A stretch of DNA of 64,000 nt from Candidatus Ancaeobacter aquaticus (GTDB lineage Bacteria > Auribacterota > Ancaeobacteria > Ancaeobacterales > Ancaeobacteraceae), in assembly GCA_030765405.1 (NCBI GenBank), contig JAVCCP010000067.1:97051-161050 (forward strand), read 5' to 3'. This document shows, piece after piece, positions 1-64,000 of the stretch. The notes under the pieces are model-generated. The model was not told the origin of the DNA. It did no database searches and was given only the letters and a program-made list of their open reading frames with translations. Positions within the stretch are counted from its first letter, which is position 1; each line of letters starts with the position of its first letter. A program made the position numbers and the translations under genes.

Positions 1-1
1 G

Positions 2-955
2 GGTGTTCTTCTTGCGGCTTTTGTTTGTAATAGTGATTTTTTTATAAGTGAAATACGGGCAGATGTAAGACCATACATATGGAGTGGCACGTTAAAAATG
101 ATAGCTGAGCATCCTTTCGGGGGGTATGGGCTCGGAACATTCTTTATCCATTTCCCATTTTTCAGGCCTGTTGAATATTTTTTGTGCCCAAAATATGCCC
201 AGGTATCAACACATGCACTTAATGAATTTCTTAATATATGGATCCAGAGCGGTATATTTGGACTCTTCTTTTTTATAACTTATTTTGTATGGATGAGTTG
301 TAAAATGTATGGGTATATTAAACGTAAGGGATATATTGATCTTACAGGAGGTATTTTTCTTGGCGTAATAGGGCTTTTTATCCTGTCTTTCATAGATATG
401 CATTTAATGGTCCCATCGATAGCAATTTATTTTTGGATGTTAACGGGAATTATAATGGGAAAAGTTATCCCTGTACCAAGTACTACGAAATGGGGTATGT
501 CTCTTAGAGTGGTATTGTGCACGTTTATAGCAGTCCTTTTAGGTGTGTATGTTTTTTATGGGGTATATAAACCATTACGCGCGGAAGTGTATTTTGGTCA
601 AGGAATGAAAGCTCGAAGAGTGGAGAATTGGCCGCTTGTAGTACAAAACTATGAAAAAGGTCTTCAATATATGCCTTTTAGACTGGATATTACTTACAAA
701 TGTGCGTATGCACTTAGTCAAACAGGTAATAATGATGCAGCTATACACTACTATGAATACATTAAGAGTTTTGCTCCGTACTATGCTCGCGTAGATTATA
801 ATCTTGCTATCTTGTACAATGCAAAAGGAATGGGGCTAGAAGCTAAGGGCTCATTGCTGCAATGGCTGGCTCTAAATCCTTACGATAGGGACGCAAAATC
901 GTTATTGAATGAGATGAAAGAAAAATGGAGTGATGTCGCTGCGACACAAAAATAA
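2..955 (+). CDS. O-antigen ligase (Wzy_C/WaaL)-family polytopic membrane protein with a C-terminal TPR-like region. The 5' end is truncated by the window edge.
   Basis: The reading frame is open from nt 2 with no stop before the window start. The motif ...EIRADVRPYIWSGTLKMIAEHPFGGYGLGTF is typical of the Wzy_C domain and is followed by several hydrophobic helices. The C-terminal 120 aa look TPR-like. Confidence 0.55.
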   Translation, partial: GVLLAAFVCNSDFFISEIRADVRPYIWSGTLKMIAEHPFGGYGLGTFFIHFPFFRPVEYFLCPKYAQVSTHALNEFLNIWIQSGIFGLFFFITYFVWMSCKMYGYIKRKGYIDLTGGIFLGVIGLFILSFIDMHLMVPSIAIYFWMLTGIIMGKVIPVPSTTKWGMSLRVVLCTFIAVLLGVYVFYGVYKPLRAEVYFGQGMKARRVENWPLVVQNYEKGLQYMPFRLDITYKCAYALSQTGNNDAAIHYYEYIKSFAPYYARVDYNLAILYNAKGMGLEAKGSLLQWLALNPYDRDAKSLLNEMKEKWSDVAATQK

Positions 956-1049
956 AGGGCATATTACTCTTTTGCGGCCACTTCAGATATTAAAGCATCG
1001 GTTTTACTTGACTTTCGGATGTTTTTTTGTTAGTTTCCTTTAGTTTTTT

Positions 1050-1124
1050 GGCGGCATAGCCAAGCGGTAAGGCAGAGGTTTGCAAAACCTTTATTCTCCA
1101 GTTCGATTCTGGATGCCGCCTCCA
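1050..1124 (+). tRNA. tRNA-Cys (anticodon GCA), CCA encoded
   Basis: Hand-folded cloverleaf. Acceptor GGCGGCA pairs with TGCCGCC. D-stem is 3 bp. Anticodon stem is GAGGT/ACCTT with loop TTGCAAA. T-arm is TCCAG-TTCGATT-CTGGA. Discriminator is U73 (the Cys identity element), followed by CCA. Confidence 0.8.
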
Positions 1125-1212
1125 TATATATTGTGTTTAAATTGGTTTGCAAGAGTTTCTTATAAAAAGGAATTCTTCTGAGATATTGTATCGCGGTATA
1201 GTGTGTTTTTTC

Positions 1213-1297
1213 GCCGGGATGGCGGAATTGGTAGACGCAAGGGACTTAAAATCCCTCGAAGTTTAACTTTGTGCCGGTTCGATTCCGGCTCCCGGCA
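1213..1297 (+). tRNA. tRNA-Leu (anticodon TAA), class II with a long variable arm
   Basis: Acceptor GCCGGGA pairs with TCCCGGC. Anticodon stem AGGGA/TCCCT with loop CTTAAAA. Long variable arm. T-arm GCCGG-TTCGATT-CCGGC. Discriminator A. CCA is not encoded. Confidence 0.8.
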
Positions 1298-1339
1298 GTT
1301 AGTTAATAGTGTAAAGTGTATAAGAAACAGGAGGAATGC

Positions 1340-1543
1340 GTGGGATATTCAGCTAAATATTATTGTGAAAAATGTGATGCACATTCATGGATGAAGGTCA
1401 GTGGTGACCCATCTGCAGAGAAAGTGAAAATTACCTGTGCAGAATGCAAAACAACATATGCAAATGTTGACTTTGAAAAACCTGTTGAGGATGATAAAAA
1501 TGTGAACGACGTCTCTGAAGATAATGTAGTTAATGAAAGTTAA
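1340..1543 (+). CDS. Small zinc-ribbon protein (CxxC...CxxC), function unknown
   Basis: GTG start 5 nt after AGGAGG (1330-1335). Two CxxC pairs (CEKC...CAEC) and an acidic C-terminus. The ORF-track start at 1316 lacks an RBS. Confidence 0.45.
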   Translation: MGYSAKYYCEKCDAHSWMKVSGDPSAEKVKITCAECKTTYANVDFEKPVEDDKNVNDVSEDNVVNES

Positions 1544-1565
1544 CAATATACCAAGGAGGTATAGC

Positions 1566-1775
1566 ATGAAAAAGAGTCTCATTAGTTTGTTTGCTGTAAG
1601 CGTTGTATGTATGTTTTTAGTTGGTTGTGCGACTGATGAGGGTGCACAAAAAGAATCTGAAGGATTGAAGAAAGATCAAGAGATCGCAAAAACAATTAAA
1701 AAGCTTGATACTGAAGATCCTCACGGTGTAAGTCAGGAATCAAATTCTGGGAAAGATTACACCCCAGGTAGATAA
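1566..1775 (+). CDS. Small lipoprotein
   Basis: ATG is 7 nt after AGGAGG. MKKSLISLFAVSVVCMFLVGC is a lipoprotein signal peptide with an LVGC lipobox, followed by a low-complexity charged mature part. Confidence 0.5.
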   Translation: MKKSLISLFAVSVVCMFLVGCATDEGAQKESEGLKKDQEIAKTIKKLDTEDPHGVSQESNSGKDYTPGR

Positions 1776-1828
1776 TCGTTATAAAGTGCGTTATATCCGT
1801 AGGATTTGGATATTTATCCACACAAACG

Positions 1829-1888
1829 GCATGCGATAATTACGGCAAATGATTCTTAAAGAGATTATCGCATGCTGTTTATCTGTTT
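1829..1888 (+). terminator. 12-bp perfect inverted repeat (GCATGCGATAAT ... ATTATCGCATGC) with a 23-nt loop, followed by a U-rich tract. Possible intrinsic terminator or regulatory hairpin downstream of the lipoprotein gene.
   Basis: The arms at 1829-1840 and 1864-1875 are exact reverse complements. GTTTATCTGTTT follows directly. Confidence 0.3.
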
Positions 1889-2139
1889 AGGTAGGATTAT
1901 ATATATAACGATGGGTAACATGAGTTCTTTAAGATGTTTATTATGAAGTACTTATGGGTGCAAATCGACTGGAAGTCAGTGGTGGTGCTCTTGTTGATAG
2001 ATAGAATGCATTTATTAGGTGTAGCGCAATAAGTTATAAAAATAGTGTACCGAATATATATTCTATTACACAAGTTATCCACAATTTATTAACAGTTCGT
2101 TTTAGTGGCAATACATGATGTTTGAATTATTTTTTTTGG

Positions 2140-2216
2140 GGGCGTATAGCTCAGCTGGTTAGAGTGCCTGCTCGACACGCAGGAGGTCATTGGTTCGAAC
2201 CCAATTACGCCCACCA
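2140..2216 (+). tRNA. tRNA-Val (anticodon GAC), CCA encoded. Position 33 is C, which is unusual.
   Basis: Acceptor GGGCGTA pairs with TACGCCC. D-arm GCTC-AGCTGGTTA-GAGT. Anticodon stem CCTGC/GCAGG with loop TCGACAC. Variable arm AGGTC. T-arm ATTGG-TTCGAAC-CCAAT. Discriminator A, then CCA. There is no G3:U70, so it is not Ala. Confidence 0.7.
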
Positions 2217-2267
2217 TTTTAATGTATATTGTTTGTTACGTTAGATAAGGTAGTTAGGTAAATTTTT

Positions 2268-3995
2268 ATGAATATGCAAAAAATAGATATTGATGTATAT
2301 CGGCACAGTGCCTCTCATATCATGGCATTTGCCGTAAAAAAGCTTTTTCCAAAGGCTAAGCTTGCTATTGGTCCGTCAATAGAGGACGGATTTTACTATG
2401 ATTTCGAAGTTGATGTGCCGTTTACTCCTGATGACTTAGCCCGTATTGAAGAAGAAATGGATAAGATCGTTAAGGAGAATATATCTTTTGAGAGAAAAGA
2501 ACTATCCAAGGAAGATGCATTAAAACTTTTTCAGGATAGCTCAGAAGAATATAAAGTTGAATTGATTAAAGATTTGCCTGAGGGAACAATATCAATTTAC
2601 AGTAATAATGATTTTATCGATTTATGCAAAGGGCCTCATATTTCTTCGACGGGTGATTTAAAATGCTACAAGTTATTGAGTGTTGCCGGTGCGTATTGGC
2701 GGGGAGATGAACACAATAAGATGCTCCAGCGCATATATGGGACGGCTTTCTTTGATAAAAAGAGTCTGAGGACGTATCTGCATAAATTGGAAGAAGCGCG
2801 TAAAAGAGACCATAGAAAGATTGGTAAAGAATTAGATCTTTATAGTATTCACGAAGAGGGTGGTGCCGGGCTGATCTATTGGCATCCAAAGGGAGGAAGA
2901 CTGCGAAATACTATCGAGACTTTTTGGCGTGATGTCCACTACCGTCATGGGTATGATGTGGTGTATACCCCTCACATAGCTAAACTTGATTTGTGGAAAA
3001 AAAGTGGGCATTGGGACTTTTATAAGGAAAATCTTTATTCGCCAATGGATATTGATGGTAAAGAATATATTGTAAAACCAATGAATTGTCCCGGCCATAT
3101 ACTTATGTATAAAACAAAGTTGAGGAGCTACAGGGATCTTCCGCTCAGATGGGCTGAATTGGGAACCGTGTACCGTTATGAAAAAAGCGGGGTTCTTCAC
3201 GGTTTAATGAGAGTCCGTGGTTTTACTCAGGACGATGCGCATATATTCTGTACACTTGATCAGCTTAAAGATGAGATCATAAGTGTTATATCACTGGCAC
3301 GATATATGATGGAATTGTTTGGTTTTCAATATGAAATAAATTTAAGTACACAACCTGAGAAATTTGTTGGAAGCAGTGAAAATTGGGAAAAATCGACTGC
3401 AGCACTTACCGATGCTTTACAATCATTAGAAATAGAGTATAAAGTAGATCCCGGAGAAGGCGTATTCTACGGTCCTAAGATCGATATAAAAATGATCGAT
3501 GCGTTAGGGCGTGGATGGCAAGGACCTACTATTCAGGTTGATTTTAATATTCCTGAACGTTTCGATGTAAACTATATTGCTGAGGATGGAAAAGCACACC
3601 AGGTTGTTATGGTTCACCGAACGGTGTTAGGGAGCATGGAACGTTTCATAGGTGTATTGATCGAGCATTTTGCGGGCGATTTTCCGGTTTGGCTTGCGCC
3701 AATACAGGTAAAAGTAATGCCGATTTCCGATGATCAAAAAATGTATGCCAAGAAGGTGAGTGACACATTAAGAAATAAGGGAATCTACACTGTTTTAGAT
3801 GACAGAAATGAAAAAATTGGATATAAGATACGGGAAGCTGAGCTGGAAAAAATTCCGTATATGCTTGTCATAGGAGCAAAAGAGGCTGAACAAGAAGCGG
3901 TATCCGTAAGAAGACGCAAGATCGGTGATTTAGGGGTAAAAAAGACAGATGAATTTATTTCTGCCCTTGTAGAAGAAATAGCATTAAAAAAATAG
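2268..3995 (+). CDS. thrS: Threonyl-tRNA synthetase. It starts inside the N2 editing domain, so the N1/TGS domain is absent.
   Basis: Editing-domain HxxxH motif (HSASHIM), class II catalytic core and anticodon-binding domain, all colinear with E. coli ThrS from about residue 62 onward. 575 aa. Confidence 0.9.
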   Translation: MNMQKIDIDVYRHSASHIMAFAVKKLFPKAKLAIGPSIEDGFYYDFEVDVPFTPDDLARIEEEMDKIVKENISFERKELSKEDALKLFQDSSEEYKVELIKDLPEGTISIYSNNDFIDLCKGPHISSTGDLKCYKLLSVAGAYWRGDEHNKMLQRIYGTAFFDKKSLRTYLHKLEEARKRDHRKIGKELDLYSIHEEGGAGLIYWHPKGGRLRNTIETFWRDVHYRHGYDVVYTPHIAKLDLWKKSGHWDFYKENLYSPMDIDGKEYIVKPMNCPGHILMYKTKLRSYRDLPLRWAELGTVYRYEKSGVLHGLMRVRGFTQDDAHIFCTLDQLKDEIISVISLARYMMELFGFQYEINLSTQPEKFVGSSENWEKSTAALTDALQSLEIEYKVDPGEGVFYGPKIDIKMIDALGRGWQGPTIQVDFNIPERFDVNYIAEDGKAHQVVMVHRTVLGSMERFIGVLIEHFAGDFPVWLAPIQVKVMPISDDQKMYAKKVSDTLRNKGIYTVLDDRNEKIGYKIREAELEKIPYMLVIGAKEAEQEAVSVRRRKIGDLGVKKTDEFISALVEEIALKK

Positions 3996-4060
3996 TGTAT
4001 TATTTTTGATATTATTATATGATAATGTAACTTAAAATACGATGAAGGGGGTGTTTACTA

Positions 4061-4579
4061 ATTTCTCAGAATATTCGAATTAACACAGAGATTAGAGCTC
4101 GTCAGTTGAGAACAATTGATAGTGAGGGTAGACAGTTGGGTGTGCTTCCGCTTGAAGAAGCATTAAAAATCGCGGAAGATAGCAATCTTGACCTTGTTGA
4201 AGTGGCTCCTACTGCAAATCCACCAGTGTGCAGAGTGATGGATTTTGGTAAGTATAGGTATGAACAAACCAAGAAGGAGCGTGAGTCGCGTAAGAAGCAG
4301 CATTTCATTAAAGTGAAAGAAATTAAGCTTCGGCCATCGATTGATGATCATGATTATCAGACAAAGATGAAGCACGCTCAGACTTTTTTGGCTAAGGGCG
4401 ATAAGGTTAAGGTCGTACTCGTTTATAGAGGTAGGGAAATGGCTCATACTGAATATGGGAAAAAGCTGTTTGACCGATTTATTCAGGATGTGGAAACGTT
4501 TGGTGCAGTTGAATCGAGACCCAAAATGATGGGCCGTATGATGAATATGGTTATTGCGCCGCTCAAAACCCACTCATAA
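4061..4579 (+). CDS. infC: Translation initiation factor IF-3, with a predicted non-AUG (AUU) start
   Basis: IF-3 homology (INTEIRARQLRTIDSEGRQLGV...) extends upstream of the TTG assigned by the ORF track at 4106. The frame is open back to the stop at 4043-4045. There is no in-frame ATG or GTG. GGGGG at 4047-4051 lies 9 nt before the ATT at 4061 (ATT at 4073 is an alternative). AUU starts are known for infC autoregulation. Confidence 0.8.
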   Translation: MSQNIRINTEIRARQLRTIDSEGRQLGVLPLEEALKIAEDSNLDLVEVAPTANPPVCRVMDFGKYRYEQTKKERESRKKQHFIKVKEIKLRPSIDDHDYQTKMKHAQTFLAKGDKVKVVLVYRGREMAHTEYGKKLFDRFIQDVETFGAVESRPKMMGRMMNMVIAPLKTHS

Positions 4580-4698
4580 GCTGTTTATCTCCACAAATAT
4601 ATGATTTGACCGATAAGCCAATAGATAGAAATACTTGTTTTATGTATGGTGCTTAAAATGGATTATGTTATTATTACTTAGAAAGAGGAGATAGATAT

Positions 4699-4908
4699 AT
4701 GCCAAAGTTAAAAACAAATAGAGCAGCTGCGAAGAGATTTAAGGTGTCGAAAACCGGTAAAGTAAAACGGTCTAAGGCCTACGCCGGACATCTTGCTACA
4801 GGAAAACCAGGCAAGAAAAAGAGACAGTTAAAAACCCCATGTTTAGTTGATAAAACAAATATAAAGCAAGTAAGAAAAATGTTACCTGGAAAGGGTATTA
4901 AAGGGTAG
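4699..4908 (+). CDS. rpmI: 50S ribosomal protein L35
   Basis: MPKLKTNRAAAKRFKVSKTGKVKR... is canonical L35. Confidence 0.9.
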   Translation: MPKLKTNRAAAKRFKVSKTGKVKRSKAYAGHLATGKPGKKKRQLKTPCLVDKTNIKQVRKMLPGKGIKG

Positions 4909-4959
4909 TATTTGTAATTGTGAAAGATAATAAATTGTATTCTATTAACGGGAGGAACA

Positions 4960-5316
4960 ATGTCAAGAGCAACCAATAACCCCGCGTCACGGCGCAGGAG
5001 AAAAAAAGTATTAAAACAAGCCAAGGGCTTTGAAGGTTCAAGAGGAGTTCTCTACAGAACAGCTTCTAACGCTGTTATGAAGAAACTTACCTATCAATAT
5101 CGAGATAGAAAGGTTCGTAAAAGAGAAATGCGCGGTTTATGGATTATTAGAATTAATGCTGCGTGCAGAATTAATGATATTTCATACAGTAAATTTATCA
5201 ATGGATTAAAGAAATCAAGCATTGAAATAGATCGTAAAATATTAGCTGATCTTGCTGTTAAAAATGAAGTTGTATTTGGTAAACTCGTTGAAGAAGTTAA
5301 GGCGAGTGCCGCATAA
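4960..5316 (+). CDS. rplT: 50S ribosomal protein L20
   Basis: [29 protein letters not shown]... is canonical L20. Confidence 0.9.
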
Positions 5317-5590
5317 TACATATATAAAACGTTTGACAGTACTAAAAATGAATATTCTTTGCGCAGTCAATGAAGACGGATGAAATGGTAATTATGAATT
5401 TTTTATATACATATCATGACACTACTCTATTGAAACAGAGGAAAATACTACACTGTTATCATGAGTATCCTGTCTTATTTGGCAAACATTATTCATTGCA
5501 TACTGTGTCTTTTTGCGGGGCGTAGTTAATTGCAGTACTGTTAGGCATTTTTTTTAGACGTTCTTTCGTCTGAAAAGGAATGCGAAATCA

Positions 5591-6616
5591 ATGAATGATA
5601 AAATCAATCAACTTAATGATTTAAAAGATACTGCTTTTACCGAGATAAAAAATGCACAGTCGCTTGTTTCACTTGATAATGTGCGGGTACAATTCTTAGG
5701 TAAAAAAGGAAAACTCACCGAATTTTTGCGCGGTTTAGGCAATGTTGATTCTGTCGAAAGACCTCTTATCGGTAAAGCCGTTAATGATGTAAAAAAAAGT
5801 ATTTCTGATGAAATTGACAGAAGTTTCTCGGTGACAAAGAAACTTGAATCAGAGAAGAAATTTCACACGGAAAAGATTGATTACACATTACCCGGTAAAG
5901 TTCGATCTTTAGGAAAAGCGCACCCTATTGCAATGGTTTTAGATGAAGCGTTGCGTATTTTTTCTTATATGGGGTTTGCGATCAAAGAAGGTCCTGAAAT
6001 TGAGAGCGAACATTATAACTTTGAAGCGCTCAATATTCCAAAATTGCATCCCGCAAGAGATATGCAGGATACTTTTTATGTAGATGAAGATATTCTCTTA
6101 AGAACACATACCTCACCGGTACAGATACATGTTATGGAAAAATGTGATCCCCCACTGCGTATTGTCGCTCCAGGTAAAGTCTATCGGCGTGATTCTGATA
6201 TTACTCATTCTCCTATGTTTCATCAAATAGAAGGTTTCATGATAGATACTGATGTAAGTTTTGCTGATTTAAAAGGTGTCTTGACTACATTTTTGAAGGA
6301 GCTGTTTGGAGAAGATACTGCGTTACGATTTCGACCGAGTTTTTTTCCTTTTACTGAACCGAGCGCTGAAGTAGATATAACGTGCGTGATGTGTAACGGT
6401 AAGGGATGCCGTATATGTAAAGGTACGGGATGGATAGAGATACTTGGCGCAGGTATGATTCATCCAGAGGTATTTAAATCTGTTGGGTATGATTATGAAA
6501 AATATACCGGTTTTGCTTTTGGAATAGGTGTTGAGAGAATTGCAATGTTGAAATACAGGATTGGAGATATCCGGTTATTTTTTGAGAATGATATACGTTT
6601 TCTTTCACAATTTTAA
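5591..6616 (+). CDS. pheS: Phenylalanyl-tRNA synthetase alpha subunit, with a CxxC-x6-CxxC insertion
   Basis: Class II motifs and the FPFTEPS motif are present. It sits within the conserved thrS-infC-rpmI-rplT-pheST cluster. Confidence 0.9.
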   Translation: MNDKINQLNDLKDTAFTEIKNAQSLVSLDNVRVQFLGKKGKLTEFLRGLGNVDSVERPLIGKAVNDVKKSISDEIDRSFSVTKKLESEKKFHTEKIDYTLPGKVRSLGKAHPIAMVLDEALRIFSYMGFAIKEGPEIESEHYNFEALNIPKLHPARDMQDTFYVDEDILLRTHTSPVQIHVMEKCDPPLRIVAPGKVYRRDSDITHSPMFHQIEGFMIDTDVSFADLKGVLTTFLKELFGEDTALRFRPSFFPFTEPSAEVDITCVMCNGKGCRICKGTGWIEILGAGMIHPEVFKSVGYDYEKYTGFAFGIGVERIAMLKYRIGDIRLFFENDIRFLSQF

Positions 6617-6636
6617 TGTAATAAAAAAGGTGTGGA

Positions 6637-9036
6637 ATGTTAGTTTCATATAAATGGTTAAAAGAATTTGTTGATTGCAAAGAGTCGCCTTCTGAGCTAG
6701 CCGATATCTTGACGATGGGTGGTGTTGAGGTCGAATCAGTTGAAGATCTTGGTGAAGGGTTGGAAAACGTCGTTGTCGGTAAGATTATGAAAATTGACGC
6801 GCATCCTAATGCAGATAGATTATCTGTGTGTACCGTTGATGTCAGTGGAGAGACTCTTACGATAGTGTGTGGGGCTAAGAATATGATCGAGGGTGACCAT
6901 GTCCCCGTTGCTAGAATAGGGGCAACCTTATGTGGCGGTATGAAGATTGAAAAAACGGTGCTTCGTGGAGTGACATCCTGCGGCATGATGTGTTCTGCAA
7001 AAGAATTAGGACGTGGTGATGAGCATCATGGCCTTTTGATTTTAGATCGTGATACAAAAATTGGAAGTGATATAAAAACTGTTCTTGGGCTTGATGATTA
7101 TGTGCTGAGTTTGGGTGTGACGCCAAATAGGCCTGATTGTTTAAGTATTATTGGTGTTGCACGAGAGGTAGCGTTACTCACCGGAGCAAAACTTTGTGTT
7201 CCTTCAAGTAAAGACTGTTCTCTTAAAAGTGGGAAAAGTGAAGAGATAACGGTTGCAATCAAAAATAAAGAATTATGTCCCTGTTATACAGGCCAGACGG
7301 TTCGTAATGTGACGGTTAGCTCTTCGCCAAAATGGCTACAGCAAAGACTTGAACATGTCGGTTTGCGGTCAATAAACAATATTGTTGATATAACTAATTA
7401 TGTTTTGTTTGAATGCGGACATCCCATACATGCATTTGATTATGATTTGATAGAGGGTAAAGAAATTATTATAAGGAATGCTGCGCCAAAAGAATCTATT
7501 ACTACGATAGATGAGGTGAGACGCGATTTAGATGCCGAGATGTTAGTTATCGCTGATAAAATAAAACCCGTTGCTTTAGCAGGTGTGATGGGTGGTAACA
7601 ACTCCGAAATTAGTGATACAACAAAGAATATTTTTATAGAAAGCGCATATTTTATCCCCTCAACAGTAAGAAGAACGTCTAAAAAGCTGGGTTTATCCTC
7701 TGATTCTTCTTATAGATTTGAACGCGGGGTTGATCCGTATGGTCTCTATTATGCACTAAGCCGAGCCACTGAGCTTATAGAGCAGGTTGCAGGTGGGAGT
7801 CGCGAGAAAAACTATTCAGAAGATAAGGGAGAGCTTGCATCAAGAACAGAAATATCTGTTCGTGTATCTCGAGTGAATAGAATGCTTGGAACGGAACTCT
7901 CGCAAAAGGAGATAAAAAATATAATTAAAAAACTAGGATGTACCATAAAAGACGAAAAAGATAATACTTTTCACGTAGATGTCCCAACAAACAGAGTTGA
8001 TATAACACAGGAAGCAGATATGATCGAAGAAATTGCGCGTATTTACGGGTATATCAATGTGCCTATGCAGCTTCCTCGTGTTCCAATATCAGTTCCCCAG
8101 GAAACGAGCGATATAGATATAACGAAAACATTGCGTGAAAACTTAATTTCTCAAGGATTGATGGAAACAATAAGTTATAGCTTTATTAATAAGAATACAC
8201 TTAATTGGTTAGTTGAAAGAAGAAAGAGCTCGTCGTTTGCAGTTTTAATCATGAATCCAATAAGTGATGAACAAAATGTGATGAGAACAACACTTATTCC
8301 CAGTATGCTTGATACATTAGCACTTAATTATAAGAGAGGTGCGCAGGGGATGAAGTGTTATGAGTTGGGAAATATCTACACAAATGGCGATAAACAGTAT
8401 AGTGAAAAGAAGAAGGTGTTGATTGGATGTATGGGGGAAGTAGAAGATAAAAAATGGTATAACAACCAGGAGGATTTTGATTTTTTTTATATTAAGGGAA
8501 TCATTGAAACACTTATTGCATCATTTGGTCTCAATCGGTATTCTTTTATTGAAAGTAATGACAATGTTTTTCAGCCGGGGATGAGATCAGACGTGTACTG
8601 TGGAGAAGAAAAGATTGGTGTGTTTGGAAAGGTGCATCCGGAGGTGTGTGAGTACTTTGATATTAAAAAGACAGTGGTTATTGCAGAACTTGATGTTGAG
8701 GGTATCTCTCAAAATAGGGTCTCAAAAGTACGTGTAAGAGATATTCCTAAATATCCGTCTGTAACTCGTGATATTGCGTTAGTTATTGACTGTGATTGTC
8801 CGTCAGAAAAAGTGATTAATATTGTGCAAAAATTTGGTTCTGATTTAGTGAAGGATATAAAATTGTTTGATATATTTAAGGGAGGGAAAATACCGGAAAA
8901 TAAAAAGAGTGCGGCTTATAGAATATGTTATCGATCGAATGATCGTACGTTAACTGATGATGAAGTTAACGAGGTGCATTCAAAAATAGTAAAAAAGTTA
9001 CACAGTGAATTAAATTCTGAAACGAGAGAAATGTAA
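6637..9036 (+). CDS. pheT: Phenylalanyl-tRNA synthetase beta subunit
   Basis: 799 aa. N-terminal tRNA-binding domain (MLVSYKWLKEFVD), B3/4, B5 and FDX anticodon-binding domains. ATG follows AAGGTG. Confidence 0.9.
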   Translation: MLVSYKWLKEFVDCKESPSELADILTMGGVEVESVEDLGEGLENVVVGKIMKIDAHPNADRLSVCTVDVSGETLTIVCGAKNMIEGDHVPVARIGATLCGGMKIEKTVLRGVTSCGMMCSAKELGRGDEHHGLLILDRDTKIGSDIKTVLGLDDYVLSLGVTPNRPDCLSIIGVAREVALLTGAKLCVPSSKDCSLKSGKSEEITVAIKNKELCPCYTGQTVRNVTVSSSPKWLQQRLEHVGLRSINNIVDITNYVLFECGHPIHAFDYDLIEGKEIIIRNAAPKESITTIDEVRRDLDAEMLVIADKIKPVALAGVMGGNNSEISDTTKNIFIESAYFIPSTVRRTSKKLGLSSDSSYRFERGVDPYGLYYALSRATELIEQVAGGSREKNYSEDKGELASRTEISVRVSRVNRMLGTELSQKEIKNIIKKLGCTIKDEKDNTFHVDVPTNRVDITQEADMIEEIARIYGYINVPMQLPRVPISVPQETSDIDITKTLRENLISQGLMETISYSFINKNTLNWLVERRKSSSFAVLIMNPISDEQNVMRTTLIPSMLDTLALNYKRGAQGMKCYELGNIYTNGDKQYSEKKKVLIGCMGEVEDKKWYNNQEDFDFFYIKGIIETLIASFGLNRYSFIESNDNVFQPGMRSDVYCGEEKIGVFGKVHPEVCEYFDIKKTVVIAELDVEGISQNRVSKVRVRDIPKYPSVTRDIALVIDCDCPSEKVINIVQKFGSDLVKDIKLFDIFKGGKIPENKKSAAYRICYRSNDRTLTDDEVNEVHSKIVKKLHSELNSETREM

Positions 9037-9460
9037 CGTATAAGGTGTTTATCAGTGAAAGATATAGTGCTATTTAAAATCTATGAACGAAATACAGTTA
9101 TTCGAGAACTATGTGTATATGTAATATCTGTTAGTGTGAAGTTGTTTGAGTTAGTAAATAATAAAAATGCCGGTATCTTCCGAGATAATAATCTTAGGAA
9201 GGTAACGGTCTGTTCAAAGATTTTAAATGCATTCAATAAAGGGAATTATTACTCTTTAGCCAATAATTATAAAATATGCCCTGCTTTTGCGCGTATACGG
9301 CAATAAATCTTTCACCAACGCCTATATATTAGGAGCTCAATATCTAATCGAATACTGCATTGTCTGGAAACAGAATAGCGGGAAGCGGTTGTGAGAGCAC
9401 CTACCTGGATAACAGGTATAAAGATTTATGCCAGTGACGGCTTAAGCGGGGTTTTTTTTA

Positions 9461-9572
9461 AGTAAAAAGTAAAAAGGGAAAACTAGAAAAGTGAAAAGGA
9501 AAAAGGTAAAAAGAAAAACGAAAAAGTAGAAAATAATGGTTTTTACTTTTGATTTTTTACTTTTACTTTTTG
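9461..9572. repeat. About 75-nt near-pure polypurine A-tract array of AAAAAG-type units, followed by a roughly 35-nt T-rich imperfect inverted copy. Lies immediately upstream of rarA.
   Basis: 9461-9535 is over 90% A/G, e.g. GTAAAAAGTAAAAAGGGAAAACTAGAAAAGTGAAAAGGAAAAAGGTAAAAAG.... 9538-9572 (TTTTTACTTTTGATTTTTTACTTTTACTTTTTG) is close to the reverse complement of GTAAAAAGTAAAAAG. Confidence 0.6.
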
Positions 9573-9582
9573 AGTTATCGAT

Positions 9583-10914
9583 ATGGAACTATTTGAATTA
9601 CATACAAATAATGAAGATTCTCATGATGTAGAGGCATATATGCCGCTTGCTGCGCGTATGCGTCCATATTCCTTAGATGACTTTTGTGGGCAAGAAGACA
9701 TTGTTAGTGAAGGAAAATTATGGTGGCGTTGGATGCAATCAGGGAATATTTCTTCATGCATATTATATGGTCCTCCGGGAACCGGGAAAACAACGTTGGC
9801 TTTTTTAGCTGCTCAAACAACGAAGAGTAGTTTTGTTCAACTTTCTGCTGTTACGTCAAATGTGGATGATTTAAGAAAAGCAATCGCTAGAGCAAAAGAA
9901 ACTTTGCGTTATAGCAATCAGAAAACACTACTGTTTATTGATGAAGTACATAGATTTAATAAGGCGCAACAGGATGTGCTTTTGCCACATATTGAAAACG
10001 GTGTCATTACTTTTATCGGTGCAACAACACATAATCCAAGCTTTGCAATTAATGCACCTCTCGTATCACGCGCATCGCTGTTCCGTTTAAAACCACTTTC
10101 AGTTGAATCAATTATGCGTATATGTACAAAGGCTATAAAAAATGAGATTAAAGGATACGGATCGTTGCAGATACAAATGTATGAAGAGGCATTGCGCCAT
10201 ATCGCAGTTGTTTCTGATGGAGATGCCCGTAAAGCGCTCAATGCGCTTGAGACAGGTATTACCAGCACTCCCCCTGATGAAAAAGGGATTATACATTTTA
10301 CGATGGAGGTTGCCGCTGAATCTATACGCACAAAAGCGGTTGTGTATGATCGTAATGGTGATCAGCACTATGATACTATTTCAGCTTTTATAAAGAGTTT
10401 GAGAGGCTCTGATCCTAATGCGGCAATATATTGGCTTTCAAAAATGCTTGATGCGGGAGAAGATATACGTTTTATTGCTCGCAGGATGATTATATTTGCA
10501 TCTGAAGATATTGGTAATGCTGACTCGGATGCCTTGGTAATAGCTACAAGCTGTATGCAGGCAGTTGAATATGTGGGGCTACCTGAAGCGCGTATAGTGC
10601 TTGCGCATGCGGTGACGTATCTTGCCACAGCACCAAAAAGCAACAGATCATATGTTGCACTGTGTGATGCGACTGCTGATGTTAAAGAAGGAAGAGTTCA
10701 AGAGGTTCCTCTTCATTTGAGAAATGCTGCATCTGCATCGTCAAAAAGAATGGGGTATGGGCAAGGTTATAAGTATCCGCACGATCATGAAGGGCACTAT
10801 GTAGATGAGGCGTATGTCGAGCTTGAAAAAGAGTATTATGTGCCAAGTGATAATGGGTATGAGAAAATAATTAAAGAAAGATTGCTTCAGTGGAAAAAAC
10901 AAAAAAAGATATAA
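9583..10914 (+). CDS. rarA: Replication-associated recombination protein A (MgsA/RarA AAA+ ATPase)
   Basis: Walker A GPPGTGKTT and an AAA+ lid, in the RarA family (about 440 aa). Confidence 0.85.
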   Translation: MELFELHTNNEDSHDVEAYMPLAARMRPYSLDDFCGQEDIVSEGKLWWRWMQSGNISSCILYGPPGTGKTTLAFLAAQTTKSSFVQLSAVTSNVDDLRKAIARAKETLRYSNQKTLLFIDEVHRFNKAQQDVLLPHIENGVITFIGATTHNPSFAINAPLVSRASLFRLKPLSVESIMRICTKAIKNEIKGYGSLQIQMYEEALRHIAVVSDGDARKALNALETGITSTPPDEKGIIHFTMEVAAESIRTKAVVYDRNGDQHYDTISAFIKSLRGSDPNAAIYWLSKMLDAGEDIRFIARRMIIFASEDIGNADSDALVIATSCMQAVEYVGLPEARIVLAHAVTYLATAPKSNRSYVALCDATADVKEGRVQEVPLHLRNAASASSKRMGYGQGYKYPHDHEGHYVDEAYVELEKEYYVPSDNGYEKIIKERLLQWKKQKKI

Positions 10915-11468
10915 GGAATTTAACACGTAGCGTTCGAGATGCGTTAACGAAAGATGAAATGGTTCATAAGAGTAGCCGGATAGAGAACCACCTTATGAAT
11001 GTTCCAGAATTTGTGAATGCTCGTTCAGTAATGATGTATGTATCAAAAGAAAGTGAGGTATGCACTCACACGATTCTACAATGGTTGGTGTGTAATAAAA
11101 AGCATGTGATTGTTCCGTATTGTAAAAAAGGAGATAACAAAATAATAGCGGCTCATATTAAAGAGTATGATGATTTGGAAATCGGTGCGTACGGTATTAT
11201 GCAGCCACGTGAAGATATTATCCATGTCGTTAACCCAGAAACTATAGAGGTGTGTATTGTTCCCGGAATAGCTTTTGACGTCAAGGGACACAGAATAGGA
11301 TATGGTAAAGGCTGTTATGATATTTTTCTTCATGAGAATGCATCGAAAAAGACTAAAATAGGATTGTGTTATCAGTGTCAGGTTGTTAACGAGATAAAAA
11401 CAGATGTGCACGATGTTGCAGTAAATGTTTTGGTTACAGAAAATGGTATTACTAGAATAGAAAGTTAA
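10890..11468 (+). CDS. 5-formyltetrahydrofolate cyclo-ligase (MTHFS)
   Basis: VPGIAFDVKGHRIGYGKGCYD signature. Overlaps the rarA 3' end by 25 nt. Confidence 0.8.
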   Translation: MEKTKKDIRNLTRSVRDALTKDEMVHKSSRIENHLMNVPEFVNARSVMMYVSKESEVCTHTILQWLVCNKKHVIVPYCKKGDNKIIAAHIKEYDDLEIGAYGIMQPREDIIHVVNPETIEVCIVPGIAFDVKGHRIGYGKGCYDIFLHENASKKTKIGLCYQCQVVNEIKTDVHDVAVNVLVTENGITRIES

Positions 11469-11551
11469 AATAATATGAACAATAAAGAAAATGCTTCAAA
11501 CAGTAACTCGGCGACGAGTGACGAAGGTTTGGAGTTAAACAGGAGGTGTGT

Positions 11552-13123
11552 ATGATAGAGATGACAATGCTACATTGGCTTATGATATTGGGAGTCAGTT
11601 CAGTTATTACTTTTTTTATCGGGTACGTAATAAGAAAAGTTCTTGCAGAAGGTAAATTGGAGAATGCAGAAAAAGTGGCAAAAAAAATAATTGCTGATGC
11701 GCAAAAAGAAACAGGATCAATTAAACGTGAAGCTACAGTGTTTGCAAAAGATGAGCTGCATAAAACTCGTGCTGAGTTTGAACGTGAGTCTAAGGATAGA
11801 AAACAGGAGCTTACTGGTCTTGAAAAACGAATTTTGCAAAAAGAGGAAAATCTTGATAGGAAAGTTGAGCTTATTGAAAAGAAAGATAATGAAATAAATG
11901 CGCGTGATAGAGAACTTAAAAATAAAGAGCAACGTATTAATGACAAGATAGCAGAGTTAGATTCATGTATCCGTAAAGAAATGGATAATTTGATGAAGAT
12001 TACGGGGCTAAACAAAGAAGAAGCTAAGAAAATGCTCTTATCTAGGTTAGAAGATGAGGTAAGACATGAAGCGGCAAGCATGTTGAAACAGATTGAAATA
12101 GAAACAAAAGATTCCGCGGATAAAAAAGCTAAAGAAATTATCAGTTCTGCGATTCAGCGGTGTGCTGCTGATCATACATCTGAAACAACTATTTCAACTG
12201 TTGCGTTGCCAAGCGATGAAATGAAAGGCAGAATTATTGGACGTGAAGGAAGAAATATTCGCGCTCTTGAAGCAGCAACGGGAATAGACATAATTATTGA
12301 TGATACCCCTGAAGCAGTAATTTTATCAGGTTTTGACGCTGTGAGAAAAGAGATTGCAAAAAATGCGCTCGAGAAATTGATTGTTGATGGGAGAATACAT
12401 CCTACACGAATTGAAGAAGTTGTCGCGAAGGCAAAGAAAGAAATCGCTCAAGTCATTAAAGATGCGGGCGAACAGGCCTCATTCGACACTGGTGTTCATG
12501 GCTTGCATCCTGAAGTTATAAAGCTATTAGGGAGACTAAGGTTTAGAACAAGTTATGGTCAAAATGTTCTGAATCATTCACGAGAAGTAAGTTATCTTAT
12601 GGGGGTGATGGCATCGGAGTTGGGTCAGGATGTACAGCTGGCGAAACGAGCAGGGCTTTTACATGACCTGGGTAAAGCTGCAGACCATGATATTGAAGGT
12701 TCACATGCTGTTATTGGCGGTGATTTAGCGAAGAAATATGGCGAAGGTGACCTGGTTATTAATGCTATTAAATCGCACCATAATGATGAAGAACCGCAAT
12801 CTGTCATTGCCACTCTTGTAGCTGCGGCAGATGCGATATCCGGTTCACGTCCCGGGGCGAGATCTGAAACTTTAGAAGCATATATAAAGAGATTGGGTGA
12901 ACTTGAACGTATTGCTAATTCCTTCAAAGGCGTTGATAAAACGTACGCGATTCAAGCAGGTAGGGAAATACGCGTTATTGTTATACCTGATAAGGTTGAT
13001 GACAATGAAGCTGTATTTATTGCTCGAAATATAACCAAGAAAATACAAGATGAGCTTGATTATCCCGGGCAGATAAAAGTAACGGTTATCCGTGAAACAC
13101 GTGCTATCGAGTATGCAAAATAA
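11552..13123 (+). CDS. rny: Ribonuclease Y
   Basis: N-terminal TM helix, coiled coil, KH domain ([15 protein letters not shown]) and HD domain. ATG is 5 nt after AGGAGG. YmdB lies downstream, as in Bacillus. Confidence 0.9.
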
Positions 13124-13128
13124 AAAAA

Positions 13129-13160
13129 GTCTGGGGTCTCTGGTCTGAGGTCTCTAGTCT
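13129..13160. repeat. 4.5 tandem copies of a GTCTNNG heptamer in the rny-ymdB spacer
   Basis: The sequence reads GTCTGGG GTCTCTG GTCTGAG GTCTCTA GTCT. GTCT recurs with exact 7-nt phase. Confidence 0.6.
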
Positions 13161-13172
13161 ATTAAGGTTTTT

Positions 13173-13964
13173 ATGAATATATTGATTATTGGTGATATTG
13201 TTGGGAGACCCGGACGACAGGCGGTCGAAGCATTGTATCCGCGCATTAAAGAAGAATATGGGATAGATTTTTTTATTGCAAATGGTGAGAATGCTGCTGC
13301 TGGGTCCGGTATTACCGCAAAAATAGCCGATGAATTGTTTTCTTTGGGTGTTGATGTTCTTACGATGGGAGATCATGTCTGGGATCAAAAAGAGATCTAT
13401 AACTACATGCAGGGCCATGAGAATTTATTACGACCACTTAATTATCCGCGTAATGTGCCGGGAAAAGGTAGTGTTATAGCTGCCTCTAAAAATGGATATA
13501 AAGTTGGGGTTGTAAATGTTGTTGGGCAAGTATTTATGAAGTCGATAGATTCTCCTTTTAATGTAATAAAAGAAGAAATAGCATGCCTTTCTAAGGAAAC
13601 ACCGATCATTATTGTTGATGTGCATGCTGAAGCAACATCAGAAAAGAATGCTATGGCATGGTATATTGATGGTACTGTGTCAGCACTTGTCGGTACGCAT
13701 ACTCATATACAAACTGCAGACGAACAGATACTTCCTAAAGGGATGGCATTTATTACAGACCTGGGCATGACCGGTCCGTATCGGTCAGTATTAGGTAGAG
13801 ATATTGAATCTGTGTTGAAACGCTTTACTACACAAATGCCGGTAAGATTCGGTGTAGCGTCTGAGGATGTAAAGCTCTGCGGCGTTGTTGTCACTGTTGA
13901 TGAACTGTCAGGGAAAGCCACGAATATTGAGAGAATAGCCATTAGCATGAATAATGATGGTTAG
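13173..13964 (+). CDS. ymdB: YmdB-family metallophosphoesterase (2',3'-cyclic-nucleotide phosphodiesterase)
   Basis: ILIIGDIVGRPGR...GENAAAG...GDHVWD motifs. Conserved position after rny. Confidence 0.8.
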   Translation: MNILIIGDIVGRPGRQAVEALYPRIKEEYGIDFFIANGENAAAGSGITAKIADELFSLGVDVLTMGDHVWDQKEIYNYMQGHENLLRPLNYPRNVPGKGSVIAASKNGYKVGVVNVVGQVFMKSIDSPFNVIKEEIACLSKETPIIIVDVHAEATSEKNAMAWYIDGTVSALVGTHTHIQTADEQILPKGMAFITDLGMTGPYRSVLGRDIESVLKRFTTQMPVRFGVASEDVKLCGVVVTVDELSGKATNIERIAISMNNDG

Positions 13965-13986
13965 TTTTGACAGGTGAAAGTTAGAT

Positions 13987-15210
13987 ATGAATTCAGAAAT
14001 AACTTTGCAGGAAAAGATATTTTCGGTAAGTGAAATAACGACAGGAATTAAATGCGTACTTGAGTCGCATTTTCAAGAGTTTTGGATTGAAGGTGAGATT
14101 ACAAATCTGAGAATACCATCGTCTGGTCATATGTATTTTTCTCTTAAAGACGCGAATGCTCAAATATCAGCAGTTCATTTTAAAGGGTATGGAAGGAACA
14201 CTCTTAAACATGCTCTTGCCGATGGATTAAAAGTGCTTGCATATGCGCGGGTTGATGTTTATGAAAAGCAGGGAAAATGCCAATTACGTATTTTGAAGAT
14301 TGAACCAAAGGGTGTTGGAGCGTTACAACTTGCATTTGAAGCATTAAAAAAGAAATTGCGAGCAGAAGGCCTTTTTGATGAATCTGTAAAAAAATCGATA
14401 CCGCAATTGCCCCAATCAATTGGGATAGTGACTAGTCCGACCGGTGCCGCAATTCGGGACATACTTAATATAATTGAAAGACGATTTTCGAATATTTCAA
14501 TTCTTATTAATCCAGTGCGTGTTCAGGGGGATGGTTCATCAGAAGAGATTGCCGCTGCGATAGATCAATGTAATGAACTGGGAAATATTGATGTCATTAT
14601 TGTTACACGTGGAGGCGGGAGTCTAGAAGATTTATGGGCTTTTAATGAAGAAGCCGTTGCGCGTGCTATATACCGTTCATCTATACCGGTAATATCGGCT
14701 GTTGGTCACGAAATTGACTATACTATAAGCGATTTTACCGCTGATTTGAGGTGTCCGACGCCTTCAGCTGCCGCTGAACTTGTTATAGGGAAAAAAAGTG
14801 AATTCATTGATACAATTAACAACCTTGAAGGCAGGCTTTCGAGCGCTATAGAAAATGCTATACAGGACGGGGATAATCGCATAAAATTGGCATTGGAAAA
14901 TCGCTTTTTCAAAGATCCTAAAACTATTATTCGCCAATATCAGCAGCATGTAGATAATAAAACAAGCAGTCTTGATGCAGAAGTGGAGCATCTTTTGACA
15001 CTTAAAAGGAAAGACTTCATATTGCATAGTCATAAATTGGAAATGTTGAGTCCATTGCAGGTTCTAGAACGAGGCTATAGTGTTACCTTATGCCGTGAAA
15101 AAGTCCTGAAAGATGCTCGGGTAGCTGAAAAAGGTGATATTATGACAACAGTACTTAAAAGAGGAAAAATTTCATCTCAAGTGATACAAATTGAGGATAA
15201 TGAGCTATGA
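13987..15210 (+). CDS. xseA: Exodeoxyribonuclease VII large subunit
   Basis: OB-fold N-terminus plus catalytic region. The ATGA overlap couples it to xseB. Confidence 0.85.
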   Translation: MNSEITLQEKIFSVSEITTGIKCVLESHFQEFWIEGEITNLRIPSSGHMYFSLKDANAQISAVHFKGYGRNTLKHALADGLKVLAYARVDVYEKQGKCQLRILKIEPKGVGALQLAFEALKKKLRAEGLFDESVKKSIPQLPQSIGIVTSPTGAAIRDILNIIERRFSNISILINPVRVQGDGSSEEIAAAIDQCNELGNIDVIIVTRGGGSLEDLWAFNEEAVARAIYRSSIPVISAVGHEIDYTISDFTADLRCPTPSAAAELVIGKKSEFIDTINNLEGRLSSAIENAIQDGDNRIKLALENRFFKDPKTIIRQYQQHVDNKTSSLDAEVEHLLTLKRKDFILHSHKLEMLSPLQVLERGYSVTLCREKVLKDARVAEKGDIMTTVLKRGKISSQVIQIEDNEL

Positions 15211-15500
15211 AAGAAATAAAATTTGAAGATGCATTACAAAACTTAGAAACAATAGTCGGTGATATGGAGGCCGGTGAGTTATCTCTAGATGAGTCATTAA
15301 AAAAATATGAAGAGGGAATTAAATTGTCGCGATTTTGTCTAAAAAAACTTGATGAAGCCGAGAAAAAGATTGAAATGCTTCAAAAAGGATTAGACGGTAA
15401 AGTGAAGAAAAAGAAATTTGTTCCTGAAAAAAACGTTTCTAAAAATGAAGCGTTTATAGATAACGATAACGAGAATCTTTCGGAAGAAGATTTATTTTAA
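15207..15500 (+). CDS. xseB: Exodeoxyribonuclease VII small subunit
   Basis: A 97-aa helical protein with the XseB signature LEELVxxLExGxLxLEESL. Confidence 0.8.
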   Translation: MKEIKFEDALQNLETIVGDMEAGELSLDESLKKYEEGIKLSRFCLKKLDEAEKKIEMLQKGLDGKVKKKKFVPEKNVSKNEAFIDNDNENLSEEDLF

Positions 15501-15508
15501 GGATAGGT

Positions 15509-17458
15509 ATGGCACATTATTTAGATATGATTGAAAATCCGCAGGATTTAAAAAAGCTTCATGCTGACCAGCTTGATTTACTTGCAGATGAGATGAGAAC
15601 AAAAATTATTGATGTGGTGTCAAAAAATGGAGGGCATCTCGCATCAAGTCTTGGCGCCGTTGAGCTTACTATTGCTCTTCATTATGTGTTTGAATCCCCT
15701 GAAGATAAATTTGTTTGGGATGTAGGTCATCAGTGTTATCCTCACAAAATCATTACGGGAAGAAAAAAAGAATTTGAAACTATACGCAAGAAGAATGGTT
15801 TAAGCGGCTTTCCAAAGGTACATGAAAGTCCACACGATGCATTTGGTACCGGACATAGTTCGACGTCTATATCTGCCGCACTGGGATTAGCTAAAGGCCG
15901 TGATCTGAGAGGTGAACACGACAAAAAAGTAGTTGCGATCATTGGTGATGGATCAATGACCGGAGGAATGGCTTATGAAGCGCTTAATAATGCGGGAAGT
16001 ATAGGAAGGAATTTCATAGTTATTTTAAATGATAATAAAATGGCAATATCACGCAGTGTTGGCGCAATGAGTGCCTACCTTAACAGAATACTTACATCAA
16101 ATATTTATAACACTGTAAAGGTTGATATTGAGCATCTTATTGAAAAAATACCGAAGATTGGAAAACCATCTATACGGTTAGCGCAGAAAATTGAGGAATC
16201 TTTAAAAGGTCTTATGGTTCCTGGGATTATATTTGAGGAGATGGGATTTAGGTATATCGGCCCAGTTGACGGACATGATATTAAATCATTGATAAGAATA
16301 TTTCAGAGTATAAAAAAGACTGATAAACCGATATTTTTACATGTCATAACAAAAAAAGGTAAAGGATACATTCATAGCGAGAATGATCCTGAGATTTTTC
16401 ATGGAACGGGTTCTTTTGACCTTGAGTCAGGAGAAGTCCTGAAAAAAGTTAAAAACAAGACTTATACTGAAGAATTTGGTGATATTATCACTGATTGTGC
16501 CAGGTCAGACAGCCGTGTTGTTGCAATTACTGCGGCTATGACGCACGGTACGGGTCTTTTAAAATTTTCTGAGTTATTTCCTAATAGATTCTTTGATGTC
16601 GGTATCGCTGAAGAGCACGCGGTAACATTTGCTGCAGGATTAGCGCTGCAAGGACATCGGCCGGTAGTGGCAATATACTCAACATTTTTGCAGCGTGCAT
16701 ATGACCAGATTGTCCATGATGTATGTTTACAGAATTTGCCCGTTATTTTTGCGATAGACAGAGCCGGGGTAGTCGGGGAAGACGGCCCCACACATCACGG
16801 TGTTTTTGATATTAGTTATCTGAGACACATCCCAAATATGGTCATTATGCAGCCGCGAGATGTTAAGGAAATGCGAAGCATGTTTAATCTTGCGCTTAAT
16901 CATAACGGACCGGTTGCAATTCGTTATCCGCGATGCACGAGTGCAGAGTACGATAAAAATCAATCTCTTGATTCACTTTCTATTGGTGAAGCGGACTACA
17001 TGTGTAGCGGTAAAGATGGTGTAATATATGCTTTAGGTGAAATGGTAAGTGTTGCTCATGGTGCTCGTACTATTCTTTCTTCTTATGGTATTGATATTGG
17101 TGTGGTGAATATGCGCTTTATAAAACCGCTTGATAGAGAACTTATTAAGAAAATAAGTGAAAAAACTAAGACGTTTATTACTATTGAAGAGCATGCACTC
17201 GCCGGTGGTTTTGGGACCGCTCTTTTTGAAATATGCGAAGAAGAACAAATTAAAGATATATCGATTTTACGAATTGGTATAGGTGATACCTTTGTCGAAC
17301 ACGGTAGTCGAAATGAGCTTTTAGATGCATTATCGCTCACACCTGAAGCTGTAGCTCGTTGCATAGCTATGAAAATATTTGGTCACAATTCTACCCTCAT
17401 GCATTCTCTCAATGAGGGGGAAGTGCCCCATGCTAAGATTATAAATTTCAAGGGTTAG
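15509..17458 (+). CDS. dxs: 1-deoxy-D-xylulose-5-phosphate synthase
   Basis: TPP-binding GDG motif, transketolase-like pyrimidine and C-terminal domains. 649 aa. Confidence 0.9.
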   Translation: MAHYLDMIENPQDLKKLHADQLDLLADEMRTKIIDVVSKNGGHLASSLGAVELTIALHYVFESPEDKFVWDVGHQCYPHKIITGRKKEFETIRKKNGLSGFPKVHESPHDAFGTGHSSTSISAALGLAKGRDLRGEHDKKVVAIIGDGSMTGGMAYEALNNAGSIGRNFIVILNDNKMAISRSVGAMSAYLNRILTSNIYNTVKVDIEHLIEKIPKIGKPSIRLAQKIEESLKGLMVPGIIFEEMGFRYIGPVDGHDIKSLIRIFQSIKKTDKPIFLHVITKKGKGYIHSENDPEIFHGTGSFDLESGEVLKKVKNKTYTEEFGDIITDCARSDSRVVAITAAMTHGTGLLKFSELFPNRFFDVGIAEEHAVTFAAGLALQGHRPVVAIYSTFLQRAYDQIVHDVCLQNLPVIFAIDRAGVVGEDGPTHHGVFDISYLRHIPNMVIMQPRDVKEMRSMFNLALNHNGPVAIRYPRCTSAEYDKNQSLDSLSIGEADYMCSGKDGVIYALGEMVSVAHGARTILSSYGIDIGVVNMRFIKPLDRELIKKISEKTKTFITIEEHALAGGFGTALFEICEEEQIKDISILRIGIGDTFVEHGSRNELLDALSLTPEAVARCIAMKIFGHNSTLMHSLNEGEVPHAKIINFKG

Positions 17459-17521
17459 TATTCCTCATGATGGTTTATTTCATAGCGCAAAATCTGTAGT
17501 GTAGATGGTAGGTTAATTCAT

Positions 17522-18253
17522 ATGAAGATAAAAAAGCGTTTAGATCAAGCATTACATGAAAGAGGGCTTGTTGAAAGCAGAGAAAAGGCAAAACGGTTGG
17601 TTATTGCAGGAAAGGTCAAAGTAAACGATTGTGTAGTTGATAAGCCATCATATATTATTAGTGAAGATGATGTTTTTGCCGTAAAAGAAAGCGAACCATT
17701 TGTCAGTAGAGGAGGGTTTAAACTACAAAAGGCTGTAGAAAAATTCTCTTTATCGGTACACGATAAGATAGCGCTTGATGTGGGGGCCTCTACGGGAGGG
17801 TTTACCGATTGCCTTCTAAAGAATGGGGCTCTTAAAGTATATTCAGTAGATGTAGGGAGAGGCCAGCTTGCATGGGTGCTCCGTAATGATGAACGTGTAA
17901 TAGTGCGTGAAAATATAAATGCAAGATATTTGAGTGAAAAAGATGTTCCTGATAAAGTTGATATAGCAACTATTGATGTATCTTTTATTTCATTAAAAAA
18001 AATATTACCTTCTGTAAAAAAATTTCTTAAAACGAATGCTATTGTGATTGCACTTATTAAGCCGCAGTTTGAAGCTGATAGAGCTGATGCTAAAAAAGGT
18101 GTTGTGAAGGATCCAGCTGTGCACAAGAAAGTAAATGACTCAATAATTGCATTTGCACAGGATATTGGTTTTGATTTTCAAGGACTAACCGTTTCGCCAA
18201 TCACAGGGCCTGCGGGAAATATTGAGTTTTTATTATATCTTGGCTTAAAATAG
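17522..18253 (+). CDS. tlyA: TlyA-family rRNA 2'-O-methyltransferase (S4 domain + FtsJ fold)
   Basis: N-terminal S4 domain (RLDQALHERGLVESREKAKRLVIAGKV) and a SAM-MTase domain. Follows dxs, as in Bacillus. Confidence 0.8.
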   Translation: MKIKKRLDQALHERGLVESREKAKRLVIAGKVKVNDCVVDKPSYIISEDDVFAVKESEPFVSRGGFKLQKAVEKFSLSVHDKIALDVGASTGGFTDCLLKNGALKVYSVDVGRGQLAWVLRNDERVIVRENINARYLSEKDVPDKVDIATIDVSFISLKKILPSVKKFLKTNAIVIALIKPQFEADRADAKKGVVKDPAVHKKVNDSIIAFAQDIGFDFQGLTVSPITGPAGNIEFLLYLGLK

Positions 18254-18306
18254 TGTGTAGGAAACGTAATGATACTTTATAATTAAATGATATAAAAAGG
18301 TACTTT

Positions 18307-19185
18307 ATGAAACAATTTGGTCTTATTGCCCACAAAACAAAAAAACATTCAATTGATGTTGCCGAAGACATAATGTGTTTTTGTGATCAGCATGGCGTAA
18401 AATTGAAAGCTGAGTCATGGATTGCACAAAAATTAAAAAGGCCGGAAATTGGAACATCGTTTGATGCTATTATTAAAAAGACGGATATAGTTCTTGTTCT
18501 TGGAGGAGATGGTACAATTCTTTCAACTGCAAAGAAAATGAAGGGTATAAAAACACCGCTTCTCGGGATAAATTTAGGAGGCCTCGGTTTTTTAACGGCA
18601 ATCCGATATCAAGATGTGAAAGAATCTTTATTGGGCATACTTCAAGGAAAAATTAATATAGAAAAAAGAGTTATGCTCAAGGCCAGTGTTATAAGAAAAG
18701 GGCAACCAGTTGAAGTATTTCACGCGGCAAATGATGTTGTCGTAACGAACAGTGCGCTTGCACGAATGATCAATCTTGAAGTATCAATTGATAGTGAATA
18801 TTTAACAAATTACACGTCTGACGGTCTCATTGTTGCTACACCGACAGGATCAACGGCACATTCTTTGTCTGCTGGAGGCTCAATAGTGTGTCCTGATATT
18901 CCGTCAATTCTTGTGACACCAATATGTCCACATTCATTAAGAACTAGACCTCTTATTATCTCAGAGAACAAAATAATATATATTGATATCTGTTCACAAT
19001 ATGATAGCATTTTTTTAACCATAGACGGGCAGGTTGGTGCACAGTTGGAGTACCACGATAATGTAATGATAGAGCGTTCGAAGCAGTGCTTGCATCTTGC
19101 GTATTTTACGGATAATACCTATTTTGATATTTTACGTGAGAAACTTAAATGGGGTGGATACTCTAAGTGTAAGAGTACCATTTAA
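18307..19185 (+). CDS. nadK: NAD+ kinase
   Basis: GGDGT motif and NAD-kinase C-terminal domain. Confidence 0.85.
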   Translation: MKQFGLIAHKTKKHSIDVAEDIMCFCDQHGVKLKAESWIAQKLKRPEIGTSFDAIIKKTDIVLVLGGDGTILSTAKKMKGIKTPLLGINLGGLGFLTAIRYQDVKESLLGILQGKINIEKRVMLKASVIRKGQPVEVFHAANDVVVTNSALARMINLEVSIDSEYLTNYTSDGLIVATPTGSTAHSLSAGGSIVCPDIPSILVTPICPHSLRTRPLIISENKIIYIDICSQYDSIFLTIDGQVGAQLEYHDNVMIERSKQCLHLAYFTDNTYFDILREKLKWGGYSKCKSTI

Positions 19186-19194
19186 AGGATATAG

Positions 19195-19425
19195 ATGAAC
19201 AAAAAATCAGTAAAATTGGTGATAGATGTTGAACGATGCAAAGGATGCGGCCTGTGCATTATCGCATGCAATAGAAAAATATTGTCGTTATCGAAAAAAA
19301 TGAATAAAAAAGGGATACATTATGTCGTATGCAATGATCTTGATAAATGCACGAGTTGTACGATGTGTGCAATAATGTGTCCTGATACCGCGATTGAAGT
19401 ATTTAAGGAAGAGAAGAATACATAG
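19195..19425 (+). CDS. 2-oxoacid:ferredoxin oxidoreductase delta subunit (2x[4Fe-4S] ferredoxin)
   Basis: Two CxxCxxCxxxCP clusters in 76 aa. First gene of the four-subunit cluster. Confidence 0.8.
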   Translation: MNKKSVKLVIDVERCKGCGLCIIACNRKILSLSKKMNKKGIHYVVCNDLDKCTSCTMCAIMCPDTAIEVFKEEKNT

Positions 19426-19449
19426 ATTTTAACGAGTAATAGGTTTTAC

Positions 19450-20535
19450 ATGAATAAAAAAATATCTCAAGAGAAGAAAAAACTTATGTGTGGAAATGAA
19501 GTGTTTGCAGAAGCAGCAGTTCAAGCTGGTTGTAAATACTATTTCGGATACCCGATAACTCCACAGAATGAAATCTCCGCATATTTATCAAAGAGACTTC
19601 CCGAAGTCGGGGGAGTATTTTTGCAGGCTGAAAGTGAACTCGCGTCTATTAGTATGGTACATGGAGCTGCTGCTGTAGGAGAACGTGTTTTAACCTCTTC
19701 ATCGAGTCCTGGAATGAGTCTTATGATGGAGGGTATCTCTTACCTTGCCGGGTCAGAACTTCCCGCAGTTATTGTAAATGTTATGCGTGGCGGACCAGGA
19801 CTAGGAAATATTGGTCCTGCACAATCAGATTATTTTCAGGCAGTTAAGGGCGGAGGGCATGGAGATTATCGATGTATCGTCTTGGCGCCACATACGGTAC
19901 AGGAGGTAGCTCATCTGACGTTTCATGCATTTGATTTAGCGGACATATACCGTATGCCGGTGATTCTTCTTGCCGACGGTGTTTTAGGGCAGATGATGGA
20001 ACCGGTGAGCATAGAAAAAGAAAAGAAGAACACTCTGCCTGATAAGACATGGTCTCTGACAGGATGTAAAAATAGAAACCCCAATGTAGTTAAGTCTCTC
20101 TATCTAGGGGAGAAAGTGTTATATAACCATAATTGTAAATTACAAGACCGATATAAGAAAATAGAAGGCAGTGAAGTGATGTGCCAGACTTATAATGTCA
20201 GCGATGCACACTTGATATTAGTAGCCTATGGTATTTCTGCACGATTATGTAAATCTGCAATGAATGACTTAAGAAAAAAAGGTTTAAAAGTTGGACTTAT
20301 TAGACCCATTACTTTATGGCCATTTCCATACGCATTATGCGAAAAGTATGCAGGAAAAAATAAAGTATTTCTTACCGTTGAAATGAGTTTTGGGCAAATG
20401 ATAGAGGATGTTCGCTTGGGAGTAAACGGTAAGAGTGAAGTATGTTTTTATGGTCGCGGTGGCGGGGATATGTTGACTAAGCAAGAGATAGTAAAGGAAA
20501 TTACACAACTCTATAAAAAGAAATTTCATTCATAA
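19450..20535 (+). CDS. 2-oxoacid:ferredoxin oxidoreductase alpha subunit
   Basis: POR/KOR alpha N-terminal domain (GNEVFAEAAVQAGCKYYFGYPITPQNEI). Substrate specificity (pyruvate, 2-oxoglutarate or branched-chain) is not assignable from sequence. Confidence 0.8.
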   Translation: MNKKISQEKKKLMCGNEVFAEAAVQAGCKYYFGYPITPQNEISAYLSKRLPEVGGVFLQAESELASISMVHGAAAVGERVLTSSSSPGMSLMMEGISYLAGSELPAVIVNVMRGGPGLGNIGPAQSDYFQAVKGGGHGDYRCIVLAPHTVQEVAHLTFHAFDLADIYRMPVILLADGVLGQMMEPVSIEKEKKNTLPDKTWSLTGCKNRNPNVVKSLYLGEKVLYNHNCKLQDRYKKIEGSEVMCQTYNVSDAHLILVAYGISARLCKSAMNDLRKKGLKVGLIRPITLWPFPYALCEKYAGKNKVFLTVEMSFGQMIEDVRLGVNGKSEVCFYGRGGGDMLTKQEIVKEITQLYKKKFHS

Positions 20536-20540
20536 ATAGT

Positions 20541-21299
20541 GTGTTTGGGGAGTATTTCTTGAAAAAGGTATTTGGAAGAACTAAAAGTTTAAAAGATGCT
20601 CACACTCACTATTGTGGCGGTTGTGGTCATGGTATTGCGCATCGAATTCTCTGTGAAGTAATAGATGAACTTAATATCAGAGAAAAAACAATTGGCATTG
20701 CGCCTGTTGGGTGTGCAGTTTTGGGATATGATTACTGGAATTTTGATGTGTGTGAAGCTGCACATGGAAGAACACCGGCTGTTGCAACGGGCATAAAAAG
20801 AGCTCGACCTGATTCTATAGTGTTTAGTTATCAGGGAGATGGAGACCTTGCTGCTATTGGTACTGCAGAAATAGTTCACGCGGCGAATCGTGGAGAGAAT
20901 ATAACGGTTATCTTTGTCAATAATACGGTATATGGGATGACCGGCGGACAGATGGCTCCAACGACACTCGTTAATCAAACGACATTGACCACTCCCCAAG
21001 GAAGATCATACGAAGAATATGGGGCGCCACTTAAAATTTGTGAGCTTTTATCGCAGTTATCCGGAGTTGCTTATGCCATACGTGTTTCTCTTCACGCGCC
21101 AACAGAGATAATAAAAGCAAAAAAAGCAATTCAAAAAGCATTTCAAACACAAATTGATAAGCAGGGTTTTTCAATCGTTGAGATTGTTTCGCAGTGTCCA
21201 ACATATTGGGGTCTTGACCCCATACGATCAATTGATTATGTGAAAGACGTATTGCTTCCATATTTTTCATTAGGTGTATACAAAGACAAAACAAAATAG
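20541..21299 (+). CDS. 2-oxoacid:ferredoxin oxidoreductase beta subunit (TPP-binding)
   Basis: CGGCGHG Cys motif and GDGD TPP motif. The start is ambiguous: GTG at 20541 or TTG at 20559 after GGGGAG. Confidence 0.8.
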   Translation: MFGEYFLKKVFGRTKSLKDAHTHYCGGCGHGIAHRILCEVIDELNIREKTIGIAPVGCAVLGYDYWNFDVCEAAHGRTPAVATGIKRARPDSIVFSYQGDGDLAAIGTAEIVHAANRGENITVIFVNNTVYGMTGGQMAPTTLVNQTTLTTPQGRSYEEYGAPLKICELLSQLSGVAYAIRVSLHAPTEIIKAKKAIQKAFQTQIDKQGFSIVEIVSQCPTYWGLDPIRSIDYVKDVLLPYFSLGVYKDKTK

Positions 21300-21331
21300 A
21301 TGTGCACGATTACGATTCGAGGAAAAGTAAT

Positions 21332-21871
21332 ATGATTCGAAAAATTATCATATCAGGATCTGGTGGGCAGGGTATACTTCTTGCGGGAAAAGTTCTTGCT
21401 GATGCGGCTATAAAAGAAGGCAAGGAAGTAACATATATGCCTTCATACGGAGCGGAAGTAAGAGGTGGTACCGCGAATGTTAATGTTATTATATCCGATG
21501 AGGAAATCGCATCGCCAGTGGTTTTAGTGCCAGATACGGTACTTGTCTTTAATGCTCCATCAAAAGACAAGTTTGAAGGGCTTGTGAAAACGGGCGGTCT
21601 TATGGTAGTGAACGATTCAATTGTTACGAAAAAAGAAAAACGTACAGATATAGATTACCTTTTTATTAGTGCAACTGACATTGCCCAAACTCATGGGTCT
21701 ATAAAATCAGCGAACATGGTCATGTTAGGTGCCTACTCTGGAAAGACAAATGTCATTTCAATTAAATCTCTTATTGCATCGTTTAATGAAATGTTTGGCC
21801 ATAAGAAAGAAGAATTGAGAAAGATTAATGAAATAGCAATTCGTGAAGGATGGACAAGAGGAAATGGGTAA
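21332..21871 (+). CDS. 2-oxoacid:ferredoxin oxidoreductase gamma subunit
   Basis: MIRKIIISGSGGQGILLAGKVLA is canonical. ATG at 21332 follows GAGGAAAAG. The ORF-track start at 21302 is likely too long. Confidence 0.8.
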   Translation: MIRKIIISGSGGQGILLAGKVLADAAIKEGKEVTYMPSYGAEVRGGTANVNVIISDEEIASPVVLVPDTVLVFNAPSKDKFEGLVKTGGLMVVNDSIVTKKEKRTDIDYLFISATDIAQTHGSIKSANMVMLGAYSGKTNVISIKSLIASFNEMFGHKKEELRKINEIAIREGWTRGNG

Positions 21872-23189
21872 TATTAGAACGAGATTTGCACCGAGTCCCA
21901 CCGGATATTTGCATATCGGGGGGGTACGTACCGCGCTATTTAACTGGTTATATGCACGACACAATAACGGTACATACGTTTTAAGGATTGAAGATACGGA
22001 TCGTGCCAGATCAAGTGAAGAGGCAGTAACTACTATTTTAGAAAGTCTTCAGTGGCTAGGACTTGATTGGGATGAAGGTCCTTTTTTTCAGTCTGAACGT
22101 CTTCCTATATACTCTCGGTATGCTGAACAATTATTGAAAGAAGAAAAAGCATATTATTCAGAGACGGATGAGCAAGGTAGACGCGCACTCATATTTAGAA
22201 TACCTCACGAGACAGTTGTCTTAAAAGATCTTATATATGGGAACATAGAATTTGATAATGCGCTTATAAAAGATCTTGTCATTATAAAATCTGATGGCAT
22301 GCCGACCTACAATTTTGCCTGCACGATTGACGATGCTCTCATGAATATAACACATATCATTCGCGGAGATGATCATATTTCCAATACTCCCAAACAAATA
22401 CCTCTTTATGAAGCGCTTGGTTTTGATTTGCCACACTATGCTCATGTCCCAATGATTTTGGGGGAAGATAAAGCGCGCTTATCAAAACGTCATGGAGCGA
22501 CATCTGTTACCTATTATAAAGATGAAGGCTATCTGCGAGAAGCATTGAATAACTATTTGCTGCTTTTAGGGTGGTCACCAGGGGATGATCGCGAGATATT
22601 TTCTGGTGAAGAAATGATAAGAGAGTTTACCTTAGATAAAGTGAGTAAAAAAAGCGCGGTGTTTTCAATTGATAAGCTTTCGTGGATGAATGGCATGTAT
22701 ATTCGCAAAGAGGATAGGCAGATTCTATATGATAGGGTACATACGTATTTAATAGCAAAGGGCGCGATTACCGATAAATACGATAAAAATACATTAAACA
22801 CGATAATAGATTTATTTAAAGATCGTGTGAAAGTTATCAATGATTTTTTTGATATGGGTGATTTCTTCTTTGTGGGTAAAATTGATTATTCAGAAGAACT
22901 CTGCAGTAAATTTATTATGAAAGATGGTATAATTAACGCATTAGAAATTGTACGTGACAGAATTAATGAACTATCAAACTTTGACGAAAATTCGATTGAA
23001 GAATTATGTCGGACAATTAATGAAGAATGCGGATTAAAGACTAAACATTTTTTTCAATCAATTCGAATAGCATTAACAGGTAAAACAGTGAGCCCAGGTT
23101 TATTTGAAACAATGGTGGTATTAGGGAAGGACACGGTTTTACAAAGGTTGGAGAATCTACTTAATGTATGTAATGAATCTTGCAAATAG
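21864..23189 (+). CDS. gltX: Glutamyl-tRNA synthetase
   Basis: HIGH motif (HIGG) and KLSKR motif. ATG at 21864 follows AAGAGGAA. The ATGGGTAA overlap covers the gamma-subunit stop. Confidence 0.9.
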   Translation: MGNIRTRFAPSPTGYLHIGGVRTALFNWLYARHNNGTYVLRIEDTDRARSSEEAVTTILESLQWLGLDWDEGPFFQSERLPIYSRYAEQLLKEEKAYYSETDEQGRRALIFRIPHETVVLKDLIYGNIEFDNALIKDLVIIKSDGMPTYNFACTIDDALMNITHIIRGDDHISNTPKQIPLYEALGFDLPHYAHVPMILGEDKARLSKRHGATSVTYYKDEGYLREALNNYLLLLGWSPGDDREIFSGEEMIREFTLDKVSKKSAVFSIDKLSWMNGMYIRKEDRQILYDRVHTYLIAKGAITDKYDKNTLNTIIDLFKDRVKVINDFFDMGDFFFVGKIDYSEELCSKFIMKDGIINALEIVRDRINELSNFDENSIEELCRTINEECGLKTKHFFQSIRIALTGKTVSPGLFETMVVLGKDTVLQRLENLLNVCNESCK

Positions 23190-23754
23190 AATAACCATTC
23201 TAAGAATTATCTTGATTCCGGTATTCATCGGACTGATACTCAAATTTAGGCAGATGCCGAGTGGTACGGGTGAAGCATATTGGATGCTTGCGGTAAGTGT
23301 ATTTTTTTTGGCTGTTGTTTCTGATGCAGTTGATGGATATATTGCCCGTGCATATAAACAACAAACAAAGTTAGGCACCTATTTAGATCCTATTGCAGAC
23401 AAATTTTTGCTTGTCAGCACAGTTATTGTTTTCAGTATTCCATCAGAGCACTTTGTGACGTTGCCGCTCTGGATTATTACCTCAGTTATTAGTCGTGATA
23501 TAATAATTGTGATGGGATCACTGATTATATATCTAATGACAGGGACTTTGAGGGTAGAGCCGAGTTTTCTTGGTAAAATGACAACTTTTTTTCAAATGAC
23601 TATGATTATATGGATACTCTTTATGTTTCCTCATCCTGAATATATCTGGAGGTTTGCAGGAGGATTTACAATAGTTTCAGGGTTGGGATACATTTATTCG
23701 GGGAGTAAGCAGTTTAATGGAAGTCAATCACACAATAACGAACATGCGAAGTGA
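23173..23754 (+). CDS. pgsA: CDP-diacylglycerol--glycerol-3-phosphate 3-phosphatidyltransferase
   Basis: CDP-alcohol phosphatidyltransferase motif DAVDGYIAR...G...DPIADK. MNLANRITILRIILIP start. Overlaps the gltX 3' end. Confidence 0.8.
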   Translation: MNLANRITILRIILIPVFIGLILKFRQMPSGTGEAYWMLAVSVFFLAVVSDAVDGYIARAYKQQTKLGTYLDPIADKFLLVSTVIVFSIPSEHFVTLPLWIITSVISRDIIIVMGSLIIYLMTGTLRVEPSFLGKMTTFFQMTMIIWILFMFPHPEYIWRFAGGFTIVSGLGYIYSGSKQFNGSQSHNNEHAK

Positions 23755-23784
23755 TAGAGTTTTTTTATATCTGAAAGGTAAACA

Positions 23785-24513
23785 GTGAGACTAAAAGCTC
23801 GAGCGAAAAGTGAAAGCGGAGGAACAGGGAAGCTTCAGAGCAAAAGAGATATTTATAAATTTATCAAGTTTGTAATAGGTATCATACTTATTCCTGCATG
23901 TATTGGCGCTACGATAGCATTTTATAAACTGTTTTTTATCAGGGGAGACCTCGTAAAAAATCAATATTGGTTTATTGTTGGATTTGTTGTGTATGTCATC
24001 ATCTATAGCATATTGCAGAATCCTATCAAAACATATGTATATGGCCATGAATTATCTCATGTATTATGGACGTGGTTATTTAAAGGTAAAGTAAAAGACT
24101 TTTCTGCAACAGTTGATGGCGGCAGTGTAACAGTAACAAAATCAAATTTTTTAATTGCACTTGCACCGTATTTCTTTTCGTTTTATACATTTCTTGCAGT
24201 ATTGGTGTATCTTGTAATTATTTCTTTCTGGCGAATAGGACACCTAGGTAATGATATATTTCACTTTATATTGGGATTTAGCTGGGCATTTCATTTTGTT
24301 CTGACAATATATGTCATTCTTAAGGAGCAGGATGATATAAAAGAGAATGGCGCCCTATTCTCTATTTTCTTTATCTATCTCGCAAACATTGCATTTCTTG
24401 GTTTCTTATTTGTCTATTTATCAGAGGTTGTTACGTTAGAGGAGTTTATAGCGGGAATGACTAAACAGATAAAGAATCAATATTTGTATATCTTTAAGCT
24501 TGGCAGGGTATAA
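23785..24513 (+). CDS. Polytopic membrane protein with an HExxH motif (YGHELSHVLW); DUF3267-like putative zincin peptidase
   Basis: Five to six TM helices. A single HELSH lies after the second helix. The family assignment is from memory; the start codon is uncertain. Confidence 0.5.
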   Translation: MRLKARAKSESGGTGKLQSKRDIYKFIKFVIGIILIPACIGATIAFYKLFFIRGDLVKNQYWFIVGFVVYVIIYSILQNPIKTYVYGHELSHVLWTWLFKGKVKDFSATVDGGSVTVTKSNFLIALAPYFFSFYTFLAVLVYLVIISFWRIGHLGNDIFHFILGFSWAFHFVLTIYVILKEQDDIKENGALFSIFFIYLANIAFLGFLFVYLSEVVTLEEFIAGMTKQIKNQYLYIFKLGRV

Positions 24514-24892
24514 ACACCGTATTATTCCACAAAAAAAGTCCCCGTAAATGCCGTCTCTGGGAAGTCTTGTGAGTCGATCGGTTAACGTGGATCCTTGTCA
24601 AATTATTAAATATCTAATAATCCGAACACCAGTCTCCCATAAAAATTTGTTGGCTCACTAACACTAACCAAAATAACGAACACAACAGGGACATATCTTT
24701 CCTTTCAGCTTACATCTACAGTATAGTGGATGTACTGAAATTTGTCAATAGTAAATAGGAAAAATCTGTAATGGGTCAGTAACGAGGGGGACTAAGAGAG
24801 AAAGAATTAATACCATTTGAAATGTCTCAGTAATTGAAGGTGGATACATATCTCCATGTTTGATATTGTAATAGTTATATAGTTATGAGAAC

Positions 24893-24917
24893 ATAAATAT
24901 GTACTGTACATATTTAT
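24893..24917. promoter_or_regulatory. 25-nt perfect palindrome ATAAATATGTAC-T-GTACATATTTAT ending 4 nt before the yjbQ RBS. Candidate operator.
   Basis: The 12-bp arms are exact reverse complements. It sits between a putative promoter (TTGATA at 24860) and AGGAGG at 24920. Confidence 0.5.
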
Positions 24918-24929
24918 ATAGGAGGTTTT

Positions 24930-25346
24930 ATGAAGACTTATAGGCAAGAATTGTATTTTACTACTAAGAAACGGTATGAATTTCTTAATATTACATCTCA
25001 TGTTGAGGAGGCATTGGCAAAGAGTGACGTAAAAGAAGGGCTCTGCTTGGTTAACGCAATGCACATCACCGCAAGTGTATTTATTAACGATAATGAAAGA
25101 GGTCTCCATAACGATTTTATGTCATGGCTTGAAAAACTTGCTCCCTATGGTGTTGATAAATATCAGCATCATGGTACCGGTGAAGATAATGGCGATGCGC
25201 ATTTAAAACGTACGATAATGGGCAGAGAAGTGGTTGTTGCAATAACGAACGGAAGGCTCGACTTTGGCCCATGGGAACAGATTTTTTATGGTGAGTTTGA
25301 CGGTATGAGAAAAAAAAGAGTTTTAATTAAGATAATAGGAGAGTGA
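24930..25346 (+). CDS. yjbQ: YjbQ/UPF0047-family protein (secondary thiamine-phosphate synthase-like)
   Basis: 138 aa. ...[18 protein letters not shown]...[18 protein letters not shown] is the YjbQ signature. ATG follows AGGAGG. Confidence 0.75.
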
Positions 25347-25350
25347 TTTC

Positions 25351-25456
25351 AGCTATAAGCTGTAAGTTGTAAGCTGTAAGAAAAAACAATAAAACACTAA
25401 AACCAAGAATCTAACACCGTGAAACAGCTTTAAGCTGTAAGCTATATGCTGTAAGA
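25351..25456. repeat. Two tandem copies of a roughly 76-nt unit. Each unit carries 3-4 head-to-tail GCTRTAAG octamers followed by AAAA..AAAACCAAGA. A third copy is at 37199-37250.
   Basis: 25351-25380 is AGCTATAAGCTGTAAGTTGTAAGCTGTAAG. 25427-25456 is GCTTTAAGCTGTAAGCTATATGCTGTAAG. AAAACCAAGA occurs at 25399 and 25463. Confidence 0.65.
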
Positions 25457-25483
25457 AAATATAAAACCAAGAGCGTAAATAAA

Positions 25484-26890
25484 ATGCTATCAAAAGACAT
25501 AGTAAAACAACTTAAGAACATTGTTGGAAAAGACAATCTTTGTGATTCAATGGCTGATCGCATTTGCTATTCATACGATGCATCGAAGCAGAATTTCCTT
25601 CCTGATATCGTTGTTAAGCCCCAATCAACTCGTGAAGTATCAGATATCATGAAGGTTGCATACAGTGAGGAGCTTCCCGTGTATACAAGGGGAGCAGCTT
25701 CGGGTCTTACGGGGGGATCAGTCCCTCTTGAAGGCGGTATTGTACTTGATATGATGCGCATGAACAAGATATTGGAGTTAGATACAGATAATCTTATTGC
25801 GCGTGTTGAACCCGGTGTTGTGGTAAGTGACCTTCAAAATGTTGTAGCACAAGAAGGGTTATTTTATCCCCCTGATCCGGCAAGCAATGAATTTTCAACC
25901 ATTGGAGGAAACGTTGCTGAGTGTGCCGGAGGTCTCAGATGCCTAAAATATGGTGTTACCAGAGATTATGTTTTGGGGATGGAAGTTGTTCTGGCAAACG
26001 GAGACATAGTTAATTTTGGCGTTAAAACACTTAAGGGTGTAACAGGATATGATATAGTACGTTTACTTGTCGGCTCAGAAGGGACTCTCGGAGTATTTAC
26101 ACAAATAATCATTCGACTTATTCCTATCCCCGAAAGCGTAAAAACGTGTGTAGCGTTTTATGATGATATTATGAATGCCGCCCAGTCTGTTACCTCGATT
26201 ATAAAAAATAAAATTGTCCCGAGAACACTTGAATTTATGGATAAAAGAACAATTGAATGTGTTGAGAAATATAAAGAAACGAACATATCTGAAGGAAAAG
26301 CACAGGCATTACTGCTTATAGAAGTTGATGGCGTTACTTCAACTATCGAAAAAGAAATAGGCCAGATTCAAGAAGAATGTAAAAAACATGGTGCCTACAA
26401 AGTTCAGATAGCTCAAGATGATCAGGAGCGTGAATTGCTGTGGTCATTAAGAAAATCTGTCTCTCCGGCACTGTACCAGTTCAGCTCCGGAAAAATTAAT
26501 GAGGATATATGTGTTCCGCGCAGTGCTATCCCCAAAATGCTGGAGTCTATAGAAAAAATATCAAAAGCATATTCTGTAATTATAGTGAGTTTTGGTCATG
26601 CGGGAGATGGTAATATTCATTTGAATGTTATGGTAGATTTTGATGATGAAGACCAATTGAGGAGAGGTGAGGCTGCTGTTGAAGAGATATTTAAACGAAC
26701 TATTGAGCTTGAAGGGACGCTTTCAGGCGAACATGGTATTGGTAATACCAAGGCACAATTTTTACACCTTGAACTAGGACAAGAAGAAATTACTATCATG
26801 ATGAAAATAAAAGAGTTGTTTGATCCTAAAGGTATACTTAATCCGGGCAAGATATTTGACCCCTCAAAACAAAGGGTGTATAGAAAGTAA
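25484..26890 (+). CDS. FAD-linked oxidase (GlcD / D-lactate dehydrogenase family)
   Basis: FAD_binding_4 domain (RGAASGLTGGSVP...) plus FAD-oxidase C-terminal domain. Confidence 0.8.
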   Translation: MLSKDIVKQLKNIVGKDNLCDSMADRICYSYDASKQNFLPDIVVKPQSTREVSDIMKVAYSEELPVYTRGAASGLTGGSVPLEGGIVLDMMRMNKILELDTDNLIARVEPGVVVSDLQNVVAQEGLFYPPDPASNEFSTIGGNVAECAGGLRCLKYGVTRDYVLGMEVVLANGDIVNFGVKTLKGVTGYDIVRLLVGSEGTLGVFTQIIIRLIPIPESVKTCVAFYDDIMNAAQSVTSIIKNKIVPRTLEFMDKRTIECVEKYKETNISEGKAQALLLIEVDGVTSTIEKEIGQIQEECKKHGAYKVQIAQDDQERELLWSLRKSVSPALYQFSSGKINEDICVPRSAIPKMLESIEKISKAYSVIIVSFGHAGDGNIHLNVMVDFDDEDQLRRGEAAVEEIFKRTIELEGTLSGEHGIGNTKAQFLHLELGQEEITIMMKIKELFDPKGILNPGKIFDPSKQRVYRK

Positions 26891-26934
26891 CACATATCGA
26901 GATAATGTATGCATGTGTGTGATAATATGAAGTT

Positions 26935-28203
26935 ATGAGTAAAAAGAAAGATTTAAAAAAACAGTATAAGGCTCTATGGGAAACGGAAGTATCTAAATGC
27001 TCTAAATGCGGTAAATGCCGTTCTTTTTGTCCGGTTTTTATGCAAACACGAGATGAGAAGTTAGGCACTCGTGGTCGAATTAGTCTCGCAGGCGCATTAA
27101 TTTCTAACCAGATTGACCTTTCTCCGGAAGTACTCAAAAGCATGTCCACCTGTATGCGATGTTTGAGATGTTCTAGTGAATGTCCATCAAAAGTTGATTT
27201 TGATAAGCTTATAAGGGGTGTTCGCGGAATGCTTGGCAAAGAAGTCCCTTGCTATAAAGTAAAGAAACATACTATAGGGTTTGTTTTAAAAAACAGGTGG
27301 GTTCTTGATCTGATGATGCGTATAGGGTATTTTCTGCAAAAAGCGAGACCTAATGCTTCTATACAGTGGATAAAAAAAATACCGTTCTTTTATCGTGGTT
27401 TGGCAACTTCTCCTGTTATATCAAAAAGATCAGCTTTGCAATTATATGCCGGAAAGCACACGGTGAAAAATCCGCGATACCGTGTGATGTTATTTGTTGG
27501 GTGTGTCGTAAATTATCTTTATCCTGAGGTAATACGCGCAACGATAGATGTTCTTAATCACTATGGTGTAGATGTTCTTATATCAAAAAATGAATTGTGT
27601 TGTGGCATCCCAGCGATTTCGGATGGCGACGAGGAAACAGCAACGTATCTAGCAAAGAACAATATATCAGCAATCAAGGATGATACTGTTGATTATATTG
27701 TTTCAACATGTGGAACCTGTACAGGTACATTTGTACGAGACTATGAAGAATTAGCAGGTGATAACGCTAAAGAATATGCTCGCCGGTGCGTTGATATTAC
27801 ATATTTCTTGTCAGATATATTGCATGTTGAAGTACCTAAAATTAACTTGAAAACAACGTATCATGATCCTTGTCATTTAAAGTATGGTTTGAATATTAGC
27901 TCTCAACCAAGAGATCTGTTGAAAATGTCATCGGAGTACTGTGAAATGGAAAATGCAGATAAATGCTGTGGAATGGCAGGAACTTTTGGTATAATGAACG
28001 CTGCTGTATCAAAAGATATATTTAAGGAGAAGGCTGATGCAGTGCAAAAATCGAAAGCTGAGGTTGTTGTTACTGCCTGCCCGAGTTGTGTAATGCAATT
28101 GAAAGGGCAGTTAGCTGATTACGGGATTAATTGTGAAGTGATACATATAATACAACTTTTACAAAGGAGCATTGAACAAGATGGAAACAAATCGAATTCC
28201 TAA
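26935..28203 (+). CDS. Fe-S subunit (GlcF/LutA-like) with two 4Fe-4S CxxCxxCxxxCP motifs and two CCG cysteine-rich domains
   Basis: CSKCGKCRSFCP and CMRCLRCSSECP motifs, then two CCG-type Cys clusters. Partner of the preceding FAD oxidase. Confidence 0.75.
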   Translation: MSKKKDLKKQYKALWETEVSKCSKCGKCRSFCPVFMQTRDEKLGTRGRISLAGALISNQIDLSPEVLKSMSTCMRCLRCSSECPSKVDFDKLIRGVRGMLGKEVPCYKVKKHTIGFVLKNRWVLDLMMRIGYFLQKARPNASIQWIKKIPFFYRGLATSPVISKRSALQLYAGKHTVKNPRYRVMLFVGCVVNYLYPEVIRATIDVLNHYGVDVLISKNELCCGIPAISDGDEETATYLAKNNISAIKDDTVDYIVSTCGTCTGTFVRDYEELAGDNAKEYARRCVDITYFLSDILHVEVPKINLKTTYHDPCHLKYGLNISSQPRDLLKMSSEYCEMENADKCCGMAGTFGIMNAAVSKDIFKEKADAVQKSKAEVVVTACPSCVMQLKGQLADYGINCEVIHIIQLLQRSIEQDGNKSNS

Positions 28204-28465
28204 GAATACATGGAGACAAAAAATTAAAAGAACTCTTACCAGTATATTGCCGGTAGACGATAATCGTGTCGGAGAATGTAAAAGATGCGGGTCGTGCTGT
28301 TCTTTACCTAATGAATGCCCGTTTCTTCGTTTTGAAGATGAAAAGAACAGGATAAATTCTTATTGCGCTATTTACCCGATTAGACCGCTTAACTGCAGAA
28401 AATATCCGAGAGTACATAATGAGCAGGTTCTTCAGGTATGTGGATATACGTTTAATAATAATTAG
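28181..28465 (+). CDS. YkgJ-family CxxCxxCC zinc/iron-chelating domain protein
   Basis: CKRCGSCCS...C motif. Overlaps the preceding gene's 3' end. Confidence 0.6.
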   Translation: METNRIPKNTWRQKIKRTLTSILPVDDNRVGECKRCGSCCSLPNECPFLRFEDEKNRINSYCAIYPIRPLNCRKYPRVHNEQVLQVCGYTFNNN

Positions 28466-28511
28466 AGATTAGTCGTATTCTTGTTTCTCAACCCCGTAGC
28501 AGGTGAGATGA

Positions 28512-30158
28512 GTGAAACATCTTTATCGAAACTGTTTATTGATTTTTGCGTTTAGCAGTACACTCGTATATTCTCAATTTCTTCAAGCTGATACCAGTGA
28601 TATACAATCAGAAAAGAAAATAAAAAAAATGAATGTATACGCGCGTTACCATCGTGAGTCAAATCATACATATGAAAATTTGAGAGACGGAAATCCCTTT
28701 CGTCGTGGAACACCGCCAGGAACACAAAAACTCTATGCCGGGGAAAAGCATATTCCCTTAAACATTGATAGCGACCTCGGGAATGTGCGATTTGAGGATA
28801 CAGTCAAAAAACGGCAACCAGTTAGCGAATTTTCTACCAGCGGTATATCGTTCAATGATTTATCGGCACTTCTTTTCTATTCAGATGGACCAACCAAGGT
28901 TTTTCAGTATCAACGCGGTACATTTGTGTTACGTGCAGCACCTTCTGCGGGAGCGCTATATCCACTTGAACTCTATGTAATAGTAAATAATGTAGCAGGT
29001 TTGACCGGAGGGCTGTATCACTATAATGTAAAGGATAATAGTGTTGCACTAATTAAAGAAGCTGACATGAGAAAAGTGTGTGCTGAAATCTGCAATGATC
29101 CCACACTCGAAAATGCTGATATCGTGTGTGTTGTAACGAATGTTTTTTCAAGGGCAACATACAAATATGGGCTGAGAGGATATCGGTACAGTTATTTAGA
29201 TGCGGGGCATGTTGAGGCGAATATGTGTTTGACTGCAGAATCGTTAGGGTTAGGATCAAAGGGTATAGGGGTATTTGATGATAACAAACTTATTGAGCTT
29301 CTTGAGATTGACGGTGATATAGAATCACCAGCCTTTGCATGTGCTATTGGTAACGTGCAAAAATGGGGTAAAGCTCCTACAAAATTGACAAAAAGTATAA
29401 AAAGGGCAAAAAGCGAAGAGGTCGATTCTGAATATAATGAAGGCACAAAGGAACAATTGGGTTGTGCTCTGGACGAATCAATTAGAGACTCTGCACCTGC
29501 TTTTGTGCTAAACCTTTCACAGGACAGTGTTTTAGAAAAGGCAAGACAGAAAGGATTTGAGGTTGTTAAAATTGACTCTCCACAAAGTATGAAGGGAACA
29601 AGGCTTGATGAAATAATTTATTATCGTCGTTCAAATCGTGACTATTGGGACCAGGCAATACCAGCTGATCTTCTATCATATATTCTTACGTATTCAGCAG
29701 GATTTTTAAAAAGAACAGGATATGTATATCCGTCTCTTTCAAATAATTATCCTATAGATATATATGTTGGGATACATAATGTAAAAGGTATTAAACCGGG
29801 AATATATTACTATTCACCGCAGTATAGCCGGCTTGAAGTTATAAGACAGGGTGATTATAGAAAACAATGTGCTGATGCAAGTCTCGGGCAGCGTTTTGTA
29901 GGAGATGCTAATTTTATTGTGATGATGGCTATACACTTTGATCGTGCAGTATCTTTTTATGGTGATAGAGGATACAGAAATGCGTTAATTGATGCGGGTT
30001 GTATTGGAGAGCATGTGTATTTGAGTGCAGAATCAATGGGTTTAGGTGCGTGCGGTGTCGGCGCTTATTTGGATAAGCCGATTAATGATATTGTAAAAAT
30101 TGACGGGGTACATGAGTCGGTTGTGTATTTTGTTACGGTAGGTAGACTTCAAAGATAA
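28512..30158 (+). CDS. Secreted or anchored protein with two tandem SagB-type / nitroreductase-fold domains
   Basis: N-terminal hydrophobic signal (LLIFAFSSTLVYS). Two repeats of the SagB-type dehydrogenase pattern (RxxxGALYPLELYV...YRYxYLDAGHV and RRSNRDY...YGDRGYRNALIDAGC). GTG start. Confidence 0.6.
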   Translation: MKHLYRNCLLIFAFSSTLVYSQFLQADTSDIQSEKKIKKMNVYARYHRESNHTYENLRDGNPFRRGTPPGTQKLYAGEKHIPLNIDSDLGNVRFEDTVKKRQPVSEFSTSGISFNDLSALLFYSDGPTKVFQYQRGTFVLRAAPSAGALYPLELYVIVNNVAGLTGGLYHYNVKDNSVALIKEADMRKVCAEICNDPTLENADIVCVVTNVFSRATYKYGLRGYRYSYLDAGHVEANMCLTAESLGLGSKGIGVFDDNKLIELLEIDGDIESPAFACAIGNVQKWGKAPTKLTKSIKRAKSEEVDSEYNEGTKEQLGCALDESIRDSAPAFVLNLSQDSVLEKARQKGFEVVKIDSPQSMKGTRLDEIIYYRRSNRDYWDQAIPADLLSYILTYSAGFLKRTGYVYPSLSNNYPIDIYVGIHNVKGIKPGIYYYSPQYSRLEVIRQGDYRKQCADASLGQRFVGDANFIVMMAIHFDRAVSFYGDRGYRNALIDAGCIGEHVYLSAESMGLGACGVGAYLDKPINDIVKIDGVHESVVYFVTVGRLQR

Positions 30159-30170
30159 TCTGATAAAATT

Positions 30171-31985
30171 ATGAAGAATATAAAGTATTACATTGGAATA
30201 GAGGGTGGTGGAACAAAAACAAGCGGTATTGTTGTTGATAATGCTTTAAAAAAGATTGTAGTTTGTAGTGCTGGCCCTTCAAACTACCATTCAGTAGGAA
30301 TCGAACAAGCACGTGTTAATATTCAAACGGTACTTACCGGATTAATAAATAAGGCAGGTCTAAAACAATCTCATATTACCCGTATTTCATTGTGTCTTGC
30401 CGGTGTAAGCAGAAAAAAAGATTTCGAAAACATCGTACATATTACAAGAAGTACTGGATATGCTCAAAAAATCGTTGTAACAAGCGATATGGTATCTGGA
30501 TTAATTGGCGGCACGGGCAGCCCTCACGGGATTGTTGTTATCTCAGGGACCGGATCAAATATATTTGGTATTAATAAAAAAGGTGTGCAGTTTAATGTCG
30601 GGGGATGGGGGCATTTGCTTGATGATGAAGGGAGCGGTTACCATATCGGACTGAGTGCGTTAAGAGCGGTTGTAAAAGCAAAAGATTATCGAATGATGTC
30701 TACTGTTCTTACTGAAAGCGTATCAAAGAGTATCGGTCTTACAACATTTGATGAGATTGTTGATTGGGCAAGTAATGCACCCAAAGATGCTATTTCGTCA
30801 CTTGCTCCAAACGTCTTTGATTGTGCCCGTGATGGTGATAGAGTCTCCCAATACATTATTTCTCATGCGGCACATTCCTTAATTGAATCAGTAAAAATTA
30901 CGATTGATAGACTAAAGATGGTAAATGAACGGTTTTCAGTAGTTTTAGCCGGAGGTATATTTAAAAAAGAATTGCAATTTTTTAACCGTGTAAAAAATGG
31001 GATAAAACAGTATGGTAGAAATGTCGAGGTGATACGACCAAAACATGATGGTGTTTATGGCGCTGCACTTATTGCGAAACAATTTTATAAAGATTTTGAC
31101 TTATTACAAAAGAAACAAAAGAACACTACTTCTCCTTCTACTGCGAAAAAAAAGACAAGTGAATTAGTTCAATCGATGATACATGAAGATAAGAAAGTTG
31201 CCGGAGCCGTTGAACAGCAGAAAGAATCGATTGTTCAGGCAATAGATATAATTACCTCTGCATATAAACGCGGGGGAAGATTGTTTTACGTTGGTGCTGG
31301 AACAAGTGGGAGGCTGGGCGTTTTAGATGCATCGGAATGTCCTCCAACGTTTGGCGTTTGTTCTGATAGAGTTGTCGGGATTATTGCTGGTGGCGATACG
31401 GCGCTAAGGTATTCGGTAGAAGGTGCTGAGGATAATGCCGAAGAGGGTGCTCGTGATTTAAAAGATCATGGGGTTTTATCTAAAGACGTTGTGGTGGGCA
31501 TTGCTGCAAGTGGTAATACGCCATATGTATTGGGTGCGCTGCGGTACGCAAAGAAGATGAAAGCGCATACAATAGGGGTTTCGTGTAAGAGTGACGTGCA
31601 GTTTAAAAAAATATGCCCCGTGACTATAGCAGTATCACTTGGAGAAGAACTGGTGCGCGGATCAAGTAGGTTGAAGGCGGGGACAGCGACGAAGATGATT
31701 CTGAATATGTTTTCAACAATAACGATGATTCGTGTTGGTAAAGTATATAATGACTTAATGATCAATGTGCAGCCGACGAATAAAAAACTTGTTTTACGGG
31801 CACAGAATATTGTTTCAGAAGTGACAGGATGCACGCTCCAACAAGCCCAGAGACTATTAAAGAAATCACAAGGCAATGTAGAGCTTGCAATAGTAATGAA
31901 ACATAAAAATGTCGGATATAAAGCCGCAAAAGCGCTTATGGCGACACAAGGTGTAACGATTGACAAAGTACTCTGTTTGGAGTAA
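30171..31985 (+). CDS. murQ: Fusion of a BadF/BadG/BcrA/BcrD-type sugar kinase (MurNAc/GlcNAc kinase MurK-like) with N-acetylmuramic acid 6-phosphate etherase MurQ
   Basis: The first ~300 aa contain the ATPase-fold N-terminal YIGIEGGGTKT. After a Lys/Ser-rich linker comes a SIS-domain MurQ (GRLFYVGAGTSGRLGVLDASECPPTFG). Confidence 0.75.
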   Translation: MKNIKYYIGIEGGGTKTSGIVVDNALKKIVVCSAGPSNYHSVGIEQARVNIQTVLTGLINKAGLKQSHITRISLCLAGVSRKKDFENIVHITRSTGYAQKIVVTSDMVSGLIGGTGSPHGIVVISGTGSNIFGINKKGVQFNVGGWGHLLDDEGSGYHIGLSALRAVVKAKDYRMMSTVLTESVSKSIGLTTFDEIVDWASNAPKDAISSLAPNVFDCARDGDRVSQYIISHAAHSLIESVKITIDRLKMVNERFSVVLAGGIFKKELQFFNRVKNGIKQYGRNVEVIRPKHDGVYGAALIAKQFYKDFDLLQKKQKNTTSPSTAKKKTSELVQSMIHEDKKVAGAVEQQKESIVQAIDIITSAYKRGGRLFYVGAGTSGRLGVLDASECPPTFGVCSDRVVGIIAGGDTALRYSVEGAEDNAEEGARDLKDHGVLSKDVVVGIAASGNTPYVLGALRYAKKMKAHTIGVSCKSDVQFKKICPVTIAVSLGEELVRGSSRLKAGTATKMILNMFSTITMIRVGKVYNDLMINVQPTNKKLVLRAQNIVSEVTGCTLQQAQRLLKKSQGNVELAIVMKHKNVGYKAAKALMATQGVTIDKVLCLE

Positions 31986-32004
31986 TAGGGATTACTAGGT
32001 ATAT

Positions 32005-33615
32005 ATGGATATACGTAAAAAAATTGGTGAGATGTTTATCGTAGGCTTTGATGGTCTTTCAGTAACAAAAAGGCTGGAAAAGCTTATAACTGAACACCAT
32101 ATTGGTGGTGTGATACTTTTTGCAAGGAACATAAAAAATATAGGTCAAGTCACGCGTTTTTGTTATAAGCTTCAGGGGATAAGGAAAACAGTGAGTGATA
32201 CACCTCTTTTTATTGCAATTGATCATGAAGGCGGTGTTGTTCAAAGAATTATTGATGGGGTAACTGTTCTGCCGGGTAATATGGCAATTGGCAGTATCAA
32301 TAGCGGTGACTGTGCGTATGCGGCGGGAAGAATAGCAGCATTAGAACTTATGCTTCTTGGCATTAATGTTAATTTTGCTCCAGTCTTGGATGTGTGCTCT
32401 AATCCTGATAATCCACTTACTGGTGTACGTTCTTTTGGAGACGATGCAGATAAAGTAAGTGTGTTCGGGAAAGAGATGATAATTGCGATGCAAAAATACG
32501 GTGTAGTGTCATGTGCAAAACATTTTCCGGGAATTGGTGATGTCCCTGTTGATTCACATATTGATCTACCGCGTAACAATGTGTCTGGCGATTGGTTGAA
32601 AAAACATGCTTTAAAACCATTTATTGCCGCAATAAAAGCGCACGTGAAAATGATTATGCCGGCACATTGCATGTATCCTGAGCTTACCGAAAATAAGATT
32701 TTACCTGCAACGTTATCTGCAAATATTTTAACAAAGCTTCTCCGAAATGAACTCGGGTACAAAGGACTTATTGTTACCGATGATATGGAGATGGGCGCTA
32801 TTGAAAAATATTATGATCTTGATGAAAGTATCCCTAAAGCAGTTGATGCGGGTAACGATATAATACTTATGTGTCATACCCTTGGTAAGCAAAAAAAGGC
32901 ATTAAAGATACTTATTCAGAATGTTTTGAAAGGAAAGATATCCCATGAGAGGATAGAGAAAAGTTATGAGAGAATTAATACCGCTAAAAAAGATCTTATT
33001 ACCGCGCAACCCAGATTTAATGTTGTGCGAGATGCGATACAGGTGCATCATATGATTGCTGAGCGAATAGGACGAGATTCGATAACTATTGTAAAAAACG
33101 ATATGCATATCCTCCCATTATTTCTTGAACAGCATGAGAAACTTTTGATAATTGCTCCGAAATATGAGGCCTTAACACAAGTAGAAGAATTTAATGGTGA
33201 AGATGATGTTTTAATTGAGATGATAAAAATACGGCATAATGATTCATGTTTACACCGTATTGAATTGTCTCCAACGGTTAATGATAAAAAGATATTTGAT
33301 GATCTTGAAGAGTACCACCGTATAATTATGCTTACCTACAACGCGCATTTGAATGAGGCACAAGCAGATTTTGTCGGTAAATTGTGTGAAAAAAGGAATG
33401 ATACGGTAATTGTCGCGATAAGAAATCCATTTGATCTCGCATGTGTTAAAGGCGCGCAGACGACTGTTGCGACATATGGATTCAGAAGCTGTTCTATCAA
33501 GGGGCTTGTAGAAGTGTTATTTGGTGAGATTGAAGCAAAAGGCATTATGCCTGTCGAGCTCGATATATCTCAGAAGAGAGAGAAGAACAAACAAAATGTA
33601 AAAGGTAAAAAATAA
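32005..33615 (+). CDS. nagZ: Beta-N-acetylhexosaminidase (GH3, NagZ-like)
   Basis: GH3 N-terminal domain (FIAIDHEGGVVQRI...KHFPGIGD...D) plus a C-terminal extension. 536 aa. Confidence 0.8.
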   Translation: MDIRKKIGEMFIVGFDGLSVTKRLEKLITEHHIGGVILFARNIKNIGQVTRFCYKLQGIRKTVSDTPLFIAIDHEGGVVQRIIDGVTVLPGNMAIGSINSGDCAYAAGRIAALELMLLGINVNFAPVLDVCSNPDNPLTGVRSFGDDADKVSVFGKEMIIAMQKYGVVSCAKHFPGIGDVPVDSHIDLPRNNVSGDWLKKHALKPFIAAIKAHVKMIMPAHCMYPELTENKILPATLSANILTKLLRNELGYKGLIVTDDMEMGAIEKYYDLDESIPKAVDAGNDIILMCHTLGKQKKALKILIQNVLKGKISHERIEKSYERINTAKKDLITAQPRFNVVRDAIQVHHMIAERIGRDSITIVKNDMHILPLFLEQHEKLLIIAPKYEALTQVEEFNGEDDVLIEMIKIRHNDSCLHRIELSPTVNDKKIFDDLEEYHRIIMLTYNAHLNEAQADFVGKLCEKRNDTVIVAIRNPFDLACVKGAQTTVATYGFRSCSIKGLVEVLFGEIEAKGIMPVELDISQKREKNKQNVKGKK

Positions 33616-34883
33616 TGTACGGTATAAGAAAACTACTACTTGTGGGATTATGTATTTGCGTGATGATGTGTTACGGTTGCACAAAAAAAGATGACGGTAA
33701 AATACACATTACCTATCAAACTATTGAGACGTTGCCTAAGCAGAGAAAACTTCTTAAAAAGCTTATAGCAGAATTCGAGAGACAGTATCCCGTGATAAAA
33801 GTCCATGTTCAGATATCACCGACAGGATTCAGGAAATTACATACGCAGTTTGCGGCAAACAATGCCCCGGATGTTTTTTATTATGTTTCAGACAGGTTAT
33901 ATGGTTTGGTACACAAAAAGAAGATTCTTTCTCTTAATCAGTTTGCTAAGATTGACAATTCGGTCAATTTCGATACGTATTTTCCTGAAACAGTTGAAGC
34001 ATCTACGATAGATGGATTGCTTTACCTCATGCCATACCATTTCAGTACTGATATATTGTTTTATAATAAAGATATGTTTGATATGCATTCGATCCCTTAC
34101 CCAACAAGCGATTGGTCGTGGGATACATTTATGGATGTTGCCCAAAAACTTACTAAAAAACAAAAAGATGTAACGATTGAATACGGTACATTACAGCCAC
34201 GGCCAACGCTTGTGATTCGATCGTTTGGAGGGAAATTCTTTAATCATGATCTTACAGACTGTATTGTAGATACGGAACAAACAAAAGAGGCCTTAGAGTT
34301 TTTAAAAGAGTTGCGAAATAGTGGTGTTGTCCCATCTCAAGCGCAAATTAGAGATGTTGAGATGATGGATGGGGTATCACTTTTTTCAACAGGCAAAATT
34401 GGGATGCTTGTGGGGAGAACATATATGCTTGTTGAGTTTGGTAGTATAGACACATTTGATTGGGATGTTACCTATGTTCCAAAAGGCAAAGAACGCTTTT
34501 CACGGCTTGCTGTTGGCGGTAACTGCATTAACTCATCATCCCAGCATCCTGAAGAGGCATGGAAGCTTGTTAAATTTTTATCTAGTGATGCCGCAATGCA
34601 ACTTGCCGCAGAGTCAAGAAATTGTGTGCCGGCTATAAAATCTGTTGCATATTCAAAAGAATTCATGCATTATCCACCTAAAGACGTGTCAATTTTTGTT
34701 GATTCAATTAATTCTTCTGAAACAGAAAATCCCGGGTTAGCGAACTGGTTTGAGTATGTAGATAAGGTTATTGGGCCTGACGTTGAAAAAGTGATATATG
34801 ACCAGCTTACGATACAGGAAGCAGTGAGTGATATATCAAAACGAGGAAACGATATCCTGAAAAAGGACGAAACAATACATTAA
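33615..34883 (+). CDS. ABC transporter solute-binding lipoprotein (sugar-binding SBP_bac_1-like); no adjacent permease genes
   Basis: Lipoprotein signal (LLLVGLCICVMMCYGC) and an SBP fold pattern. The stop of the upstream gene abuts its ATG. Confidence 0.7.
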   Translation: MYGIRKLLLVGLCICVMMCYGCTKKDDGKIHITYQTIETLPKQRKLLKKLIAEFERQYPVIKVHVQISPTGFRKLHTQFAANNAPDVFYYVSDRLYGLVHKKKILSLNQFAKIDNSVNFDTYFPETVEASTIDGLLYLMPYHFSTDILFYNKDMFDMHSIPYPTSDWSWDTFMDVAQKLTKKQKDVTIEYGTLQPRPTLVIRSFGGKFFNHDLTDCIVDTEQTKEALEFLKELRNSGVVPSQAQIRDVEMMDGVSLFSTGKIGMLVGRTYMLVEFGSIDTFDWDVTYVPKGKERFSRLAVGGNCINSSSQHPEEAWKLVKFLSSDAAMQLAAESRNCVPAIKSVAYSKEFMHYPPKDVSIFVDSINSSETENPGLANWFEYVDKVIGPDVEKVIYDQLTIQEAVSDISKRGNDILKKDETIH

Positions 34884-34904
34884 TACATAACTAAGGGGGC
34901 AGAA

Positions 34905-35132
34905 ATGAAAGATAAAGTTGAAAAAGCACTTAAAACAATAAGACCCGCATTACAAGCAGATGGCGGAAACATTGAACTTGTTGATGTTGATGAAGCAAGT
35001 GGCGTTGTAAAAGTAAAACTTACCGGTGCATGTTCAGGATGCCCTATGGCACAAATGACATTAAAAGAAGGTGTTGAAAAAGCAGTAAAGAATGAAGTAC
35101 CTGAAGTAACATCTGTTGAGTCTGTATCGTAG
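34905..35132 (+). CDS. NifU-like Fe-S cluster carrier domain protein (Nfu)
   Basis: 75 aa with the ...GACSGCPMAQMTLKEGVE... NifU C-terminal domain signature. Confidence 0.8.
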   Translation: MKDKVEKALKTIRPALQADGGNIELVDVDEASGVVKVKLTGACSGCPMAQMTLKEGVEKAVKNEVPEVTSVESVS

Positions 35133-35252
35133 TGAGACTGTAATAGTCATATGCTGAAAGGCATGTGAATGTTACAAAGTCGAACTATCCCCCATTCTTT
35201 ATGATTTTGGAGGATTTATCCGAGAAAATCTAGGGGGGATCACATATATTGC

Positions 35253-35291
35253 GGGCTATCATTATATGGTAATGGTAGCCCCTTTTTTTTT
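35253..35291 (+). terminator. Strong intrinsic terminator: 13-bp stem (one G.U) with a 5-nt loop, followed by C-T9
   Basis: GGGCTATCATTA-TATGG-TAATGGTAGCCC then CTTTTTTTTT. Confidence 0.7.
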
Positions 35292-35564
35292 ACTTCCTCC
35301 CCGACTACGGTCAAAGGCTTCTTGACCGCTTTACGTTTCTTGGAAACTAACCCGCCATCAAAAAGCGCACAGATAATTGAATTTTTCCAGTATTATCTTC
35401 TCCTCATGAAACACGAACCCCAAAAACTTGATATGAACGCAATTATTGAATCGGCTGAAAAAGCCCGATTATCCCTCTAAGGTCACTTCGCGTCTAATTC
35501 TACAAAATAGAACCATTGAAAATGCTTTACTAAGTCCTTGACCCGTATTAGAATACATAGTCCT

Positions 35565-36191
35565 ATGGGTACAGTTATAGTTGCAGTCTTTTTAAGTTAT
35601 ATTGTTGGATCAATACCGTTTGGATTTCTAATAGCCAAATACGTCAAAGGTGTTGATATACGCACTGTTGGAAGTAAGAATATTGGTGCTACTAACGTGA
35701 TGAGGACTTTAGGGAAAGGGCCGGGGATTACTACTTTGGTTCTCGATATGCTGAAAGGGTTTGTAGTCGTAACCCTTTTACCCTTTTTGTTTTATAGCGA
35801 TTCATTGGGGATGAGTTACACATTGTTTCAGTTACTGTGTGTTATTGGCGTAATATGTGGCCATACGTGGACATTATTCTTAGGTTTTAAAGGGGGCAAA
35901 GGAGTTGCAACAAGTACGGGTGCTTTATTTGGCATAGCTCCACTTGTGGTGCTCTTTTCATCAATTGTCTGGATAGTGTGTGCTAAAATATCACGCTATG
36001 TGTCACTAAGTTCGATGGTTGCAGCAGTTGCTTTTGTTGTCGGGACTTTTGTTTTTGGTGAGCCTGTTGAGCTTAAGATATTTAGTGTTTTTATTGCACT
36101 TATAATAATTATTCGACACAGATCAAATATTCAGAGACTGAGAGTTGGTACGGAAAATAAGATTGGCCAAAAAGGTGGGGTTGAGAAATAA
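35565..36191 (+). CDS. plsY: Glycerol-3-phosphate acyltransferase PlsY
   Basis: MGTVIVAVFLSYIVGSIPFGFLIAK...GSKNIGATNV is canonical PlsY. The ATG at 35565 has no SD; a possible -10 TAGAAT lies 11 nt upstream. The ORF-track TTG at 35538 is unlikely. Confidence 0.8.
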   Translation: MGTVIVAVFLSYIVGSIPFGFLIAKYVKGVDIRTVGSKNIGATNVMRTLGKGPGITTLVLDMLKGFVVVTLLPFLFYSDSLGMSYTLFQLLCVIGVICGHTWTLFLGFKGGKGVATSTGALFGIAPLVVLFSSIVWIVCAKISRYVSLSSMVAAVAFVVGTFVFGEPVELKIFSVFIALIIIIRHRSNIQRLRVGTENKIGQKGGVEK

Positions 36192-36208
36192 ACACGTTAG
36201 GTGATACT

Positions 36209-37198
36209 ATGAAGATAGCGGTTATTGGTGATGGCGGGTGGGGAACTACCCTAGGAGTACATTTAGCGAAAAAAGGTAATGAAGTTACTATTTGGGGGCC
36301 ATTTCCAGAATATATAGCCCTTTTAAATCAAACTCATGTGAACAGTAAATTTTTGCCGGGAATAGATATTCCTGAGACTGTGATTTTTGGTGCTGATCTG
36401 ATACAAATGGTAAGTGATTCGGAAGTGGTCATTGTAGCGGTCCCTTCACATTATGTGAGATCTGTTGTGTCTCAACTCAAGGATATAGATTGCACAAAAC
36501 AGTTATTTATTACTGTTTCGAAGGGTATTGAAAATGATACCTTAAAAAGAATGAGTGAGATAGTATCTGAAGAGGTATCTCCCTTGCGTTTAGCTGCTCT
36601 TTCCGGGCCGAGCCATGCCGAAGAAGTGGCGCGAGGAATACCAACAAGTGTGACCATTGCATCAAAAAATGAGGATGATGCGCGAGGCGCGCAGGAACTC
36701 TTTAATTCAAATACGTTTCGTGTCTATACCAATACAGACATTGTTGGTGTCGAGCTTGGCGGGGCATTAAAAAATGTTGTTGCTATTGCTGCAGGTATCA
36801 GTGACGGCTTGGGTTTTGGAGATAATGCTAAGGCGGCACTCATGACACGCGGTATAGCAGAAATGATGCGTTTAGGTGTTGCGCTAGGCGGTCAGGCAAA
36901 GACTTTTTCCGGTTTGAGCGGTATAGGCGATCTTATTACTACTTGTATGAGCAGGCACAGTCGTAACAGAGCGTTTGGCGAGATGATCGGCAAGGGAATG
37001 AGTGTTGATGAAGCGCTCAATACTACAGAAATGGTTGTTGAAGGATATCGGACAACAAAATCTGTCCAGCAGATATGTACTTCTTCTGGTGTGGAGATGC
37101 CAATTAGTCAACAGGTATACAATGTGTTGTATGAGAAAAAGAAGCCGTTGAAAGCAGTAGAAGAGCTTATGATGAGGAATCTTAAAGCAGAACATTAA
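36209..37198 (+). CDS. gpsA: Glycerol-3-phosphate dehydrogenase [NAD(P)+]
   Basis: N-terminal Rossmann fold (KIAVIGDGGWGTTLG) plus the GpsA C-terminal domain. Confidence 0.9.
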   Translation: MKIAVIGDGGWGTTLGVHLAKKGNEVTIWGPFPEYIALLNQTHVNSKFLPGIDIPETVIFGADLIQMVSDSEVVIVAVPSHYVRSVVSQLKDIDCTKQLFITVSKGIENDTLKRMSEIVSEEVSPLRLAALSGPSHAEEVARGIPTSVTIASKNEDDARGAQELFNSNTFRVYTNTDIVGVELGGALKNVVAIAAGISDGLGFGDNAKAALMTRGIAEMMRLGVALGGQAKTFSGLSGIGDLITTCMSRHSRNRAFGEMIGKGMSVDEALNTTEMVVEGYRTTKSVQQICTSSGVEMPISQQVYNVLYEKKKPLKAVEELMMRNLKAEH

Positions 37199-37250
37199 AA
37201 AAGCTATAAGATTCAAGCTGCAAGCTATAAGCGAAAAACTAAAACACAAA
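37199..37250. repeat. Third copy of the GCTRTAAG / AAAACTAAAACAC repeat element (see 25351-25456)
   Basis: AAGCTATAAGATTCAAGCTGCAAGCTATAAGCGAAAAACTAAAACACAAAA. Confidence 0.55.
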
Positions 37251-37351
37251 ATTAATTATTAATTATATTTTTTGTCGGTATATAATTTTGATGCTAAAAG
37301 TATATTTGCTGTGATACAATCTCTAGTTCGATATTTACTGTAAAGGTTTTT

Positions 37352-37428
37352 CGGAGCGTAGCGCAGCCTGGATAGCGCACACCCTTGGGGTGGGTGAGGT
37401 CGGTGGTTCAAATCCACTCGCTCCGACC
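37352..37428 (+). tRNA. tRNA-Pro (anticodon GGG), CCA encoded
   Basis: Acceptor CGGAGCG pairs with CGCTCCG. D-arm GCGC-AGCCTGGATA-GCGC. Anticodon stem CACCC/GGGTG with loop TTGGGGT. T-arm GGTGG-TTCAAAT-CCACT. Discriminator A, then CCA. Close to E. coli tRNA-Pro. Confidence 0.8.
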
Positions 37429-37515
37429 ATTAGTACGTATCTCGCAACTCGTGATTCGTATGGTATATATTAGGTATAACTGATAGATTATTATTTATAT
37501 TTGGAGAATCGTATT

Positions 37516-38811
37516 ATGAAAGCTATACAAATCGGCATTATAGGTTTTGGAACGATCGGAACGGGAGTAGTGAAGAATCTTAAAAAGAATGCTTCACTAT
37601 TATCTGAGCGTCTTGGTGCTCAGATCAAAATTAAGGGTATCGCGGACATTGATATAAAGAAGAAACGAAGTGTCTCTGTCCCTCAATCGCTTTTAACGAA
37701 AGATGCTCATAAACTTTTAAATGATCCCGATATAGATATTATTGTTGAGCTGGTTGGCGGTTACGAGCCTGCTAAATCATTTATTTTAAAGGCATTAAAA
37801 AATGGTAAGCATATAGTAACGGCAAACAAAGCGCTTTTAGCTGTTCACGGTAAAGAATTAGCTGCAGCAGCTGAAAAGGCCGGAAGATCGATATTCTATG
37901 AAGCGAGTGTTGCCGGTGGTATTCCTATTATTAAGGCATTAAGAGAAGGATTTGTCGGAAATAACATAAGCTCAATATTTGGTATCGTTAATGGTACGGC
38001 AAACTATATTCTTACCAAAATGACTAAAGATGGAAGTGAGTTTTCAGAAACGCTCAAAGAGGCACAAGAAAAAGGATATGCTGAAAGCGATCCAACGTTT
38101 GATGTTGAGGGAGATGATTCTGCGCACAAACTAGCAATTCTCGCACGGCTTGCAAGCGGGTACTGGATAGATTATAAGGATATTTATATTGAAGGTATTA
38201 GTGAAATTACTGAAAAGGATATTGAGTATGCGGGAGAATTAGGTTGTGTTATTAAGCTTCTTGCCATCATGAAAGAAAAAGATAATAAGATAGAGGCACG
38301 CGTACATCCGACCCTTATTGCAAAAGATAATCTCTTGTCCACTATAAACGGGGTGTATAACGCGGTATGCGTTGAAGGTGATGTAGTTGGTAAGACGATG
38401 TTTTATGGTAAAGGTGCTGGTGAGGACCCAACGGCAAGTGCGGTGATTAGTGATATTGTCGATATTGCCCGCAATATACTAAATAATGCGCCTGCAAGAA
38501 TACCATCATTTACGACGGTTAAAAAAATTAAAGGCGTAAAGAAAATCGATGAGTTTGAATCACGTGCATATCTGCGTGTATCAGCGCTGGACAGACCAAG
38601 TGTGTTGGCAAAGATTGCCGGGGTTTTGGGTAAATACGAGATAAGCATATCTTCGGTGATGCAAAAAGAACGTAATGTTAAAGGCGGGACAGTTCCTGTT
38701 TTGATGCTGACACATAAAGCAAAAGAAAGAAACCTGAAAAACGCATTAAAAGAACTTGATCGGCTATCAGTTATTAAGAGCAAAACAATAATGATACGTA
38801 TGGAAGATTAA
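37516..38811 (+). CDS. hom: Homoserine dehydrogenase (NAD-binding, catalytic and ACT domains)
   Basis: [13 protein letters not shown] Rossmann fold plus a C-terminal ACT domain. ATG at 37516 follows GGAGAA. Confidence 0.85.
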
Positions 38812-38828
38812 TATATAAGGGGTTCTCC

Positions 38829-39890
38829 ATGGCAGCAAGCGGAATAATAGATCGATACAGAGAATATTTACCGGTATCAGACAAAACGCCGGTCATTTCA
38901 TTACATGAGGGTGATACACCGCTTATACGCGGCGAGCATTCTGCAGAATATCTCAGTAGTAATATAGAGATATTTTTTAAGTATGAGGGACTTAATCCCA
39001 CGGGTTCTTTTAAGGATAGAGGCATGACAATGGCTATCTCTAAGGCTGTTGAAGAGGGTTCAAAGGCTGTGATGTGCGCATCAACAGGTAATACCTCGGC
39101 ATCAGCCGCAGCTTACAGTGCACGTGCAGGGTTAGAGTGTATTGTTCTTCTTCCAAAAGGTGCTATTGCAATGGGTAAACTTGCTCAAGCACTTGTACAT
39201 GGGGCTAATGTGATAGCAGTTGAAGGAAATTTTGATGATGCCCTGCGCATAGTGAGAGAGATTACTGATAAATATCCTATAACGTTAGTGAATTCACTAA
39301 ATCCATATCGTATTGAAGGACAAAAAAGCGCTGCATTTGAAATATGTGATGAGTTTAACGGGGAAGTGCCTGATTATCATGCTATTCCTGTTGGTAATGC
39401 AGGTAATATTACTGCGTATTGGAAAGGATTTAAGGAGTATCACAAAAATAATAAAATAAAAAAACTGCCAAAGATGATTGGTTTTCAAGCGGCAGGTTCC
39501 GCGCCGATTGTGGAGAATAGAGTTATTGAAGATCCTCAGACAATTGCGACCGCGATTAAGATAGGAAATCCTGCAAGCTGGCAACAAGCCGTGGACGCTA
39601 TGAACGAGTCAAGCGGTCTTATTGACAAGGTGACAGATGATGAGATACTTGAAGCGTACAAAATACTTGCTTCACGTGAAGGAATCTTTGTTGAACCCGC
39701 ATCAGCTGCATCACTTGCCGGAGTCATAAAAAAGGATAAAAGCGGTTATTTTGGAGATAAAAAAGTAAGGATAACGTGCACGGTAACAGGACATGGTCTC
39801 AAAGATCCAGATACTGCGCTTAAGTCTGTTTCCGATCCGGTTGTTGTAAAAGCTGATAGTAGTGAAGTTTTGAAAGTTATTGGTTTATAA
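38829..39890 (+). CDS. thrC: Threonine synthase
   Basis: PLP-lysine motif GSFKDRG. 353 aa, short-form ThrC. Confidence 0.85.
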
Positions 39891-39913
39891 ACGTTGAGAA
39901 TAAGGAATCTATT

Positions 39914-41116
39914 ATGAAATACGTTGTAATTGTTGGCGATGGAATGGCAGATTTTCCGATTTCCGAACTGAACAATAAAACCCCGCTTGAAATTGCACGT
40001 ACTCCGCATTTTGACACTATTGCCAAAATAGGTTGTGGCGGCTTAGCGAGAAATGTACCCAAAGGTATGGATCCTGCTAGCGATGTGGCAAATCTTTCAA
40101 TACTTGGGTATGACCCGAAAGAATGTTATTCAGGTCGCGGACCGTTAGAGGCTATTGATATGGGGATAGAGCTTCAGCCTAATCAGGTCGCGTTTCGATG
40201 TAATTTTGTTACGATATCAGATGGAATGATGGCTGATTATAGTGCTGGACATATATCTAATGAAGAAGGTACGGTATTAATAGATCTCCTTAATAAAGAG
40301 CTTGGGGCCGATAGTGTTCAGTTCTATCAAGGGATGAATTATCGAAACATTGTAGTTATAGATGAAGCCAAACTTGAAGATGGGTCGGGGACACTTCACT
40401 GTGTGCCGCCTCATGACATAACGGGTAAACCCATTAATGCAAATATCCCGAGAGGAAAAGGGTCCGAGTTTTTGATCGGTTTAATGGAAAAGGCGGCTAA
40501 TATTCTCGGAACATGCGAAATAAACAAAGTAAGAATTGATCATGGTGAAAATCCAGCGAATATGATTTGGTTGTGGGGATACGGAAAAACACCTCAAATG
40601 GTGAGTTTCCAAGAACGTTTTGGTGTGCGGGGTGCAGTCATATCCGCGGTGAAGTTATTGAAGGGTATTGGCAAAGCGCTGAAAATGGATGTTATTGATG
40701 TCCCCGGGGCAACGGGATACTACGATACAAATTATAAAGGTAAAGCAGAACACTGTTTGAAGGCACTTTCTGAGGGCTGTGACTATGTGTTTGTGCATAT
40801 TGAAGCACCCGATGAAGCGGGACACAATGGTGATCTCACACAAAAAGTACTTGCTATAGAAAATATTGATGAACACGTAGTTAAAGTAATTATGGAAGGT
40901 ATTGCGAAATATGACCAGTATCGAGTGCTTCTTCTTCCTGATCATTACACACCGCTATCGGTAAAAACGCACATTCCTGATCCGGTACCGTTTGTAATGT
41001 GTGGCAGTGACATTAATGCGGATGATATGCAAATTATGAGTGAGAACGAAGCCCAGAAGGGTTCGTGCGGAGTTGTTGAGGGACATGCATTAATGGATAT
41101 GTTGATTCAAAAGTAA
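39914..41116 (+). CDS. Archaeal-type cofactor-independent phosphoglycerate mutase family protein (ApgM-like). Candidate non-orthologous homoserine kinase.
   Basis: VIVGDGMADFPISELNNKTPLEIARTPHFDTIAKIGCGGLARNVP...SDVANLSILGYDP...GRGPLEA...VAFRCNFVT matches the ApgM/TIGR00306 N-terminal signature. It sits between thrC and lysC with 23-nt gaps. Confidence 0.7.
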   Translation: MKYVVIVGDGMADFPISELNNKTPLEIARTPHFDTIAKIGCGGLARNVPKGMDPASDVANLSILGYDPKECYSGRGPLEAIDMGIELQPNQVAFRCNFVTISDGMMADYSAGHISNEEGTVLIDLLNKELGADSVQFYQGMNYRNIVVIDEAKLEDGSGTLHCVPPHDITGKPINANIPRGKGSEFLIGLMEKAANILGTCEINKVRIDHGENPANMIWLWGYGKTPQMVSFQERFGVRGAVISAVKLLKGIGKALKMDVIDVPGATGYYDTNYKGKAEHCLKALSEGCDYVFVHIEAPDEAGHNGDLTQKVLAIENIDEHVVKVIMEGIAKYDQYRVLLLPDHYTPLSVKTHIPDPVPFVMCGSDINADDMQIMSENEAQKGSCGVVEGHALMDMLIQK

Positions 41117-41139
41117 ACAGCTTTGAGGAGGAAATGATC

Positions 41140-42393
41140 ATGTTAGTTGTGCAAAAATATGGCGGGACATCAGTTGGAAGCACGGATAAAATTATGAATG
41201 TTGCTCGCCGGATAATCAAATCAAAGAAAAGTGGAAATGATGTTATTGTTGTTGTGTCTGCAATGAGTGGACAAACGGATAAACTTATAAACATGGCTCA
41301 TGATATTACTGATGATCCCCGTGAACGTGAGATGGATATGCTTGTGTCAACGGGTGAACAGGTCTCAATGTCCCTTTTAGCTATGTGTGTACATGAGCTG
41401 GGTGACGAGGCGATTTCATTTACCGGTTCACAAGTCGGTATTGTTACAGACAGTACGCATACAAAAGCAAAGATACGTAGAGTTATCGGCATGGATAAAG
41501 TGAAAGCAGAGCTTAAGAAAGGGAAAATTGTTATTGTTGCCGGTTTTCAAGGTGTTGATTACAAAAAAAATATTACGACACTTGGGCGTGGTGGATCTGA
41601 TACAACAGCCGTTGCGCTTGCCGCAGTACTAAAGGCAGATCAATGTGAAATATATACTGATGTAGACGGAGTGTATACCACTGACCCGCGTTTGGTGAAA
41701 GATGCTCGTAAGCTCGGCGTGATTTCTTATGACGAGATGTTGGAGCTTGCAAGCCTTGGTGCGAAAGTGATGCATTCACGATCAATTGAAATGGCAAAAA
41801 AATATGGTGTGGTGATACATGTTAGATCAAGTTTTAATGATAATTTGGGGACGTTAATTAAAGAGGAGGATGCTCTTATGGAAAATATAATGGTAAGAGG
41901 TGTTGCACTCAATAGAAATGAAGCAAAGCTAACCATTTTGCATGTGCCGGATAAACCGGGTATTGCGGCAAGAATATTCAAAATAATTTCAGAAAACAAT
42001 ATTAATATTGATATGATCATTCAGAATGTCAGTGAACGAGGGTTTACCGATATATCGTTTACTGTATTGAAGACTGATTTACGTAAAACATATAAAGTTC
42101 TGGAAGTACTCGTGAAAAAAATTGGTGCACGAGGATTGAGTCATGATGAGGACATGGTTAAACTATCAGTTGTGGGCGTTGGAATGAGAAGTCATGCCGG
42201 TATCGCGGCGGCTATGTTTGAAGCTCTCGCATCAAAAAAAGTTAATATTGATATGATCAGCACCTCAGAGATTAAAATATCATGTGTTATACACCGCAAA
42301 GACGCGGAAAAAGCGGTAAAGGCGATTCATGATAAGTTCGGGTTAGCGAAGAAAAAAATGCTAAAAGAAAAAATGGTTGCTGCAAAAAAATAG
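41140..42393 (+). CDS. lysC: Aspartate kinase (monofunctional, two C-terminal ACT domains)
   Basis: VQKYGGTSVGS kinase N-terminus plus tandem ACT domains. The ATG at 41140 is 9 nt after GGAGG. Confidence 0.85.
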   Translation: MLVVQKYGGTSVGSTDKIMNVARRIIKSKKSGNDVIVVVSAMSGQTDKLINMAHDITDDPREREMDMLVSTGEQVSMSLLAMCVHELGDEAISFTGSQVGIVTDSTHTKAKIRRVIGMDKVKAELKKGKIVIVAGFQGVDYKKNITTLGRGGSDTTAVALAAVLKADQCEIYTDVDGVYTTDPRLVKDARKLGVISYDEMLELASLGAKVMHSRSIEMAKKYGVVIHVRSSFNDNLGTLIKEEDALMENIMVRGVALNRNEAKLTILHVPDKPGIAARIFKIISENNINIDMIIQNVSERGFTDISFTVLKTDLRKTYKVLEVLVKKIGARGLSHDEDMVKLSVVGVGMRSHAGIAAAMFEALASKKVNIDMISTSEIKISCVIHRKDAEKAVKAIHDKFGLAKKKMLKEKMVAAKK

Positions 42394-42417
42394 GACAGTA
42401 AATAAAAGGATAATATT

Positions 42418-43983
42418 ATGAAAAAGACATTTATATACGATACAACCTTGCGAGATGGCACTCAGGCTGAAGGTGTATCATTTTCTGTTGCAGATAAAGT
42501 GAGAATAGCTGAACGGCTTGATGGTTTTGGCATAGATTATGTTGAGGGCGGCTGGCCGGGGTCAAATCCGAAAGATATAGAGTTTTTTGATCTCATGAAA
42601 AAAATAAAACTCAAACATGCAAAAATGTCTGCTTTCGGGAGTACACGCAGAGCAAATACACCGGTTGAAAAAGAGACTAATATCCTGAAGCTTCTAGAAG
42701 CTGAGACACCGGTTGTAGCAATATTTGGTAAAAGCTGGATATTGCATGTTACGGATGTTTTAAAAGTATCAAAAGCTGAGAATCTTCGCATGATACAAGA
42801 TTCTGTCGGGTACTTGCATTCAAAAGGAAAAGAAGTTATTTTTGACGCTGAACATTTCTTTGATGGATACAAAGATGATCCTGAATATGCGCTTGAGACA
42901 TTAAAGGTCGCTTCAGAGCACGGTGCGTCAACCTTGGCATTGTGTGACACAAATGGCGGGACCATGCCTAATGAGATAACTGATATTGTAAAAAAGGTAC
43001 ATGCAAATTTTGATACACCGATTGGCATACATGTTCATAATGATGGGGGTATGGCAAACGCAAATAGTATTCTTGCAGTTCTTTCGGGCGCGGTACATGT
43101 GCAGGGAACAATAAACGGCTATGGCGAACGATGCGGCAATGCAAACCTGTGTACTATTGTCCCAAGTTTAGTATTAAAACTGGGATATAAATGTGTTTCA
43201 GAAAAGAAGCTGAAGGAGTTGGTAGAGGTATCACGATTTGTTGATGAGCTCGCGAATTTAAGGCCAAACGATAAACACCCGTATGTTGGGTTAAGCGCAT
43301 TTGCTCATAAAGGCGGAATGCATGTTAATGCAGTAGAAAAAAATCCAAAGACTTTTGAGCATATTGTTCCTGAACTTGTCGGTAATAAGAGAAGAATCTT
43401 GATCTCAGAATTATCAGGTAAAAGTAATGTCTTATTAAAAACAAGTGAACTGGGACTTAGCTTTGCAAAAGATTTCCATGTAACTAAAGACATTATTGAA
43501 AATCTTAAGAAACTTGAGCATGAAGGATATGAGTTTGAAGCTGCAAGTGGATCATTTGAGCTTCTTGTGAAAAAAGCCTTAAAACATCACAAGACATTCT
43601 TTAAGCTTGAAGGGTTCAGAGTAATAGTTGAAAAACGTGAAGATGACAAACTTATATCTGAGGCGACAATAAAGGTGAAGGTTGGTAAAGAAACGGTACA
43701 TACGGCGGCTGAAGGAGAGGGTCCGGTAAACGCACTTGATAATGCTCTCAGAAAAGCACTGTGTCAATTCTACCCTGAAATATCAAAAGTAAAACTTGCC
43801 GATTTCAAGGTGCGTGTACTTGACGCTAAAGCCGGTACTGCTGCAAAAGTACGTGTTCTTATCGAATCAAGCGATGATAAAGAGATCTGGGGGACGGTAG
43901 GTGTGTCAGAGAACATTATTGAAGCAAGCTGGCAAGCACTTGTCGATAGCGTTGAATATAAATTACTAAAAACAAAAAAATAA
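42418..43983 (+). CDS. cimA: (R)-citramalate synthase / 2-isopropylmalate synthase family protein (CimA-type, about 520 aa)
   Basis: [27 protein letters not shown]...HxH...; the length and C-terminal LeuA-dimer-like domain fit CimA better than LeuA. Confidence 0.7.
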
Positions 43984-44001
43984 AGTAGATATAGCGAAGC
44001 T

Positions 44002-46656
44002 ATGGTTGAATTACCAAAACAGTATAATCCTAAAGAAGTTGAGCAAGAAATTAAAGATTTCTGGTTAAATGGTAAATTTGCGCATGCAGATAGTGATAAA
44101 GGAGGCACTCCTTATACTATCGTTATTCCACCGCCTAATATTACCGGTATACTTCACATGGGACATGCTTTGAATAACACTATTCAGGATGTGCTGACAC
44201 GTTGGAAGAGGATGGAAGGGTTTAACGCTCTTTGGCTTCCGGGAACAGATCATGCGGGCATTGCGACACAGAACGTTGTTGAGAAAAAACTGATGCACGA
44301 AAAGAAAACCCGTAAAGATGTAGGACGAGACGCATTTATTGAAAAAGTATGGAAATGGCGTGAAGAATATGGTGGAACGATCATAAAACAGTTAAAGATG
44401 CTTGGCTGTTCATGTGACTGGGATCGTGAACGGTTCACAATGGATGAAGGACTCAGTGATGCGGTGAGCGAAGTATTTATTAAGTTGTATGACAAGGGGC
44501 TGATTTATAGAGGGAACTATATTATTAATTGGTGTCCGCGCTGTGAAACTGCATTATCAGATGAAGAGGCAGAGCACCGTGAAATTGACGGCTCGCTCTA
44601 TTATATCAAATACCATGTAGAAGACTCTAAAGAAACCATTACAGTGGCAACGACGAGACCTGAGACGATGCTTGGTGATGTTGCTGTTGCGATAAATCCT
44701 AAGGATGCACGGTACACTCATCTCATCGATAAAACAATTATACTTCCATTGGTAAACAGAAAAATGAAAGTCATAACTGACGATTTTGTTGATCCGGAGT
44801 TTGGTACCGGTGTTGTAAAAGTAACGCCGGCACATGATCCGAACGATTTTGAAATGGGTCTCAGGCACAAGCTTACGCCCATTAATGTTATGCATGAAAA
44901 CGGTGTTATGAATGAAAATGCCGGTGAAGCATATGAAGGTATGGATAGATTTGAAGCAAGAGAAGCGATCTTACTTGATCTTAAAGAACTCAAACTCCTT
45001 GAAAAGGTAGACCATCATTCACATGCAGTAGGGCATTGTTACCGGTGTCATTCTGTTGTAGAGCCACGTCTTTCACGGCAATGGTTTGTGAAAATGAAAC
45101 CTCTTGCTGAACCAGCGTTAAAAGCACATCGTGACGGAAAAATAAAATTTCATCCTGCCAGATGGAATAAAGTATATACAGAATGGTTAGAAAATATTCG
45201 TGACTGGTGTATATCGCGTCAAATATGGTGGGGACACCGCATACCGGTATGGTATTGTAATGATTGTGATAAAGAAATTGCATCAAAAGATTGTCCTAAA
45301 GAATGTCCGCAGTGCAAGAAACACAGTTTTACCCAAGATGAAGATGTTCTTGATACATGGTTTTCGTCGTGGTTGTGGCCGTTTTCAACATTGGGCTGGC
45401 CGGAAAAAACAAAGGATTTAGACTTCTATTACCCCACAAATTGTCTTGTTACCGCGCAGGAAATAATCTTTTTCTGGGTTGCACGTATGATCATGTCTGG
45501 TATCGAGTTTATGGGGGAGGTGCCCTTTAGTGATGTCTATATTCACGGAACCGTAAGAGATGATAGCGGTACAAAGATGAGTAAATCGCTCGGTAATATT
45601 ATTGATCCACTTGATATAATAGAGAAATATGGCGCAGACGCTTTACGTTTCAGCATTATCATGATAACAAGTCAGGGCCAGGACGTTTATTTATCAGAAG
45701 ATAAGTTTGAAATAGGGAGAAACTTTGCCAATAAGATTTGGAACGCTTCACGATTTCTTATGATGAATTTTGAAGATGTATCAGAACAAAAATTAGATAA
45801 CTATAAAGATATGCTTACTGTCGAAGACAGATATATTTTATCGCGCATGAATTTGACAATAAAAAATGTAAATAAAGCGCTCGGTGAATACCGTTTTAAT
45901 GAAGCATGTCATCTGATATATGATTTTTTCTGGCATTATTATTGTGATCGATACATTGAGTCAGCAAAACTCGATCTTTATAGTGAAAACGACAAAGATA
46001 AGATTAAAACAAAGGTAGTTTTAAAGACTGTTCTTGAAACTTCGATGAAACTCTTACATCCTTTTATGCCGTACATCACAGAAGAAATATGGCGAAAACT
46101 TAATGGTGAAAGTAGTGACACTAAAAAAACTATAATGCACGCTCAGTGGCCACAGGTAAATAAGGTATTTATTGATGAAAAGATAATCTCTAAAGTAGAA
46201 AAAAAGTATGAGATGATACGGTGTGGGAGAAACTTAAGGACAGAATATAAAATACCGCCTAAAAACGAAGTTGAATTCATTTTTAAAGCGGTAAGTGAAG
46301 AGGGTAAAAAATTCTTTGAGTCTGAAAAACCGAATATTATGAAACAGCTTAAAGCATCACAGTTTGATATAGTCGATGAGTTTACTCCCGATAGACCAAT
46401 GGTATCAAATGTATGTGAAACAGGTACGGTCTATCTTTCTTTGGAGGGTAATCTTGATCTCGATGCGGAAAAAGATCGATTGCAAAAATCGATAGAGAAG
46501 CTCGGAACACAGATTGAACAGATCAATAAAAAATTATTGAATAGAAACTTTGTTGAACGAGCACCAAAAGAAGTTGTTGAAAAAGAAGAAAATAATAAAA
46601 AAGAACTCGAAGAAAAGATAAAGAAAATCGAAACAAATATTTCACACCTGCAATAG
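44002..46656 (+). CDS. valS: Valyl-tRNA synthetase
   Basis: HIGH motif (PPPNITGILHMGH), KMSKS motif, editing domain and C-terminal coiled coil. 884 aa. Confidence 0.9.
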   Translation: MVELPKQYNPKEVEQEIKDFWLNGKFAHADSDKGGTPYTIVIPPPNITGILHMGHALNNTIQDVLTRWKRMEGFNALWLPGTDHAGIATQNVVEKKLMHEKKTRKDVGRDAFIEKVWKWREEYGGTIIKQLKMLGCSCDWDRERFTMDEGLSDAVSEVFIKLYDKGLIYRGNYIINWCPRCETALSDEEAEHREIDGSLYYIKYHVEDSKETITVATTRPETMLGDVAVAINPKDARYTHLIDKTIILPLVNRKMKVITDDFVDPEFGTGVVKVTPAHDPNDFEMGLRHKLTPINVMHENGVMNENAGEAYEGMDRFEAREAILLDLKELKLLEKVDHHSHAVGHCYRCHSVVEPRLSRQWFVKMKPLAEPALKAHRDGKIKFHPARWNKVYTEWLENIRDWCISRQIWWGHRIPVWYCNDCDKEIASKDCPKECPQCKKHSFTQDEDVLDTWFSSWLWPFSTLGWPEKTKDLDFYYPTNCLVTAQEIIFFWVARMIMSGIEFMGEVPFSDVYIHGTVRDDSGTKMSKSLGNIIDPLDIIEKYGADALRFSIIMITSQGQDVYLSEDKFEIGRNFANKIWNASRFLMMNFEDVSEQKLDNYKDMLTVEDRYILSRMNLTIKNVNKALGEYRFNEACHLIYDFFWHYYCDRYIESAKLDLYSENDKDKIKTKVVLKTVLETSMKLLHPFMPYITEEIWRKLNGESSDTKKTIMHAQWPQVNKVFIDEKIISKVEKKYEMIRCGRNLRTEYKIPPKNEVEFIFKAVSEEGKKFFESEKPNIMKQLKASQFDIVDEFTPDRPMVSNVCETGTVYLSLEGNLDLDAEKDRLQKSIEKLGTQIEQINKKLLNRNFVERAPKEVVEKEENNKKELEEKIKKIETNISHLQ

Positions 46657-46679
46657 TTTCAATATCTCTAATAATTATC

Positions 46680-46931
46680 ATGAGTAAATTAAAATTAGAT
46701 CTCCACGACATATTTAATAAAGGCAAGAAGATTGAGGATGCTCTTGCATCTATCATGAACGATGCGGTAAAAAAGAAGATAAAAACCGTTGAAATCATTC
46801 CAGGAAAAGGTTCGGGTCAGCTCAAAAAGAAAGTAATAAAGTTTCTTGAAAAAAATAAGGGGATGTATCACCGCATAGAGAAAGATTCGCATAATTGGGG
46901 TAGACTTTTTGTCCATTTCAAACATAACTAG
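46680..46931 (+). CDS. Stand-alone Smr-domain protein
   Basis: LDLHD...EIIPGKGSGQLKKKVIKFL matches the Smr pattern (LDLHG...IIHGKG.G.L). A small hairpin CTAGC-TTT-GCTAG followed by TTTT overlaps the stop. Confidence 0.6.
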   Translation: MSKLKLDLHDIFNKGKKIEDALASIMNDAVKKKIKTVEIIPGKGSGQLKKKVIKFLEKNKGMYHRIEKDSHNWGRLFVHFKHN

Positions 46932-47002
46932 CTTTGCTAGTTTTAACGCAAGGTTATTGTTCTCTGAAAAGGATTCTTTAAAATAAAAGAACACGCAGTG
47001 TT

Positions 47003-47656
47003 TTACCAGTATCCCCATTTCCCTGTCATAAGGACATAGATTCCGAGGCATAGGTTTGTTGTTGCGTGCGCAACGATACAATCAAAAATATTTTTTCGGT
47101 GATAAAGGATGATGTTGTATATAATTGCGGTAACACATGCTGCAATCCATTCCCATGACTGATGCCCAAAAGTAAAAAGCAAAATACTTCCAATGCATGA
47201 AAACCAGGTAAATGCGCCAATAGGCACTTTAGTAAAATCATTTGAGTTAATAAGGTAGCGAATAACGAGTGAACGAATAAACAATTCTTCAAAGAGGGGG
47301 ACTATAAGAACAGCTCCTCCAAGACGAAAACTTACAAGGAATGTGGTTATGTAGATGTTTCCTGAAAGTGGGTTGTAGCCCTCTGCTGGTGGGTGTAGCT
47401 TATCAAAGGGCATATATTCAGTCAGTCCTATCCATAAAAAGAATACGAGGACGCCAAGAATAATAGACAGAAATGAAAAAGAAAAACGTATTTCCTTATA
47501 TTTTTTCCACCAATATACTAAAAGACCCGCCGTAACCAGCGTTTGAATAGGATATATTAAGATAGCGAAGCTACCAAAATATGAAGAAAAAGAGCCAATT
47601 AAGATAAAAGCAATGTACGGAACGATATAAGGTGCTATAATCAAAAATGTTTTCAT
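47003..47656 (-). CDS. CPBP-family (CAAX protease / Abi) intramembrane metalloprotease
   Basis: EELFIRS, FGHQSWEW and HATTN motifs in a multi-TM protein. The true start is the internal ATG (MKTFLIIAPYIV...) at 47656. The ORF-track extension to 47929 overlaps the tex start and is rejected. Confidence 0.7.
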   Translation of the reverse strand: MKTFLIIAPYIVPYIAFILIGSFSSYFGSFAILIYPIQTLVTAGLLVYWWKKYKEIRFSFSFLSIILGVLVFFLWIGLTEYMPFDKLHPPAEGYNPLSGNIYITTFLVSFRLGGAVLIVPLFEELFIRSLVIRYLINSNDFTKVPIGAFTWFSCIGSILLFTFGHQSWEWIAACVTAIIYNIILYHRKNIFDCIVAHATTNLCLGIYVLMTGKWGYW

Positions 47657-47750
47657 ACTGTATTTTTTAGCAGATATTTTATAAAAAAGAAATATAATTA
47701 TAATAATCTTAAAATATGAAATGATATAAATAATAAGAATTGGAGATTCT

Positions 47751-50003
47751 ATGAACGAAGTGCATTTTAATTTAATCGCAAAAGAAATGAAACTCGATCC
47801 AAAACGTGTTCTTGCCGCAGTGTTGCTTCTTGACGGTGGTGCTACGGTACCCTTTATTGCACGATATAGAAAAGAATTAACAGATACTCTTGATGAGGTA
47901 CAAATTACTGATATACGCGATAGGATCAATCAGCTGCGTGATCTCGATAAACGACGTGATGCGATTATTAAGTCTCTTGAAGAAAGAAAACTGCTTACTG
48001 AAACACTCAAGAAGAAGGTAATGGCTGCAGAATCTCTTACCGTACTAGAAGATATATACCTGCCGTATCGACCAAAAAAACGTACCAAAGCAACAGTGGC
48101 AAAAGAAAAGGGTCTGGAACCACTGGCAAAATTGATTTTTGAACAAACAGATGTTGATCTTATCGCGGCTACAAAAAAATATGTTAATAAGAAAAAAGGC
48201 GTGGAAGGCAGTGAAGATGCACTTGCAGGTGCTCGTGATATTGTTGCCGAATGGATGAATGAAGATCAGGGTATACGTGCAAAGATGAGAGAGCTGTTTG
48301 CGGCTGAAGGATTGATTAGGTCAAAAGTCTGTAAAGGTAAAGAAAAAGACGGCATTAAGTATAAAGACTATTATGAATGGGAAGAAAAAATAGCTACCGC
48401 GCCTTCACACCGTATTCTTGCTATTCGAAGAGGTGAAAGTGAAGGGTTTTTAATGGCACGCATCACTCCGCTTGAAGAAGATGCTGTTTCATTGATGGAT
48501 CAATATTTTGTTAAAAATAGTACTGAGTCAGCTCAGCAGGTAAAACTTGCAGCACATGACGGTTACAAGAGATTATTATCTGTAGGTATGGAAACAGAAG
48601 TGCGGCTATCATCAAAGAAACGTGCTGATGAAGAGGCTATAACCGTATTTGTTGAAAATTTAAGACAGCTTCTTTTAGCATCTCCTCTTGGAGAGAAAAA
48701 TGTACTTGCTATTGATCCCGGTTTTAGAACAGGGTGTAAAGTTGTGGCTATTAATAAACAAGGGAAATTTCTTTTTACTGAAGTGATATATCCTCATGGA
48801 TCAGAATTTAGTGCCTCAGAAGCAACTGAAGCAGTAGTGAGTATGTGTAAAAAATATGAAATAGAAGCAATTGCGGTAGGTAACGGTACTGCGGGTAGAG
48901 AGACAGAAGCATTTGTTAGAGATATTAAGGCGCTAAACAAAATACCTGTGATACTAGTCAATGAAAGCGGAGCATCTATTTATTCTGCGTCTGCAGTTGC
49001 CCGTGAAGAATTTCCTGATCAGGATCTTACGGTACGTGGGGCTGTGTCTATTGGCAGGCGGCTCATGGATCCTTTATCAGAACTTGTTAAGATCGATGCA
49101 AAATCGATTGGTGTCGGTCAATACCAGCACGATGTAGACCAGAATGCGTTAAAAAATAGTCTTGATGATGTTGTTGTTAGCTGTGTAAATGCGGTAGGTG
49201 TTGAAGTAAATACATCAAGCAAACAGCTTCTGACCTATGTATCCGGTGTTGGACCAAAGTTAGCGCAATTAATTATAGAATATCGAAATGAAAATGGTCC
49301 TTTTACAACAAGAAAAGAACTGCTCAAAGTGTCGACACTTGGACCAAAAGTATTTGAACAGGCAGCAGGTTTTTTGCGTATACGTGGCGCAAAGAATAAA
49401 CTTGATTGTAGTGCGGTACACCCTGAAAGCTATCATGTAGTTGAGGCTATGGCTAAAGATCTGGGTAGTACAGTAACTGATATTATATCTGACAGCTCAC
49501 TTCAAAATAAGATAGATCTGAAGAAATATGTTACTGATACAGTGGGGTTACCGACTTTGCAGGACATTGTAAAAGAATTAGCGAAGCCGGGAAGAGATCC
49601 CCGCAAAGAATTTGAAGAGATAAAATTCCAGGATGGTGTAACAACAATGGATGATCTTAAAGTGGGGATGAAACTCACCGGAGTAATAACCAATATTACT
49701 GCATTTGGAGCATTTGTTGATATAGGCGTCCATCAGGACGGATTAGTCCATATCAGCCAAATGTCAGACGGTTTTGTGAAGAGTCCCGCTGATGTAGTAA
49801 AAGTCCAACAAAAGGTTACCGTAACCGTAATGGAAATTGATAAAGACCGAAAACGCATCGCTCTATCTATGAAGACCAAACTCGAGAAAGATTTTTCTCT
49901 CAAAAAAGACCATCCTAAAAAGGCGAGCCCATCGCAAAAGAGTGATTCATCTATGAGTGACTTTGGAAAAAAACTGATGGAAGCAGCTTTAAAGTCACAA
50001 TAA
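47751..50003 (+). CDS. tex: Transcription accessory protein Tex (HTH, YqgF, HhH and S1 domains)
   Basis: 750 aa, colinear with Tex. YqgF-like (LAIDPGFRTGCKV), HhH, and C-terminal S1 (GMKLTGVITNITAFGAFVDIG). Confidence 0.9.
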   Translation: MNEVHFNLIAKEMKLDPKRVLAAVLLLDGGATVPFIARYRKELTDTLDEVQITDIRDRINQLRDLDKRRDAIIKSLEERKLLTETLKKKVMAAESLTVLEDIYLPYRPKKRTKATVAKEKGLEPLAKLIFEQTDVDLIAATKKYVNKKKGVEGSEDALAGARDIVAEWMNEDQGIRAKMRELFAAEGLIRSKVCKGKEKDGIKYKDYYEWEEKIATAPSHRILAIRRGESEGFLMARITPLEEDAVSLMDQYFVKNSTESAQQVKLAAHDGYKRLLSVGMETEVRLSSKKRADEEAITVFVENLRQLLLASPLGEKNVLAIDPGFRTGCKVVAINKQGKFLFTEVIYPHGSEFSASEATEAVVSMCKKYEIEAIAVGNGTAGRETEAFVRDIKALNKIPVILVNESGASIYSASAVAREEFPDQDLTVRGAVSIGRRLMDPLSELVKIDAKSIGVGQYQHDVDQNALKNSLDDVVVSCVNAVGVEVNTSSKQLLTYVSGVGPKLAQLIIEYRNENGPFTTRKELLKVSTLGPKVFEQAAGFLRIRGAKNKLDCSAVHPESYHVVEAMAKDLGSTVTDIISDSSLQNKIDLKKYVTDTVGLPTLQDIVKELAKPGRDPRKEFEEIKFQDGVTTMDDLKVGMKLTGVITNITAFGAFVDIGVHQDGLVHISQMSDGFVKSPADVVKVQQKVTVTVMEIDKDRKRIALSMKTKLEKDFSLKKDHPKKASPSQKSDSSMSDFGKKLMEAALKSQ

Positions 50004-50081
50004 TTGTTATTACTCATATTTATAAGGTGCGCCTTTTTTTTGTTTGCAACACATATGAATTAAGTTATAATTTAGGATGTT

Positions 50082-50970
50082 ATGAAGAAAAAAAGACATA
50101 AAAGCACTAAGTCAAGCGAGTTTCTGAGCGAGGAAATGGAATGGCTTTATCTTACACCTGCCCAGAGAATGCATGAGACAACAAAGTTATGGCAATTATT
50201 TATTGCTATGCGAGGGAACCTTGATCCTGAACCCGATCCTCAAAGTCCTTTCTATTTTCAAAAAAAATAAAGTCAAAGGCCTTTTAATTGGCGGCCAGGC
50301 ATGCATTATTTACGGTGCAGCTGAATTTAGCCGTGATTCTGATTTTGTTGTACTTTGTAAAGAAGATAATTTACAGAGAATACGCATTGCATTAAAGGAA
50401 TTGAAAGCTAAGATTATTTATGTCCCCCCATTAGAAATTGAATATTTAGAGCGTGGTCATGCCTGCCATTTTAGGTGCGTTGCCAGAGATGTACAGGGTT
50501 TACGGGTGGACGTAATTTCTAAACTCAGAGGTTGTGAACCGTTTGATGAATTATGGAAGCGAAGGAAGAGGATAATTTTGACAAGAACCAATTCTGTAGA
50601 TGTAATTGGACTTAAAGATCTTGTCCAGTGTAAAAAAACTCAGCGGGATAAAGATTGGTTAATGCTTAAACGGCTGGTTGAAAATGACATTATTATAAAC
50701 AAAGATAAGTGTCCATCCGATGATAAAATAAGATGGTGGCTTTTTGAATCCCGAATACCCGAAACCCTTATTAAGTTGACAGAGAAGTATCCTAAAATTG
50801 TAAAAAATTGCATATCTGATAGACCGTCTTTAATCTCAGCCATAAAAAAAGATTTACAAAAACTTAACGTGCAACTTCAAGAAGAAGAACGTGTAGAACG
50901 AGAGAAAGATATAGAGTATTGGACTCCCTTGAAAAAGGAACTGGAATTATTACGCAGGAAATTAAGATAG
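50082..50970 (+). pseudogene. Minimal nucleotidyltransferase-fold protein (GG...DSD motif) split by a +1 frameshift at an A8 homopolymer (50260-50267)
   Basis: ORF1 (50082-50270) ends at TAA directly after A8. The +1 frame continues FKKNKVKGLLIGGQACIIYGAAEFSRDSDFVV..., an NTase motif. The two pieces are colinear. Confidence 0.6.
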
Positions 50971-51142
50971 TTTATAGATTATATTAATAATTGGAATGCA
51001 CGAAGTATAGTGAAAAGCATCCCAAGCCGGTTTAAGGGGTATTATTTTTATGAGAGACCTCTTTCCCTTGGACTTACAGTGGTCCTGAAAGCGGAATAGA
51101 GGGAAAAGGCAATAAAGGGAGTTGAGCCCTTATTCACTCTAA

Positions 51143-51217
51143 AACCTTATTAAGTTGACAGAGAAGTATCCTGAAATATGAGAAAAAACTGCATATCTGA
51201 TAGATCGCTCTTTATTT
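51143..51217. repeat. Roughly 85%-identical copy of a 75-bp internal segment of the nucleotidyltransferase gene (original at 50762-50834), lying in the downstream intergenic region
   Basis: Original: AAACCCTTATTAAGTTGACAGAGAAGTATCCTAAAATTGTAAAAAATTGCATATCTGATAGACCGTCTTTAATC. Copy: AACCTTATTAAGTTGACAGAGAAGTATCCTGAAATATGAGAAAAAACTGCATATCTGATAGATCGCTCTTTATTT. Confidence 0.7.
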
Positions 51218-51308
51218 ATACAAAAATCAACAGTGTTGCACTGTAATTATTACGATTTGTAAGTGCTTTATATATAGTGATATATAATTATTTACCCCCC
51301 CCCAGCCC

Positions 51309-51337
51309 TTGACAAACCTTTTATTATCAGGTATAGT
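51309..51337 (+). promoter_or_regulatory. Near-consensus sigma70 promoter (TTGACA-17-TATAGT), immediately preceded by a C9 homopolymer at 51295-51303
   Basis: -35 TTGACA at 51309-51314, 17-nt spacer, -10 TATAGT at 51332-51337. The predicted TSS is about 51344. Confidence 0.55.
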
Positions 51338-51343
51338 TCATTT

Positions 51344-51409
51344 ATGAAACGAAAAAAGAAGAGGTCTGTACATAAACGGTATCTGAATAACAGAAAGAGT
51401 GAATTATGA
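51344..51409 (+). CDS. 21-codon highly basic upstream ORF (MKRKKKRSVHKRYLNNRKSEL). Apparently leaderless. Its TGA overlaps the ATG of the giant gene (ATGA).
   Basis: ATG at 51344 is 7 nt after the -10. It is in frame through TGA at 51407-51409. The giant gene ATG is at 51406. Confidence 0.4.
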   Translation: MKRKKKRSVHKRYLNNRKSEL

Positions 51410-54400
51410 AAGCATATTCTATCTCAATGTATCGGATGACACCCTTGATGAAGGTTATTAGTCTTGTTGTAGCATTTATTTTTATTTTTACTTCTACTAC
51501 ATTTGCTATTCCTCGCACAATGTTGGATGTAACCCAGTCCAAAGGGGTGCAATCTGTTTCAAAAGAAGCGGAGCTAACCTATCACATTAATCCGGCAAAA
51601 TTTCTTGTGCCTGAAAATTTCGGTATGGTTACCGAACGGTTCATATCATCAGGAACAAAAAATGCAAAGAAACTCATTATCCAGATACAGGATTCTCATT
51701 GCAATTATGAAGCGCAAAAGAATATATCGAAAATGATTCAGATAATGGCTACGGATAAATCAACAGCCGGGGCACTGAAAATGATTTCAGTAGAAGGATC
51801 GCAAGGTGTCGCAAATTTTGATTATGAGCGTTCTTTCCCTAACAGGGAAATCAGAAGCCAAACAAGCGATTATTTTATGAAAATAGGCTGGCTTACCGGA
51901 CCGGAATTGTATGAGATAGATTCAAAAGATAAGCCGCTACTTTTTTTTGGAGCGGAAGATAAAGATCTATACGAGAAAAATCTAGATTATTTCTTGAAGA
52001 GCAAAAAGGATATAGCGCGTGAACATGCATTTATAGATAAGGTATTGAGTGTAATAGCTGTTTTGAAAAGAAAAATATTTTCTAAGGCAATGCTTAATCT
52101 CGCACAGAAACGTCAAGAATGGGATGGTGGTATTCTACAGTTTACGGATTATTGCGGCTATATAGATAATCTAGCCTTAAAACACGGATTCGGGGAAAAA
52201 GGCGCAAAATATTTTAGTGATAAGAAAAAATATCCAAATTTCACTGCTGTTATGGAAAGTATTGATATTGAAAACAAAATAAATCCTAAAAAAATACAAT
52301 CTGAAAGAGAGGCGATTGTTAGTCATCTTCAAAAAAAGATGGTCAAGGAAGAACTTTCAGAGCTTGTCAAACAATCATTACACTTGCGTATAGGTAAAAT
52401 CACTTCAGATATGTTTTATAATTATTTAAATGAGGTGGTAATAAATAAAAAAATTGATATGAAAAAATATCCTAATTTAAAAGGATATATGCAAATAGTA
52501 AAACTGAACAGCGTATTAGATGCAGGAAAACTGTTTGGCGAAGTTGACAGGATAGAAAATGCAATAAAGAACAAAATGTTCAAGAATAGGGAAGAGAAAG
52601 AACTAGACCTGATGATAAAACAGGTAAATATAATGAAGAATCTTCTTAACTTGAGAATGTCGCGACGTGATCTTTCTTTCTATGACAATAATAAGAAAGA
52701 TATGACAGCTGATAAATTGATAAGAAAAGTAGGCAAACTGGCTAAAAAAACCGGTATAAGCAGTGATCTTTCCGGCTCGATTGCATGGCTAAAGGCAAAC
52801 AAAAATATAGATGTATCGGTATGTGAAGAATTTTATAAAGCGGCTTTAGCAAGAGATAAAGTGCTTGTTGAAAATACGATTAAAGAGATGGGTAGGACGA
52901 AAGCAAATGCGGTAGCAGTAGTGAGCGGAGGTTTTCATACGCAGGGTATGAAAGAACTATTTAAGGGTAAAGGGTATTCATATGTGGTGGTTACTCCCAG
53001 AATGACTAAAGCGTATAATGATAAAATATATCTTAGCCGAATGCTGAATAAGCAGACTGAATTTGACAAAATATTTGGTGCAACAGGCACGAGGCTTTCC
53101 GCATGGACAATGAGAGATAAGTTGATATTTAAGAAATCATGGGCTACCGAATTAGCGCTTATGGCAGAAAAGTTAGGTGATTTTATCGCATTCAGGCAGT
53201 GGATTTTTATGAATAAAACAGATCTCGGCATTGATATCGTTGAAGATAAAGATGGTTTAAAGATTGTTGATCAAAGTAACGCAAAACAGGTATTGGTGAG
53301 AGAGGGTAAAGATGGTGCTCCAGAAATAACAGAAGTGAGTACGATGTCTGCCAAAATTTCTGAAGAATCAGGAGTAGACAAAGGAGCAGGACATCGAGAC
53401 ATCACGGTGGCAGAAGCCGAGAGACTTTCTGATCGCATGAAAAGCCAATTGGGTTATTTTGTTGATAAGCTTCTGGAAGAATTAGCATCAACTGAATTTG
53501 ATAATATGAAAAGAGATGCTCTGAGTATTAAAGCTCTCATTGCAGAGAATGGGAATCTTGAGGATATTAAAAAAGCGGTGAGTAAATTGCGATTATCAGA
53601 GAGCGAAGTTTATAAGCAATTGCAGGAAGAGGGCAAAGATATAGAAGAAGAGGCGTGGGTTTTTGATTGGATGGATTTCACGAAATATGTCGTTAAGAAT
53701 AATTTAGAGGCTGAAGAGGAAGAAATTGTTGTAGTAGCTGCAGCAGCTGAAGCACGTGAAGTGATAAACCAGACAGACGGTGATGATGAACTTGTCAAAG
53801 GTTCCATGCTCGCCAAAGCGCCTGAGGTTAAGGTACACGATCACTGGGAAGAGATGAATTTTATTACGGCAGGTAATAAGAAGTCTGATGTGACAGAGCG
53901 TGTAAGAGCAATCAGTGCGCTTGGCGAAATGAAAACACCTTTGACTATTAAATCGGAAGTCATAGTAAAAAAGTTACAGGATCTGGCAGTGGATAAGGGA
54001 GAGCCAAATGAGGTGCAGCAGGCTGCAATACATGCGTTGATGGCGCAAGACGAGTCAAAAGCTATCGCTTTTATGGGGGAACACTCGCTTATTCTTGTTA
54101 TGGATCAGACAGACGGTGATGATGAACTTGTCAAAGGTCCCATGCTCGCCAAAGCGCCTGTTAGAATACCTGCAGAGGCAATGGATCAGACTGACGGTGA
54201 TGATGAGAAGAAGGTGGAGCCGCGATCGCACGATCACTGGGAAGCGATGAATATTCTTACGGCCGGCGACAAGAAGTCTGATGTGACAAAGCGTGTGGAA
54301 GCGATCAGGACGCTTGGCATGATGAAAGCTCCGTCGACTTTTAAGGTGGAAGACATAGTGAAACAACTGCAGGATATGGCGATGGACAAGGGAGAGCCAG

Positions 54401-56307
54401 TCGAGATACAGCAGGCGGCGCTCGCCGCGTTTATGGAGCTGAAAGGAGAACTTCCCGCGATGATTGAGGGGACGCCGTCGATGTTTGCCAAAGTGGCTGA
54501 GAAAACAGCACGTATAAAAGATATAGAAACGATTACTAATGAGATTCATGGCATTCCGGGTATGATAGATGAGTTCGATTTGAAGGGAAGAGAAGGGATG
54601 CCGACTGGCTTCGACCTGATTAAAAGATCGCAAGACGCTGATGAGCTGATATCGGCGAGGAGTGAACAAGAATATAAAGAAAGTCGCAAAAAGATAACCG
54701 ATTGGTTGGATGAGATTAACAAGAAGATAGGGGTTGAAGCAAAAAATGTCATGCAAGAGAAAAAGGGAAAAGTGTTGGATGTTGTGTTGAAGGAATATGC
54801 CGGAAAGAGTTTTAAAAGAAATATAACTGGGGGTATCCCTCAAGGGATGACAGCGCTGGTGCAGGAGATTCAGCGGCGCGGAGAATTTCGTCTATTAACG
54901 GAACAGGATATTCAGGAAGTGTTGGAAAAGAATGTAATCGCTAATGTTCTTGCTAATCCGGCTGAGGGTAATTTCACAGTTAAGGTAATGATGAAAGAAG
55001 CCAAAGCGTCTGAAGTTACAAGACCAGGAGTTGGATCTACTGAAGGTTATGTGAACGAAGCGATATTGAATGCATATAATAGTTATGCAGAAAATCCTGA
55101 TGGCGCAGTAGAACTAATATTAAATGCATTGAGTAATATGGAGGAAGATGAGTATCTTGTGAATCTGGTAACAGCGATTGATATATTGAGTGGCGTTAAT
55201 CGCCCTAATTTCAATTCTTTAATCGATTATTTATTAGCTAAAAAAGACAGTACCGATCATAGTGGTTTAAAAGATGAGATTAAGCCGATAGTAGATGAAA
55301 TACTTGCTGCTGAGGAGGAGTTGTTGTATGATAAACTTGCGGGGAAGCTTAATGGACTGAAATTAACAGAAGGTTCAGATGCAGAAAAGGCGCGTGATAT
55401 TTTAGTAAGTGTCATAAAGACAGGTGATTTGGCTGTTATCAGGGCAACAATCTCTCGTGCTGTACTCGATATTCCCCGTGATGTGTTTCTTAATGATGTC
55501 AAGACAAACGTAGAAGATATGTTGAGTCCGGGGTTTGTTTCAAGCAGTTTAGGTGTTATGTATTATTCATTGATAGGTTTAAATGAGGCAATGCCGTCAG
55601 AGGAGTATTTTGGGGCTGAATGGAAAGTGATAAGCGAAACTGTTAAAGCCAACATTAATACCACGGCAGTTGCAGATAGCGCTCTACTAAATAAGGAAAA
55701 CATTGATAAAAAAGAGATGTTGTTCCATCATGTTGAAAAAGCTACTGATCAGGTACAGCTTAAGATGCAGTTAAAAGAACACGTTGCGGCAGCGGTACAG
55801 GCAGTATTGCAAGGGCTTGATAAACGTGTTGTTGTTGCTGTAGATTATGCTGATTGGGATCAGGGAGTGTTCGATCAGGTCAAAGAAGAGGTCTTTAAAG
55901 AAAAGAAACTTATATCTGAGGAACAGAAGAAAAAGTTTAAAGAAATTATGGAGGATCACATAGTTATAGGAAAAGAAACGGATACTACGGATACTGTTGT
56001 GAGTGAAGCAAGAGATAAATTAGATGAGCTAAAAGCTTACACGCTTGTATCAATAGATATCCCTGCAGCACTATTTGGGAAATATGAAGATATGATTACA
56101 TTGGAAAATCTCGCTATATTCCTCTTAACATCTAATGGCAAGATAAATGTCGTTGATCTTGATCTTGTTAAAGCGAAGGCTATGGGTCTTAAAGATGTGG
56201 TAGCTGCAATAGAAAGTGACAGTTTGTTGCCAATATTGGATGATGGTGCGACGATACGGACAAATGCTGTTATAAACGCGTATCAGGCACTTGGATTCCA
56301 GGCATAA
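51406..56307 (+). CDS. Giant (1633 aa) signal-anchored protein: N-terminal TM segment, Tiki/TraB/GumN/ChaN-superfamily-like domain, acidic linker, HEAT (PBS-lyase-type) repeats, long alpha-helical C-terminal region. Function unknown.
   Basis: N-terminal hydrophobic segment (LMKVISLVVAFIFIFTSTTFA). ...KKLIIQIQDSHCNYEAQ... and ...AVAVVSGGFHTQGMKELFKGKGYSYVVV... resemble the two GxxH-type motifs of the ChaN/TraB/GumN family (C-terminal consensus vAvGaaHl.Ge.Gl..lL...GY.V). Repeats HDHWEEMNFITAGNKKSDVTERVRAISALGEMK / HDHWEAMNILTAGDKKSDVTKRVEAIRTLGMMK look like HEAT repeats. AAAGAG SD lies 7 nt upstream. Family assignments are from memory. Confidence 0.8.
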   Translation: MKAYSISMYRMTPLMKVISLVVAFIFIFTSTTFAIPRTMLDVTQSKGVQSVSKEAELTYHINPAKFLVPENFGMVTERFISSGTKNAKKLIIQIQDSHCNYEAQKNISKMIQIMATDKSTAGALKMISVEGSQGVANFDYERSFPNREIRSQTSDYFMKIGWLTGPELYEIDSKDKPLLFFGAEDKDLYEKNLDYFLKSKKDIAREHAFIDKVLSVIAVLKRKIFSKAMLNLAQKRQEWDGGILQFTDYCGYIDNLALKHGFGEKGAKYFSDKKKYPNFTAVMESIDIENKINPKKIQSEREAIVSHLQKKMVKEELSELVKQSLHLRIGKITSDMFYNYLNEVVINKKIDMKKYPNLKGYMQIVKLNSVLDAGKLFGEVDRIENAIKNKMFKNREEKELDLMIKQVNIMKNLLNLRMSRRDLSFYDNNKKDMTADKLIRKVGKLAKKTGISSDLSGSIAWLKANKNIDVSVCEEFYKAALARDKVLVENTIKEMGRTKANAVAVVSGGFHTQGMKELFKGKGYSYVVVTPRMTKAYNDKIYLSRMLNKQTEFDKIFGATGTRLSAWTMRDKLIFKKSWATELALMAEKLGDFIAFRQWIFMNKTDLGIDIVEDKDGLKIVDQSNAKQVLVREGKDGAPEITEVSTMSAKISEESGVDKGAGHRDITVAEAERLSDRMKSQLGYFVDKLLEELASTEFDNMKRDALSIKALIAENGNLEDIKKAVSKLRLSESEVYKQLQEEGKDIEEEAWVFDWMDFTKYVVKNNLEAEEEEIVVVAAAAEAREVINQTDGDDELVKGSMLAKAPEVKVHDHWEEMNFITAGNKKSDVTERVRAISALGEMKTPLTIKSEVIVKKLQDLAVDKGEPNEVQQAAIHALMAQDESKAIAFMGEHSLILVMDQTDGDDELVKGPMLAKAPVRIPAEAMDQTDGDDEKKVEPRSHDHWEAMNILTAGDKKSDVTKRVEAIRTLGMMKAPSTFKVEDIVKQLQDMAMDKGEPVEIQQAALAAFMELKGELPAMIEGTPSMFAKVAEKTARIKDIETITNEIHGIPGMIDEFDLKGREGMPTGFDLIKRSQDADELISARSEQEYKESRKKITDWLDEINKKIGVEAKNVMQEKKGKVLDVVLKEYAGKSFKRNITGGIPQGMTALVQEIQRRGEFRLLTEQDIQEVLEKNVIANVLANPAEGNFTVKVMMKEAKASEVTRPGVGSTEGYVNEAILNAYNSYAENPDGAVELILNALSNMEEDEYLVNLVTAIDILSGVNRPNFNSLIDYLLAKKDSTDHSGLKDEIKPIVDEILAAEEELLYDKLAGKLNGLKLTEGSDAEKARDILVSVIKTGDLAVIRATISRAVLDIPRDVFLNDVKTNVEDMLSPGFVSSSLGVMYYSLIGLNEAMPSEEYFGAEWKVISETVKANINTTAVADSALLNKENIDKKEMLFHHVEKATDQVQLKMQLKEHVAAAVQAVLQGLDKRVVVAVDYADWDQGVFDQVKEEVFKEKKLISEEQKKKFKEIMEDHIVIGKETDTTDTVVSEARDKLDELKAYTLVSIDIPAALFGKYEDMITLENLAIFLLTSNGKINVVDLDLVKAKAMGLKDVVAAIESDSLLPILDDGATIRTNAVINAYQALGFQA

Positions 56308-56324
56308 AAATCGTAACTCGTAAT

Positions 56325-56368
56325 AGCAAAGGGCATGTCACAGGTGATGTGCCCTTTGCTTTATTATT
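56325..56368 (+). terminator. Intrinsic terminator for the giant gene: 17-bp stem (two G.U) followed by TTATTATT. It lies between convergent genes.
   Basis: AGCAAAGGGCATGTCAC-AG-GTGATGTGCCCTTTGCT then TTATTATTCTG. Confidence 0.6.
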
Positions 56369-56465
56369 CTGCATCGTTGTGTAGAAATAATAACGCAGGT
56401 TAAAGCCCTGCGGCTAACGTACTAGAGTAGGATAGGTGTCCTGCCTGTCAAAAAGAAAAAGTTGG

Positions 56466-57650
56466 TTAAAAACTGATCATGGTTTCAAAATCTTCAAAAG
56501 TGATGAATCTTATCGTGCATTGATTTTCAATAACAGTTTCTTTAAGGTTATTATTGATAACGTAGGCAGTTTTTGTGTTTTTGTATCTGAGAAGGAATCT
56601 TCTTAGCCCTTTTGGTATTTTTAAATTTGTGATGTTGCTTTTAACTTCAATAGGTATGGGTTTTCTATCGATTGACAAAATGAAATCTACTTCATCTCCA
56701 TCCTTTGTTCTCCAAAATTTAAGTTCCATGTTTGGAGCTAGCATAGAATGTAATTTTAAAAATACAAAACTTTCATAGAGGACCCCTTTGTCAGTACGTT
56801 CTGATACTGATGAGAAATCTTTTAATAATGCATTTCTTATTCCCAGATCGTATAGAAAAGTTTTGCATGATTTTCTTAATTCATTGCCTAGATTATTTGA
56901 ATAGCTATATAAGCGAAAATTAACATATGTTTCTTCGAGGATATCAAGATATCGATTTATGGCTTTTGAACTGAGTCTGACCTGATTTGATAGCGAATGT
57001 ATTGAAATAGTAGATCCTTGATTTTCGGCAAGTAGATATAGAAGGTGATTAAATGCTCTGATATTTTCTTCTTTGATAAGAGATTTAATGTCTTTTAATA
57101 TATAACTACTGAGAAGCTCTGATAACATTTGTTGTTTTCTATCTTCAAAATCTGTATGAGTTAATCCTGGCATGCCTCCGTAACGCATATAATAATCCAA
57201 AGGATAATTTTTATAATGTGTTTTTAATTCTGAATACTGTAGAGGGTAAATTCTGTATAAAAACCTTCTTCCTGCGAGACTTTCTTTTAAATGTTTATGG
57301 ATTTCTAAAGAGGACGATCCAGAACAAAAGATCTTTGTTTTAATATTGGAATCAAAAATAGCTTTGAATATTTTTGAAGCATTTTGAATATATTGAAATT
57401 CATCAATAAATACCATTTCTCCAGAATTACATATCATAGTAATAATATCTTTATTAGATTTATTGAATTCAGCGAGGACTTGTGGTTGTTCAAGATCGAA
57501 AAATGATGTTTTGTAACCGGACTTTTGAGCGTGTTTTTGAAGCTGTTTAAGTATGGTTGTTTTGCCAACCTGTCTTGGTCCCAAGAGAATATCAATCTCA
57601 GGTTGTGTTATTTCATTATGTAAAGTGTTAAGTATTAAACGTTTAATCAT
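56466..57650 (-). CDS. AAA+ ATPase of the AAA_14 + DUF4143 family
   Basis: Walker A LLGPRQVGKTT, Walker B VFIDEFQY, and a C-terminal DUF4143-like region. Common stand-alone family of unknown role. Confidence 0.7.
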   Translation of the reverse strand: MIKRLILNTLHNEITQPEIDILLGPRQVGKTTILKQLQKHAQKSGYKTSFFDLEQPQVLAEFNKSNKDIITMICNSGEMVFIDEFQYIQNASKIFKAIFDSNIKTKIFCSGSSSLEIHKHLKESLAGRRFLYRIYPLQYSELKTHYKNYPLDYYMRYGGMPGLTHTDFEDRKQQMLSELLSSYILKDIKSLIKEENIRAFNHLLYLLAENQGSTISIHSLSNQVRLSSKAINRYLDILEETYVNFRLYSYSNNLGNELRKSCKTFLYDLGIRNALLKDFSSVSERTDKGVLYESFVFLKLHSMLAPNMELKFWRTKDGDEVDFILSIDRKPIPIEVKSNITNLKIPKGLRRFLLRYKNTKTAYVINNNLKETVIENQCTIRFITFEDFETMISF

Positions 57651-57885
57651 AACGATTACTAATGTAACCTATTAGGTTAAAATAGTCAATACATATTTTG
57701 CATACACTTCTGTATTTTGTGGACTAAAACGATTTTAATGATAAAATAAGCAACTTATCTAATGAGTGAGTGACGGTGGGGTAGGGTTGGATTTGCAGGG
57801 CTTTATAACGCTTCGCTCGCTATGACAGTAAGTACGTTTGTTGATTTACCATTACATAACTCACTAACAATTAATTATATATCGT

Positions 57886-59895
57886 ATGAATAAACTCACA
57901 TTAGTATCAGATTTTAAGCCGTTAGGAGACCAGCCTGAGGCAATTGAAGCGCTGACTAAAGGTATTATCGACAATAAACGTTTTCAAACTCTTCTTGGGG
58001 TGACCGGTTCGGGAAAGACATTCACTGTAGCAAATGTTATTGAACGCGTACAAAAACCGACTCTGGTGCTTTCTCATAATAAGACGCTTGCGGCACAGCT
58101 CTATTCAGAGCTAAAACAGTTCTTTCCTCATAACGCAGTAGAATATTTTGTTAGTTACTACGATTATTATCAACCGGAAGCATATATTCCTCAAACCGAT
58201 ACCTATATTGAAAAAGATGCGTCAATAAACGATGAATTGGAACGATTACGCCTTGCCGCGACCAGTTCACTCATGACACGCCGAGATACAATAGTTGTTG
58301 CTAGTGTATCCTGTATATATGGTTTGGGTTCAAAAGAAGATTTTGAAGAGCTCCTTATCATGGTAGAGAAAGGTCAGCATTTCACTCGAGAAGAACTGTT
58401 AAAAAAACTTGTTGATATTCAGTATGAGCGTAACGATATTGATTTTTATCAGGGTAAATTTCGTGTGCGAGGAGATAGGATAGAAGTGTTTCCCGCATAT
58501 GCTGAAGACGCTATACGTATAGAAATATTTGATGATGTTGTCGATAGGATAACTCATATTGATCCTTTAACCGCAAAGATAAAAGAAGAAGTGGATATAG
58601 CGACTATTTATCCAGCGAAACATTTTGTTACCCCATATAGAAAGATTGAGCCTGCAACAGAAGCAATTTTAAAAGAACTTGATGAACGACTCAAATATTT
58701 CAGGGATCATAATAAGCTCCTTGAAGCGCAACGGATAGAAACAAAAACACGCTATGATATGGAGATGCTTCATGAAATAGGGTATTGCCAGGGAATTGAA
58801 AACTATTCGCGTCATTTGAGTGGTAGAGCTCCCGGTGAACGTCCGTCAACATTGATAGATTTTTTCCCTGATGATTTTCTTATGGTGATTGATGAGTCTC
58901 ATGTCTCTGTGCCGCAGGTACGGGGCATGTTTAACGGTGACCGGTCACGTAAAAACACTCTTGTCGAACATGGGTTTCGCTTACCTTCCGCGCTTGATAA
59001 CAGGCCGCTTAACTTTCATGAGTTTGAGCCTTTAATGAAAAATACCATATTTGTTTCAGCGACACCCGGTCCCTACGAATTTGAACGATGTCCAAAACCG
59101 ATAGAGCAAGTCGTTCGCCCAACCGGTCTTGTTGAACCGAAGATAACCGTGAAGCCGCTTGCCGGTGAAATAGATGATCTTATCGGACAGTGTCGTAAAC
59201 GGGTAAAGAAACATCAGCGTGTACTGGTAACAACACTAACAAAACGTGCGGCAGAAGATTTAACAACGTATTTAAGTAATGTCGGGATAAGAGTGAAATA
59301 TCTTCATTCTGGAATCGATGTTTTGACGAGAGTTGATGTGCTTAAGGGGTTACGCAAAAAAGAATTTGATGTTTTAATTGGAGTTAATCTATTGCGTGAA
59401 GGGTTAGACCTACCAGAGGTAGCGCTTGTTGCTATATTAGATGCCGATAAAGAAGGGTTTTTGAGATCTGAAACAGCGCTTATTCAAACTTCTGGACGTG
59501 CCGCAAGACATATTGACGGTGAAGTTATTATGTATGCAGATAAGGTGACGAATTCTATGCAAAGAGCGATTTCTGCAATGGATTATAGACGTGAGAAACA
59601 GCTCGCATATAATAAAGAACACGGCATTACCCCTCGGAGCGTGCAAAAAGCTATCCGCGATGAAATGTCGGGGAAAAGTAACGCTGAAAATATTGTTGAA
59701 GATATCATTACTATTGCGGGTGAAGATTTTGAATTACACGAAGTGCTTTTTGAGCTTAATCGTGAAATGCAGGAAGCGGCTGAGAATCTTGATTTTGAAC
59801 GTGCGGCTCAATTAAGAGATAAAATAAAAGAGATTAAAATGTCTCGATTATTTAAGAAAAAAGGGAAGTTTAAAAAAGTTCGTGCAAAAAAATAG
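57886..59895 (+). CDS. uvrB: Excinuclease ABC subunit B
   Basis: Helicase motifs (GVTGSGKT), beta-hairpin region, C-terminal UvrC-interaction helix. 669 aa. Confidence 0.9.
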
Positions 59896-59909
59896 ATGGG
59901 GGAAAATCC

Positions 59910-60764
59910 ATGAGTGATCTTGATTATTTAGAAATAAAAACGATAGTAGAAAATGCGTTGGAAGAGGATGTTGTTGGCGGTGATATTACAACAAATACAC
60001 TCATACCGTTTGATTTGGAGTGTCGTGCAGAGGTGCTGGTAAAAGAAGACTGTGTGCTCGCCGGGATACCTGTCGCAATTGCTGTTTTTAAGTCGTTTGA
60101 TTCTACCTTGATAATAGATGTCCTAGAAAAAGATAGTGCGAGCGTTAAAGCAGGGACAATAGTCCTAACTGTTGAGGGGAAAGCACGGTCAATACTAACC
60201 TGTGAACGTACTGTTTTAAATTTCTTGCAGCGTCTCTCGGGTATTGCAACAGTAACGAGATCATACGTTGATGCATGTGCTACTGATCGAGTTAAGATTT
60301 TGGATACGAGAAAAACGACACCGCTTTTGCGGTACTTAGAGAAATATGCTGTTCGAATGGGTGGCGGAGAGAATCATCGATATGGTCTTTTTGATCAGTT
60401 TCTTATCAAAGATAATCATCTTAAGTTACTAAAAGAAACAGGTAAAAATCCTATTAGTTTTAGTGTTATAACAGCAAAGAAATATTCACCCTCAATACCA
60501 GTTGAAATAGAAGTTGAACAAGTGGAAGATATTGAAGAGGCAGTTGAAGCTGGATGCGATATTATTCTACTTGATAATATGTCACCGGAAACAATCCAAA
60601 CGGCTGTTGATATAGTTAAAGGAAGAGTTCTTACAGAAGCCTCCGGTGGTATTACATTAGAAAATGTTGCTGAGTACGCACAAACCGGTGTAGACAGAAT
60701 ATCTATCGGTGCATTGACTCATTCTGCCCGGTCTGTAGATATTAGTTTAGATATTGTTGAATAA
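59910..60764 (+). CDS. nadC: Nicotinate-nucleotide pyrophosphorylase [carboxylating] (quinolinate phosphoribosyltransferase)
   Basis: QPRTase N- and C-terminal domains (...LLDNM...). 284 aa. Confidence 0.85.
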   Translation: MSDLDYLEIKTIVENALEEDVVGGDITTNTLIPFDLECRAEVLVKEDCVLAGIPVAIAVFKSFDSTLIIDVLEKDSASVKAGTIVLTVEGKARSILTCERTVLNFLQRLSGIATVTRSYVDACATDRVKILDTRKTTPLLRYLEKYAVRMGGGENHRYGLFDQFLIKDNHLKLLKETGKNPISFSVITAKKYSPSIPVEIEVEQVEDIEEAVEAGCDIILLDNMSPETIQTAVDIVKGRVLTEASGGITLENVAEYAQTGVDRISIGALTHSARSVDISLDIVE

Positions 60765-60782
60765 GCGGGATATACATTTAAT

Positions 60783-61775
60783 ATGCAAAAGAATAATACA
60801 GTAAAAATTGATGAAGCACTAATAGAAGTATTACATAAACGTAAAAGTGAATATGTCTCTGGTGAAGAGCTTGCGCAGAAGCTGAATGTGTCTCGTACAG
60901 CTATATGGAATCATATTACTCATTTGCGTCAGTGTGGGTATGTTATTGATGCTGTATCGAATACAGGGTACCGATTAGTGAATATTCCGGATAAAATGTT
61001 GCCGGACGAGATTATGAGGCTTCTCTGTACAAAAATAATAGGACGAAACGTAGTTTCTTTTGAAGAAACTGCATCTACAAGCAGTGTTGCGTTGCGTATG
61101 GCTGAAGATGGTGAACCAGAAGGAACTATTGTAATAGCCGAATCGCAAAATAAGGGCAGAGGAAGACACGGAAGATGCTGGTCATCACCTAAAGGTAAAG
61201 GGCTATGGTTTTCGTTGATATTACGCCCCGATATTTCTCCTCAAGATATATCTCAGATAACCTGTGCAGGTGCAATTGCGTGTGCGCGAGCCATTACTGA
61301 TATATCAGGATGTGAAACAGAAATAAAATGGCCAAACGATATTATAGTAGGCGGTAAGAAAATAAGCGGTATATTAACGGAAATAAACTCTGACCTTGAA
61401 GGTATTCGTTATGTTGTGCTTGGTGTTGGGATTAACGTGAATGTTGATAAAACCGATTTCCCGAAAGAGATAAGAAATATTGCGACGTCAATGAAGATAG
61501 AACTTTCAAAAAACGTTTCACGGCTTTCAGTGCTCGGTTCATTTCTTCAATGGTTTGAAGAATATTATTTAGAGCTGCAAAGTGGAAAATTTGATAGGAT
61601 CAGAACTGATTGGATAAGTCTTTCCAACACCATAGGTAAATATGTTACTGTTGAAACACAGGGTAAAAAGATTGAGGGGTATGCAACAGGGGTTGATCCG
61701 AAAGGAAACCTTGTTGTGCGGCTTCCAAACGGGCTAAATGAATATGTAATGAGCGGAGATGTAACAGTACAATGA
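60783..61775 (+). CDS. birA: Bifunctional biotin--[acetyl-CoA-carboxylase] ligase / biotin operon repressor
   Basis: N-terminal winged HTH (SGEELAQKLNVSRTAIWNHITHLRQCGY), BPL catalytic motif GRGRHGRCWSSP, C-terminal SH3-like domain. ATGA overlap with coaX. Confidence 0.85.
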   Translation: MQKNNTVKIDEALIEVLHKRKSEYVSGEELAQKLNVSRTAIWNHITHLRQCGYVIDAVSNTGYRLVNIPDKMLPDEIMRLLCTKIIGRNVVSFEETASTSSVALRMAEDGEPEGTIVIAESQNKGRGRHGRCWSSPKGKGLWFSLILRPDISPQDISQITCAGAIACARAITDISGCETEIKWPNDIIVGGKKISGILTEINSDLEGIRYVVLGVGINVNVDKTDFPKEIRNIATSMKIELSKNVSRLSVLGSFLQWFEEYYLELQSGKFDRIRTDWISLSNTIGKYVTVETQGKKIEGYATGVDPKGNLVVRLPNGLNEYVMSGDVTVQ

Positions 61776-62539
61776 ATAAGAATACATTGCTTACCTGCGA
61801 TATAGGGAATTCTGAAATACATTTTGGCGTTTTTGTTGGTGATACATTGAAAAAGTCATTTCGTATTTCTTCAAAGCTTCCGTATGAAAAGATGAGAAGT
61901 GAAGCGGCCAAAAGAATGCCTAAAGAGTGCGATTCCGTTATTCTCGGGAGTGTTGTTCCGCACGTAACAAAAAAGCTCGGTCGAATAATAAAAAACACCT
62001 TAAAGGTTGATCCTCATATTGTTTCTTCATCAACTAAATGGGGAATAGACCTGAAGTATAAAAACCCTCAAACGCTTGGTGTTGATAGGCTTGCTAATAG
62101 TATTGGCGGATTTGCACTCTATGGCGGCCCGCTTATTATTGTTGATTTTGGTACTGCGATTACGTTTGATGTTGTCGACGGAAAAGGTAATTTTATTGGG
62201 GGTGCTCTTATCCCTGGATATGCACTTCAGTGTGATAGTCTTGGTGACAATACCGCGCAGTTACCGAAAGTTACCAAAGGCGCAGGATCTTCCAGTAAAA
62301 TAGGTGATGATACACATTCATGTATTAAACTTGGTGTTACGGTTGGGGTATGTGGCGCTGTTAAAGAAGTGTTGGCACACCTCAAGAATATTAAGGGAAT
62401 ACAAAAAAAGGAATTAAAAATTCTTGCAACAGGCGGGCACAGCTACTATTTTGCGACGCGTGCAAAAATATTTGATGTTGTATGCCCTGATTTGACATTG
62501 ATTGGGCTAAAAGAAATGTATAAAAGGATTGTTCAATGA
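61772..62539 (+). CDS. coaX: Type III pantothenate kinase
   Basis: LTCDIGNSEIHFGVF...DRLAN...GTA.T is the Baf/CoaX family. Classic birA-coaX linkage. Confidence 0.85.
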   Translation: MNKNTLLTCDIGNSEIHFGVFVGDTLKKSFRISSKLPYEKMRSEAAKRMPKECDSVILGSVVPHVTKKLGRIIKNTLKVDPHIVSSSTKWGIDLKYKNPQTLGVDRLANSIGGFALYGGPLIIVDFGTAITFDVVDGKGNFIGGALIPGYALQCDSLGDNTAQLPKVTKGAGSSSKIGDDTHSCIKLGVTVGVCGAVKEVLAHLKNIKGIQKKELKILATGGHSYYFATRAKIFDVVCPDLTLIGLKEMYKRIVQ

Positions 62540-63936
62540 ACTATGCATTAGTTTTTCGTACTACACACCAGACAATGATGGCGGAAGAAGTATTATCATT
62601 AAACAGTTATTATTTTGATACGTTACCATTGCCAAAAGAAATAAAAACCGGTTGTACGATAGCGTTATCAATTCAAAAAGATGATTGTCCGTTAATTATC
62701 GCTCTCTTGAAAAATGAGAATATTGTTGTTGAGGGTGTGTATGAGGTTGGTGATGCAGGGTGGAAGAAAATTGATTATGCGCACAAGGTTGATAGAAGGG
62801 TTTATCTCGACAATAATGCTTCAACACCGGTAGCGCATGAGGTGGTGCATGTACTCTTACCGTATCTTGAAGAACACTATGGAAATCCCTCATCAATTCA
62901 TTTAATTGGTCGTGAAGCGCGGATTGCGATCGATGAGGCCAGAGATGAAGTTGCCACTCTTATGGGTGCTGAATCAGAAGAAATTATTTTTACCGGTAAT
63001 GGTACGGAGGCAAATAATTTTGCGATAAAAGGTATAGCTGAGCTCCATGCTGTAAATAAAGGGCATATCATTACTACGGTTATTGAGCATCCGAGTGTTC
63101 TGGAGTCGTGTCGGTACTTAGAAAAATATGGTTATGAGGTAACGTATCTTCCTGTTGATGCATTTGGTTTGGTTTCGGCTGATCAAGTAAAAAACGCGAT
63201 AAAAAAGAATACGATACTCATTACCGTGCAGTGGGCAAATAATGAGATTGGTACTTTGCAGCCGGTAACAGAGATCGGGACGCTTGCGCTCGAACAGGGG
63301 ATAGTTTTTCATACTGATGCGATACAAGTAATCGGTAAAATACCTTATGACGTACATTCTTTACCAATTGATATGTTAACTTTTTCTGCGCACAAGTTTT
63401 ATGGGCCAAAAGGATGTGGGGGGCTATATATTCGCCGAAACATACAGGTGTTACCGATCATTCATGGTGGTAAACAGGAACGTGGTATGCGTGCAGGTAC
63501 AGAAAACAGTATTGGCATAGTTGGTGCGGGAGCGGCTGCGATGCTTCTTAAAGAATCACAAGTTGAAGATAGTACAGAAATAAAAAGATTAAGAGATCTT
63601 CTCTATGAAGGGATTGCATCCTCTATAGAAGGTATTAAGGTGAATGGTGATCCTGAAAAACTTCTGCCGAATACATTAAATATTAGTTTTAAGGGTGTTG
63701 ATGGCGAGTCTTTACTTATCAATCTTGATCTTGAAGGGATCAATGTCTCAACAGGATCAGCGTGTGCAAGCGGGTCAACTGAACCATCATATGTCCTGAA
63801 AGCGTGTGGTGTTTCAGATGAATATATAAACGGAGGTATCCGTTTTTCATTAGGAAGAGAGAATACTGAGGACGATATCCTTTATACCATCGAGAAGACT
63901 AAAGAGATCGTTAATCGGTTACGTAAGAAACAATAA
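62536..63936 (+). CDS. Cysteine desulfurase (NifS/IscS/YrvO-like, PLP-dependent) with an N-terminal roughly 85-aa DUF3343-like (putative S/Se carrier) domain fused in frame
   Basis: N-terminus MNYALVFRTTHQTMMAEEVL...LPLPKEIKTGCTIAL fits the DUF3343 pattern (F.sTH...P.P.eis.gCg.al). From RRVYLDNNAST onward it is class V aminotransferase, with the active-site Cys in GSACASGS. No internal start codon separates the two parts. The gene is ATGA-coupled to coaX and followed by mnmA. Confidence 0.75.
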   Translation: MNYALVFRTTHQTMMAEEVLSLNSYYFDTLPLPKEIKTGCTIALSIQKDDCPLIIALLKNENIVVEGVYEVGDAGWKKIDYAHKVDRRVYLDNNASTPVAHEVVHVLLPYLEEHYGNPSSIHLIGREARIAIDEARDEVATLMGAESEEIIFTGNGTEANNFAIKGIAELHAVNKGHIITTVIEHPSVLESCRYLEKYGYEVTYLPVDAFGLVSADQVKNAIKKNTILITVQWANNEIGTLQPVTEIGTLALEQGIVFHTDAIQVIGKIPYDVHSLPIDMLTFSAHKFYGPKGCGGLYIRRNIQVLPIIHGGKQERGMRAGTENSIGIVGAGAAAMLLKESQVEDSTEIKRLRDLLYEGIASSIEGIKVNGDPEKLLPNTLNISFKGVDGESLLINLDLEGINVSTGSACASGSTEPSYVLKACGVSDEYINGGIRFSLGRENTEDDILYTIEKTKEIVNRLRKKQ

Positions 63937-63950
63937 GCGAGCAGATGTAA

Positions 63951-64000
63951 TGTCTAAACAAGATAAAAAGCGAGTTGCTGTACTTTTAAGCGGTGGTGTT
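63951..64000 (+). CDS. mnmA: tRNA-specific 2-thiouridylase MnmA (5' end only; continues beyond the window)
   Basis: MSKQDKKRVAVLLSGGV is the N-terminal PP-loop (SGGxDS) start typical of MnmA. Confidence 0.6.

Follow-up and report, generated by a model that had tools for sequence, protein, structure and literature searches.

Three heptamer arrays lie in two spacers of Ca. Ancaeobacter aquaticus

Candidatus Ancaeobacter aquaticus, an uncultured bacterium known from Ace Lake, Antarctica, belongs to the phylum Auribacterota (PVC group). About 75 kb of its genome was examined, consisting of a 64,000-nt stretch (hereafter the window) together with 7.7 kb to its left and 3 kb to its right, where the contig ends. 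The window has a GC content of 38% and a strongly positive GC skew, and nearly all of its genes are on the + strand. The flagged spacer lies between yjbQ, which encodes a YjbQ/UPF0047 protein, and glcD, which encodes a GlcD-like FAD oxidase (Table 1). It is probably the intercistronic part of a yjbQ-glcD-glcF transcript and holds two short tandem arrays. A third array is found behind gpsA, 120 nt upstream of a tRNA-Pro gene. The genes flanking the arrays, yjbQ/glcD and gpsA/tRNA-Pro, are housekeeping genes.

Table 1 Coordinates of the genes, arrays and tails discussed in the text (positions are those of the window)
Feature	Position	Strand	Description
yjbQ (YjbQ/UPF0047)	24930-25346		Stop TGA at 25344-25346; upstream of the flagged spacer
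yjbQ-glcD spacer	25347-25483	+	137 nt; holds arrays 1 and 2
Array 1	25351-25380	+	AGCTATA AGCTGTA AGTTGTA AGCTGTA AG; TRF period 7, 4.3 copies, 86% matches
A-rich tail 1	25381-25408	+	AAAAAACAATAAAACACTAAAACCAAGA; quasi-period 8; contains TAAAACCAAGA at 25398-25408
Array 2	25426-25455	+	AGCTTTA AGCTGTA AGCTATA TGCTGTA AG; TRF period 7, 4.3 copies, 78% matches
A-rich tail 2	25456-25472	+	AAAATATAAAACCAAGA; exact copy of TAAAACCAAGA at 25462-25472
glcD (GlcD-like FAD oxidase)	25484-26890		ATG at 25484; followed by gene for GlcF-like Fe-S/CCG protein
gpsA	36209-37198		Stop TAA at 37196-37198; upstream of array 3
Array 3	37202-37231	+	AGCTATA AGATTCA AGCTGCA AGCTATA AG; lag-7 region 37199-37244
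A-rich tail 3	37232-37251	+	CGAAAAACTAAAACACAAAA
AAGTAAA / AAAAGNA array	9460-9571	+	About 11 degenerate units, then inverse-sense TTTTTAC units; directly 3' of the 6S RNA gene and its T-run
GTCTNNN array	13128-13160	+	About 4.7 copies; fills the rny-ymdB spacer, starting 4-5 nt past the rny stop
TCGYRAY array	37442-37462	+	Three units, TCGCAAC TCGTGAT TCGTATG; 12 nt after tRNA-Pro; sequence read directly
TCGTAAC TCGTAAT array	56311-56324	+	Two units; 3 nt past the stop of a 1633-aa ORF; sequence read directly

All three arrays have the same layout, with four AGCTRTA units plus a terminal AG, followed by A-rich sequence. Array 1 begins 4 nt past the yjbQ stop codon and contains TAA in all three reading frames. 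Array 2, which duplicates array 1, is separated from the glcD start codon by 28 nt, and array 3 begins 3 nt past the gpsA stop codon. The sequences quoted in the original prediction were all found where it had placed them, and the three arrays of one unit at two loci bear out its count of three or more copies. The repeat unit it gave was an octamer, but the arrays have a period of 7 in TRF, not 8, because neighboring "octamers" overlap by one base (a shared G). The octamer string GCTRTAAG occurs nine times in the window compared to 3.1 expected, a number reached by one of 100 shuffles. Five of these nine occurrences are within 25352-25455 and two within 37203-37231, and eight are on the + strand.

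The yjbQ-glcD spacer had also been described as a tandem duplication of a unit of about 76 nt. This was confirmed, with two 40-nt copies (copy 1, 25350-25389; copy 2, 25425-25464) that are 85% identical at a spacing of 75 nt. The exact 11-mer TAAAACCAAGA is repeated within the same spacer, at a spacing of 64 nt. Claims regarding the tails held only in part. A common tail was said to follow each unit, and AAAAAACAATAAAACACTAAAACCAAGA does follow the first array, but the second is followed by a different A-rich sequence instead (Table 1). The composite of array and tail was further said to reappear after gpsA. The four-unit array is indeed present there, but the likeness of its tail (GAAAAAC..TAAAACAC) to tail 1 is not above background, because the alignment score is 24 and unrelated A-rich sites in the window score 23-24. 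A composite element consisting of an array plus an AAAAC tail was rejected, as tail 1 resembles tail 3 no better than it resembles other A-rich sites.

Period-7 arrays with other units occur in the same window

Periodic regions were identified by lag autocorrelation, with a threshold of at least 15 matches out of 21. Seven lag-7 regions were present in the 4.2 kb of intergenic DNA in the window, where each of the other lags from 4 to 12 gave zero to two. In 300 simulations under a first-order Markov model, the mean number of lag-7 regions was 0.35 and the maximum was 3. All lag-7 regions were intergenic at the strict threshold, as were seven of nine at a looser one.

The heptamer unit varies by locus. 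In addition to AGCTRTA, the window contains arrays of AAGTAAA, GTCTNNN and TCGYRAY units (Table 1), and one array of the GAACGAT type is located in the 7.7 kb to the left of the window. Four of the arrays in the window start 3-5 nt past a stop codon. The two-unit array behind the 1633-aa ORF is immediately followed by a stem-loop and a T-rich run, which reads as a putative intrinsic terminator. The AGCTRTA arrays are part of a period-7 population with varied units that fill otherwise minimal spacers.

Searches for promoters, RNA structure and mobile-element genes

The arrays had been assigned to promoter-proximal DNA, a setting that the search of 24400-25600 did not recover, as it gave neither a + strand sigma-70-like promoter nor, on either strand, a terminator. 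No Rfam 15 family matched the arrays, whether the cutoff was the gathering threshold or E<=1. No inverted repeats were found in 25300-25500, and neither terminal inverted repeats nor target-site duplications were seen at the arrays. The self-complementary stretches AGCU and UAUA allow arrays 1 and 2 to pair, and together the arrays fold at -22 to -25 kcal/mol, but this is weak relative to shuffled sequence (z -1.8 to -2.1). For the 151-nt stretch, three of 200 shuffles folded at least as well, and for the 115-nt stretch, nine of 200. The fold of array 3 was no better than that of shuffles (z +0.73), and the same was true of 9440-9585 (z -1.45). A structured RNA was rejected as an explanation, based on the lack of an Rfam match and on these unconvincing z-scores. 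The annotated genes of the window include no transposase, RAYT or cold-shock protein, and no replication or plasmid genes were found near the arrays.

AGCTRTA arrays were found at two loci in the approximately 75 kb of source genome. A search for the end of the array joined to its TAAAACCAAGA tail gave 110 chance metagenome matches, none of which adjoined an array, in a collection that does not hold the window's own locus. A genome-wide scan for an array followed by an A-run, in one genome per GTDB species, had no Ancaeobacter contig among the matches listed. The route through paralogues of a DUF4143 ATPase led to matches from other organisms, and one contig reached in this way (L170, 44% GC) was unrelated and had no period-7 array. 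The repeat strings had no match in the searchable literature. The original prediction of a novel family is accurate in that the sequence is described in no searchable paper or Rfam family, but heptanucleotide arrays as a kind are already known.

Three relatives have no array in the corresponding spacer

The closest GlcD homologues (72, 70, and 69% amino acid identity) are encoded on other Auribacterota-like contigs, and the order yjbQ-glcD-glcF is kept in three. In one of these three relatives, the entire gene order from dxs to GH3 is kept. The yjbQ-glcD spacer of the three relatives measures 59, 24, and 1 nt. None of these spacers contains a heptamer array, and no period-7 array was found across the 15-20-kb loci surrounding them. 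The arrays are absent from three syntenic spacers and are therefore lineage-specific. They are an insertion, specific to this lineage, within a stretch that is most likely an operon, and do not mark a conserved control region. Three heptamer arrays in 8 kb are present in the MAG of another member of the Auribacterota, Ca. Tritonobacter lacicola (L155), which fits the sporadic, lineage-dependent spread described for simple-sequence repeats.

Six metagenome contigs from different Ace Lake samples cover the locus. These were 100% identical over it, with no copy-number polymorphism seen. Identity extends over 6-21 kb of the same six contigs, which suggests a clonal population.

Heptamer arrays are found across phyla

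Similar arrays were sought in one genome per GTDB species using a seed of two AAGYTRY-type units followed by an A-run. The A-run is demanded by the seed pattern, so the resulting sample is biased toward it, and gene calls in this set are simple long-ORF calls and hence crude. The seed was found at 120 or more loci, compared to about 26 expected. Among the matches listed, these were from Halomonas, Pseudoalteromonas, Psychrosphaera, Aequorivita, Omnitrophota, Elusimicrobiota, Planctomycetia, CPR lineages and Deltaproteobacteria, as well as others. Away from the seed matches, in 881 kb from the 120 loci among the matches listed, period 7 was the commonest TRF period with 142 arrays, followed by period 9 with 99 and period 8 with 68. 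Dozens of distinct units are represented by these period-7 arrays among the matches listed. AAGCTRT was rejected as a special conserved heptamer. In viral contigs, the AAGCTRT-type unit was found at 36 loci, whereas three permuted control heptamers of the same letters were found at 91, at least 120, and 92 loci, making them more frequent by a factor of 2.5 to more than 3.

In Pseudoalteromonas, orthologous loci could be compared (L054/L121 and L115/L135/L145). Both the copy number and the homogenised unit differ between orthologues, with AAGCTAT being the homogenised variant in one and AAGCTGT in the other. As read from these sequences, such variation is classic microsatellite behaviour.

Several regularities were evident in the cross-phylum set. 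Relative to flanking co-directional genes, 44 AAGCTRT-type arrays were in sense and 18 in antisense orientation among the matches listed, based on the crude ORF calls. This sense bias may follow the replication strand, because genes and G>C skew are co-oriented. Of 81 arrays among the matches listed, 44 begin between -21 and +10 nt relative to the upstream stop codon, and in 17 of these the array itself provides the stop. Arrays with no stop codon on the strand abut gene ends as often as stop-rich arrays do (15 of 37 versus 24 of 63, among the matches listed), and the adjacency may therefore just reflect compact spacers and a deletion bias. A function as a "stop-codon bumper" was weakened by this result.

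The number of units per array was also uneven. Among the matches listed, AAGCTRT-type arrays with two, three, four, and five units numbered 33, 26, 36, and 8, and those of other heptamers 127, 43, 46, and 11, giving a shoulder at four and a sharp drop at five. At periods 6 and 8, unit counts among the matches listed decay monotonically. An inverse array was present within 200 nt downstream of 17 of 107 arrays among the matches listed, and upstream of none. Hairpins formed by an array and its inverse reach -33 to -46 kcal/mol (z -6 to -11). An Endomicrobiales MAG contains three array hairpins between consecutive genes, and near-identical dispersed copies lie between consecutive genes in Endomicrobiales and Elusimicrobiota MAGs (L096, L097). 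In a Planctomycetia MAG, a 36-nt module is repeated four times in tandem, and 32 of 35 positions match the first 35 nt of copy 1. The hairpin versions in other phyla have weak Rfam matches, to eukaryotic miRNA models only.

Origin of the arrays and alternative explanations

The arrays are probably heptanucleotide simple-sequence DNA that was amplified by slippage, duplicated once locally, and is now decaying in transcribed spacer past stop codons. An AGCTRTA unit beside a stop codon would have been amplified to about four copies, likely by replication slippage or unequal exchange, and point mutations would later have blurred the array. The array of the yjbQ-glcD spacer and its A-rich flank would have been duplicated once more, as a 75-nt segment. 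The gpsA-proximal array would be a second instance of AGCTRTA, which may have arisen independently or been copied. Most likely, the arrays form part of intercistronic or 3'-UTR transcripts, and we think that they have no sequence-specific function. Incidental effects may nonetheless follow from their presence. The spacer would have grown to 137 nt from at most 59 nt, probably with an uncoupling of the translation of the two genes, stop codons (TAA) would be provided in all three frames, and arrays 1 and 2 would form a weak hairpin only. Several observations count against slippage. Copy-number polymorphism, a hallmark of active slippage, was not seen in the six identical and apparently clonal contigs, and all three AGCTRTA arrays have exactly four units. 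The four-unit shoulder in the cross-phylum set likewise counts against simple slippage, because simple slippage predicts none. The sense bias of AAGCTRT-type arrays (44 to 18 among the matches listed) and the tandem 36-nt modules of the Planctomycetia MAG also weigh against the slippage account.

One alternative is that the four-unit array is a cis-acting RNA, serving as a 3'-UTR or intercistronic platform for a single-strand-binding protein with 7 nt per monomer. A cold-shock-domain protein would be the obvious candidate and a HutP-like NAG-N4 reader another, and binding would modulate translation, RNA stability, or antitermination. This is consistent with sense-strand arrays that begin at stop codons, including the four in the window that start 3-5 nt past one and the 44 of 81 across phyla among the matches listed that start at -21 to +10 nt, and with the sense to antisense ratio of 44 to 18 among the matches listed. 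Unit number peaks at four and falls sharply at five in both AAGCTRT-type and other heptamers, and published TAACTGA sets cut off likewise after four units (PMC4679880). Moreover, CspB of B. subtilis binds heptamer direct repeats with one protein each (PMC4679880), and the host lives in a cold Antarctic lake. However, no array occupies this spacer in the three relatives, and units vary by locus within one genome, which argues against a single sequence-specific reader. Control heptamers are equally or more common, stopless arrays adjoin gene ends equally often (15 of 37 versus 24 of 63 among the matches listed), the sense bias may merely follow the replication-strand bias, and no Csp gene is among the annotated genes of the window. 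An RNA platform appears unlikely for these arrays. The related proposal that (AAGCNNN)4 plus an A-run, on the sense strand past stop codons, is a cross-phylum RNA element, either a Csp-like platform or a REPIN-like arm, with the Ancaeobacter arrays as members, is in our estimate quite unlikely. In its favour are the four-unit shoulder, the sense bias, the stop adjacency, and the 32 of 35 positions matched in Planctomycetia.

The arrays could also be arms of hairpins in a REP/REPIN-like element, which either spreads or is kept as a stabilizing or terminating stem-loop, with the A. aquaticus copies being singlets or direct doublets. In other phyla, an inverse array follows in 17 of 107 cases and precedes in none among the matches listed, and these pairs form the strong hairpins described above (-33 to -46 kcal/mol, z -6 to -11). 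The near-identical dispersed intergenic copies in the Endomicrobiales and Elusimicrobiota MAGs and the tandem 36-nt module of the Planctomycetia MAG point in the same direction, and within the window AAAAGTA / TACTTTT at 9460-9571 has the array-then-inverse layout. In A. aquaticus, however, the second arm is direct and there is no inverted repeat, folding is weak (z -2.1, with 9 of 200 shuffles as good) or absent (+0.73 for array 3 and -1.45 for 9440-9585), and only two loci were found in about 75 kb. There is also no RAYT or transposase among the annotated window genes, and no terminal inverted repeats or target-site duplications are present at the arrays. A REP-type element, as the original prediction had suggested, is for this genome very unlikely. 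The same prediction raised iteron or regulator-binding arrays, that is, double-stranded DNA sites (iterons or transcription-factor direct repeats) that would control transcription of glcD or tRNA-Pro. Direct repeats do precede glcD, and others lie 120 nt 5' of tRNA-Pro, but a 7-bp period would place successive sites about 240 degrees apart on B-DNA, and no + strand promoter was found in the spacer. The array start is tied to the upstream stop codon and not to a fixed distance from the downstream start, and the arrays do not occur in front of the glcD orthologues, which lie 1-59 nt from yjbQ and are probably transcribed together with it. With housekeeping genes as flanks and no replication or plasmid genes nearby, a binding-site array of this kind is exceedingly improbable.

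Slippage-generated simple sequence remains our preferred explanation. Simple-sequence filler is the best description of the AGCTRTA arrays, which lie in a housekeeping region and have little consequence for the window, and labels such as regulatory site, iteron, or new mobile element should not be attached to them. The neutral account falls short in other phyla, where the four-unit shoulder, sense bias, stop adjacency, hairpin pairs, and Planctomycetia modules are not fully explained by it. Stop adjacency, the preference for about four copies, and stable intercistronic inverse pairs in several phyla deserve a systematic survey, because these regularities are described neither in Rfam nor in any searchable paper. 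If selection underlies them, they would point to a widespread but so far unrecognised level of RNA biology in 3' UTRs or intercistronic spacers.

Comparison to described repeats and binding sites

Iterons and transcription-factor arrays resemble the AGCTRTA arrays in being direct repeats in non-coding DNA. Their units are about 17-22 bp, or their sites are phased at 10-11 bp, whereas the AGCTRTA arrays have a unit of 7 nt. In addition, the AGCTRTA arrays are accompanied by no rep gene, origin, or promoter and are not conserved upstream of orthologous genes. The HutP hexamer reads three NAG triplets separated by 4 nt. The arrays similarly have (A)AG every 7 nt on the sense RNA strand, a resemblance in spacing only, but both a HutP gene and a hut operon are absent, and the arrangement differs from that of a terminator/antiterminator.

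REP, BIME and REPIN sequences are likewise short extragenic elements in transcribed spacers past stop codons, and the inverted heptamer pairs in other phyla form hairpins as these elements do. Unlike them, the A. aquaticus copies have no palindrome and no GTAG-type head, and no RAYT is encoded among the annotated window genes. The short tandemly repeated repetitive (STRR) heptamers of cyanobacteria, which Mazel and co-workers are said to have described in 1990, reportedly comprise families of tandem intergenic heptanucleotides with several unit types per genome. Their units differ from those found here (CCCCAGT, TTGGTCA, and CAACAGT), they belong to another phylum, and their arrays are said to be often longer.

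The AGCTRTA arrays share with both the long simple-sequence repeats (LSSR) and the STRR a short head-to-tail unit (5-11 nt in the class, 7 nt in these arrays), an excess over chance, and a mainly non-coding location, the unit length being no multiple of 3. In the account of LSSR that is relayed in a later paper, the longer simple-sequence repeats of bacteria most often have heptanucleotide units, for which an origin by polymerase slippage is proposed (Mrazek 2007 via PMC4679880). The LSSR of that account resemble the arrays in having head-to-tail 7-nt units that are mostly non-coding and sporadic among lineages, with slippage as the proposed origin (Mrazek 2007 via PMC4679880). The AGCTRTA arrays differ in that they are short (about four units) and degenerate (78-86% matches), with no length polymorphism in the one population sampled.

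Among described repeats, the TAACTGA heptamer sets of Beggiatoaceae come closest to the arrays. These direct repeats are found in marine Beggiatoaceae, some Cyanobacteria, and Bacteroidetes, and a Csp-, S1-, or CsrA-type protein has been proposed to bind them (MacGregor 2015, PMC4679880). Like the AGCTRTA arrays, they are intergenic sets (2-6 heptamers) in forward orientation relative to the genes, with stop codons in all three forward frames, a sharp drop in number above four units, and no predicted structure (PMC4679880). The two differ in position, as TAACTGA sets end one to a few nucleotides before the start codon, where they replace the Shine-Dalgarno sequence (PMC4679880), while AGCTRTA arrays start just past stop codons. 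They also differ in composition, with one dominant unit in 169 TAACTGA sets (PMC4679880) compared to several units in the single genome of A. aquaticus, where the unit at these loci is AGCTRTA and not TAACTGA.

Heptamer arrays across phyla

Among the listed matches at 120 loci from many phyla, the unit number of heptamer arrays has a shoulder at four and falls steeply at five. The motif of the Candidatus Ancaeobacter aquaticus arrays (AAGYTRT) and unrelated heptamers both follow this pattern; period-6 and period-8 repeats do not. Approximately 40-55% of the heptamer arrays among these matches begin no more than about 10 nt from the upstream stop codon.

In L097, an Endomicrobiales MAG, and likewise at four other loci (L096, L092, L120, and L131), AAGYTRT heptamers build intercistronic hairpin elements with the order stop codon, four units, AAAA, a 10-45-nt loop, TTTT, four inverse units, Shine-Dalgarno sequence, and ATG. 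Free energies range from -33 to -46 kcal/mol (z -6 to -11), and near-identical copies occur both inside one MAG and across MAGs. These elements have no Rfam family and a literature search found no paper on them; they seem to represent a REP/REPIN-like class not described so far.

A modular form is present in a Planctomycetia MAG (L057), where each module consists of CAGC, four TAAGCNG-type heptamers, and AAAA, with an inverse array following the modules. Module 2 is identical at 32 of 35 positions to the opening 35 nt of copy 1 in Ancaeobacter. In Pseudoalteromonas spp. (L054 versus L121; L115, L135, and L145), orthologous 3'-UTR arrays lie between the stop codon and the intrinsic terminator. 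Their copy number varies by species, and the homogenized unit is AAGCTAT in one and AAGCTGT in the other: a persistent microsatellite undergoing concerted evolution.

The scan of metagenome contigs for the array end and tail returned 110 matches, from which the locus in the window was missing although it satisfies the searched pattern twice. These Ace Lake contigs are therefore absent from the metagenome contig collection, although the assemblies index includes them.

Features in and near the window and in other genomes
Feature	Location	Strand	Remarks
First 6S RNA	window 9275-9456	+	52.9 bits; 3' end GCGGGGTTTTTTTT
Second 6S RNA	window 24535-24694	-	Rfam 39.7 bits, E 3e-6 (under the gathering score of 46.4)
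Period-7 array	window 13128-13160		unit GTCTNNN
Period-7 array	window 37442-37462		unit TCGYRAY
Period-7 array	window 56311-56324		unit TCGTAAY
Period-7 array	L169 (left of window) 230-270		unit GAACGAT
Hairpin elements	L097 2705-2800, 3393-3505, 5057-5155	reverse	AAGYTRT heptamers
Four tandem modules	L057 (CAYJSX010000009.1), about 1300-1450	+	~36 nt each

The yjbQ-glcD spacer and other features of the window

In the closest relative (L163, 9942-10000) the yjbQ-glcD spacer is filled by a different short element, GTCATCCTGAGGGAGCAAAGCGACCGAAGGATCTC, a motif present as an inverted pair in a second relative (L164, 17505-17661). The spacer seems tolerant of unrelated insertions in different lineages.

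Most of the other period-7 arrays in and beside the window start a few nucleotides past a stop codon or RNA gene. The heptamer GTCTTTG/T has been reported as a binding preference of CspB/CspE, and the GTCT-type units are similar to it.

This genome carries two 6S RNA genes within 16 kb. Non-coding regions homologous to the second score 49.2 bits as 6S RNA in L163 (9111-9269) and 56.8 bits in L164 (914-1094). The minus strand, on which this gene lies, also has a promoter-like sequence close to consensus (TTGACA, 17 nt, TATACT) at 24748-24720. Directly 3' of the first 6S RNA, in the region 9275-9571, come about 11 degenerate AAGTAAA/AAAAGNA heptamers and, after these, inverse TTTTTAC units; the hairpin predicted for them folds no better than shuffles (z -1.45).

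Follow-up and report, generated by a model that had tools for sequence, protein, structure and literature searches.

Background

ApgM-family proteins encoded in threonine operons have been predicted, by comparative genomics, to replace the homoserine kinase ThrB; the family is covered by the model TIGR02535 and is also called ThrB2 (PMC7311316, PMC9026213). A sequence-only reading of the DNA studied here had built on this prediction, and it is indeed found in these two papers. Bacteroides thetaiotaomicron does not have thrB, and its BT2402 mutants are threonine auxotrophs (PMC7311316). Ashniev et al., who named the family ThrB2, detected it in 300 of 2856 gut genomes, and thrB is missing from 278 of these 300. 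The occurrence of thrB2 and thrB is complementary in the 2856 genomes, and thrB2 usually shares its operon with thrC and hom (PMC9026213). In the GapMind 2026 preprint, BT2402 and the diverged Dehalococcoides mccartyi protein DET_RS08350 were reported to rescue E. coli thrB::kan (bioRxiv 10.1101/2024.10.14.618325). The rescue by BT2402 was weak (an OD600 increase of 0.14 in 47 h; bioRxiv 10.1101/2024.10.14.618325), and an earlier complementation attempt with BT2402 had failed (PMC7311316; bioRxiv 10.1101/2024.10.14.618325). The homoserine kinase role of the family rests on these genetic results, namely the BT2402 auxotrophy and the thrB::kan rescue by BT2402 and DET_RS08350.

The preprint renamed the family HomK, "homoserine phosphotransferase", assigned S56 as the catalytic serine, listed the metal ligands, and proposed E299, a position occupied by Lys in mutases, as the specificity residue (bioRxiv 10.1101/2024.10.14.618325). 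The phosphodonor was argued to be neither ATP nor phosphoglycerate, and phosphoserine was suggested (bioRxiv 10.1101/2024.10.14.618325). ThrH of Pseudomonas aeruginosa, a phosphoserine:homoserine phosphotransferase, belongs to the HAD family (cited in bioRxiv 10.1101/2024.10.14.618325).

In the present study, we analyzed a stretch of 64 kb (hereafter, the window) that carries an ApgM-like gene between thrC and lysC. We observed the membership of its product in the HomK family, the retained catalytic core, characteristic residue replacements, the fold, and a conserved gene context. The product is very probably HomK (ThrB2, TIGR02535), a metal-dependent phosphotransferase of the alkaline phosphatase superfamily that would stand in for the GHMP-type ThrB and would have descended from the archaeal-type cofactor-independent phosphoglycerate mutases (ApgM). 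We put the probability of this identity and descent, taken together, at roughly 0.85.

Methods

Coding ORFs of at least 150 aa in the window, except for seven minus-strand ORFs that overlap plus-strand genes, were scanned with Pfam. Two solved archaeal mutases, from T. acidophilum (3kd8) and P. horikoshii (2zkt), were used as controls for the profile scores. The relatives were the best 80 loci from a species-representative genome collection, and the counts of neighboring genes use the loci with enough flanking DNA. In the residue comparison, 104 HomK-type sequences (the window protein, the 80 genome loci, and 23 database matches) were compared with 3kd8 and 2zkt. As a stand-in for BT2402, we used the protein from a B. 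finegoldii fragment, which was obtained by tblastn of a plasmid collection and was among the Bacteroidales records. The operon on this fragment consists of thrA, a gene named "cofactor-independent phosphoglycerate mutase", and thrC; the protein is 43% identical to the window protein. The structure of the window protein was modeled with AlphaFold2 from a 24-sequence alignment.

Results

The homK (ThrB2/TIGR02535) gene is located at 39914..41116 on the plus strand. It starts with ATG and codes for 400 aa, predicted to form an ApgM-fold homoserine phosphotransferase; the coordinates, the start codon, and the length of the ORF were exactly as first described. The strong ApgM signature that had been ascribed to it was also recovered, as PF10143 (PhosphMutase, E = 1.7e-54) and PF01676 (Metalloenzyme, E = 3.7e-46), the only Pfam domains detected, and in the NCBIfam matches given below. 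A ribosome-binding site, AAGGAA (39902..39907, plus strand), is located 7 nt before the ATG, within the 23-nt spacer between thrC and homK.

The gene is part of a co-directional run on the plus strand. The run includes plsY (35538-36191) and gpsA (36209-37198), followed by the tRNA-Pro(GGG) gene (37352..37429, plus strand), which lies between gpsA and hom. The hom gene (37516..38811) codes for homoserine dehydrogenase with a C-terminal ACT domain (PF00742, PF03447, and PF01842; NF004976, 553 bits against a cutoff of 205). Its start is TTG 37501 in the ORF list; ATG 37516 has a GGAG ribosome-binding site and fits the gene calls. The thrC gene for threonine synthase (38829..39890; TIGR00260, 335 bits against a cutoff of 167) precedes homK. 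Downstream of homK is lysC, coding for a monofunctional aspartate kinase with two ACT domains (41134 or 41140 to 42393; NF005155, 611 bits against a cutoff of 346). The true start of lysC is probably ATG 41140, the second in-frame ATG, which is better placed behind GAGGAGG. Then follow cimA for citramalate synthase (42418..43983), valS for valine-tRNA ligase (44002..46656), and smr (46680-46931), all on the plus strand. Thus, the hom-thrC-X-lysC-cimA cluster that had been recognized in the sequence alone is a co-directional run, and it extends to valS. The valS gene is probably co-transcribed with the cluster; it is outside the pathway.

The spacers are 17 nt (hom-thrC), 23 nt (thrC-homK), 24 nt (lysC-cimA), and 18 nt (cimA-valS). 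That between homK and lysC is 17 nt to ATG 41134 and 23 nt to ATG 41140; thus, the spacing of 23-24 nt previously given for both neighbors of homK holds for thrC, and for lysC only if its start is at 41140. The order hom-thrC-homK-lysC with gaps of 17-23 nt is the context expected of HomK. As cimA passes TIGR00977 (777 bits against a cutoff of 450) and falls below the cutoffs of all LeuA models, a pyruvate-derived, threonine-independent path to 2-oxobutyrate and isoleucine, already proposed from the sequence, would be a reasonable reading of this neighbor. An Rfam scan of the whole window detected only tRNAs and one 6S RNA, and no leader RNA, T-box, or lysine riboswitch near the cluster. Matches to promoter and terminator consensus sequences in the 35-48 kb region were no commoner than in shuffled sequence.

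The window was reported before to have no GHMP-kinase ThrB, and our searches of the 64 kb came to the same result: the Pfam scan of the coding ORFs gave no GHMP kinase (PF00288 or PF08544), and a regular expression for the GHMP motif (PxGSGLGSSA) had no match in the six frames of the window. The same Pfam scan gave no HAD-type ThrH in the 64-kb window.

The identical protein was found on 14 metagenome contigs, with the same neighbors. The closest of the best 80 loci is from Candidatus Auribacterota RA.bin133, a metagenome-assembled genome of the PVC group, in which HomK has 64% identity and eight syntenic genes keep their order at 57-81% identity; the other 79 are mostly from Omnitrophota, with HomK 50-57% identical. 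Across these loci, the block gpsA-tRNA-Pro-hom-thrC-homK-lysC-cimA-valS is kept. Among the loci with enough flanking DNA, lysC directly follows homK in 42 of 62, and in 59 of the 62 it lies no more than 4 kb away; thrC is located up to 5 kb upstream in 50 of 58, and in 52 of 58 hom is found at a distance of up to 7 kb. The tRNA-Pro(GGG) gene is present in the block in 32 of the 33 related loci scanned. Because the 80 loci belong to one broad lineage and the unrelated gpsA, tRNA-Pro, and valS genes are also kept, a good part of the synteny is inherited gene order; the conserved order around homK is supporting, not decisive, evidence.

Lineage-specific insertions were also observed in these loci: homK and lysC may be separated by genes for CstA transporters, and thrC and homK by genes for CoaB/DFP, LemA, TPM-domain, or PMT-like proteins. 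These inserted genes (CstA, CoaB/DFP, LemA, TPM-domain, and PMT-like) were considered as clues to the phosphodonor, and none was informative.

The family scores of the window protein are far beyond chance. It scores 539.0 bits with TIGR02535 ("proposed homoserine kinase"; cutoff, 446.3), 555 bits, its top score, with the equivalog model NF003242 ("cofactor-independent phosphoglycerate mutase"; cutoff, 426), and 522.2 bits with TIGR00306 (the broad apgM subfamily model; cutoff, 320). The TIGR02535 score is higher than the TIGR00306 score, as expected of a HomK member. A PhpG-type phosphonoformyl transferase (NF038358) was ruled out (242 bits against a cutoff of 545).

Taken by name, the NF003242 match would make the protein a genuine glycolytic cofactor-independent phosphoglycerate mutase that is merely placed among the aspartate-family genes. 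The cutoffs of NF003242 and TIGR00306 are passed, the ApgM fold and the catalytic core are present, the homologues are entered as phosphoglycerate mutase at JGI and NCBI, and the position of the gene is weak evidence against such a reading, since the block also carries unrelated genes. However, with NF003104, the equivalog model of the archaeal mutases, the window protein scores 335.7 bits and fails the cutoff of 489, whereas the control mutases 3kd8 and 2zkt pass it with 540 and 596 bits, respectively. The controls fail TIGR02535 (279 and 325 bits) and NF003242 (283 and 326 bits); therefore, these two models describe one clade under two names. On these scores, the window protein belongs to the NF003242/TIGR02535 clade, outside the mutases proper. 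The members of the clade that have been tested act in threonine synthesis (bioRxiv 10.1101/2024.10.14.618325), and where the solved mutases share five cationic residues (R, R, R, R, and K), all five are changed here, to Y, S, H, W, and E. We consider a genuine mutase extremely unlikely.

The replacements became clear in the alignment. The catalytic core, D9, S56, D300, H304, D343, H344, and H353, is complete in the window protein; none of the catalytic and metal residues varies among the 104 HomK-type sequences, and the core is also kept in both solved mutases. Further key residues of HomK, in the numbering of the window protein, are Y109, S110, H113, Y143, W219, W221, and E297. At these seven positions, the HomK set is at least 97% conserved and both mutases share a different residue: the mutases have Arg at 109, 110, and 113, where the HomK set has Tyr, Ser, and His; His at 143 (Tyr in the HomK set); Leu at 219 (Trp); Arg at 221 (Trp); and Lys at 297 (Glu, found in 99% of the 104 sequences). 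In this way, the mutase motif DRRAGR reads DYSAGH in the window protein, the mutase Arg at 221 is Trp, and the cationic pocket of the mutases is not present. By alignment, five of its residues (the three Arg of DRRAGR, the fourth Arg, and the Lys) have been removed, giving Y109, S110, H113, W221, and E297. Such a change would suit an enzyme that came to bind a zwitterionic amino acid in place of a doubly anionic substrate, and the five-residue loss extends the argument of the preprint from a single residue (E299).

In a five-way alignment, E297 of the window protein corresponds to E299 of the B. finegoldii orthologue, and the position is Lys in 3kd8, 2zkt, and a mutase-type homologue from Macrococcus. 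D9, S56, D343, and H344 align with D9, S56, D346, and H347 of the B. finegoldii protein, whose D9, S56, E299, D346, and H347 are exactly the published BT2402 numbers. The replacements are common to this protein and the window protein, but position 109 is His in the former. The second-metal ligands D300, H304, and H353 (Asp-x3-His and a distal His) are common to the HomK set and the two solved mutases; the numbers given for them in the preprint, D274, H278, and H325, disagree with the Bacteroides numbering obtained here, D302, H306, and H356.

The Glu at 297 bears on another possible substrate. Phosphorylation of L-threonine instead of homoserine, giving L-threonine-O-3-phosphate for CobD in cobalamin synthesis, has been proposed for Dehre_1608 (CbiU) and cobD-linked homologues, relatives that also have the Glu (PMC4285132; bioRxiv 10.1101/2024.10.14.618325). 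These cobD-linked homologues score higher on TIGR00306 than on TIGR02535 (bioRxiv 10.1101/2024.10.14.618325), the reverse of the window protein. Moreover, the Pfam scan of the coding ORFs found no cobD or other cobalamin gene in the 64-kb window, and thrC and lysC flank the gene in the majority of the best 80 related loci. We give almost no credence to threonine as the substrate.

The AlphaFold2 model of the window protein has a mean pLDDT of 93.5 and a pTM of 0.90. Its best match in the PDB is the P. horikoshii mutase 2zkt (TM 0.81-0.85), with 3idd/3kd8 also matched; bacterial cofactor-independent mutases, phosphopentomutases, and alkaline phosphatases are more distant matches. The PDB matches of the model are mutases and other relatives, and no solved HomK structure was among them. 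The fold is of the alkaline-phosphatase type, in which a serine is the nucleophile, and it has no nucleotide-binding domain.

Discussion

The evidence from the family, that is, the TIGR02535 score, the defining residues, and the genetics of relatives, supports the prediction, already made in the sequence-only reading, that the window protein phosphorylates homoserine. The in vivo function is taken from the literature on other HomK members, and the orthologue in the window would, by analogy, do the same as BT2402 and DET_RS08350. The substrate L-homoserine would be supplied by Hom, whose gene is the second upstream of homK. In the proposed reaction, a binuclear metal site, with D9, S56, D343, and H344 at ion one and D300, H304, and H353 at ion two, would activate Ser56, which would take a phosphate from a phosphodonor. 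Phospho-Ser56 would then phosphorylate L-homoserine at its gamma-hydroxyl while Glu297 holds the amino group of the substrate, and the product, O-phospho-L-homoserine, would go to ThrC, encoded 23 nt upstream. By homology with the mutases, a ping-pong mechanism via phospho-Ser56 is likely.

The donor is probably not ATP, which is unlikely as a direct donor because the protein has no nucleotide-binding fold. Phosphorylation of homoserine agrees with the family evidence, and an ATP-dependent kinase is probably wrong. An assay with homoserine and ATP may thus be negative even though the assignment is right.

By homology, phosphoglycerate would be the most obvious donor. The protein could then be bifunctional, phosphorylating homoserine, for instance from 2- or 3-phosphoglycerate, and serving as the sole phosphoglycerate mutase of the cell. 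The Pfam scan of the coding ORFs gave no second phosphoglycerate mutase in the 64-kb window, which agrees with this idea, although a window of that size says little on mutases genome-wide. However, the whole mutase arginine cluster, which binds phosphoglycerate, is lost; phosphoglycerate is therefore disfavored as the donor. HomK also does not co-occur with glycerate kinase, which is found in 53% of HomK genomes against 67% of ThrB genomes (bioRxiv 10.1101/2024.10.14.618325). We regard such a bifunctional enzyme as very unlikely.

Another candidate donor for HomK, attractive on chemical grounds, is L-aspartyl-4-phosphate, the product of the adjacent LysC; this is speculation, and quite unlikely to be right. 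Aspartyl-4-phosphate closely resembles O-phosphohomoserine in size and shape, and one pocket, in which E297 would hold the alpha-amino group, could bind donor and acceptor alternately, which could resemble the mutase with 3- and 2-phosphoglycerate. Energetically, the conversion of an acyl phosphate into a phosphate ester is highly favorable. An aspartate kinase is encoded adjacent to homK, or fused near it, both here and in Bacteroides (thrA-homK-thrC), but this linkage is equally explained by membership in a common pathway. The idea is absent from the GapMind 2026 paper, which suggests phosphoserine.

The window protein resembles the HomK proteins BT2402 and DET_RS08350 in passing the TIGR02535 cutoff and in its catalytic Ser, metal ligands, and specificity Glu. 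It shares with B. finegoldii HomK the replacements Y/H-S-H and W-x-W and a position among the genes for hom, thrC, and aspartate kinase. On the other hand, it is only 43% identical to Bacteroides HomK, the order is hom-thrC-homK-lysC-cimA here and thrA-homK-thrC there, and, unlike that of BT2402 and DET_RS08350, its host is an uncultured relative of Auribacterota/Omnitrophota, in which the function is predicted. With ApgM (2zkt and 3kd8/3idd; NF003104), it has in common the two-domain fold, the Ser nucleophile, the binuclear metal site, and about 30% identity. It differs from ApgM in the absence of the DRRAGR arginines, R221, and K297 and in the NF003104 score (336 against 489), and the proposed transfer of phosphate would be between two molecules, whereas that of ApgM is within one.

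With ThrB (GHMP, ATP-dependent, PF00288), the protein shares its place in the pathway and, as proposed, O-phosphohomoserine as the product. HomK is not homologous to ThrB and has neither the GHMP domain nor the nucleotide-binding fold; it is an analogue, not a family member, and would use a covalent phospho-enzyme and a donor that is probably not ATP. ThrH of Pseudomonas aeruginosa sets the precedent that homoserine can be phosphorylated without ATP, by way of a phospho-enzyme. The nucleophile is a HAD aspartate in ThrH and would be an alkaline-phosphatase-type serine in HomK; the folds differ, and the two are not homologous.

Conclusions

The HomK reading is already known, since the curated HMM TIGR02535 makes the same annotation and genetics has recently confirmed the family. 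The homK gene in the window is an ordinary member of a described family and not a discovery. The locus bears on the question of the HomK donor through the complete loss of the arginine cluster and the very stable linkage to aspartate kinase, neither of which is specific to this window. The value of the finding is in annotation: NF003242 and JGI call the clade "cofactor-independent phosphoglycerate mutase", and pathway reconstructions would therefore wrongly report a gap in threonine synthesis in these uncultured Auribacterota/Omnitrophota-like bacteria. The same misnaming would credit these bacteria with a glycolytic enzyme that is probably absent.

Base composition and other features of the window

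GC skew was positive in every 2-kb bin of the window (positions 1-64000; 0.12-0.31), and nearly all genes are on the + strand; therefore, the entire window lies on one leading-strand replichore. The GC content is 33-42%. The stretch with the highest skew (0.31) contains an ORF of 1633 amino acid residues (51406-56307, +), the sole Pfam match of which is one weak HEAT-repeat. For two further ORFs on the + strand, of 242 residues (23785-24513) and 265 residues (50173-50970), we found no Pfam match. A 6S RNA (9275-9456, +; Rfam RF00013, 52.9 bits vs. a gathering score of 46.4) is flanked by pheT and the gene for an MgsA-type AAA+ ATPase. At 30171-34883 (+), a 604-residue protein in which a BadF/BcrA-type ATPase (sugar-kinase-like) is fused to SIS/GKRP domains precedes a GH3 glycosidase and the sugar-binding protein of an ABC transporter. 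This gene set appears to be a cassette for the recycling of amino sugars or MurNAc.

Family naming and residue numbering of HomK-type proteins

On homK (39914-41116), three related Omnitrophota/Auribacterota loci (L007, L008, and L074), and the Bacteroides finegoldii fragment L087, the NCBIfam model NF003242 follows TIGR02535, the "proposed homoserine kinase" model. NF003242, an 'equivalog' model, is named cofactor-independent phosphoglycerate mutase, and thus RefSeq labels HomK-type proteins mutases. This label extends to the B. finegoldii gene located within thrA-X-thrC. The solved archaeal mutases (3kd8 and 2zkt) fall below the NF003242 cutoff (283 and 326 bits vs. 426 bits).

The second-metal ligands of BT2402, the Bacteroides thetaiotaomicron family member, were published as D274, H278, and H325 (bioRxiv 10.1101/2024.10.14.618325, Appendix 3). 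These positions disagree with those that we obtained by alignment for Bacteroides (D302, H306, and H356; L087 5001-6236), whereas the remaining published BT2402 residues (D9, S56, E299, D346, and H347) agree exactly with the L087 numbering.

The ApgM homologue used for comparison, from the Macrococcus plasmid p19Msa1099-1 (L088 4992-6227), carries residues of the mutase type (R, R, R, H, R, and K), but its nucleophile position is occupied by Thr, not Ser. Directly upstream of this gene are those for a DASS anion symporter and, divergently transcribed, a LysR-family regulator.

Conservation of the homK block

A tRNA-Pro(GGG) gene is located between gpsA and hom in the window (37352-37429). The scan for this tRNA covered 33 Omnitrophota/Auribacterota loci among L007-L086, and in 32 of them it is retained within the block gpsA-hom-thrC-homK-lysC-cimA-valS; L015 and L035 have it between thrC and homK instead. 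Given a protein identity of about 50%, the order of the gpsA-to-valS block with its tRNA-Pro(GGG) is unusually stable.

Follow-up and report, generated by a model that had tools for sequence, protein, structure and literature searches.

The locus between tex and a gene for a 1633-aa protein, in the 64,000-nt stretch of Candidatus Ancaeobacter aquaticus DNA analysed here (the window), raises the question of whether a nucleotidyltransferase gene has been broken at a homopolymer or whether two genes lie there in overlapping frames. The first open reading frame, ORF1 (50082..50270, + strand, 62 aa), ends in FYFQKK-TAA, and its TAA (50268-50270) follows directly 3′ of an A8 run (50260..50267, + strand), just as the preliminary description of the region had stated; the placement between tex upstream and the giant gene downstream was likewise correct. 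In the +1 frame relative to ORF1, the sequence reads ...SIFKKNKVKGLLIGGQACIIYGAAEFSRDSDFVV and stays open up to 50970, and with a TTG start this frame constitutes ORF2 (50221..50970, + strand, 249 aa), a predicted MenT1-like minimal nucleotidyltransferase. The A8 run supplies both the ORF2 codons AAA-AAA-AAT (Lys-Lys-Asn) and the last codons of ORF1 (Gln-Lys-Lys-stop).

The A8 run lies within the conserved frame of ORF2

The preliminary description took the gene to be broken at the A8 run, that is, an ancestral nucleotidyltransferase gene of about 296 aa cut in two when an A7 run gained one nucleotide, or else misread at this position. Removal of a single A does join ORF1 and ORF2 into a 295/296-aa fusion, and homopolymers are prone to error. 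However, the stretch 50000-51420, including the A8 run and the downstream copy described below, is 100% identical across three independent JGI assemblies, and therefore neither the run nor the copy is an assembly accident; the JGI gene callers annotate ORF1 and ORF2 both. Among 59 loci, the A8 run is found in the window alone, the others having one A7, six A6 and for the rest at most five adenines, and it lies at the position of the conserved Phe-Lys-Lys codons of ORF2. The homologues are 247-253 aa long and have an N-terminus of the form MTPNPILKVLSTFKK..VK.LLIGGQ, while the N-terminus of ORF2 (NPILKVLSIFKK), encoded upstream of and across the A8 run, aligns with theirs without a gap. This homologous start is in the ORF2 frame before and after the run, so the A8 represents plain Lys-Lys-Asn codons, and since coding is conserved in that frame upstream and downstream alike, nothing is interrupted there; an A7 would instead put the conserved ORF2 N-terminus out of frame with the remaining ORF2.

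The orthologous loci give the same answer. An ORF1 homologue is present, with ORF2 overlapping it in the +1 frame, in 78/78 evaluable homologous loci from many phyla, and in none of them (0/78) do the two share a single frame; the few longer calls in the family are over-extensions of the ORF2 frame and not true fusions. Each of the two ORFs, the 62-aa one and that downstream of it, is thus conserved in its own right as a separate gene, and the comparative data refute the frameshifted pseudogene, leaving it and the homopolymer error with next to no probability. The 295/296-aa product can be made on paper, as had been noted, but the single ancestral gene that it was taken to restore did not stand. 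Judged by these comparisons, the region is an intact two-gene operon in which ORF1 and ORF2 are separate overlapping genes, not a decayed gene. Therein also lies a warning for annotation, namely that a homopolymer, a stop and an open +1 frame resemble a pseudogene, whereas here they belong to a normal and deeply conserved two-gene overlap.

ORF2 has its own start within a dual-coding overlap

A start codon occurs at the position of the window TTG (50221) in 59/59 aligned loci (47 TTG, 10 ATG and 2 GTG), and GGAGG lies 4-16 nt 5′ of the ORF2 start in 50/59. The window has a weaker Shine-Dalgarno-like GAGGG (50212..50216, + strand) inside ORF1, encoding Arg-Gly here and Gly-Gly elsewhere. At the first residue of this ORF1 Gly-Gly, 54 loci have Gly, and 50 of them encode it with GGA, whereas the codon of the second Gly is unbiased. 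We propose that ORF2 would be translated from its own start, with a Shine-Dalgarno sequence encoded by the conserved Gly-Gly codons of ORF1, and the gene layout favours translational coupling of the two. Upstream, a candidate sigma-70-like promoter of the two-gene module (50043..50071, + strand; TTTGCA/TTGCAA, a 16-17 nt spacer and TATAAT) lies 11 nt 5′ of the ORF1 ATG; its 10/12 consensus matches in the consensus scan are a pattern match only, and the 8 promoter-like sites in the region are close to the 6.0 ± 2.3 expected from shuffles.

The two genes overlap by 50 nt (50221..50270, + strand), of which the first 42 nt (50221-50262) are dual-coding with both frames constrained. Split by ORF2 codon position (1/2/3), the entropy amounts to 0.31/0.65/0.69 within the overlap and 0.74/0.42/1.56 in ORF2 alone; in neither frame do third positions vary freely within the overlap, and the synonymous T's that would stop ORF1 are used in 0/57 and 0/58 cases. 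This 42-nt stretch provides a clean natural example of dual coding. The +1 relation kept in all loci and the extreme nucleotide-level conservation of the overlap would also fit a programmed +1 ribosomal frameshift, which the preliminary description had raised, or transcriptional slippage at the A run, either one yielding an ORF1-ORF2 fusion besides or instead of separate proteins, and A8 could allow some polymerase slippage in this organism. Such recoding is very improbable, however, as the slippery site and stop context are not conserved, the ORF1 stop varying among loci from 50 to 176 nt 3′ of the ORF2 start and the A8 being unique to the window; moreover, ORF2 has the conserved start codon and Shine-Dalgarno sequence of its own, and constraint on 14 codons in both frames is expected of two translated products, not of a single shift point.

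ORF2 is a distant homologue of MenT1

The AF2 model of ORF2 has a pLDDT of 91.2, and in a Foldseek search its best matches are MenT1/MenAT1 (E 4e-5), with a Pol-beta nucleotidyltransferase fold closest to the solved MenT structures. When the broad family profile A6 was compared with the PDB, MenT1 (8an4_A) was the sole significant match (E 2.8e-4, 23.4 bits), weak but specific, aligning ORF2 residues 5-160 with MenT1 6-163; the profile of the narrow alignment A2 gave spurious MAPK and CFTR matches only. The key ORF2 residues are G24-G25, S37-R38-D39-S40-D41, D97 and K138-K139-T-Q-R142-D143-K-D145. G24-G25 make up the Gly-Gly turn and belong, with [S/T]37-x-D39-x-D41, to motif I; D97 is the third carboxylate (motif II), and the K...R...D residues of the C-terminal half are candidates for motifs III and IV. 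Among them G25 is invariant and G24 nearly so, [S/T]37-x-D39-x-D41 and D97 stay fixed, or very nearly, in members down to 30% identity, and K138, T140, R142 and D145 are invariant. In the alignment, S37-R38-D39-x-D41 corresponds to T39-R40-D41-x-D43 of MenT1, D97 to its VVVDLL segment and K138...R142-D143 to its K137...R141-D142, while no ORF2 residue aligns clearly with D152 of MenT1 (motif IV). In MenT1, activity depends on D41 and K137, R40 touches the bound nucleotide, and auto-phosphorylation takes place on T39 (PMC10435456, PMC11375011); by alignment, Ser37 of ORF2 corresponds to this T39.

On its modelled fold and profile match, ORF2 is a predicted minimal Pol-beta-type nucleotidyltransferase and a distant homologue of MenT1 within the AbiEii superfamily, which bears out the earlier assignment of the +1 frame to a minimal nucleotidyltransferase and places it with the AbiEii/MenT kind. 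The AbiEii/DUF1814 match expected of the fused translation did not appear: nothing meaningful came up when the fused protein, ORF1, ORF2 and diverged members of the family were scanned with Pfam, NCBIfam and PADLOC, and the PF08843 (AbiEii/DUF1814) model matched neither the window protein, even at E ≤ 10, nor any of 8 diverged members at E ≤ 0.01. A candidate Zn site (H80/C82/H83/C86/C105) was dropped; its residues are invariant in the close subfamily alone and not in the wider family.

Compared with MenT1 of the MenA1-MenT1 pair (Rv0078B-Rv0078A of Mycobacterium tuberculosis; PDB 8AN4/8AN5/8RR5), ORF2 is longer (249 versus 196 aa) and 17% identical, matches no PF08843 model, and carries an extra helical C-terminal region with a final long helix at residues 212-248. 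It is shorter than MenT3 and MenT4 (about 290 aa) and is missed by the AbiEii Pfam model, and the partners differ as well, since the DUF1814 toxins of AbiEi-AbiEii, MenA3-MenT3 and MenA4-MenT4 go with COG5340 antitoxins of about 200 aa (wHTH/COG5340), whereas ORF1 has about 60 aa. The orphan minimal nucleotidyltransferases TM1012, the H. pylori JHP933-type protein (4OK0), LnuA and ANT(2″) are enzymes that stand alone or confer resistance, with no conserved small partner gene overlapping theirs, and none of the four was matched by the sequence profile of the ORF2 family.

ORF1 is a new small helical protein

The N-terminus of ORF1 is rich in Lys, two helices span residues 17-23 and 26-42, and the conserved tail, LDPEPDPQSPFYF, is acidic, proline-rich and the most conserved part of the protein. 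Its codon-position entropy (1.04/0.64/1.52) is typical of coding sequence, and in public data it is called as a separate 62-aa protein (P0121, 13 contigs); PGAP left the small gene uncalled at several loci. The AF2 model has a pLDDT of 72.8, and ORF1 gave no match in Pfam, in the PDB or, by Foldseek on this model, to any fold. Its profile (A3) reached no E better than 0.11 against the PDB, with 8AN5 (MenA1) unmatched, and no HepT/HEPN Pfam match was found. With its helices and its conserved DPEPDPQSPFYF tail, ORF1 is a small protein of a new kind.

The nearest comparison is MenA1, a 68-aa antitoxin encoded upstream of MenT1 and representative of a type that is small (<70 aa), helical, situated directly upstream of the nucleotidyltransferase and without a DNA-binding domain (PMC10435456). 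ORF1 is likewise small, helical, upstream in all loci and without a Pfam domain, but it is unrelated to MenA1 in sequence and bears the tail described above. The two systems differ further in that the ORF1 and ORF2 genes overlap by at least 50 nt with dual coding, and in that MenA1-MenT1 comes from mycobacteria whereas carriers of the ORF1-ORF2 module belong to Omnitrophota, Elusimicrobiota, Planctomycetota, Desulfobacterota and other phyla.

ORF1-ORF2 is probably a MenAT1-like toxin-antitoxin module

The best reading of the pair, drawn by analogy, is that it is probably an uncharacterised MenAT1-like toxin-antitoxin module. ORF1 is proposed as the antitoxin because it is small, helical, conserved in its tail and located upstream, as MenA1 is to MenT1, and we consider it moderately likely that the intact operon, with its MenT1-like ORF2, works in this way. 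To the gene structure, conservation, dual coding, fold and homology described above, the analogy would add toxicity, a tRNA target and neutralisation by ORF1: free ORF2 would block translation through nucleotide addition to tRNA 3′ ends, and ORF1, as the cognate antitoxin, would bind ORF2 and silence its nucleotidyltransferase. The earlier suggestion that minimal nucleotidyltransferases of this kind are often toxin-antitoxin components is supported, and the partner that was to be sought elsewhere in the genome is probably the upstream ORF1 itself.

In keeping with such a role, the module is spread over many phyla, and its neighbourhoods are variable, with IS transposases, an MNT/HepT pair and AAA_14/DUF4143 genes among them; toxin-antitoxin modules typically take the form of autonomous two-gene units of this sort, in variable islands beside IS elements and other such pairs. 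MntA-HepT (MNT-HEPN) is itself comparable, in that a small nucleotidyltransferase belongs to a two-gene toxin-antitoxin-like operon whose genes often overlap. There, however, the antitoxin role falls to the nucleotidyltransferase, with the HEPN RNase encoded after it, whereas here the small gene precedes the nucleotidyltransferase, and no HEPN (HepT) gene lies beside the module in the window, where the neighbours are tex and the 1633-aa gene. At one homologous locus, L088, a MntA-HepT pair adjoins the module.

The pair might also lie outside toxin-antitoxin biology, with ORF2 a nucleotidyltransferase that is not toxic and modifies a small molecule or a peptide, and ORF1 its regulatory subunit or substrate (for example through RiPP-like Ser/Tyr nucleotidylation in the QSPFYF tail). 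The non-toxin minimal nucleotidyltransferases LnuA, ANT(2″) and TM1012 score nearly as high as MenT1, the strongest conservation of ORF1 falls in its tail, and two loci lie inside PqqD/radical-SAM/glycosyltransferase clusters. We regard this alternative as rather unlikely, since the sole sequence-level match in the PDB is MenT1, including the [S/T]-R-D phospho-acceptor motif, since PqqD/radical-SAM neighbours are absent at most loci, the window included, and since autonomy in variable islands fits a toxin-antitoxin unit.

A more speculative idea, to which we give a distinctly low chance, is that ORF1 is a substrate or co-factor and not just an inhibitor. Its unstructured invariant DPEPDPQSPFYF tail would then enter the active site, either to be nucleotidylated on Ser/Tyr, in a new RiPP-like peptide-modification pair, or to trigger auto-phosphorylation of Ser37 through a mechanism of separate evolutionary origin from MenA1; if so, the 14-codon dual-coding overlap would tie the sequence of the tail to the N-terminal helix of ORF2. 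The two loci within PqqD/radical-SAM clusters hint at the peptide-modification variant.

The family extends over many phyla

The family comprises about 2,200 clusters at 50% identity, spread over Omnitrophota, Elusimicrobiota, Planctomycetota, Desulfobacterota, CPR and other phyla, for the most part uncultured. It is a large family of MenT1-like nucleotidyltransferases that are always paired with a new small protein and have no Pfam, NCBIfam or PADLOC model, and the small gene is overlooked by most annotation pipelines. If ORF1-ORF2 is indeed a toxin-antitoxin module, the MenAT1 type, with a small antitoxin and control by toxin auto-phosphorylation, would reach far beyond actinobacteria, and ORF1 would offer a second, unrelated antitoxin solution for comparison with MenA1.

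A lineage-specific remnant follows the module

The diverged copy of an internal segment that the preliminary description placed about 380 bp downstream, in non-coding DNA, was found as described. Its source (50757..50835, + strand) covers ORF2 codons of about 180-205, PETLIKLTEKYPKIVKNCISDRPS, and the partial copy (51136..51217, + strand), about 88% identical with small indels, is a non-coding gene-fragment remnant. Two blocks can be distinguished, 50757-50807 versus 51136-51186 with 84% identity and 50802-50826 versus 51183-51207 with 92%, at a spacing of 379-381 bp. By BLAST, copy and source are 91.7% identical over 60 nt (E 6.5e-15), and the Smith-Waterman score of 136 versus 56 ± 7.7 for shuffles is not due to chance. 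Translation of the 80-bp copy is broken by stops. A simple tandem duplication of the whole 379-bp unit was rejected, the sequence 3′ of the copy having no similarity to 50971-51135, and beyond this fragment the 64-kb window holds no further copies of ORF1 or ORF2.

Instead of being a scar, the copy could be imagined to serve as a regulatory RNA, a recombination site or some other functional element, since it is identical in three assemblies of the same population and has the module on one side and the next gene's promoter on the other. Yet the identity of three contigs reflects a single population and not conservation, Rfam has no match in 49900-51500, the copy is interrupted by stops and indels, and none of the 80 homologous loci has a counterpart; a gene-flanking copy is limited to this organism's own contigs and to L046, where it is an unrelated rearranged repeat. 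A function for the copy is accordingly highly unlikely. The 80-bp copy is a lineage-specific remnant of the 3′ third of the gene; it could date from a duplication of part of the gene or from the displacement of a resident allele by an incoming one. Of the decay or rearrangement suggested earlier, the rearrangement survives as this downstream scar, and the decay of a functional gene does not. A possible second piece of the remnant (51240..51254, + strand; ACTGTAATTATTACG) matches 50940-50954 at 14/15 positions, a weak similarity (E 0.022 in a short local search) that could be due to chance.

Gene structure at the A8 run

ORF1 (50082-50270, +), a 62-aa small protein gene, ends in ...FYFQKK with its TAA directly 3′ of A8, a run of eight A (50260-50267), and the +1-displaced frame, open from 50173 to 50970, reads ...SIFKKNKVKGLLIGGQACIIYGAAEFSRDSDFVV, as in the preliminary description. 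That description took the two frames for one gene broken at A8, or divided by a +1 programmed frameshift or a homopolymer sequencing error. Loss of one A does join the frames into a hypothetical fusion of 295 aa, but homologues match the ORF2 part only: with the fusion as query 2,353 homologues were found, the best 120 of which are nearly all 226-260 aa and match only its last 74-85%. The window counterpart of their aligned N-termini (MTPNPILKVLSTFKK..VK.LLIGGQ) is the ORF2 frame, LILNPILKVLSIFKKNKVKGLLIGG, kept both before and after A8. In ORF2, A8 therefore specifies the conserved Lys-Lys and the Asn after it and marks no break in the gene; A7 would place the conserved N-terminus out of frame with the remaining ORF2. 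Three longer entries (P0006, P0023 and P0091) were rejected as ORF1 fusions, being over-extended in the ORF2 frame.

Because three contigs from different JGI samples match the window at 100% over 50000-51420, neither A8 nor the downstream copy of an ORF2 segment is an assembly accident. A pseudogene or sequencing error, which would make of the open +1 frame the rest of a damaged gene, has next to no probability, as both frames of the overlap show selection of the kind expected for two translated products.

Scanning one genome for each species gave 80 loci in which to look for the same arrangement, spanning Omnitrophota, Elusimicrobiota, Planctomycetota, Desulfobacterota, Nitrospinota, Verrucomicrobiota, CPR and other groups. 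Profile searches of translated frames found an ORF1 homologue (median 63.5 aa) in 78/80, as a separate gene overlapping ORF2, and ORF2 lies +1 relative to ORF1 in all 78; the remaining two loci meet a contig end or have a truncated gene. The overlap mostly measures 50 or 56 nt, with a maximum of 176 nt. Programmed frameshifting or slippage, which would join the constantly +1-displaced frames in one product, is very unlikely: a conserved slippery site is absent, the ORF1 stop position differs between loci, A8 occurs in the window only (elsewhere A7 once, A6 six times and no other run above 5), and the overlap pattern misfits a single frameshift point. The decay or frameshift reading is thereby refuted, and the locus holds, with high confidence, two intact overlapping genes.

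ORF1 is longer by 15-40 codons, with overlaps of up to 176 nt, in L016, L025, L026, L028, L030, L032, L037, L039-L045, L049, L051 and L058 of the homologous loci, and these lineages have gained an Arg-rich tail, ...KKPAHRRTGLHHLRRRR..., whose likeness from locus to locus is probably a consequence of ORF2 conservation (LLIGGQACIIYGAAEF) in the other frame. In several NCBI-sourced records (L084-L087) the small upstream ORF is missing from the gene tables, leaving an "intergenic" gap of ~180 nt, and JGI tables do list it; therefore, the partner gene is systematically under-annotated.

Initiation of ORF2 and dual coding

ORF2 initiates independently of ORF1. In the gap-free start-region alignment of 59 loci, window included, the codon at the window TTG (50221) is TTG in 47, ATG in 10 and GTG in 2, and a non-start codon in 0/59. 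GGAGG lies 4-16 nt 5′ of this start in 50/59 loci, with a 4-base core in 5 further, and is supplied by two conserved ORF1 Gly codons in a row. Of the 54 loci that have Gly at the first of these positions, 50 use GGA, whereas the second codon, the internal control, is unbiased (GGG 17, GGA 16, GGC 16, GGT 10), which points to selection on a putative Shine-Dalgarno sequence. The window carries a slightly weaker version, GAGGG (50212-50216, +), followed by the TTG.

Entropies at codon positions 1/2/3 are 1.04/0.64/1.52 in the ORF1-only region (ORF1 phase) and 0.74/0.42/1.56 in the ORF2-only region (ORF2 phase), a normal coding periodicity; in the 14-codon overlap (ORF2 phase) they are 0.31/0.65/0.69, with wobble-position variation suppressed in both frames, and past the ORF1 ...SPFYF the ORF2 periodicity is back to normal. 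A synonymous ORF2 T that would stop ORF1 occurs in 0/57 and 0/58 at two such sites. Therefore, selection acts on the ORF1 tail LDPEPDPQSPFYF as well as on the ORF2 N-terminal helix TPNPILKVLSTF; the pattern fits two translated products, and the dual-coding overlap is unusually well conserved.

A MenT1-like nucleotidyltransferase and its partner

ORF2 (50221-50970, +; 249 aa) has no match among Pfam, NCBIfam and PADLOC models. AlphaFold2, given 100 homologues, modelled it with confidence (pLDDT 91.2, pTM 0.84), with the helix/strand order expected for a Pol-beta-type nucleotidyltransferase core in the N-terminal half and a helical C-terminal half. The top Foldseek ranks in the PDB are MenT1, the toxin of the M. 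tuberculosis MenA1-MenT1 pair, and the MenA1-MenT1 complex (E 4e-5 to 1e-4; TM 0.61-0.64, normalised to target length), followed by TM1012, an H. pylori nucleotidyltransferase, LnuA and MenT3. A profile of the broader family, extending to 30% identity, matches MenT1 as its only significant hit in the whole PDB (E 2.8e-4), aligning S37-R38-D39-S40-D41 with MenT1 T39-R40-D41-V-D43, D97 with the VVVDLL strand, and K138...R142-D143 with K137...R141-D142. These residues are invariant or nearly so family-wide, position 37 being always Ser/Thr. In MenT1, activity needs D41 and K137, R40 touches the nucleotide, and the antitoxin induces auto-phosphorylation at T39 (PMC10435456, PMC11375011). Thus, from fold rank and profile alignment, ORF2 belongs distantly to the MenT/AbiEii superfamily, outside its current Pfam model: a MenT1-like nucleotidyltransferase that keeps the aligned active-site residues of motifs I-III. 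For motif IV (MenT1 D152) no clear counterpart aligns. The family comprises 2,236 clusters (50% identity, E ≤ 1e-3).

A Cys/His cluster (H80, C82, H83, C86 and C105; GHACHFRC...RGC) in ORF2 residues 80-105 (50458-50535) is invariant or nearly so in close homologues, not in the wider family, and may be a subfamily-specific metal site.

ORF1 yielded no Pfam, PDB-sequence or fold match. Its model (pLDDT 72.8) places helices at residues 17-23 and 26-42 between a Lys-rich, disordered N-terminus and a tail without structure; conserved are E17, W21, P26, R29, E32, L36, W37, G45 and, in the tail, P51-D-x-Q-S-P-F57. MenA1, the MenT1 antitoxin, is a 68-aa helical protein encoded upstream, with a disordered C-terminus and no DNA-binding domain (PMC10435456). 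ORF1 resembles it in size, position and helical nature but has no sequence relation to it, and the locus is a MenAT1-like small-protein/nucleotidyltransferase pair with a novel partner protein, of a large unannotated family.

Genomic context and proposed function

In the window the pair, with its own promoter-like site at 50043-50071, has tex (47751-50003) upstream and a 1633-aa gene (51406-56307) downstream. Neighbours vary by locus: giant genes and lgt in some; an MNT/HepT pair, ISL3 transposase fragments and PqqD with radical SAM elsewhere; AAA_14/DUF4143 with a Y1 transposase; or PqqD, radical-SAM and glycosyltransferase genes in a cluster near an AbiEii gene. The unit is autonomous, always paired and placed amid variable surroundings, as toxin-antitoxin modules typically are.

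A toxin-antitoxin function of the pair is somewhat favoured. ORF2 would be a nucleotidyltransferase toxin extending tRNA 3′ ends, and ORF1, as its antitoxin, would restrain it through binding and possibly also by promoting Ser37 auto-phosphorylation; the overlap would couple synthesis of both. The main rival, in which ORF2 is a non-toxic nucleotidyltransferase and ORF1 its regulator or substrate, is rather unlikely though seriously to be weighed: LnuA, ANT(2'') and TM1012 reach nearly equal fold scores, the ORF1 tail is highly conserved, and two contexts are PqqD/radical-SAM. The earlier surmises of a nucleotidyltransferase and of a toxin-antitoxin role are both supported, the second as the favoured reading.

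At L084 (JAUYCX010000037.1, Omnitrophota; 5549-7015) PqqD-family (PF05402) genes flank the nucleotidyltransferase gene on either side; the radical-SAM/B12/glycosyltransferase-PqqD cluster to which it belongs also holds tiny ORFs of 46 and 43 aa, and 5 kb upstream lie a PF08843 AbiEii gene and then another PqqD gene. At L088 PqqD and radical SAM lie 3 kb upstream, and an association of the nucleotidyltransferase with PqqD may be recurrent. At L092 (JBDRMQ010000092.1; 2225-5778) a 60-aa LpxB fragment and full-length lpxB enclose the pair, and AAA_14/DUF4143 genes lie to either side of it, which suggests an insertion or rearrangement hotspot.

The downstream copy

The diverged copy of an internal segment reported earlier is real: 51136-51217 repeats ORF2 codons about 180-205 at about 88% identity, with small indels and stops. 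Segments 50757-50807 and 51136-51186 match at 84%, and 50802-50826 and 51183-51207 at 92%, spaced 379-381 bp; BLAST aligns 60 nt at 91.7% (E 6.5e-15), and gapped local alignment scores 136 vs 56 ± 7.7 for shuffles. An RNA-family search of the copy returned no match, and the other loci lack a counterpart. The sequence 3′ of the copy is unlike 50971-51135, so a simple tandem duplication taking in the whole 379-bp unit is not supported. A weak 15-nt match to the gene's last codons (51240-51254) may be a second remnant piece, then implying an internal deletion. One plausible route, we infer, is that an incoming allele replaced the resident one through one homologous and one illegitimate junction, leaving the old 3′ end. 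Whatever its origin, the copy, earlier read as part of a decay or rearrangement, is a scar next to an intact gene and no sign that the gene decays.

A second, independent rearrangement at such a locus is found in L046 (JAGVOB010000154.1; 3001-3810), a truncated ORF2 copy with a profile match from position 60, where 142 bp at the beginning of the matched gene region, with up to 150 nt of its upstream flank counted in, recur ~150 bp downstream at 90.8% identity.

In the downstream 1633-aa ORF an internal block (...QTDGDDELVKG[S/P]MLAKAP... then ...HDHWE.MN..TAG.KKSDVT.RV...) occurs twice, and within the first ~35 residues of the ORF a hydrophobic stretch, judged by eye, may serve as signal or anchor. 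This gene is preceded by the region's best promoter-like site (TTGACA-17-TATAGT, 11/12 matches; −35 hexamer 51309-51314), and a C9 homopolymer (51295-51303), 5 nt upstream of the hexamer, could influence promoter activity or vary in length.

What the first reader, a model, noticed from the sequence alone, without database searches (positions are those of the whole stretch)
51295..51409. Near-consensus promoter, a C9 homopolymer and a leaderless basic 21-codon uORF coupled through ATGA to the giant gene
**Promoter and uORF.** TTGACA-17-TATAGT is the best sigma70 match in the window. The predicted TSS coincides with the ATG of the small ORF MKRKKKRSVHKRYLNNRKSEL, so the uORF would be leaderless. 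Its TGA overlaps the giant gene's ATG, which is classic termination-reinitiation coupling. Such a leader peptide could gate translation of the 1633-aa protein.

**C9 tract.** A C9 run sits 5 nt upstream of the -35. That is statistically odd in a 37% GC genome, and it resembles the slipped-strand phase-variation tracts of surface-protein promoters.
Basis: partly seen in the sequence, partly recalled or inferred. Interest (0 to 1): 0.6.

Follow-up and report, generated by a model that had tools for sequence, protein, structure and literature searches.

The report
Conserved strong promoter of giant gene
This is the strong, evolutionarily conserved housekeeping-type promoter and short leader of a giant membrane-anchored protein gene in an uncultured Antarctic-lake bacterium; the small upstream reading frame and the run of nine Cs are really there but are peculiar to this one strain and show no sign of being regulatory devices.

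Summary

**Promoter: real and conserved.**
- Ten of 12 homologous loci carry the same extended motif, CCCC-TTGACA-AA...TAnAAT, upstream of the homologous gene.
- These are the only 11-12/12 sigma-70 matches in 94 kb of those loci.
- A matrix built from them scores window site 51309 at 27 bits; the next best site in the window scores 4.

**21-codon uORF: not conserved.**
- Homologous leaders have no uORF or unrelated ones, no more often than shuffles predict.
- The TGA stop follows automatically from the family's ATG-AAA start.
- A frame spanning the whole leader arises in 0.3-0.7% of shuffles.
- It may still be translated if transcription starts exactly at A51344, and the main gene's Shine-Dalgarno is weak. 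Coupling is therefore possible but unsupported.

**C9: rare but weak as a phase-variation candidate.**
- It is the only C/G run of 8 or more in 64 kb (expected 0.07).
- It lies upstream of the -35, not in the spacer.
- It is absent from homologues.
- It is identical in five assemblies of the same clone.

Verdict: an ordinary leadered mRNA driven by an unusually well-conserved promoter. Interest is low to moderate.

The parts
51268..51294 (+). A/T-rich block (TATATATAGTGATATATAATTATTTA) upstream of the C-run; a possible UP-like element
   Evidence: In homologous promoters the columns -17..-10 before the -35 hexamer are mostly A/T. In the window this block ends at -15 because C9 sits between it and the core promoter. 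The role is inferred, not tested.
51295..51303 (+). C9 homopolymer, -14 to -6 relative to the -35 hexamer (about -49 to -41 relative to the predicted start site)
   Evidence: Seen. It is the only C/G run of 8 or more in the window. It is identical in L001-L004. No equivalent long run exists in homologous loci.
51305..51316 (+). Extended -35 element GCCC-TTGACA-AA (hexamer 51309-51314)
   Evidence: Across the 11 family promoters (the window's included), the four positions before the hexamer are C in 7, 8, 8 and 10 of 11, TTGACA is invariant, and the next two bases are A in 11/11 and 9/11. A matrix built from the 10 other loci gives 22.7 bits for this half.
51332..51337 (+). -10 hexamer TATAGT, 17-nt spacer, no TG extension
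   Evidence: Homologues have TAnAAT with a 16-17 nt spacer.
51344..51344 (+). Predicted transcription start (A, 7th nucleotide after the -10, preceded by T)
   Evidence: Geometry only. Not testable with these tools.
51344..51409 (+). 21-codon ORF MKRKKKRSVHKRYLNNRKSEL, co-extensive with the 62-nt, 48% A leader; the stop TGA overlaps the main ATG
   Evidence: It is not conserved. The leader has no significant fold (z = -1.25) and no Rfam match.
51394..51402 (+). Weak Shine-Dalgarno AAAGAGTGA of the giant gene
   Evidence: Duplex with the anti-SD is -3.1 kcal/mol, rank 27 of 33 genes. It aligns with AAAGAGGTGA of L012/L014/L010 minus one G.
51406..56307 (+). 1633-aa gene (MDP8263465.1, hypothetical protein): N-terminal hydrophobic anchor, a roughly 570-aa conserved domain, and a HEAT-containing variable C-terminal part

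Best explanation
The segment is the core promoter and 5' leader of a giant, membrane-anchored protein gene of Candidatus Ancaeobacter aquaticus.

**Mechanism.**
- RNA polymerase with the housekeeping sigma factor binds an extended -35 (CCC-TTGACA-AA) and a TATAGT -10 separated by 17 nt.
- Transcription starts at or next to A51344 and produces a 62-nt, A-rich, unstructured leader.
- Ribosomes start at ATG 51406 using a weak Shine-Dalgarno (AAAGAGTGA) and the open leader.

**Status of each part.**
- The promoter is under selection. The same motif sits 59-126 nt upstream of homologous genes in ten other genomes with 37-59% GC, which points to strong, probably constitutive expression.
- The 21-codon frame and the C9 run are lineage-specific features of this strain's leader and promoter flank.
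- The frame exists because an ATG happens to lie at the start site, the purine-rich leader has no stop in that frame, and the family's ATG-AAA start supplies the TGA.
- If the start site is exactly A51344, the frame is probably translated at some level, and terminating ribosomes could re-initiate at the overlapping ATG. This is not a conserved or required control device.
- C9 is most simply a local expansion of the C-rich flank that all these promoters have upstream of the -35.

**Shown versus inferred.**
- Shown: the sequence features, their conservation or lack of it, and the chance statistics.
- Inferred: the sigma factor, the start site, promoter strength and the translation behaviour.
For: **Promoter.**
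- It matches 11/12.
- In 12 homologous loci (94 kb, both strands), all ten 11-12/12 matches lie upstream of the family gene on its strand.
- Flank conservation fits CCCC-TTGACA-AA.
- The matrix from the other loci gives 27.3 bits at 51309 against 4.2 for the next site in the window.
- tRNA and 6S RNA promoters in the window score only 8-9/12.

**Leadered mRNA.**
- All homologues have predicted leaders of 24-92 nt with a Shine-Dalgarno.
- The gene start agrees with homologous N-termini.

**uORF incidental.**
- There is no sequence, length, frame or position conservation.
- Family-wide counts of uORFs of 9 or more codons are 5 observed against 2.8 expected (P = 0.10). For 12 or more codons they are 4 against 2.2 (P = 0.13).
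- The main gene starts ATGAAA in 7 of the 10 homologous loci that carry the promoter, so the TGA comes free.
- No structure or known RNA family is present.

**C9.**
- It is outside the spacer.
- It is invariant in five assemblies.
- Homologues have only C3-C5 at the flank.
Against: - A frame running from the exact predicted +1 to the ATGA is uncommon by chance: 0.3-0.7% of shuffles.
- The peptide is more basic than stop-free shuffles: 48% K+R against 29 +/- 7%, P about 0.011.
- The main gene's Shine-Dalgarno is among the weakest in the window, and appears to have lost one G relative to homologues. A gene that relies on coupling would look like this.
- C9 is rare (expected 0.07 per window). It sits where homologues have A/T, so its length could matter for promoter geometry.
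- The homologues are only 29-55% identical and lie in different genomic contexts. They are not true orthologues, so non-conservation is a weak refutation.
- The five identical assemblies are one clone and give consensus sequences, which hide minority tract lengths.
Confidence: 0.62

Rival explanations
1. Functional leaderless uORF. Transcription starts at A51344 and 70S ribosomes initiate on the 5'-terminal AUG. They translate the basic 21-residue peptide through the weak Shine-Dalgarno, terminate at UGA, and re-initiate at the overlapping AUG. Giant-gene translation would then depend on, or be tuned by, uORF translation. This compensates for the decayed Shine-Dalgarno in this lineage.
For: - The ATG is at the optimal +1 position with T(-1)A(+1).
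- The ATGA overlap is present.
- The Shine-Dalgarno is weak: -3.1 kcal/mol, rank 27/33, one G short of the family's AAAGAGGTGA.
- A whole-leader ORF arises in only 0.3-0.7% of shuffles.
- Basicity exceeds shuffles, P about 0.01.
- Precedents exist. 5'-terminal AUG uORFs on leadered E. coli mRNAs bind 70S ribosomes and some affect the downstream gene (PMC4965119). Mycobacteria have leaderless regulatory short ORFs (bioRxiv 10.1101/834739).
Against: - No homologous locus has a start-site ATG with a comparable ORF.
- uORF frequency in the family is not above chance.
- Many genes in this window have equally weak or weaker Shine-Dalgarno sequences without any uORF, for example 57886, 30171 and 44002. 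A weak Shine-Dalgarno therefore does not imply coupling.
- There are no regulatory codon runs tied to alternative structures.
- The start site is only predicted.
Confidence: 0.2
2. Tunable promoter. The C9 run is a slippage-prone spacer between an A/T-rich UP-like block (51268-51294) and the -35. Gain or loss of Cs would shift and rotate the upstream element relative to the core promoter and change expression of the envelope-anchored giant protein (phase or volume-control variation).
For: - It is the only C/G run of 8 or more in 64 kb.
- Nine is within the length range that slips in known systems. In Bordetella fimX, C7 against C8 gives about a fourfold transcript difference (PMC1891110).
- C9 occupies -14..-6, where homologues have an A/T block at -17..-10. 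Tract length therefore sets the distance of that block from the -35.
- The product has an N-terminal membrane anchor.
Against: - The tract is not in the -35/-10 spacer, where most promoter tracts act.
- Its length is identical in five assemblies from different samples.
- No long tract occurs in any homologous promoter.
- The organism is a free-living anoxic-water fermenter, not a host-associated pathogen (PMC9324843).
- No other long C/G tracts in the window suggest a contingency-locus lifestyle.
- A few C9/G9 runs per genome are expected by chance.
Confidence: 0.1
3. The conserved CCCC-TTGACA-AA motif is not simply a strong housekeeping promoter. It would be the target of a dedicated regulator or alternative sigma factor that co-evolves with this gene family.
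For: - The motif extends beyond the canonical hexamers and is conserved across genomes of 37-59% GC.
- It is unique in the 64-kb window.
- It is absent from other genes in 94 kb of related loci.
Against: - The hexamers and spacing are the textbook housekeeping consensus.
- No regulator or sigma gene is consistently adjacent; the neighbours differ in every locus.
- Only a small part of each genome was available, so uniqueness is not established.
Confidence: 0.08

Closest known systems
Canonical sigma-70 (housekeeping) promoters with near-consensus -35/-10 and an upstream flank element
   Same: TTGACA-17-TATAGT, at a position 60-125 nt upstream of the coding start, with an A/T-rich block further upstream.
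   Different: The conserved C-rich tetranucleotide immediately 5' of the -35, and the AA after it, are not part of the E. coli consensus. The promoter is conserved together with one gene family across distantly related uncultured bacteria.
5'-terminal AUG uORFs on leadered E. coli mRNAs (Beck, Fleming and Janssen 2016, PMC4965119) and leaderless regulatory short ORFs of mycobacteria (bioRxiv 10.1101/834739)
   Same: An AUG at the predicted 5' end of an mRNA that also carries a downstream Shine-Dalgarno-led gene, giving a short upstream ORF.
   Different: There is no start-site or translation evidence here. The peptide has no regulatory codon run such as polycysteine, and it is not conserved in homologous loci.
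Translational coupling through overlapping stop/start (AUGA) in operons (review PMC12548453)
   Same: The UGA of the upstream frame overlaps the AUG of the downstream gene, and the downstream Shine-Dalgarno lies inside the upstream frame.
   Different: The upstream frame is a 21-codon unconserved ORF rather than a gene. The overlap arises automatically from the ATG-AAA start shared by the family.
Promoter homopolymer phase variation: the Bordetella fim2/fim3/fimX 'C-stretch' (PMC1891110); Neisseria opc promoter tract (cited in PMC6389960); Neisseria porA (from general knowledge, not checked in a paper here)
   Same: A poly-C run in the promoter region of a gene for an envelope-associated protein, with a length in the slippage-prone range.
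   Different: From general knowledge, in those systems the tract lies within the promoter between the recognition elements, or between an activator site and the -10, and it is polymorphic among isolates. Here it lies 5 nt upstream of an intact -35, is invariant in the available assemblies, and is absent from homologues.

Membership tests
Sigma-70-type promoter | -35 and -10 hexamers close to TTGACA/TATAAT with a 17 +/- 1 nt spacer, oriented towards a gene | tested here: met
   6/6 and 5/6 matches with a 17-nt spacer, 97 nt upstream of ATG 51406.
Sigma-70-type promoter | Conservation of the elements at equivalent positions upstream of homologous genes | tested here: met
   10 of 12 homologous loci have 11-12/12 matches 59-126 nt upstream. 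These are the only such matches in 94 kb. The family matrix gives 27.3 bits at 51309.
Sigma-70-type promoter | Experimentally mapped transcription start downstream of the -10 | not testable with these tools
   No transcriptome data were available.
Leaderless mRNA / 5'-terminal AUG uORF | Transcription start coincides with the A of the start codon | not testable with these tools
   Geometry is compatible: the A is the 7th nt after the -10 and is preceded by T. The start site is only predicted.
Leaderless mRNA / 5'-terminal AUG uORF | The short ORF is conserved in related loci | tested here: not met
   No homologous leader has a comparable start-site ORF. L016 has ATG-TAA at +6 and L007 has an ATG at +3 after the -10. 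The peptides are unrelated.
Termination-reinitiation coupling | Overlapping or adjacent stop and start codons | tested here: met
   ATGA at 51406-51409. The overlap is automatic given the ATGAAA start.
Termination-reinitiation coupling | The downstream gene lacks an adequate ribosome-binding site of its own and depends on upstream translation | tested here: inconclusive
   The Shine-Dalgarno duplex is -3.1 kcal/mol, rank 27 of 33. Six other genes in the window are weaker and have no uORF. Dependence was not testable.
Leader-peptide attenuation | Alternative hairpins or a terminator in the leader, coupled to regulatory codons in the peptide | tested here: not met
   The leader fold has z = -1.25. 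There is no terminator-like site between 51344 and 51450 on the + strand and no Rfam match.
Repeat-mediated transcriptional phase variation | Homopolymer long enough to slip (about 7-8 or more) | tested here: met
   C9 at 51295-51303.
Repeat-mediated transcriptional phase variation | The tract sits where its length changes promoter geometry (the -35/-10 spacer, or between an activator or UP site and the core) | tested here: inconclusive
   It is not in the spacer. It lies between an A/T-rich block and the -35, and the block's function is unproven.
Repeat-mediated transcriptional phase variation | Tract length is polymorphic within or between populations | tested here: not met
   C9 appears in the window and in L001-L004, from at least four other samples. 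All are one clone and are consensus assemblies, so the test is weak.

The most novel reading that the evidence does not exclude
In this lineage the giant gene's Shine-Dalgarno has decayed, and expression has been re-wired in two ways. First, a leaderless, highly basic 21-residue uORF delivers ribosomes to the overlapping AUG. Second, a slippage-prone C9 spacer between an UP-like block and a family-specific extended -35 tunes transcription. Together these would give a free-living Auribacterota bacterium stochastic control over an abundant envelope-anchored TIKI/TraB/ChaN-like giant protein.
Probability: 0.07. Interest if true: 0.55.

Novelty: new member of a known kind. Interest (0 to 1): 0.3.

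Why it matters
Nothing is known experimentally about transcription signals in Auribacterota, an uncultured PVC-group phylum. A promoter conserved with one gene family across eleven genomes gives a first sequence-level picture of what a strong promoter looks like there: CCCC-TTGACA-AA, 16-17 nt, TAnAAT. It also marks this family of giant membrane-anchored proteins as probably highly expressed.

The uORF and C-tract ideas would be modest additions to well-known mechanisms if true. As they stand they are unsupported, so the finding should not be carried forward as a regulatory novelty.

Tried and rejected
- **Known RNA element in the leader.** There was no Rfam match in 50000-52000 at E up to 1 and no significant fold. 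Rejected.
- **Conserved leader sequence across the family.** Alignment shows only the Shine-Dalgarno in common. Rejected.
- **uORF as an N-terminal extension or frameshifted true start.** Homologous N-termini match the start at 51406, and the uORF is in another frame. Rejected.
- **Closer orthologues.**
  - The protein search found nothing between 55% and 100% identity.
  - The genome and metagenome scans gave at best 55%.
  - A near-identical JGI contig (L025) ends inside the upstream 265-aa gene, before the promoter. It adds no population information.
- **Family-wide excess of uORFs.** Not significant.
- **Sequence-based function for the giant protein.** Pfam gave only HEAT_2. The PDB sequence profile gave nothing. 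Only the fold comparison was informative.
- **Remote family members.** L022, L024, L011 and L006 (22-28% identity, or operon-internal) lack the consensus promoter. The motif is therefore limited to the closer clade.

Full report
**1. What is in the sequence**

Reading 50700-51700 and listing ORFs confirms every element at the stated coordinates:
- C9 is at 51295-51303, followed by AGCCC.
- The -35 TTGACA is at 51309-51314, then a 17-nt spacer, then the -10 TATAGT at 51332-51337.
- An ATG sits at 51344. Its A is the 7th base after the -10 and follows a T, which is the preferred geometry for a start site.
- The ATG opens a 21-codon frame, MKRKKKRSVHKRYLNNRKSEL.
- The frame's TGA (51407-51409) overlaps the ATG (51406) of a 1633-aa ORF ending at 56307.

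How unusual each element is:
- The promoter scan ranks this site first in 45-64 kb at 11/12.
- Over the whole window it ties with three other 11/12 sites.
- C9 is the only C or G run of 8 or more in 64 kb. C9 on either strand is expected 0.07 times per window, and 6 of 100 shuffles contain one.

**2. Source and gene**

- Exact-sequence look-ups identify the window as Candidatus Ancaeobacter aquaticus. This is Auribacterota in the PVC group, a free-living fermenter described from anoxic water of Ace Lake, Antarctica (PMC9324843).
- The giant protein is MDP8263465.1, 'hypothetical protein'.
- It has an N-terminal hydrophobic anchor, a conserved domain of about 570 aa, and a variable C-terminal part with HEAT repeats.
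- Homologous N-termini (MK..., then ...LVIALVFTxTSTxYGVP) confirm ATG 51406 as the start.
- An AlphaFold model of the N-terminal domain has mean pLDDT 70.
- The family-invariant IQDSHCNYE and GGFHT motifs could be active-site motifs. That reading rests on resemblance from memory and was not tested.

**3. The promoter is real and conserved**

I fetched homologous loci by exact protein look-up and by pattern scans of genomes and metagenomes. The homologues are 29-55% identical over the N-terminal domain, lie in different genomic contexts, and come from genomes of 37-59% GC.

- Ten of 12 loci have an 11/12 or 12/12 sigma-70 match 59-126 nt upstream of the family gene and on its strand.
- These ten are the only matches of that quality on either strand of the 94 kb examined.
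- Anchored on the -35, the conserved motif is longer than the hexamer. The four preceding bases are C in 7, 8, 8 and 10 of 11 promoters. TTGACA is invariant. The next two bases are A in 11 and 9 of 11. Positions -17 to -10 are mostly A/T.
- A weight matrix from the ten non-window promoters scores 27.3 bits at 51309. The next best site on either strand of the window scores 4.2.
- The window's tRNA and 6S RNA genes have only 8-9/12 promoters.
- More remote relatives (22-28% identity), and one copy that sits directly behind another giant gene, lack the motif.

The promoter is therefore a selected trait of this gene clade. The simplest reading is strong, probably constitutive, housekeeping-sigma transcription. 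That reading is an inference.

**4. The uORF**

All homologues with the promoter have predicted leaders of 24-92 nt ending in a good Shine-Dalgarno. Nothing else in the leaders aligns.

Evidence that the uORF is incidental:
- With L019's start taken at its upstream in-frame ATG, as in the search, four leaders have no uORF.
- The remaining six have uORFs of 1, 5-10, 9, 12, 13 and 72 codons. These differ in sequence, frame, position and stop site.
- Counts of uORFs of 9 or more codons are 5 of 11 observed against 2.8 expected (P = 0.10). For 12 or more codons they are 4 against 2.2 (P = 0.13).
- The main gene starts ATGAAA in 7 of the 10 homologous loci with the promoter. Any open frame in the right register therefore ends in ATGA. 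One homologue, L014, also has an unrelated 13-codon uORF ending that way.
- For the window's leader, 15% of shuffles give some ATG frame ending at the ATGA. Only 0.3-0.7% give one that covers the whole leader.
- With the ATG fixed at +1, 12% of shuffles remain open.
- The leader has no significant structure (z = -1.25), no terminator and no Rfam match. An attenuator is therefore excluded.

Three observations keep a coupling role possible:
- The ATG is exactly at the predicted +1.
- The giant gene's Shine-Dalgarno is weak, at -3.1 kcal/mol and rank 27 of 33. It looks like the family's AAAGAGGTGA with one G missing.
- The peptide is more basic than stop-free shuffles, 48% against 29 +/- 7% K+R (P about 0.011).

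Against this, six other genes in the window have even weaker Shine-Dalgarno sequences and no uORF.

5'-terminal AUGs on leadered E. coli mRNAs do bind 70S ribosomes and are translated (PMC4965119). If the start site is as predicted, some translation of the frame is likely. What is missing is evidence that it matters.

**5. The C9 run**

- It lies 5 nt upstream of an intact -35. Length changes would therefore not alter the -35/-10 spacing, which from general knowledge is how most promoter tracts work.
- Five independent assemblies (the window plus L001-L004, from at least four other samples) are identical through the whole intergenic region, C9 included.
- Those assemblies differ by one substitution and one 1-bp deletion over 8.6-10.9 kb. 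They are a single clone, and consensus assemblies hide minority lengths, so this test is weak.
- No homologous promoter has a long run. They have C3-C5 at the conserved C-rich flank.
- C9 occupies -14 to -6, partly where homologues have A/T. It looks like an expansion of the flank that pushes the A/T block (51268-51294) about 5 bp further away.
- That geometry offers a conceivable tuning mechanism, in the manner of the Bordetella fim C-stretch, where fimX C7 against C8 changes transcript level about fourfold (PMC1891110).
- Nothing observed here supports it, and the organism's free-living lifestyle gives a low prior.

**6. Verdict**

- The promoter interpretation is supported and strengthened.
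- The leader-peptide and phase-variation interpretations are not supported. They cannot be excluded without start-site mapping, read-level tract lengths or reporters.
- The feature is a new member of a known kind. Its mildly interesting aspect is the family-linked, extended consensus promoter in an uncultured phylum.

Noticed in passing
window 51136-51254 (compare 50757-50954): The intergenic region upstream of the promoter holds a decayed, frameshifted copy of about 75-120 nt of the 3' part of the preceding 265-aa gene, about 88% identical with indels. This suggests a past duplication or insertion next to the giant gene. A JGI contig of a near-identical strain (L025) ends inside the 265-aa gene just before this repeat.
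   Followed up: partly
[not shown]
   Followed up: partly
window about 56007 (L004 7617-7686): One sample's assembly (ERZ27315831) has a 1-bp deletion in the giant gene within TGTTGTGAGTGAAGC. It splits the gene into 1538-aa and 71-aa products. This is either a real variant or an assembly error.
   Followed up: no
window 53770-53824 and 54106-54160 (L001 5365-5419 and 5701-5755): A 55-nt segment is repeated at 98% identity inside the giant gene. It lies in the region that holds duplicated MDQTDGDDELVKG...HDHWE...HEAT-like modules.
   Followed up: no
window 4966-4933 (-) and 24748-24714 (-): Two further 11/12 sigma-70-like sites point along the minus strand, in a window whose genes are almost all on the plus strand. 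One overlaps the start of the gene at 4960. The other lies in the 416-nt gap 24514-24929. No minus-strand gene or Rfam RNA was identified downstream of either.
   Followed up: no
window 9275-9456 (+): 6S RNA (Rfam RF00013, 52.9 bits). tRNA genes are at 1050, 1213, 2140 and 37352. Their promoters score only 8-9/12 against the consensus.
   Followed up: partly
L016 299-310: In one homologous locus the predicted start site coincides with ATG-TAA, a one-codon 'start-stop', rather than a peptide-coding uORF.
   Followed up: no
window 50173-50970 (+): The upstream 265-aa ORF has no Pfam match. Other annotations call it as two overlapping genes of 62 and 249 aa. Its N-terminal GGQACIIYGAAEFSRDSDFVV segment looks by eye like a nucleotidyltransferase motif; this was not tested.
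   Followed up: no
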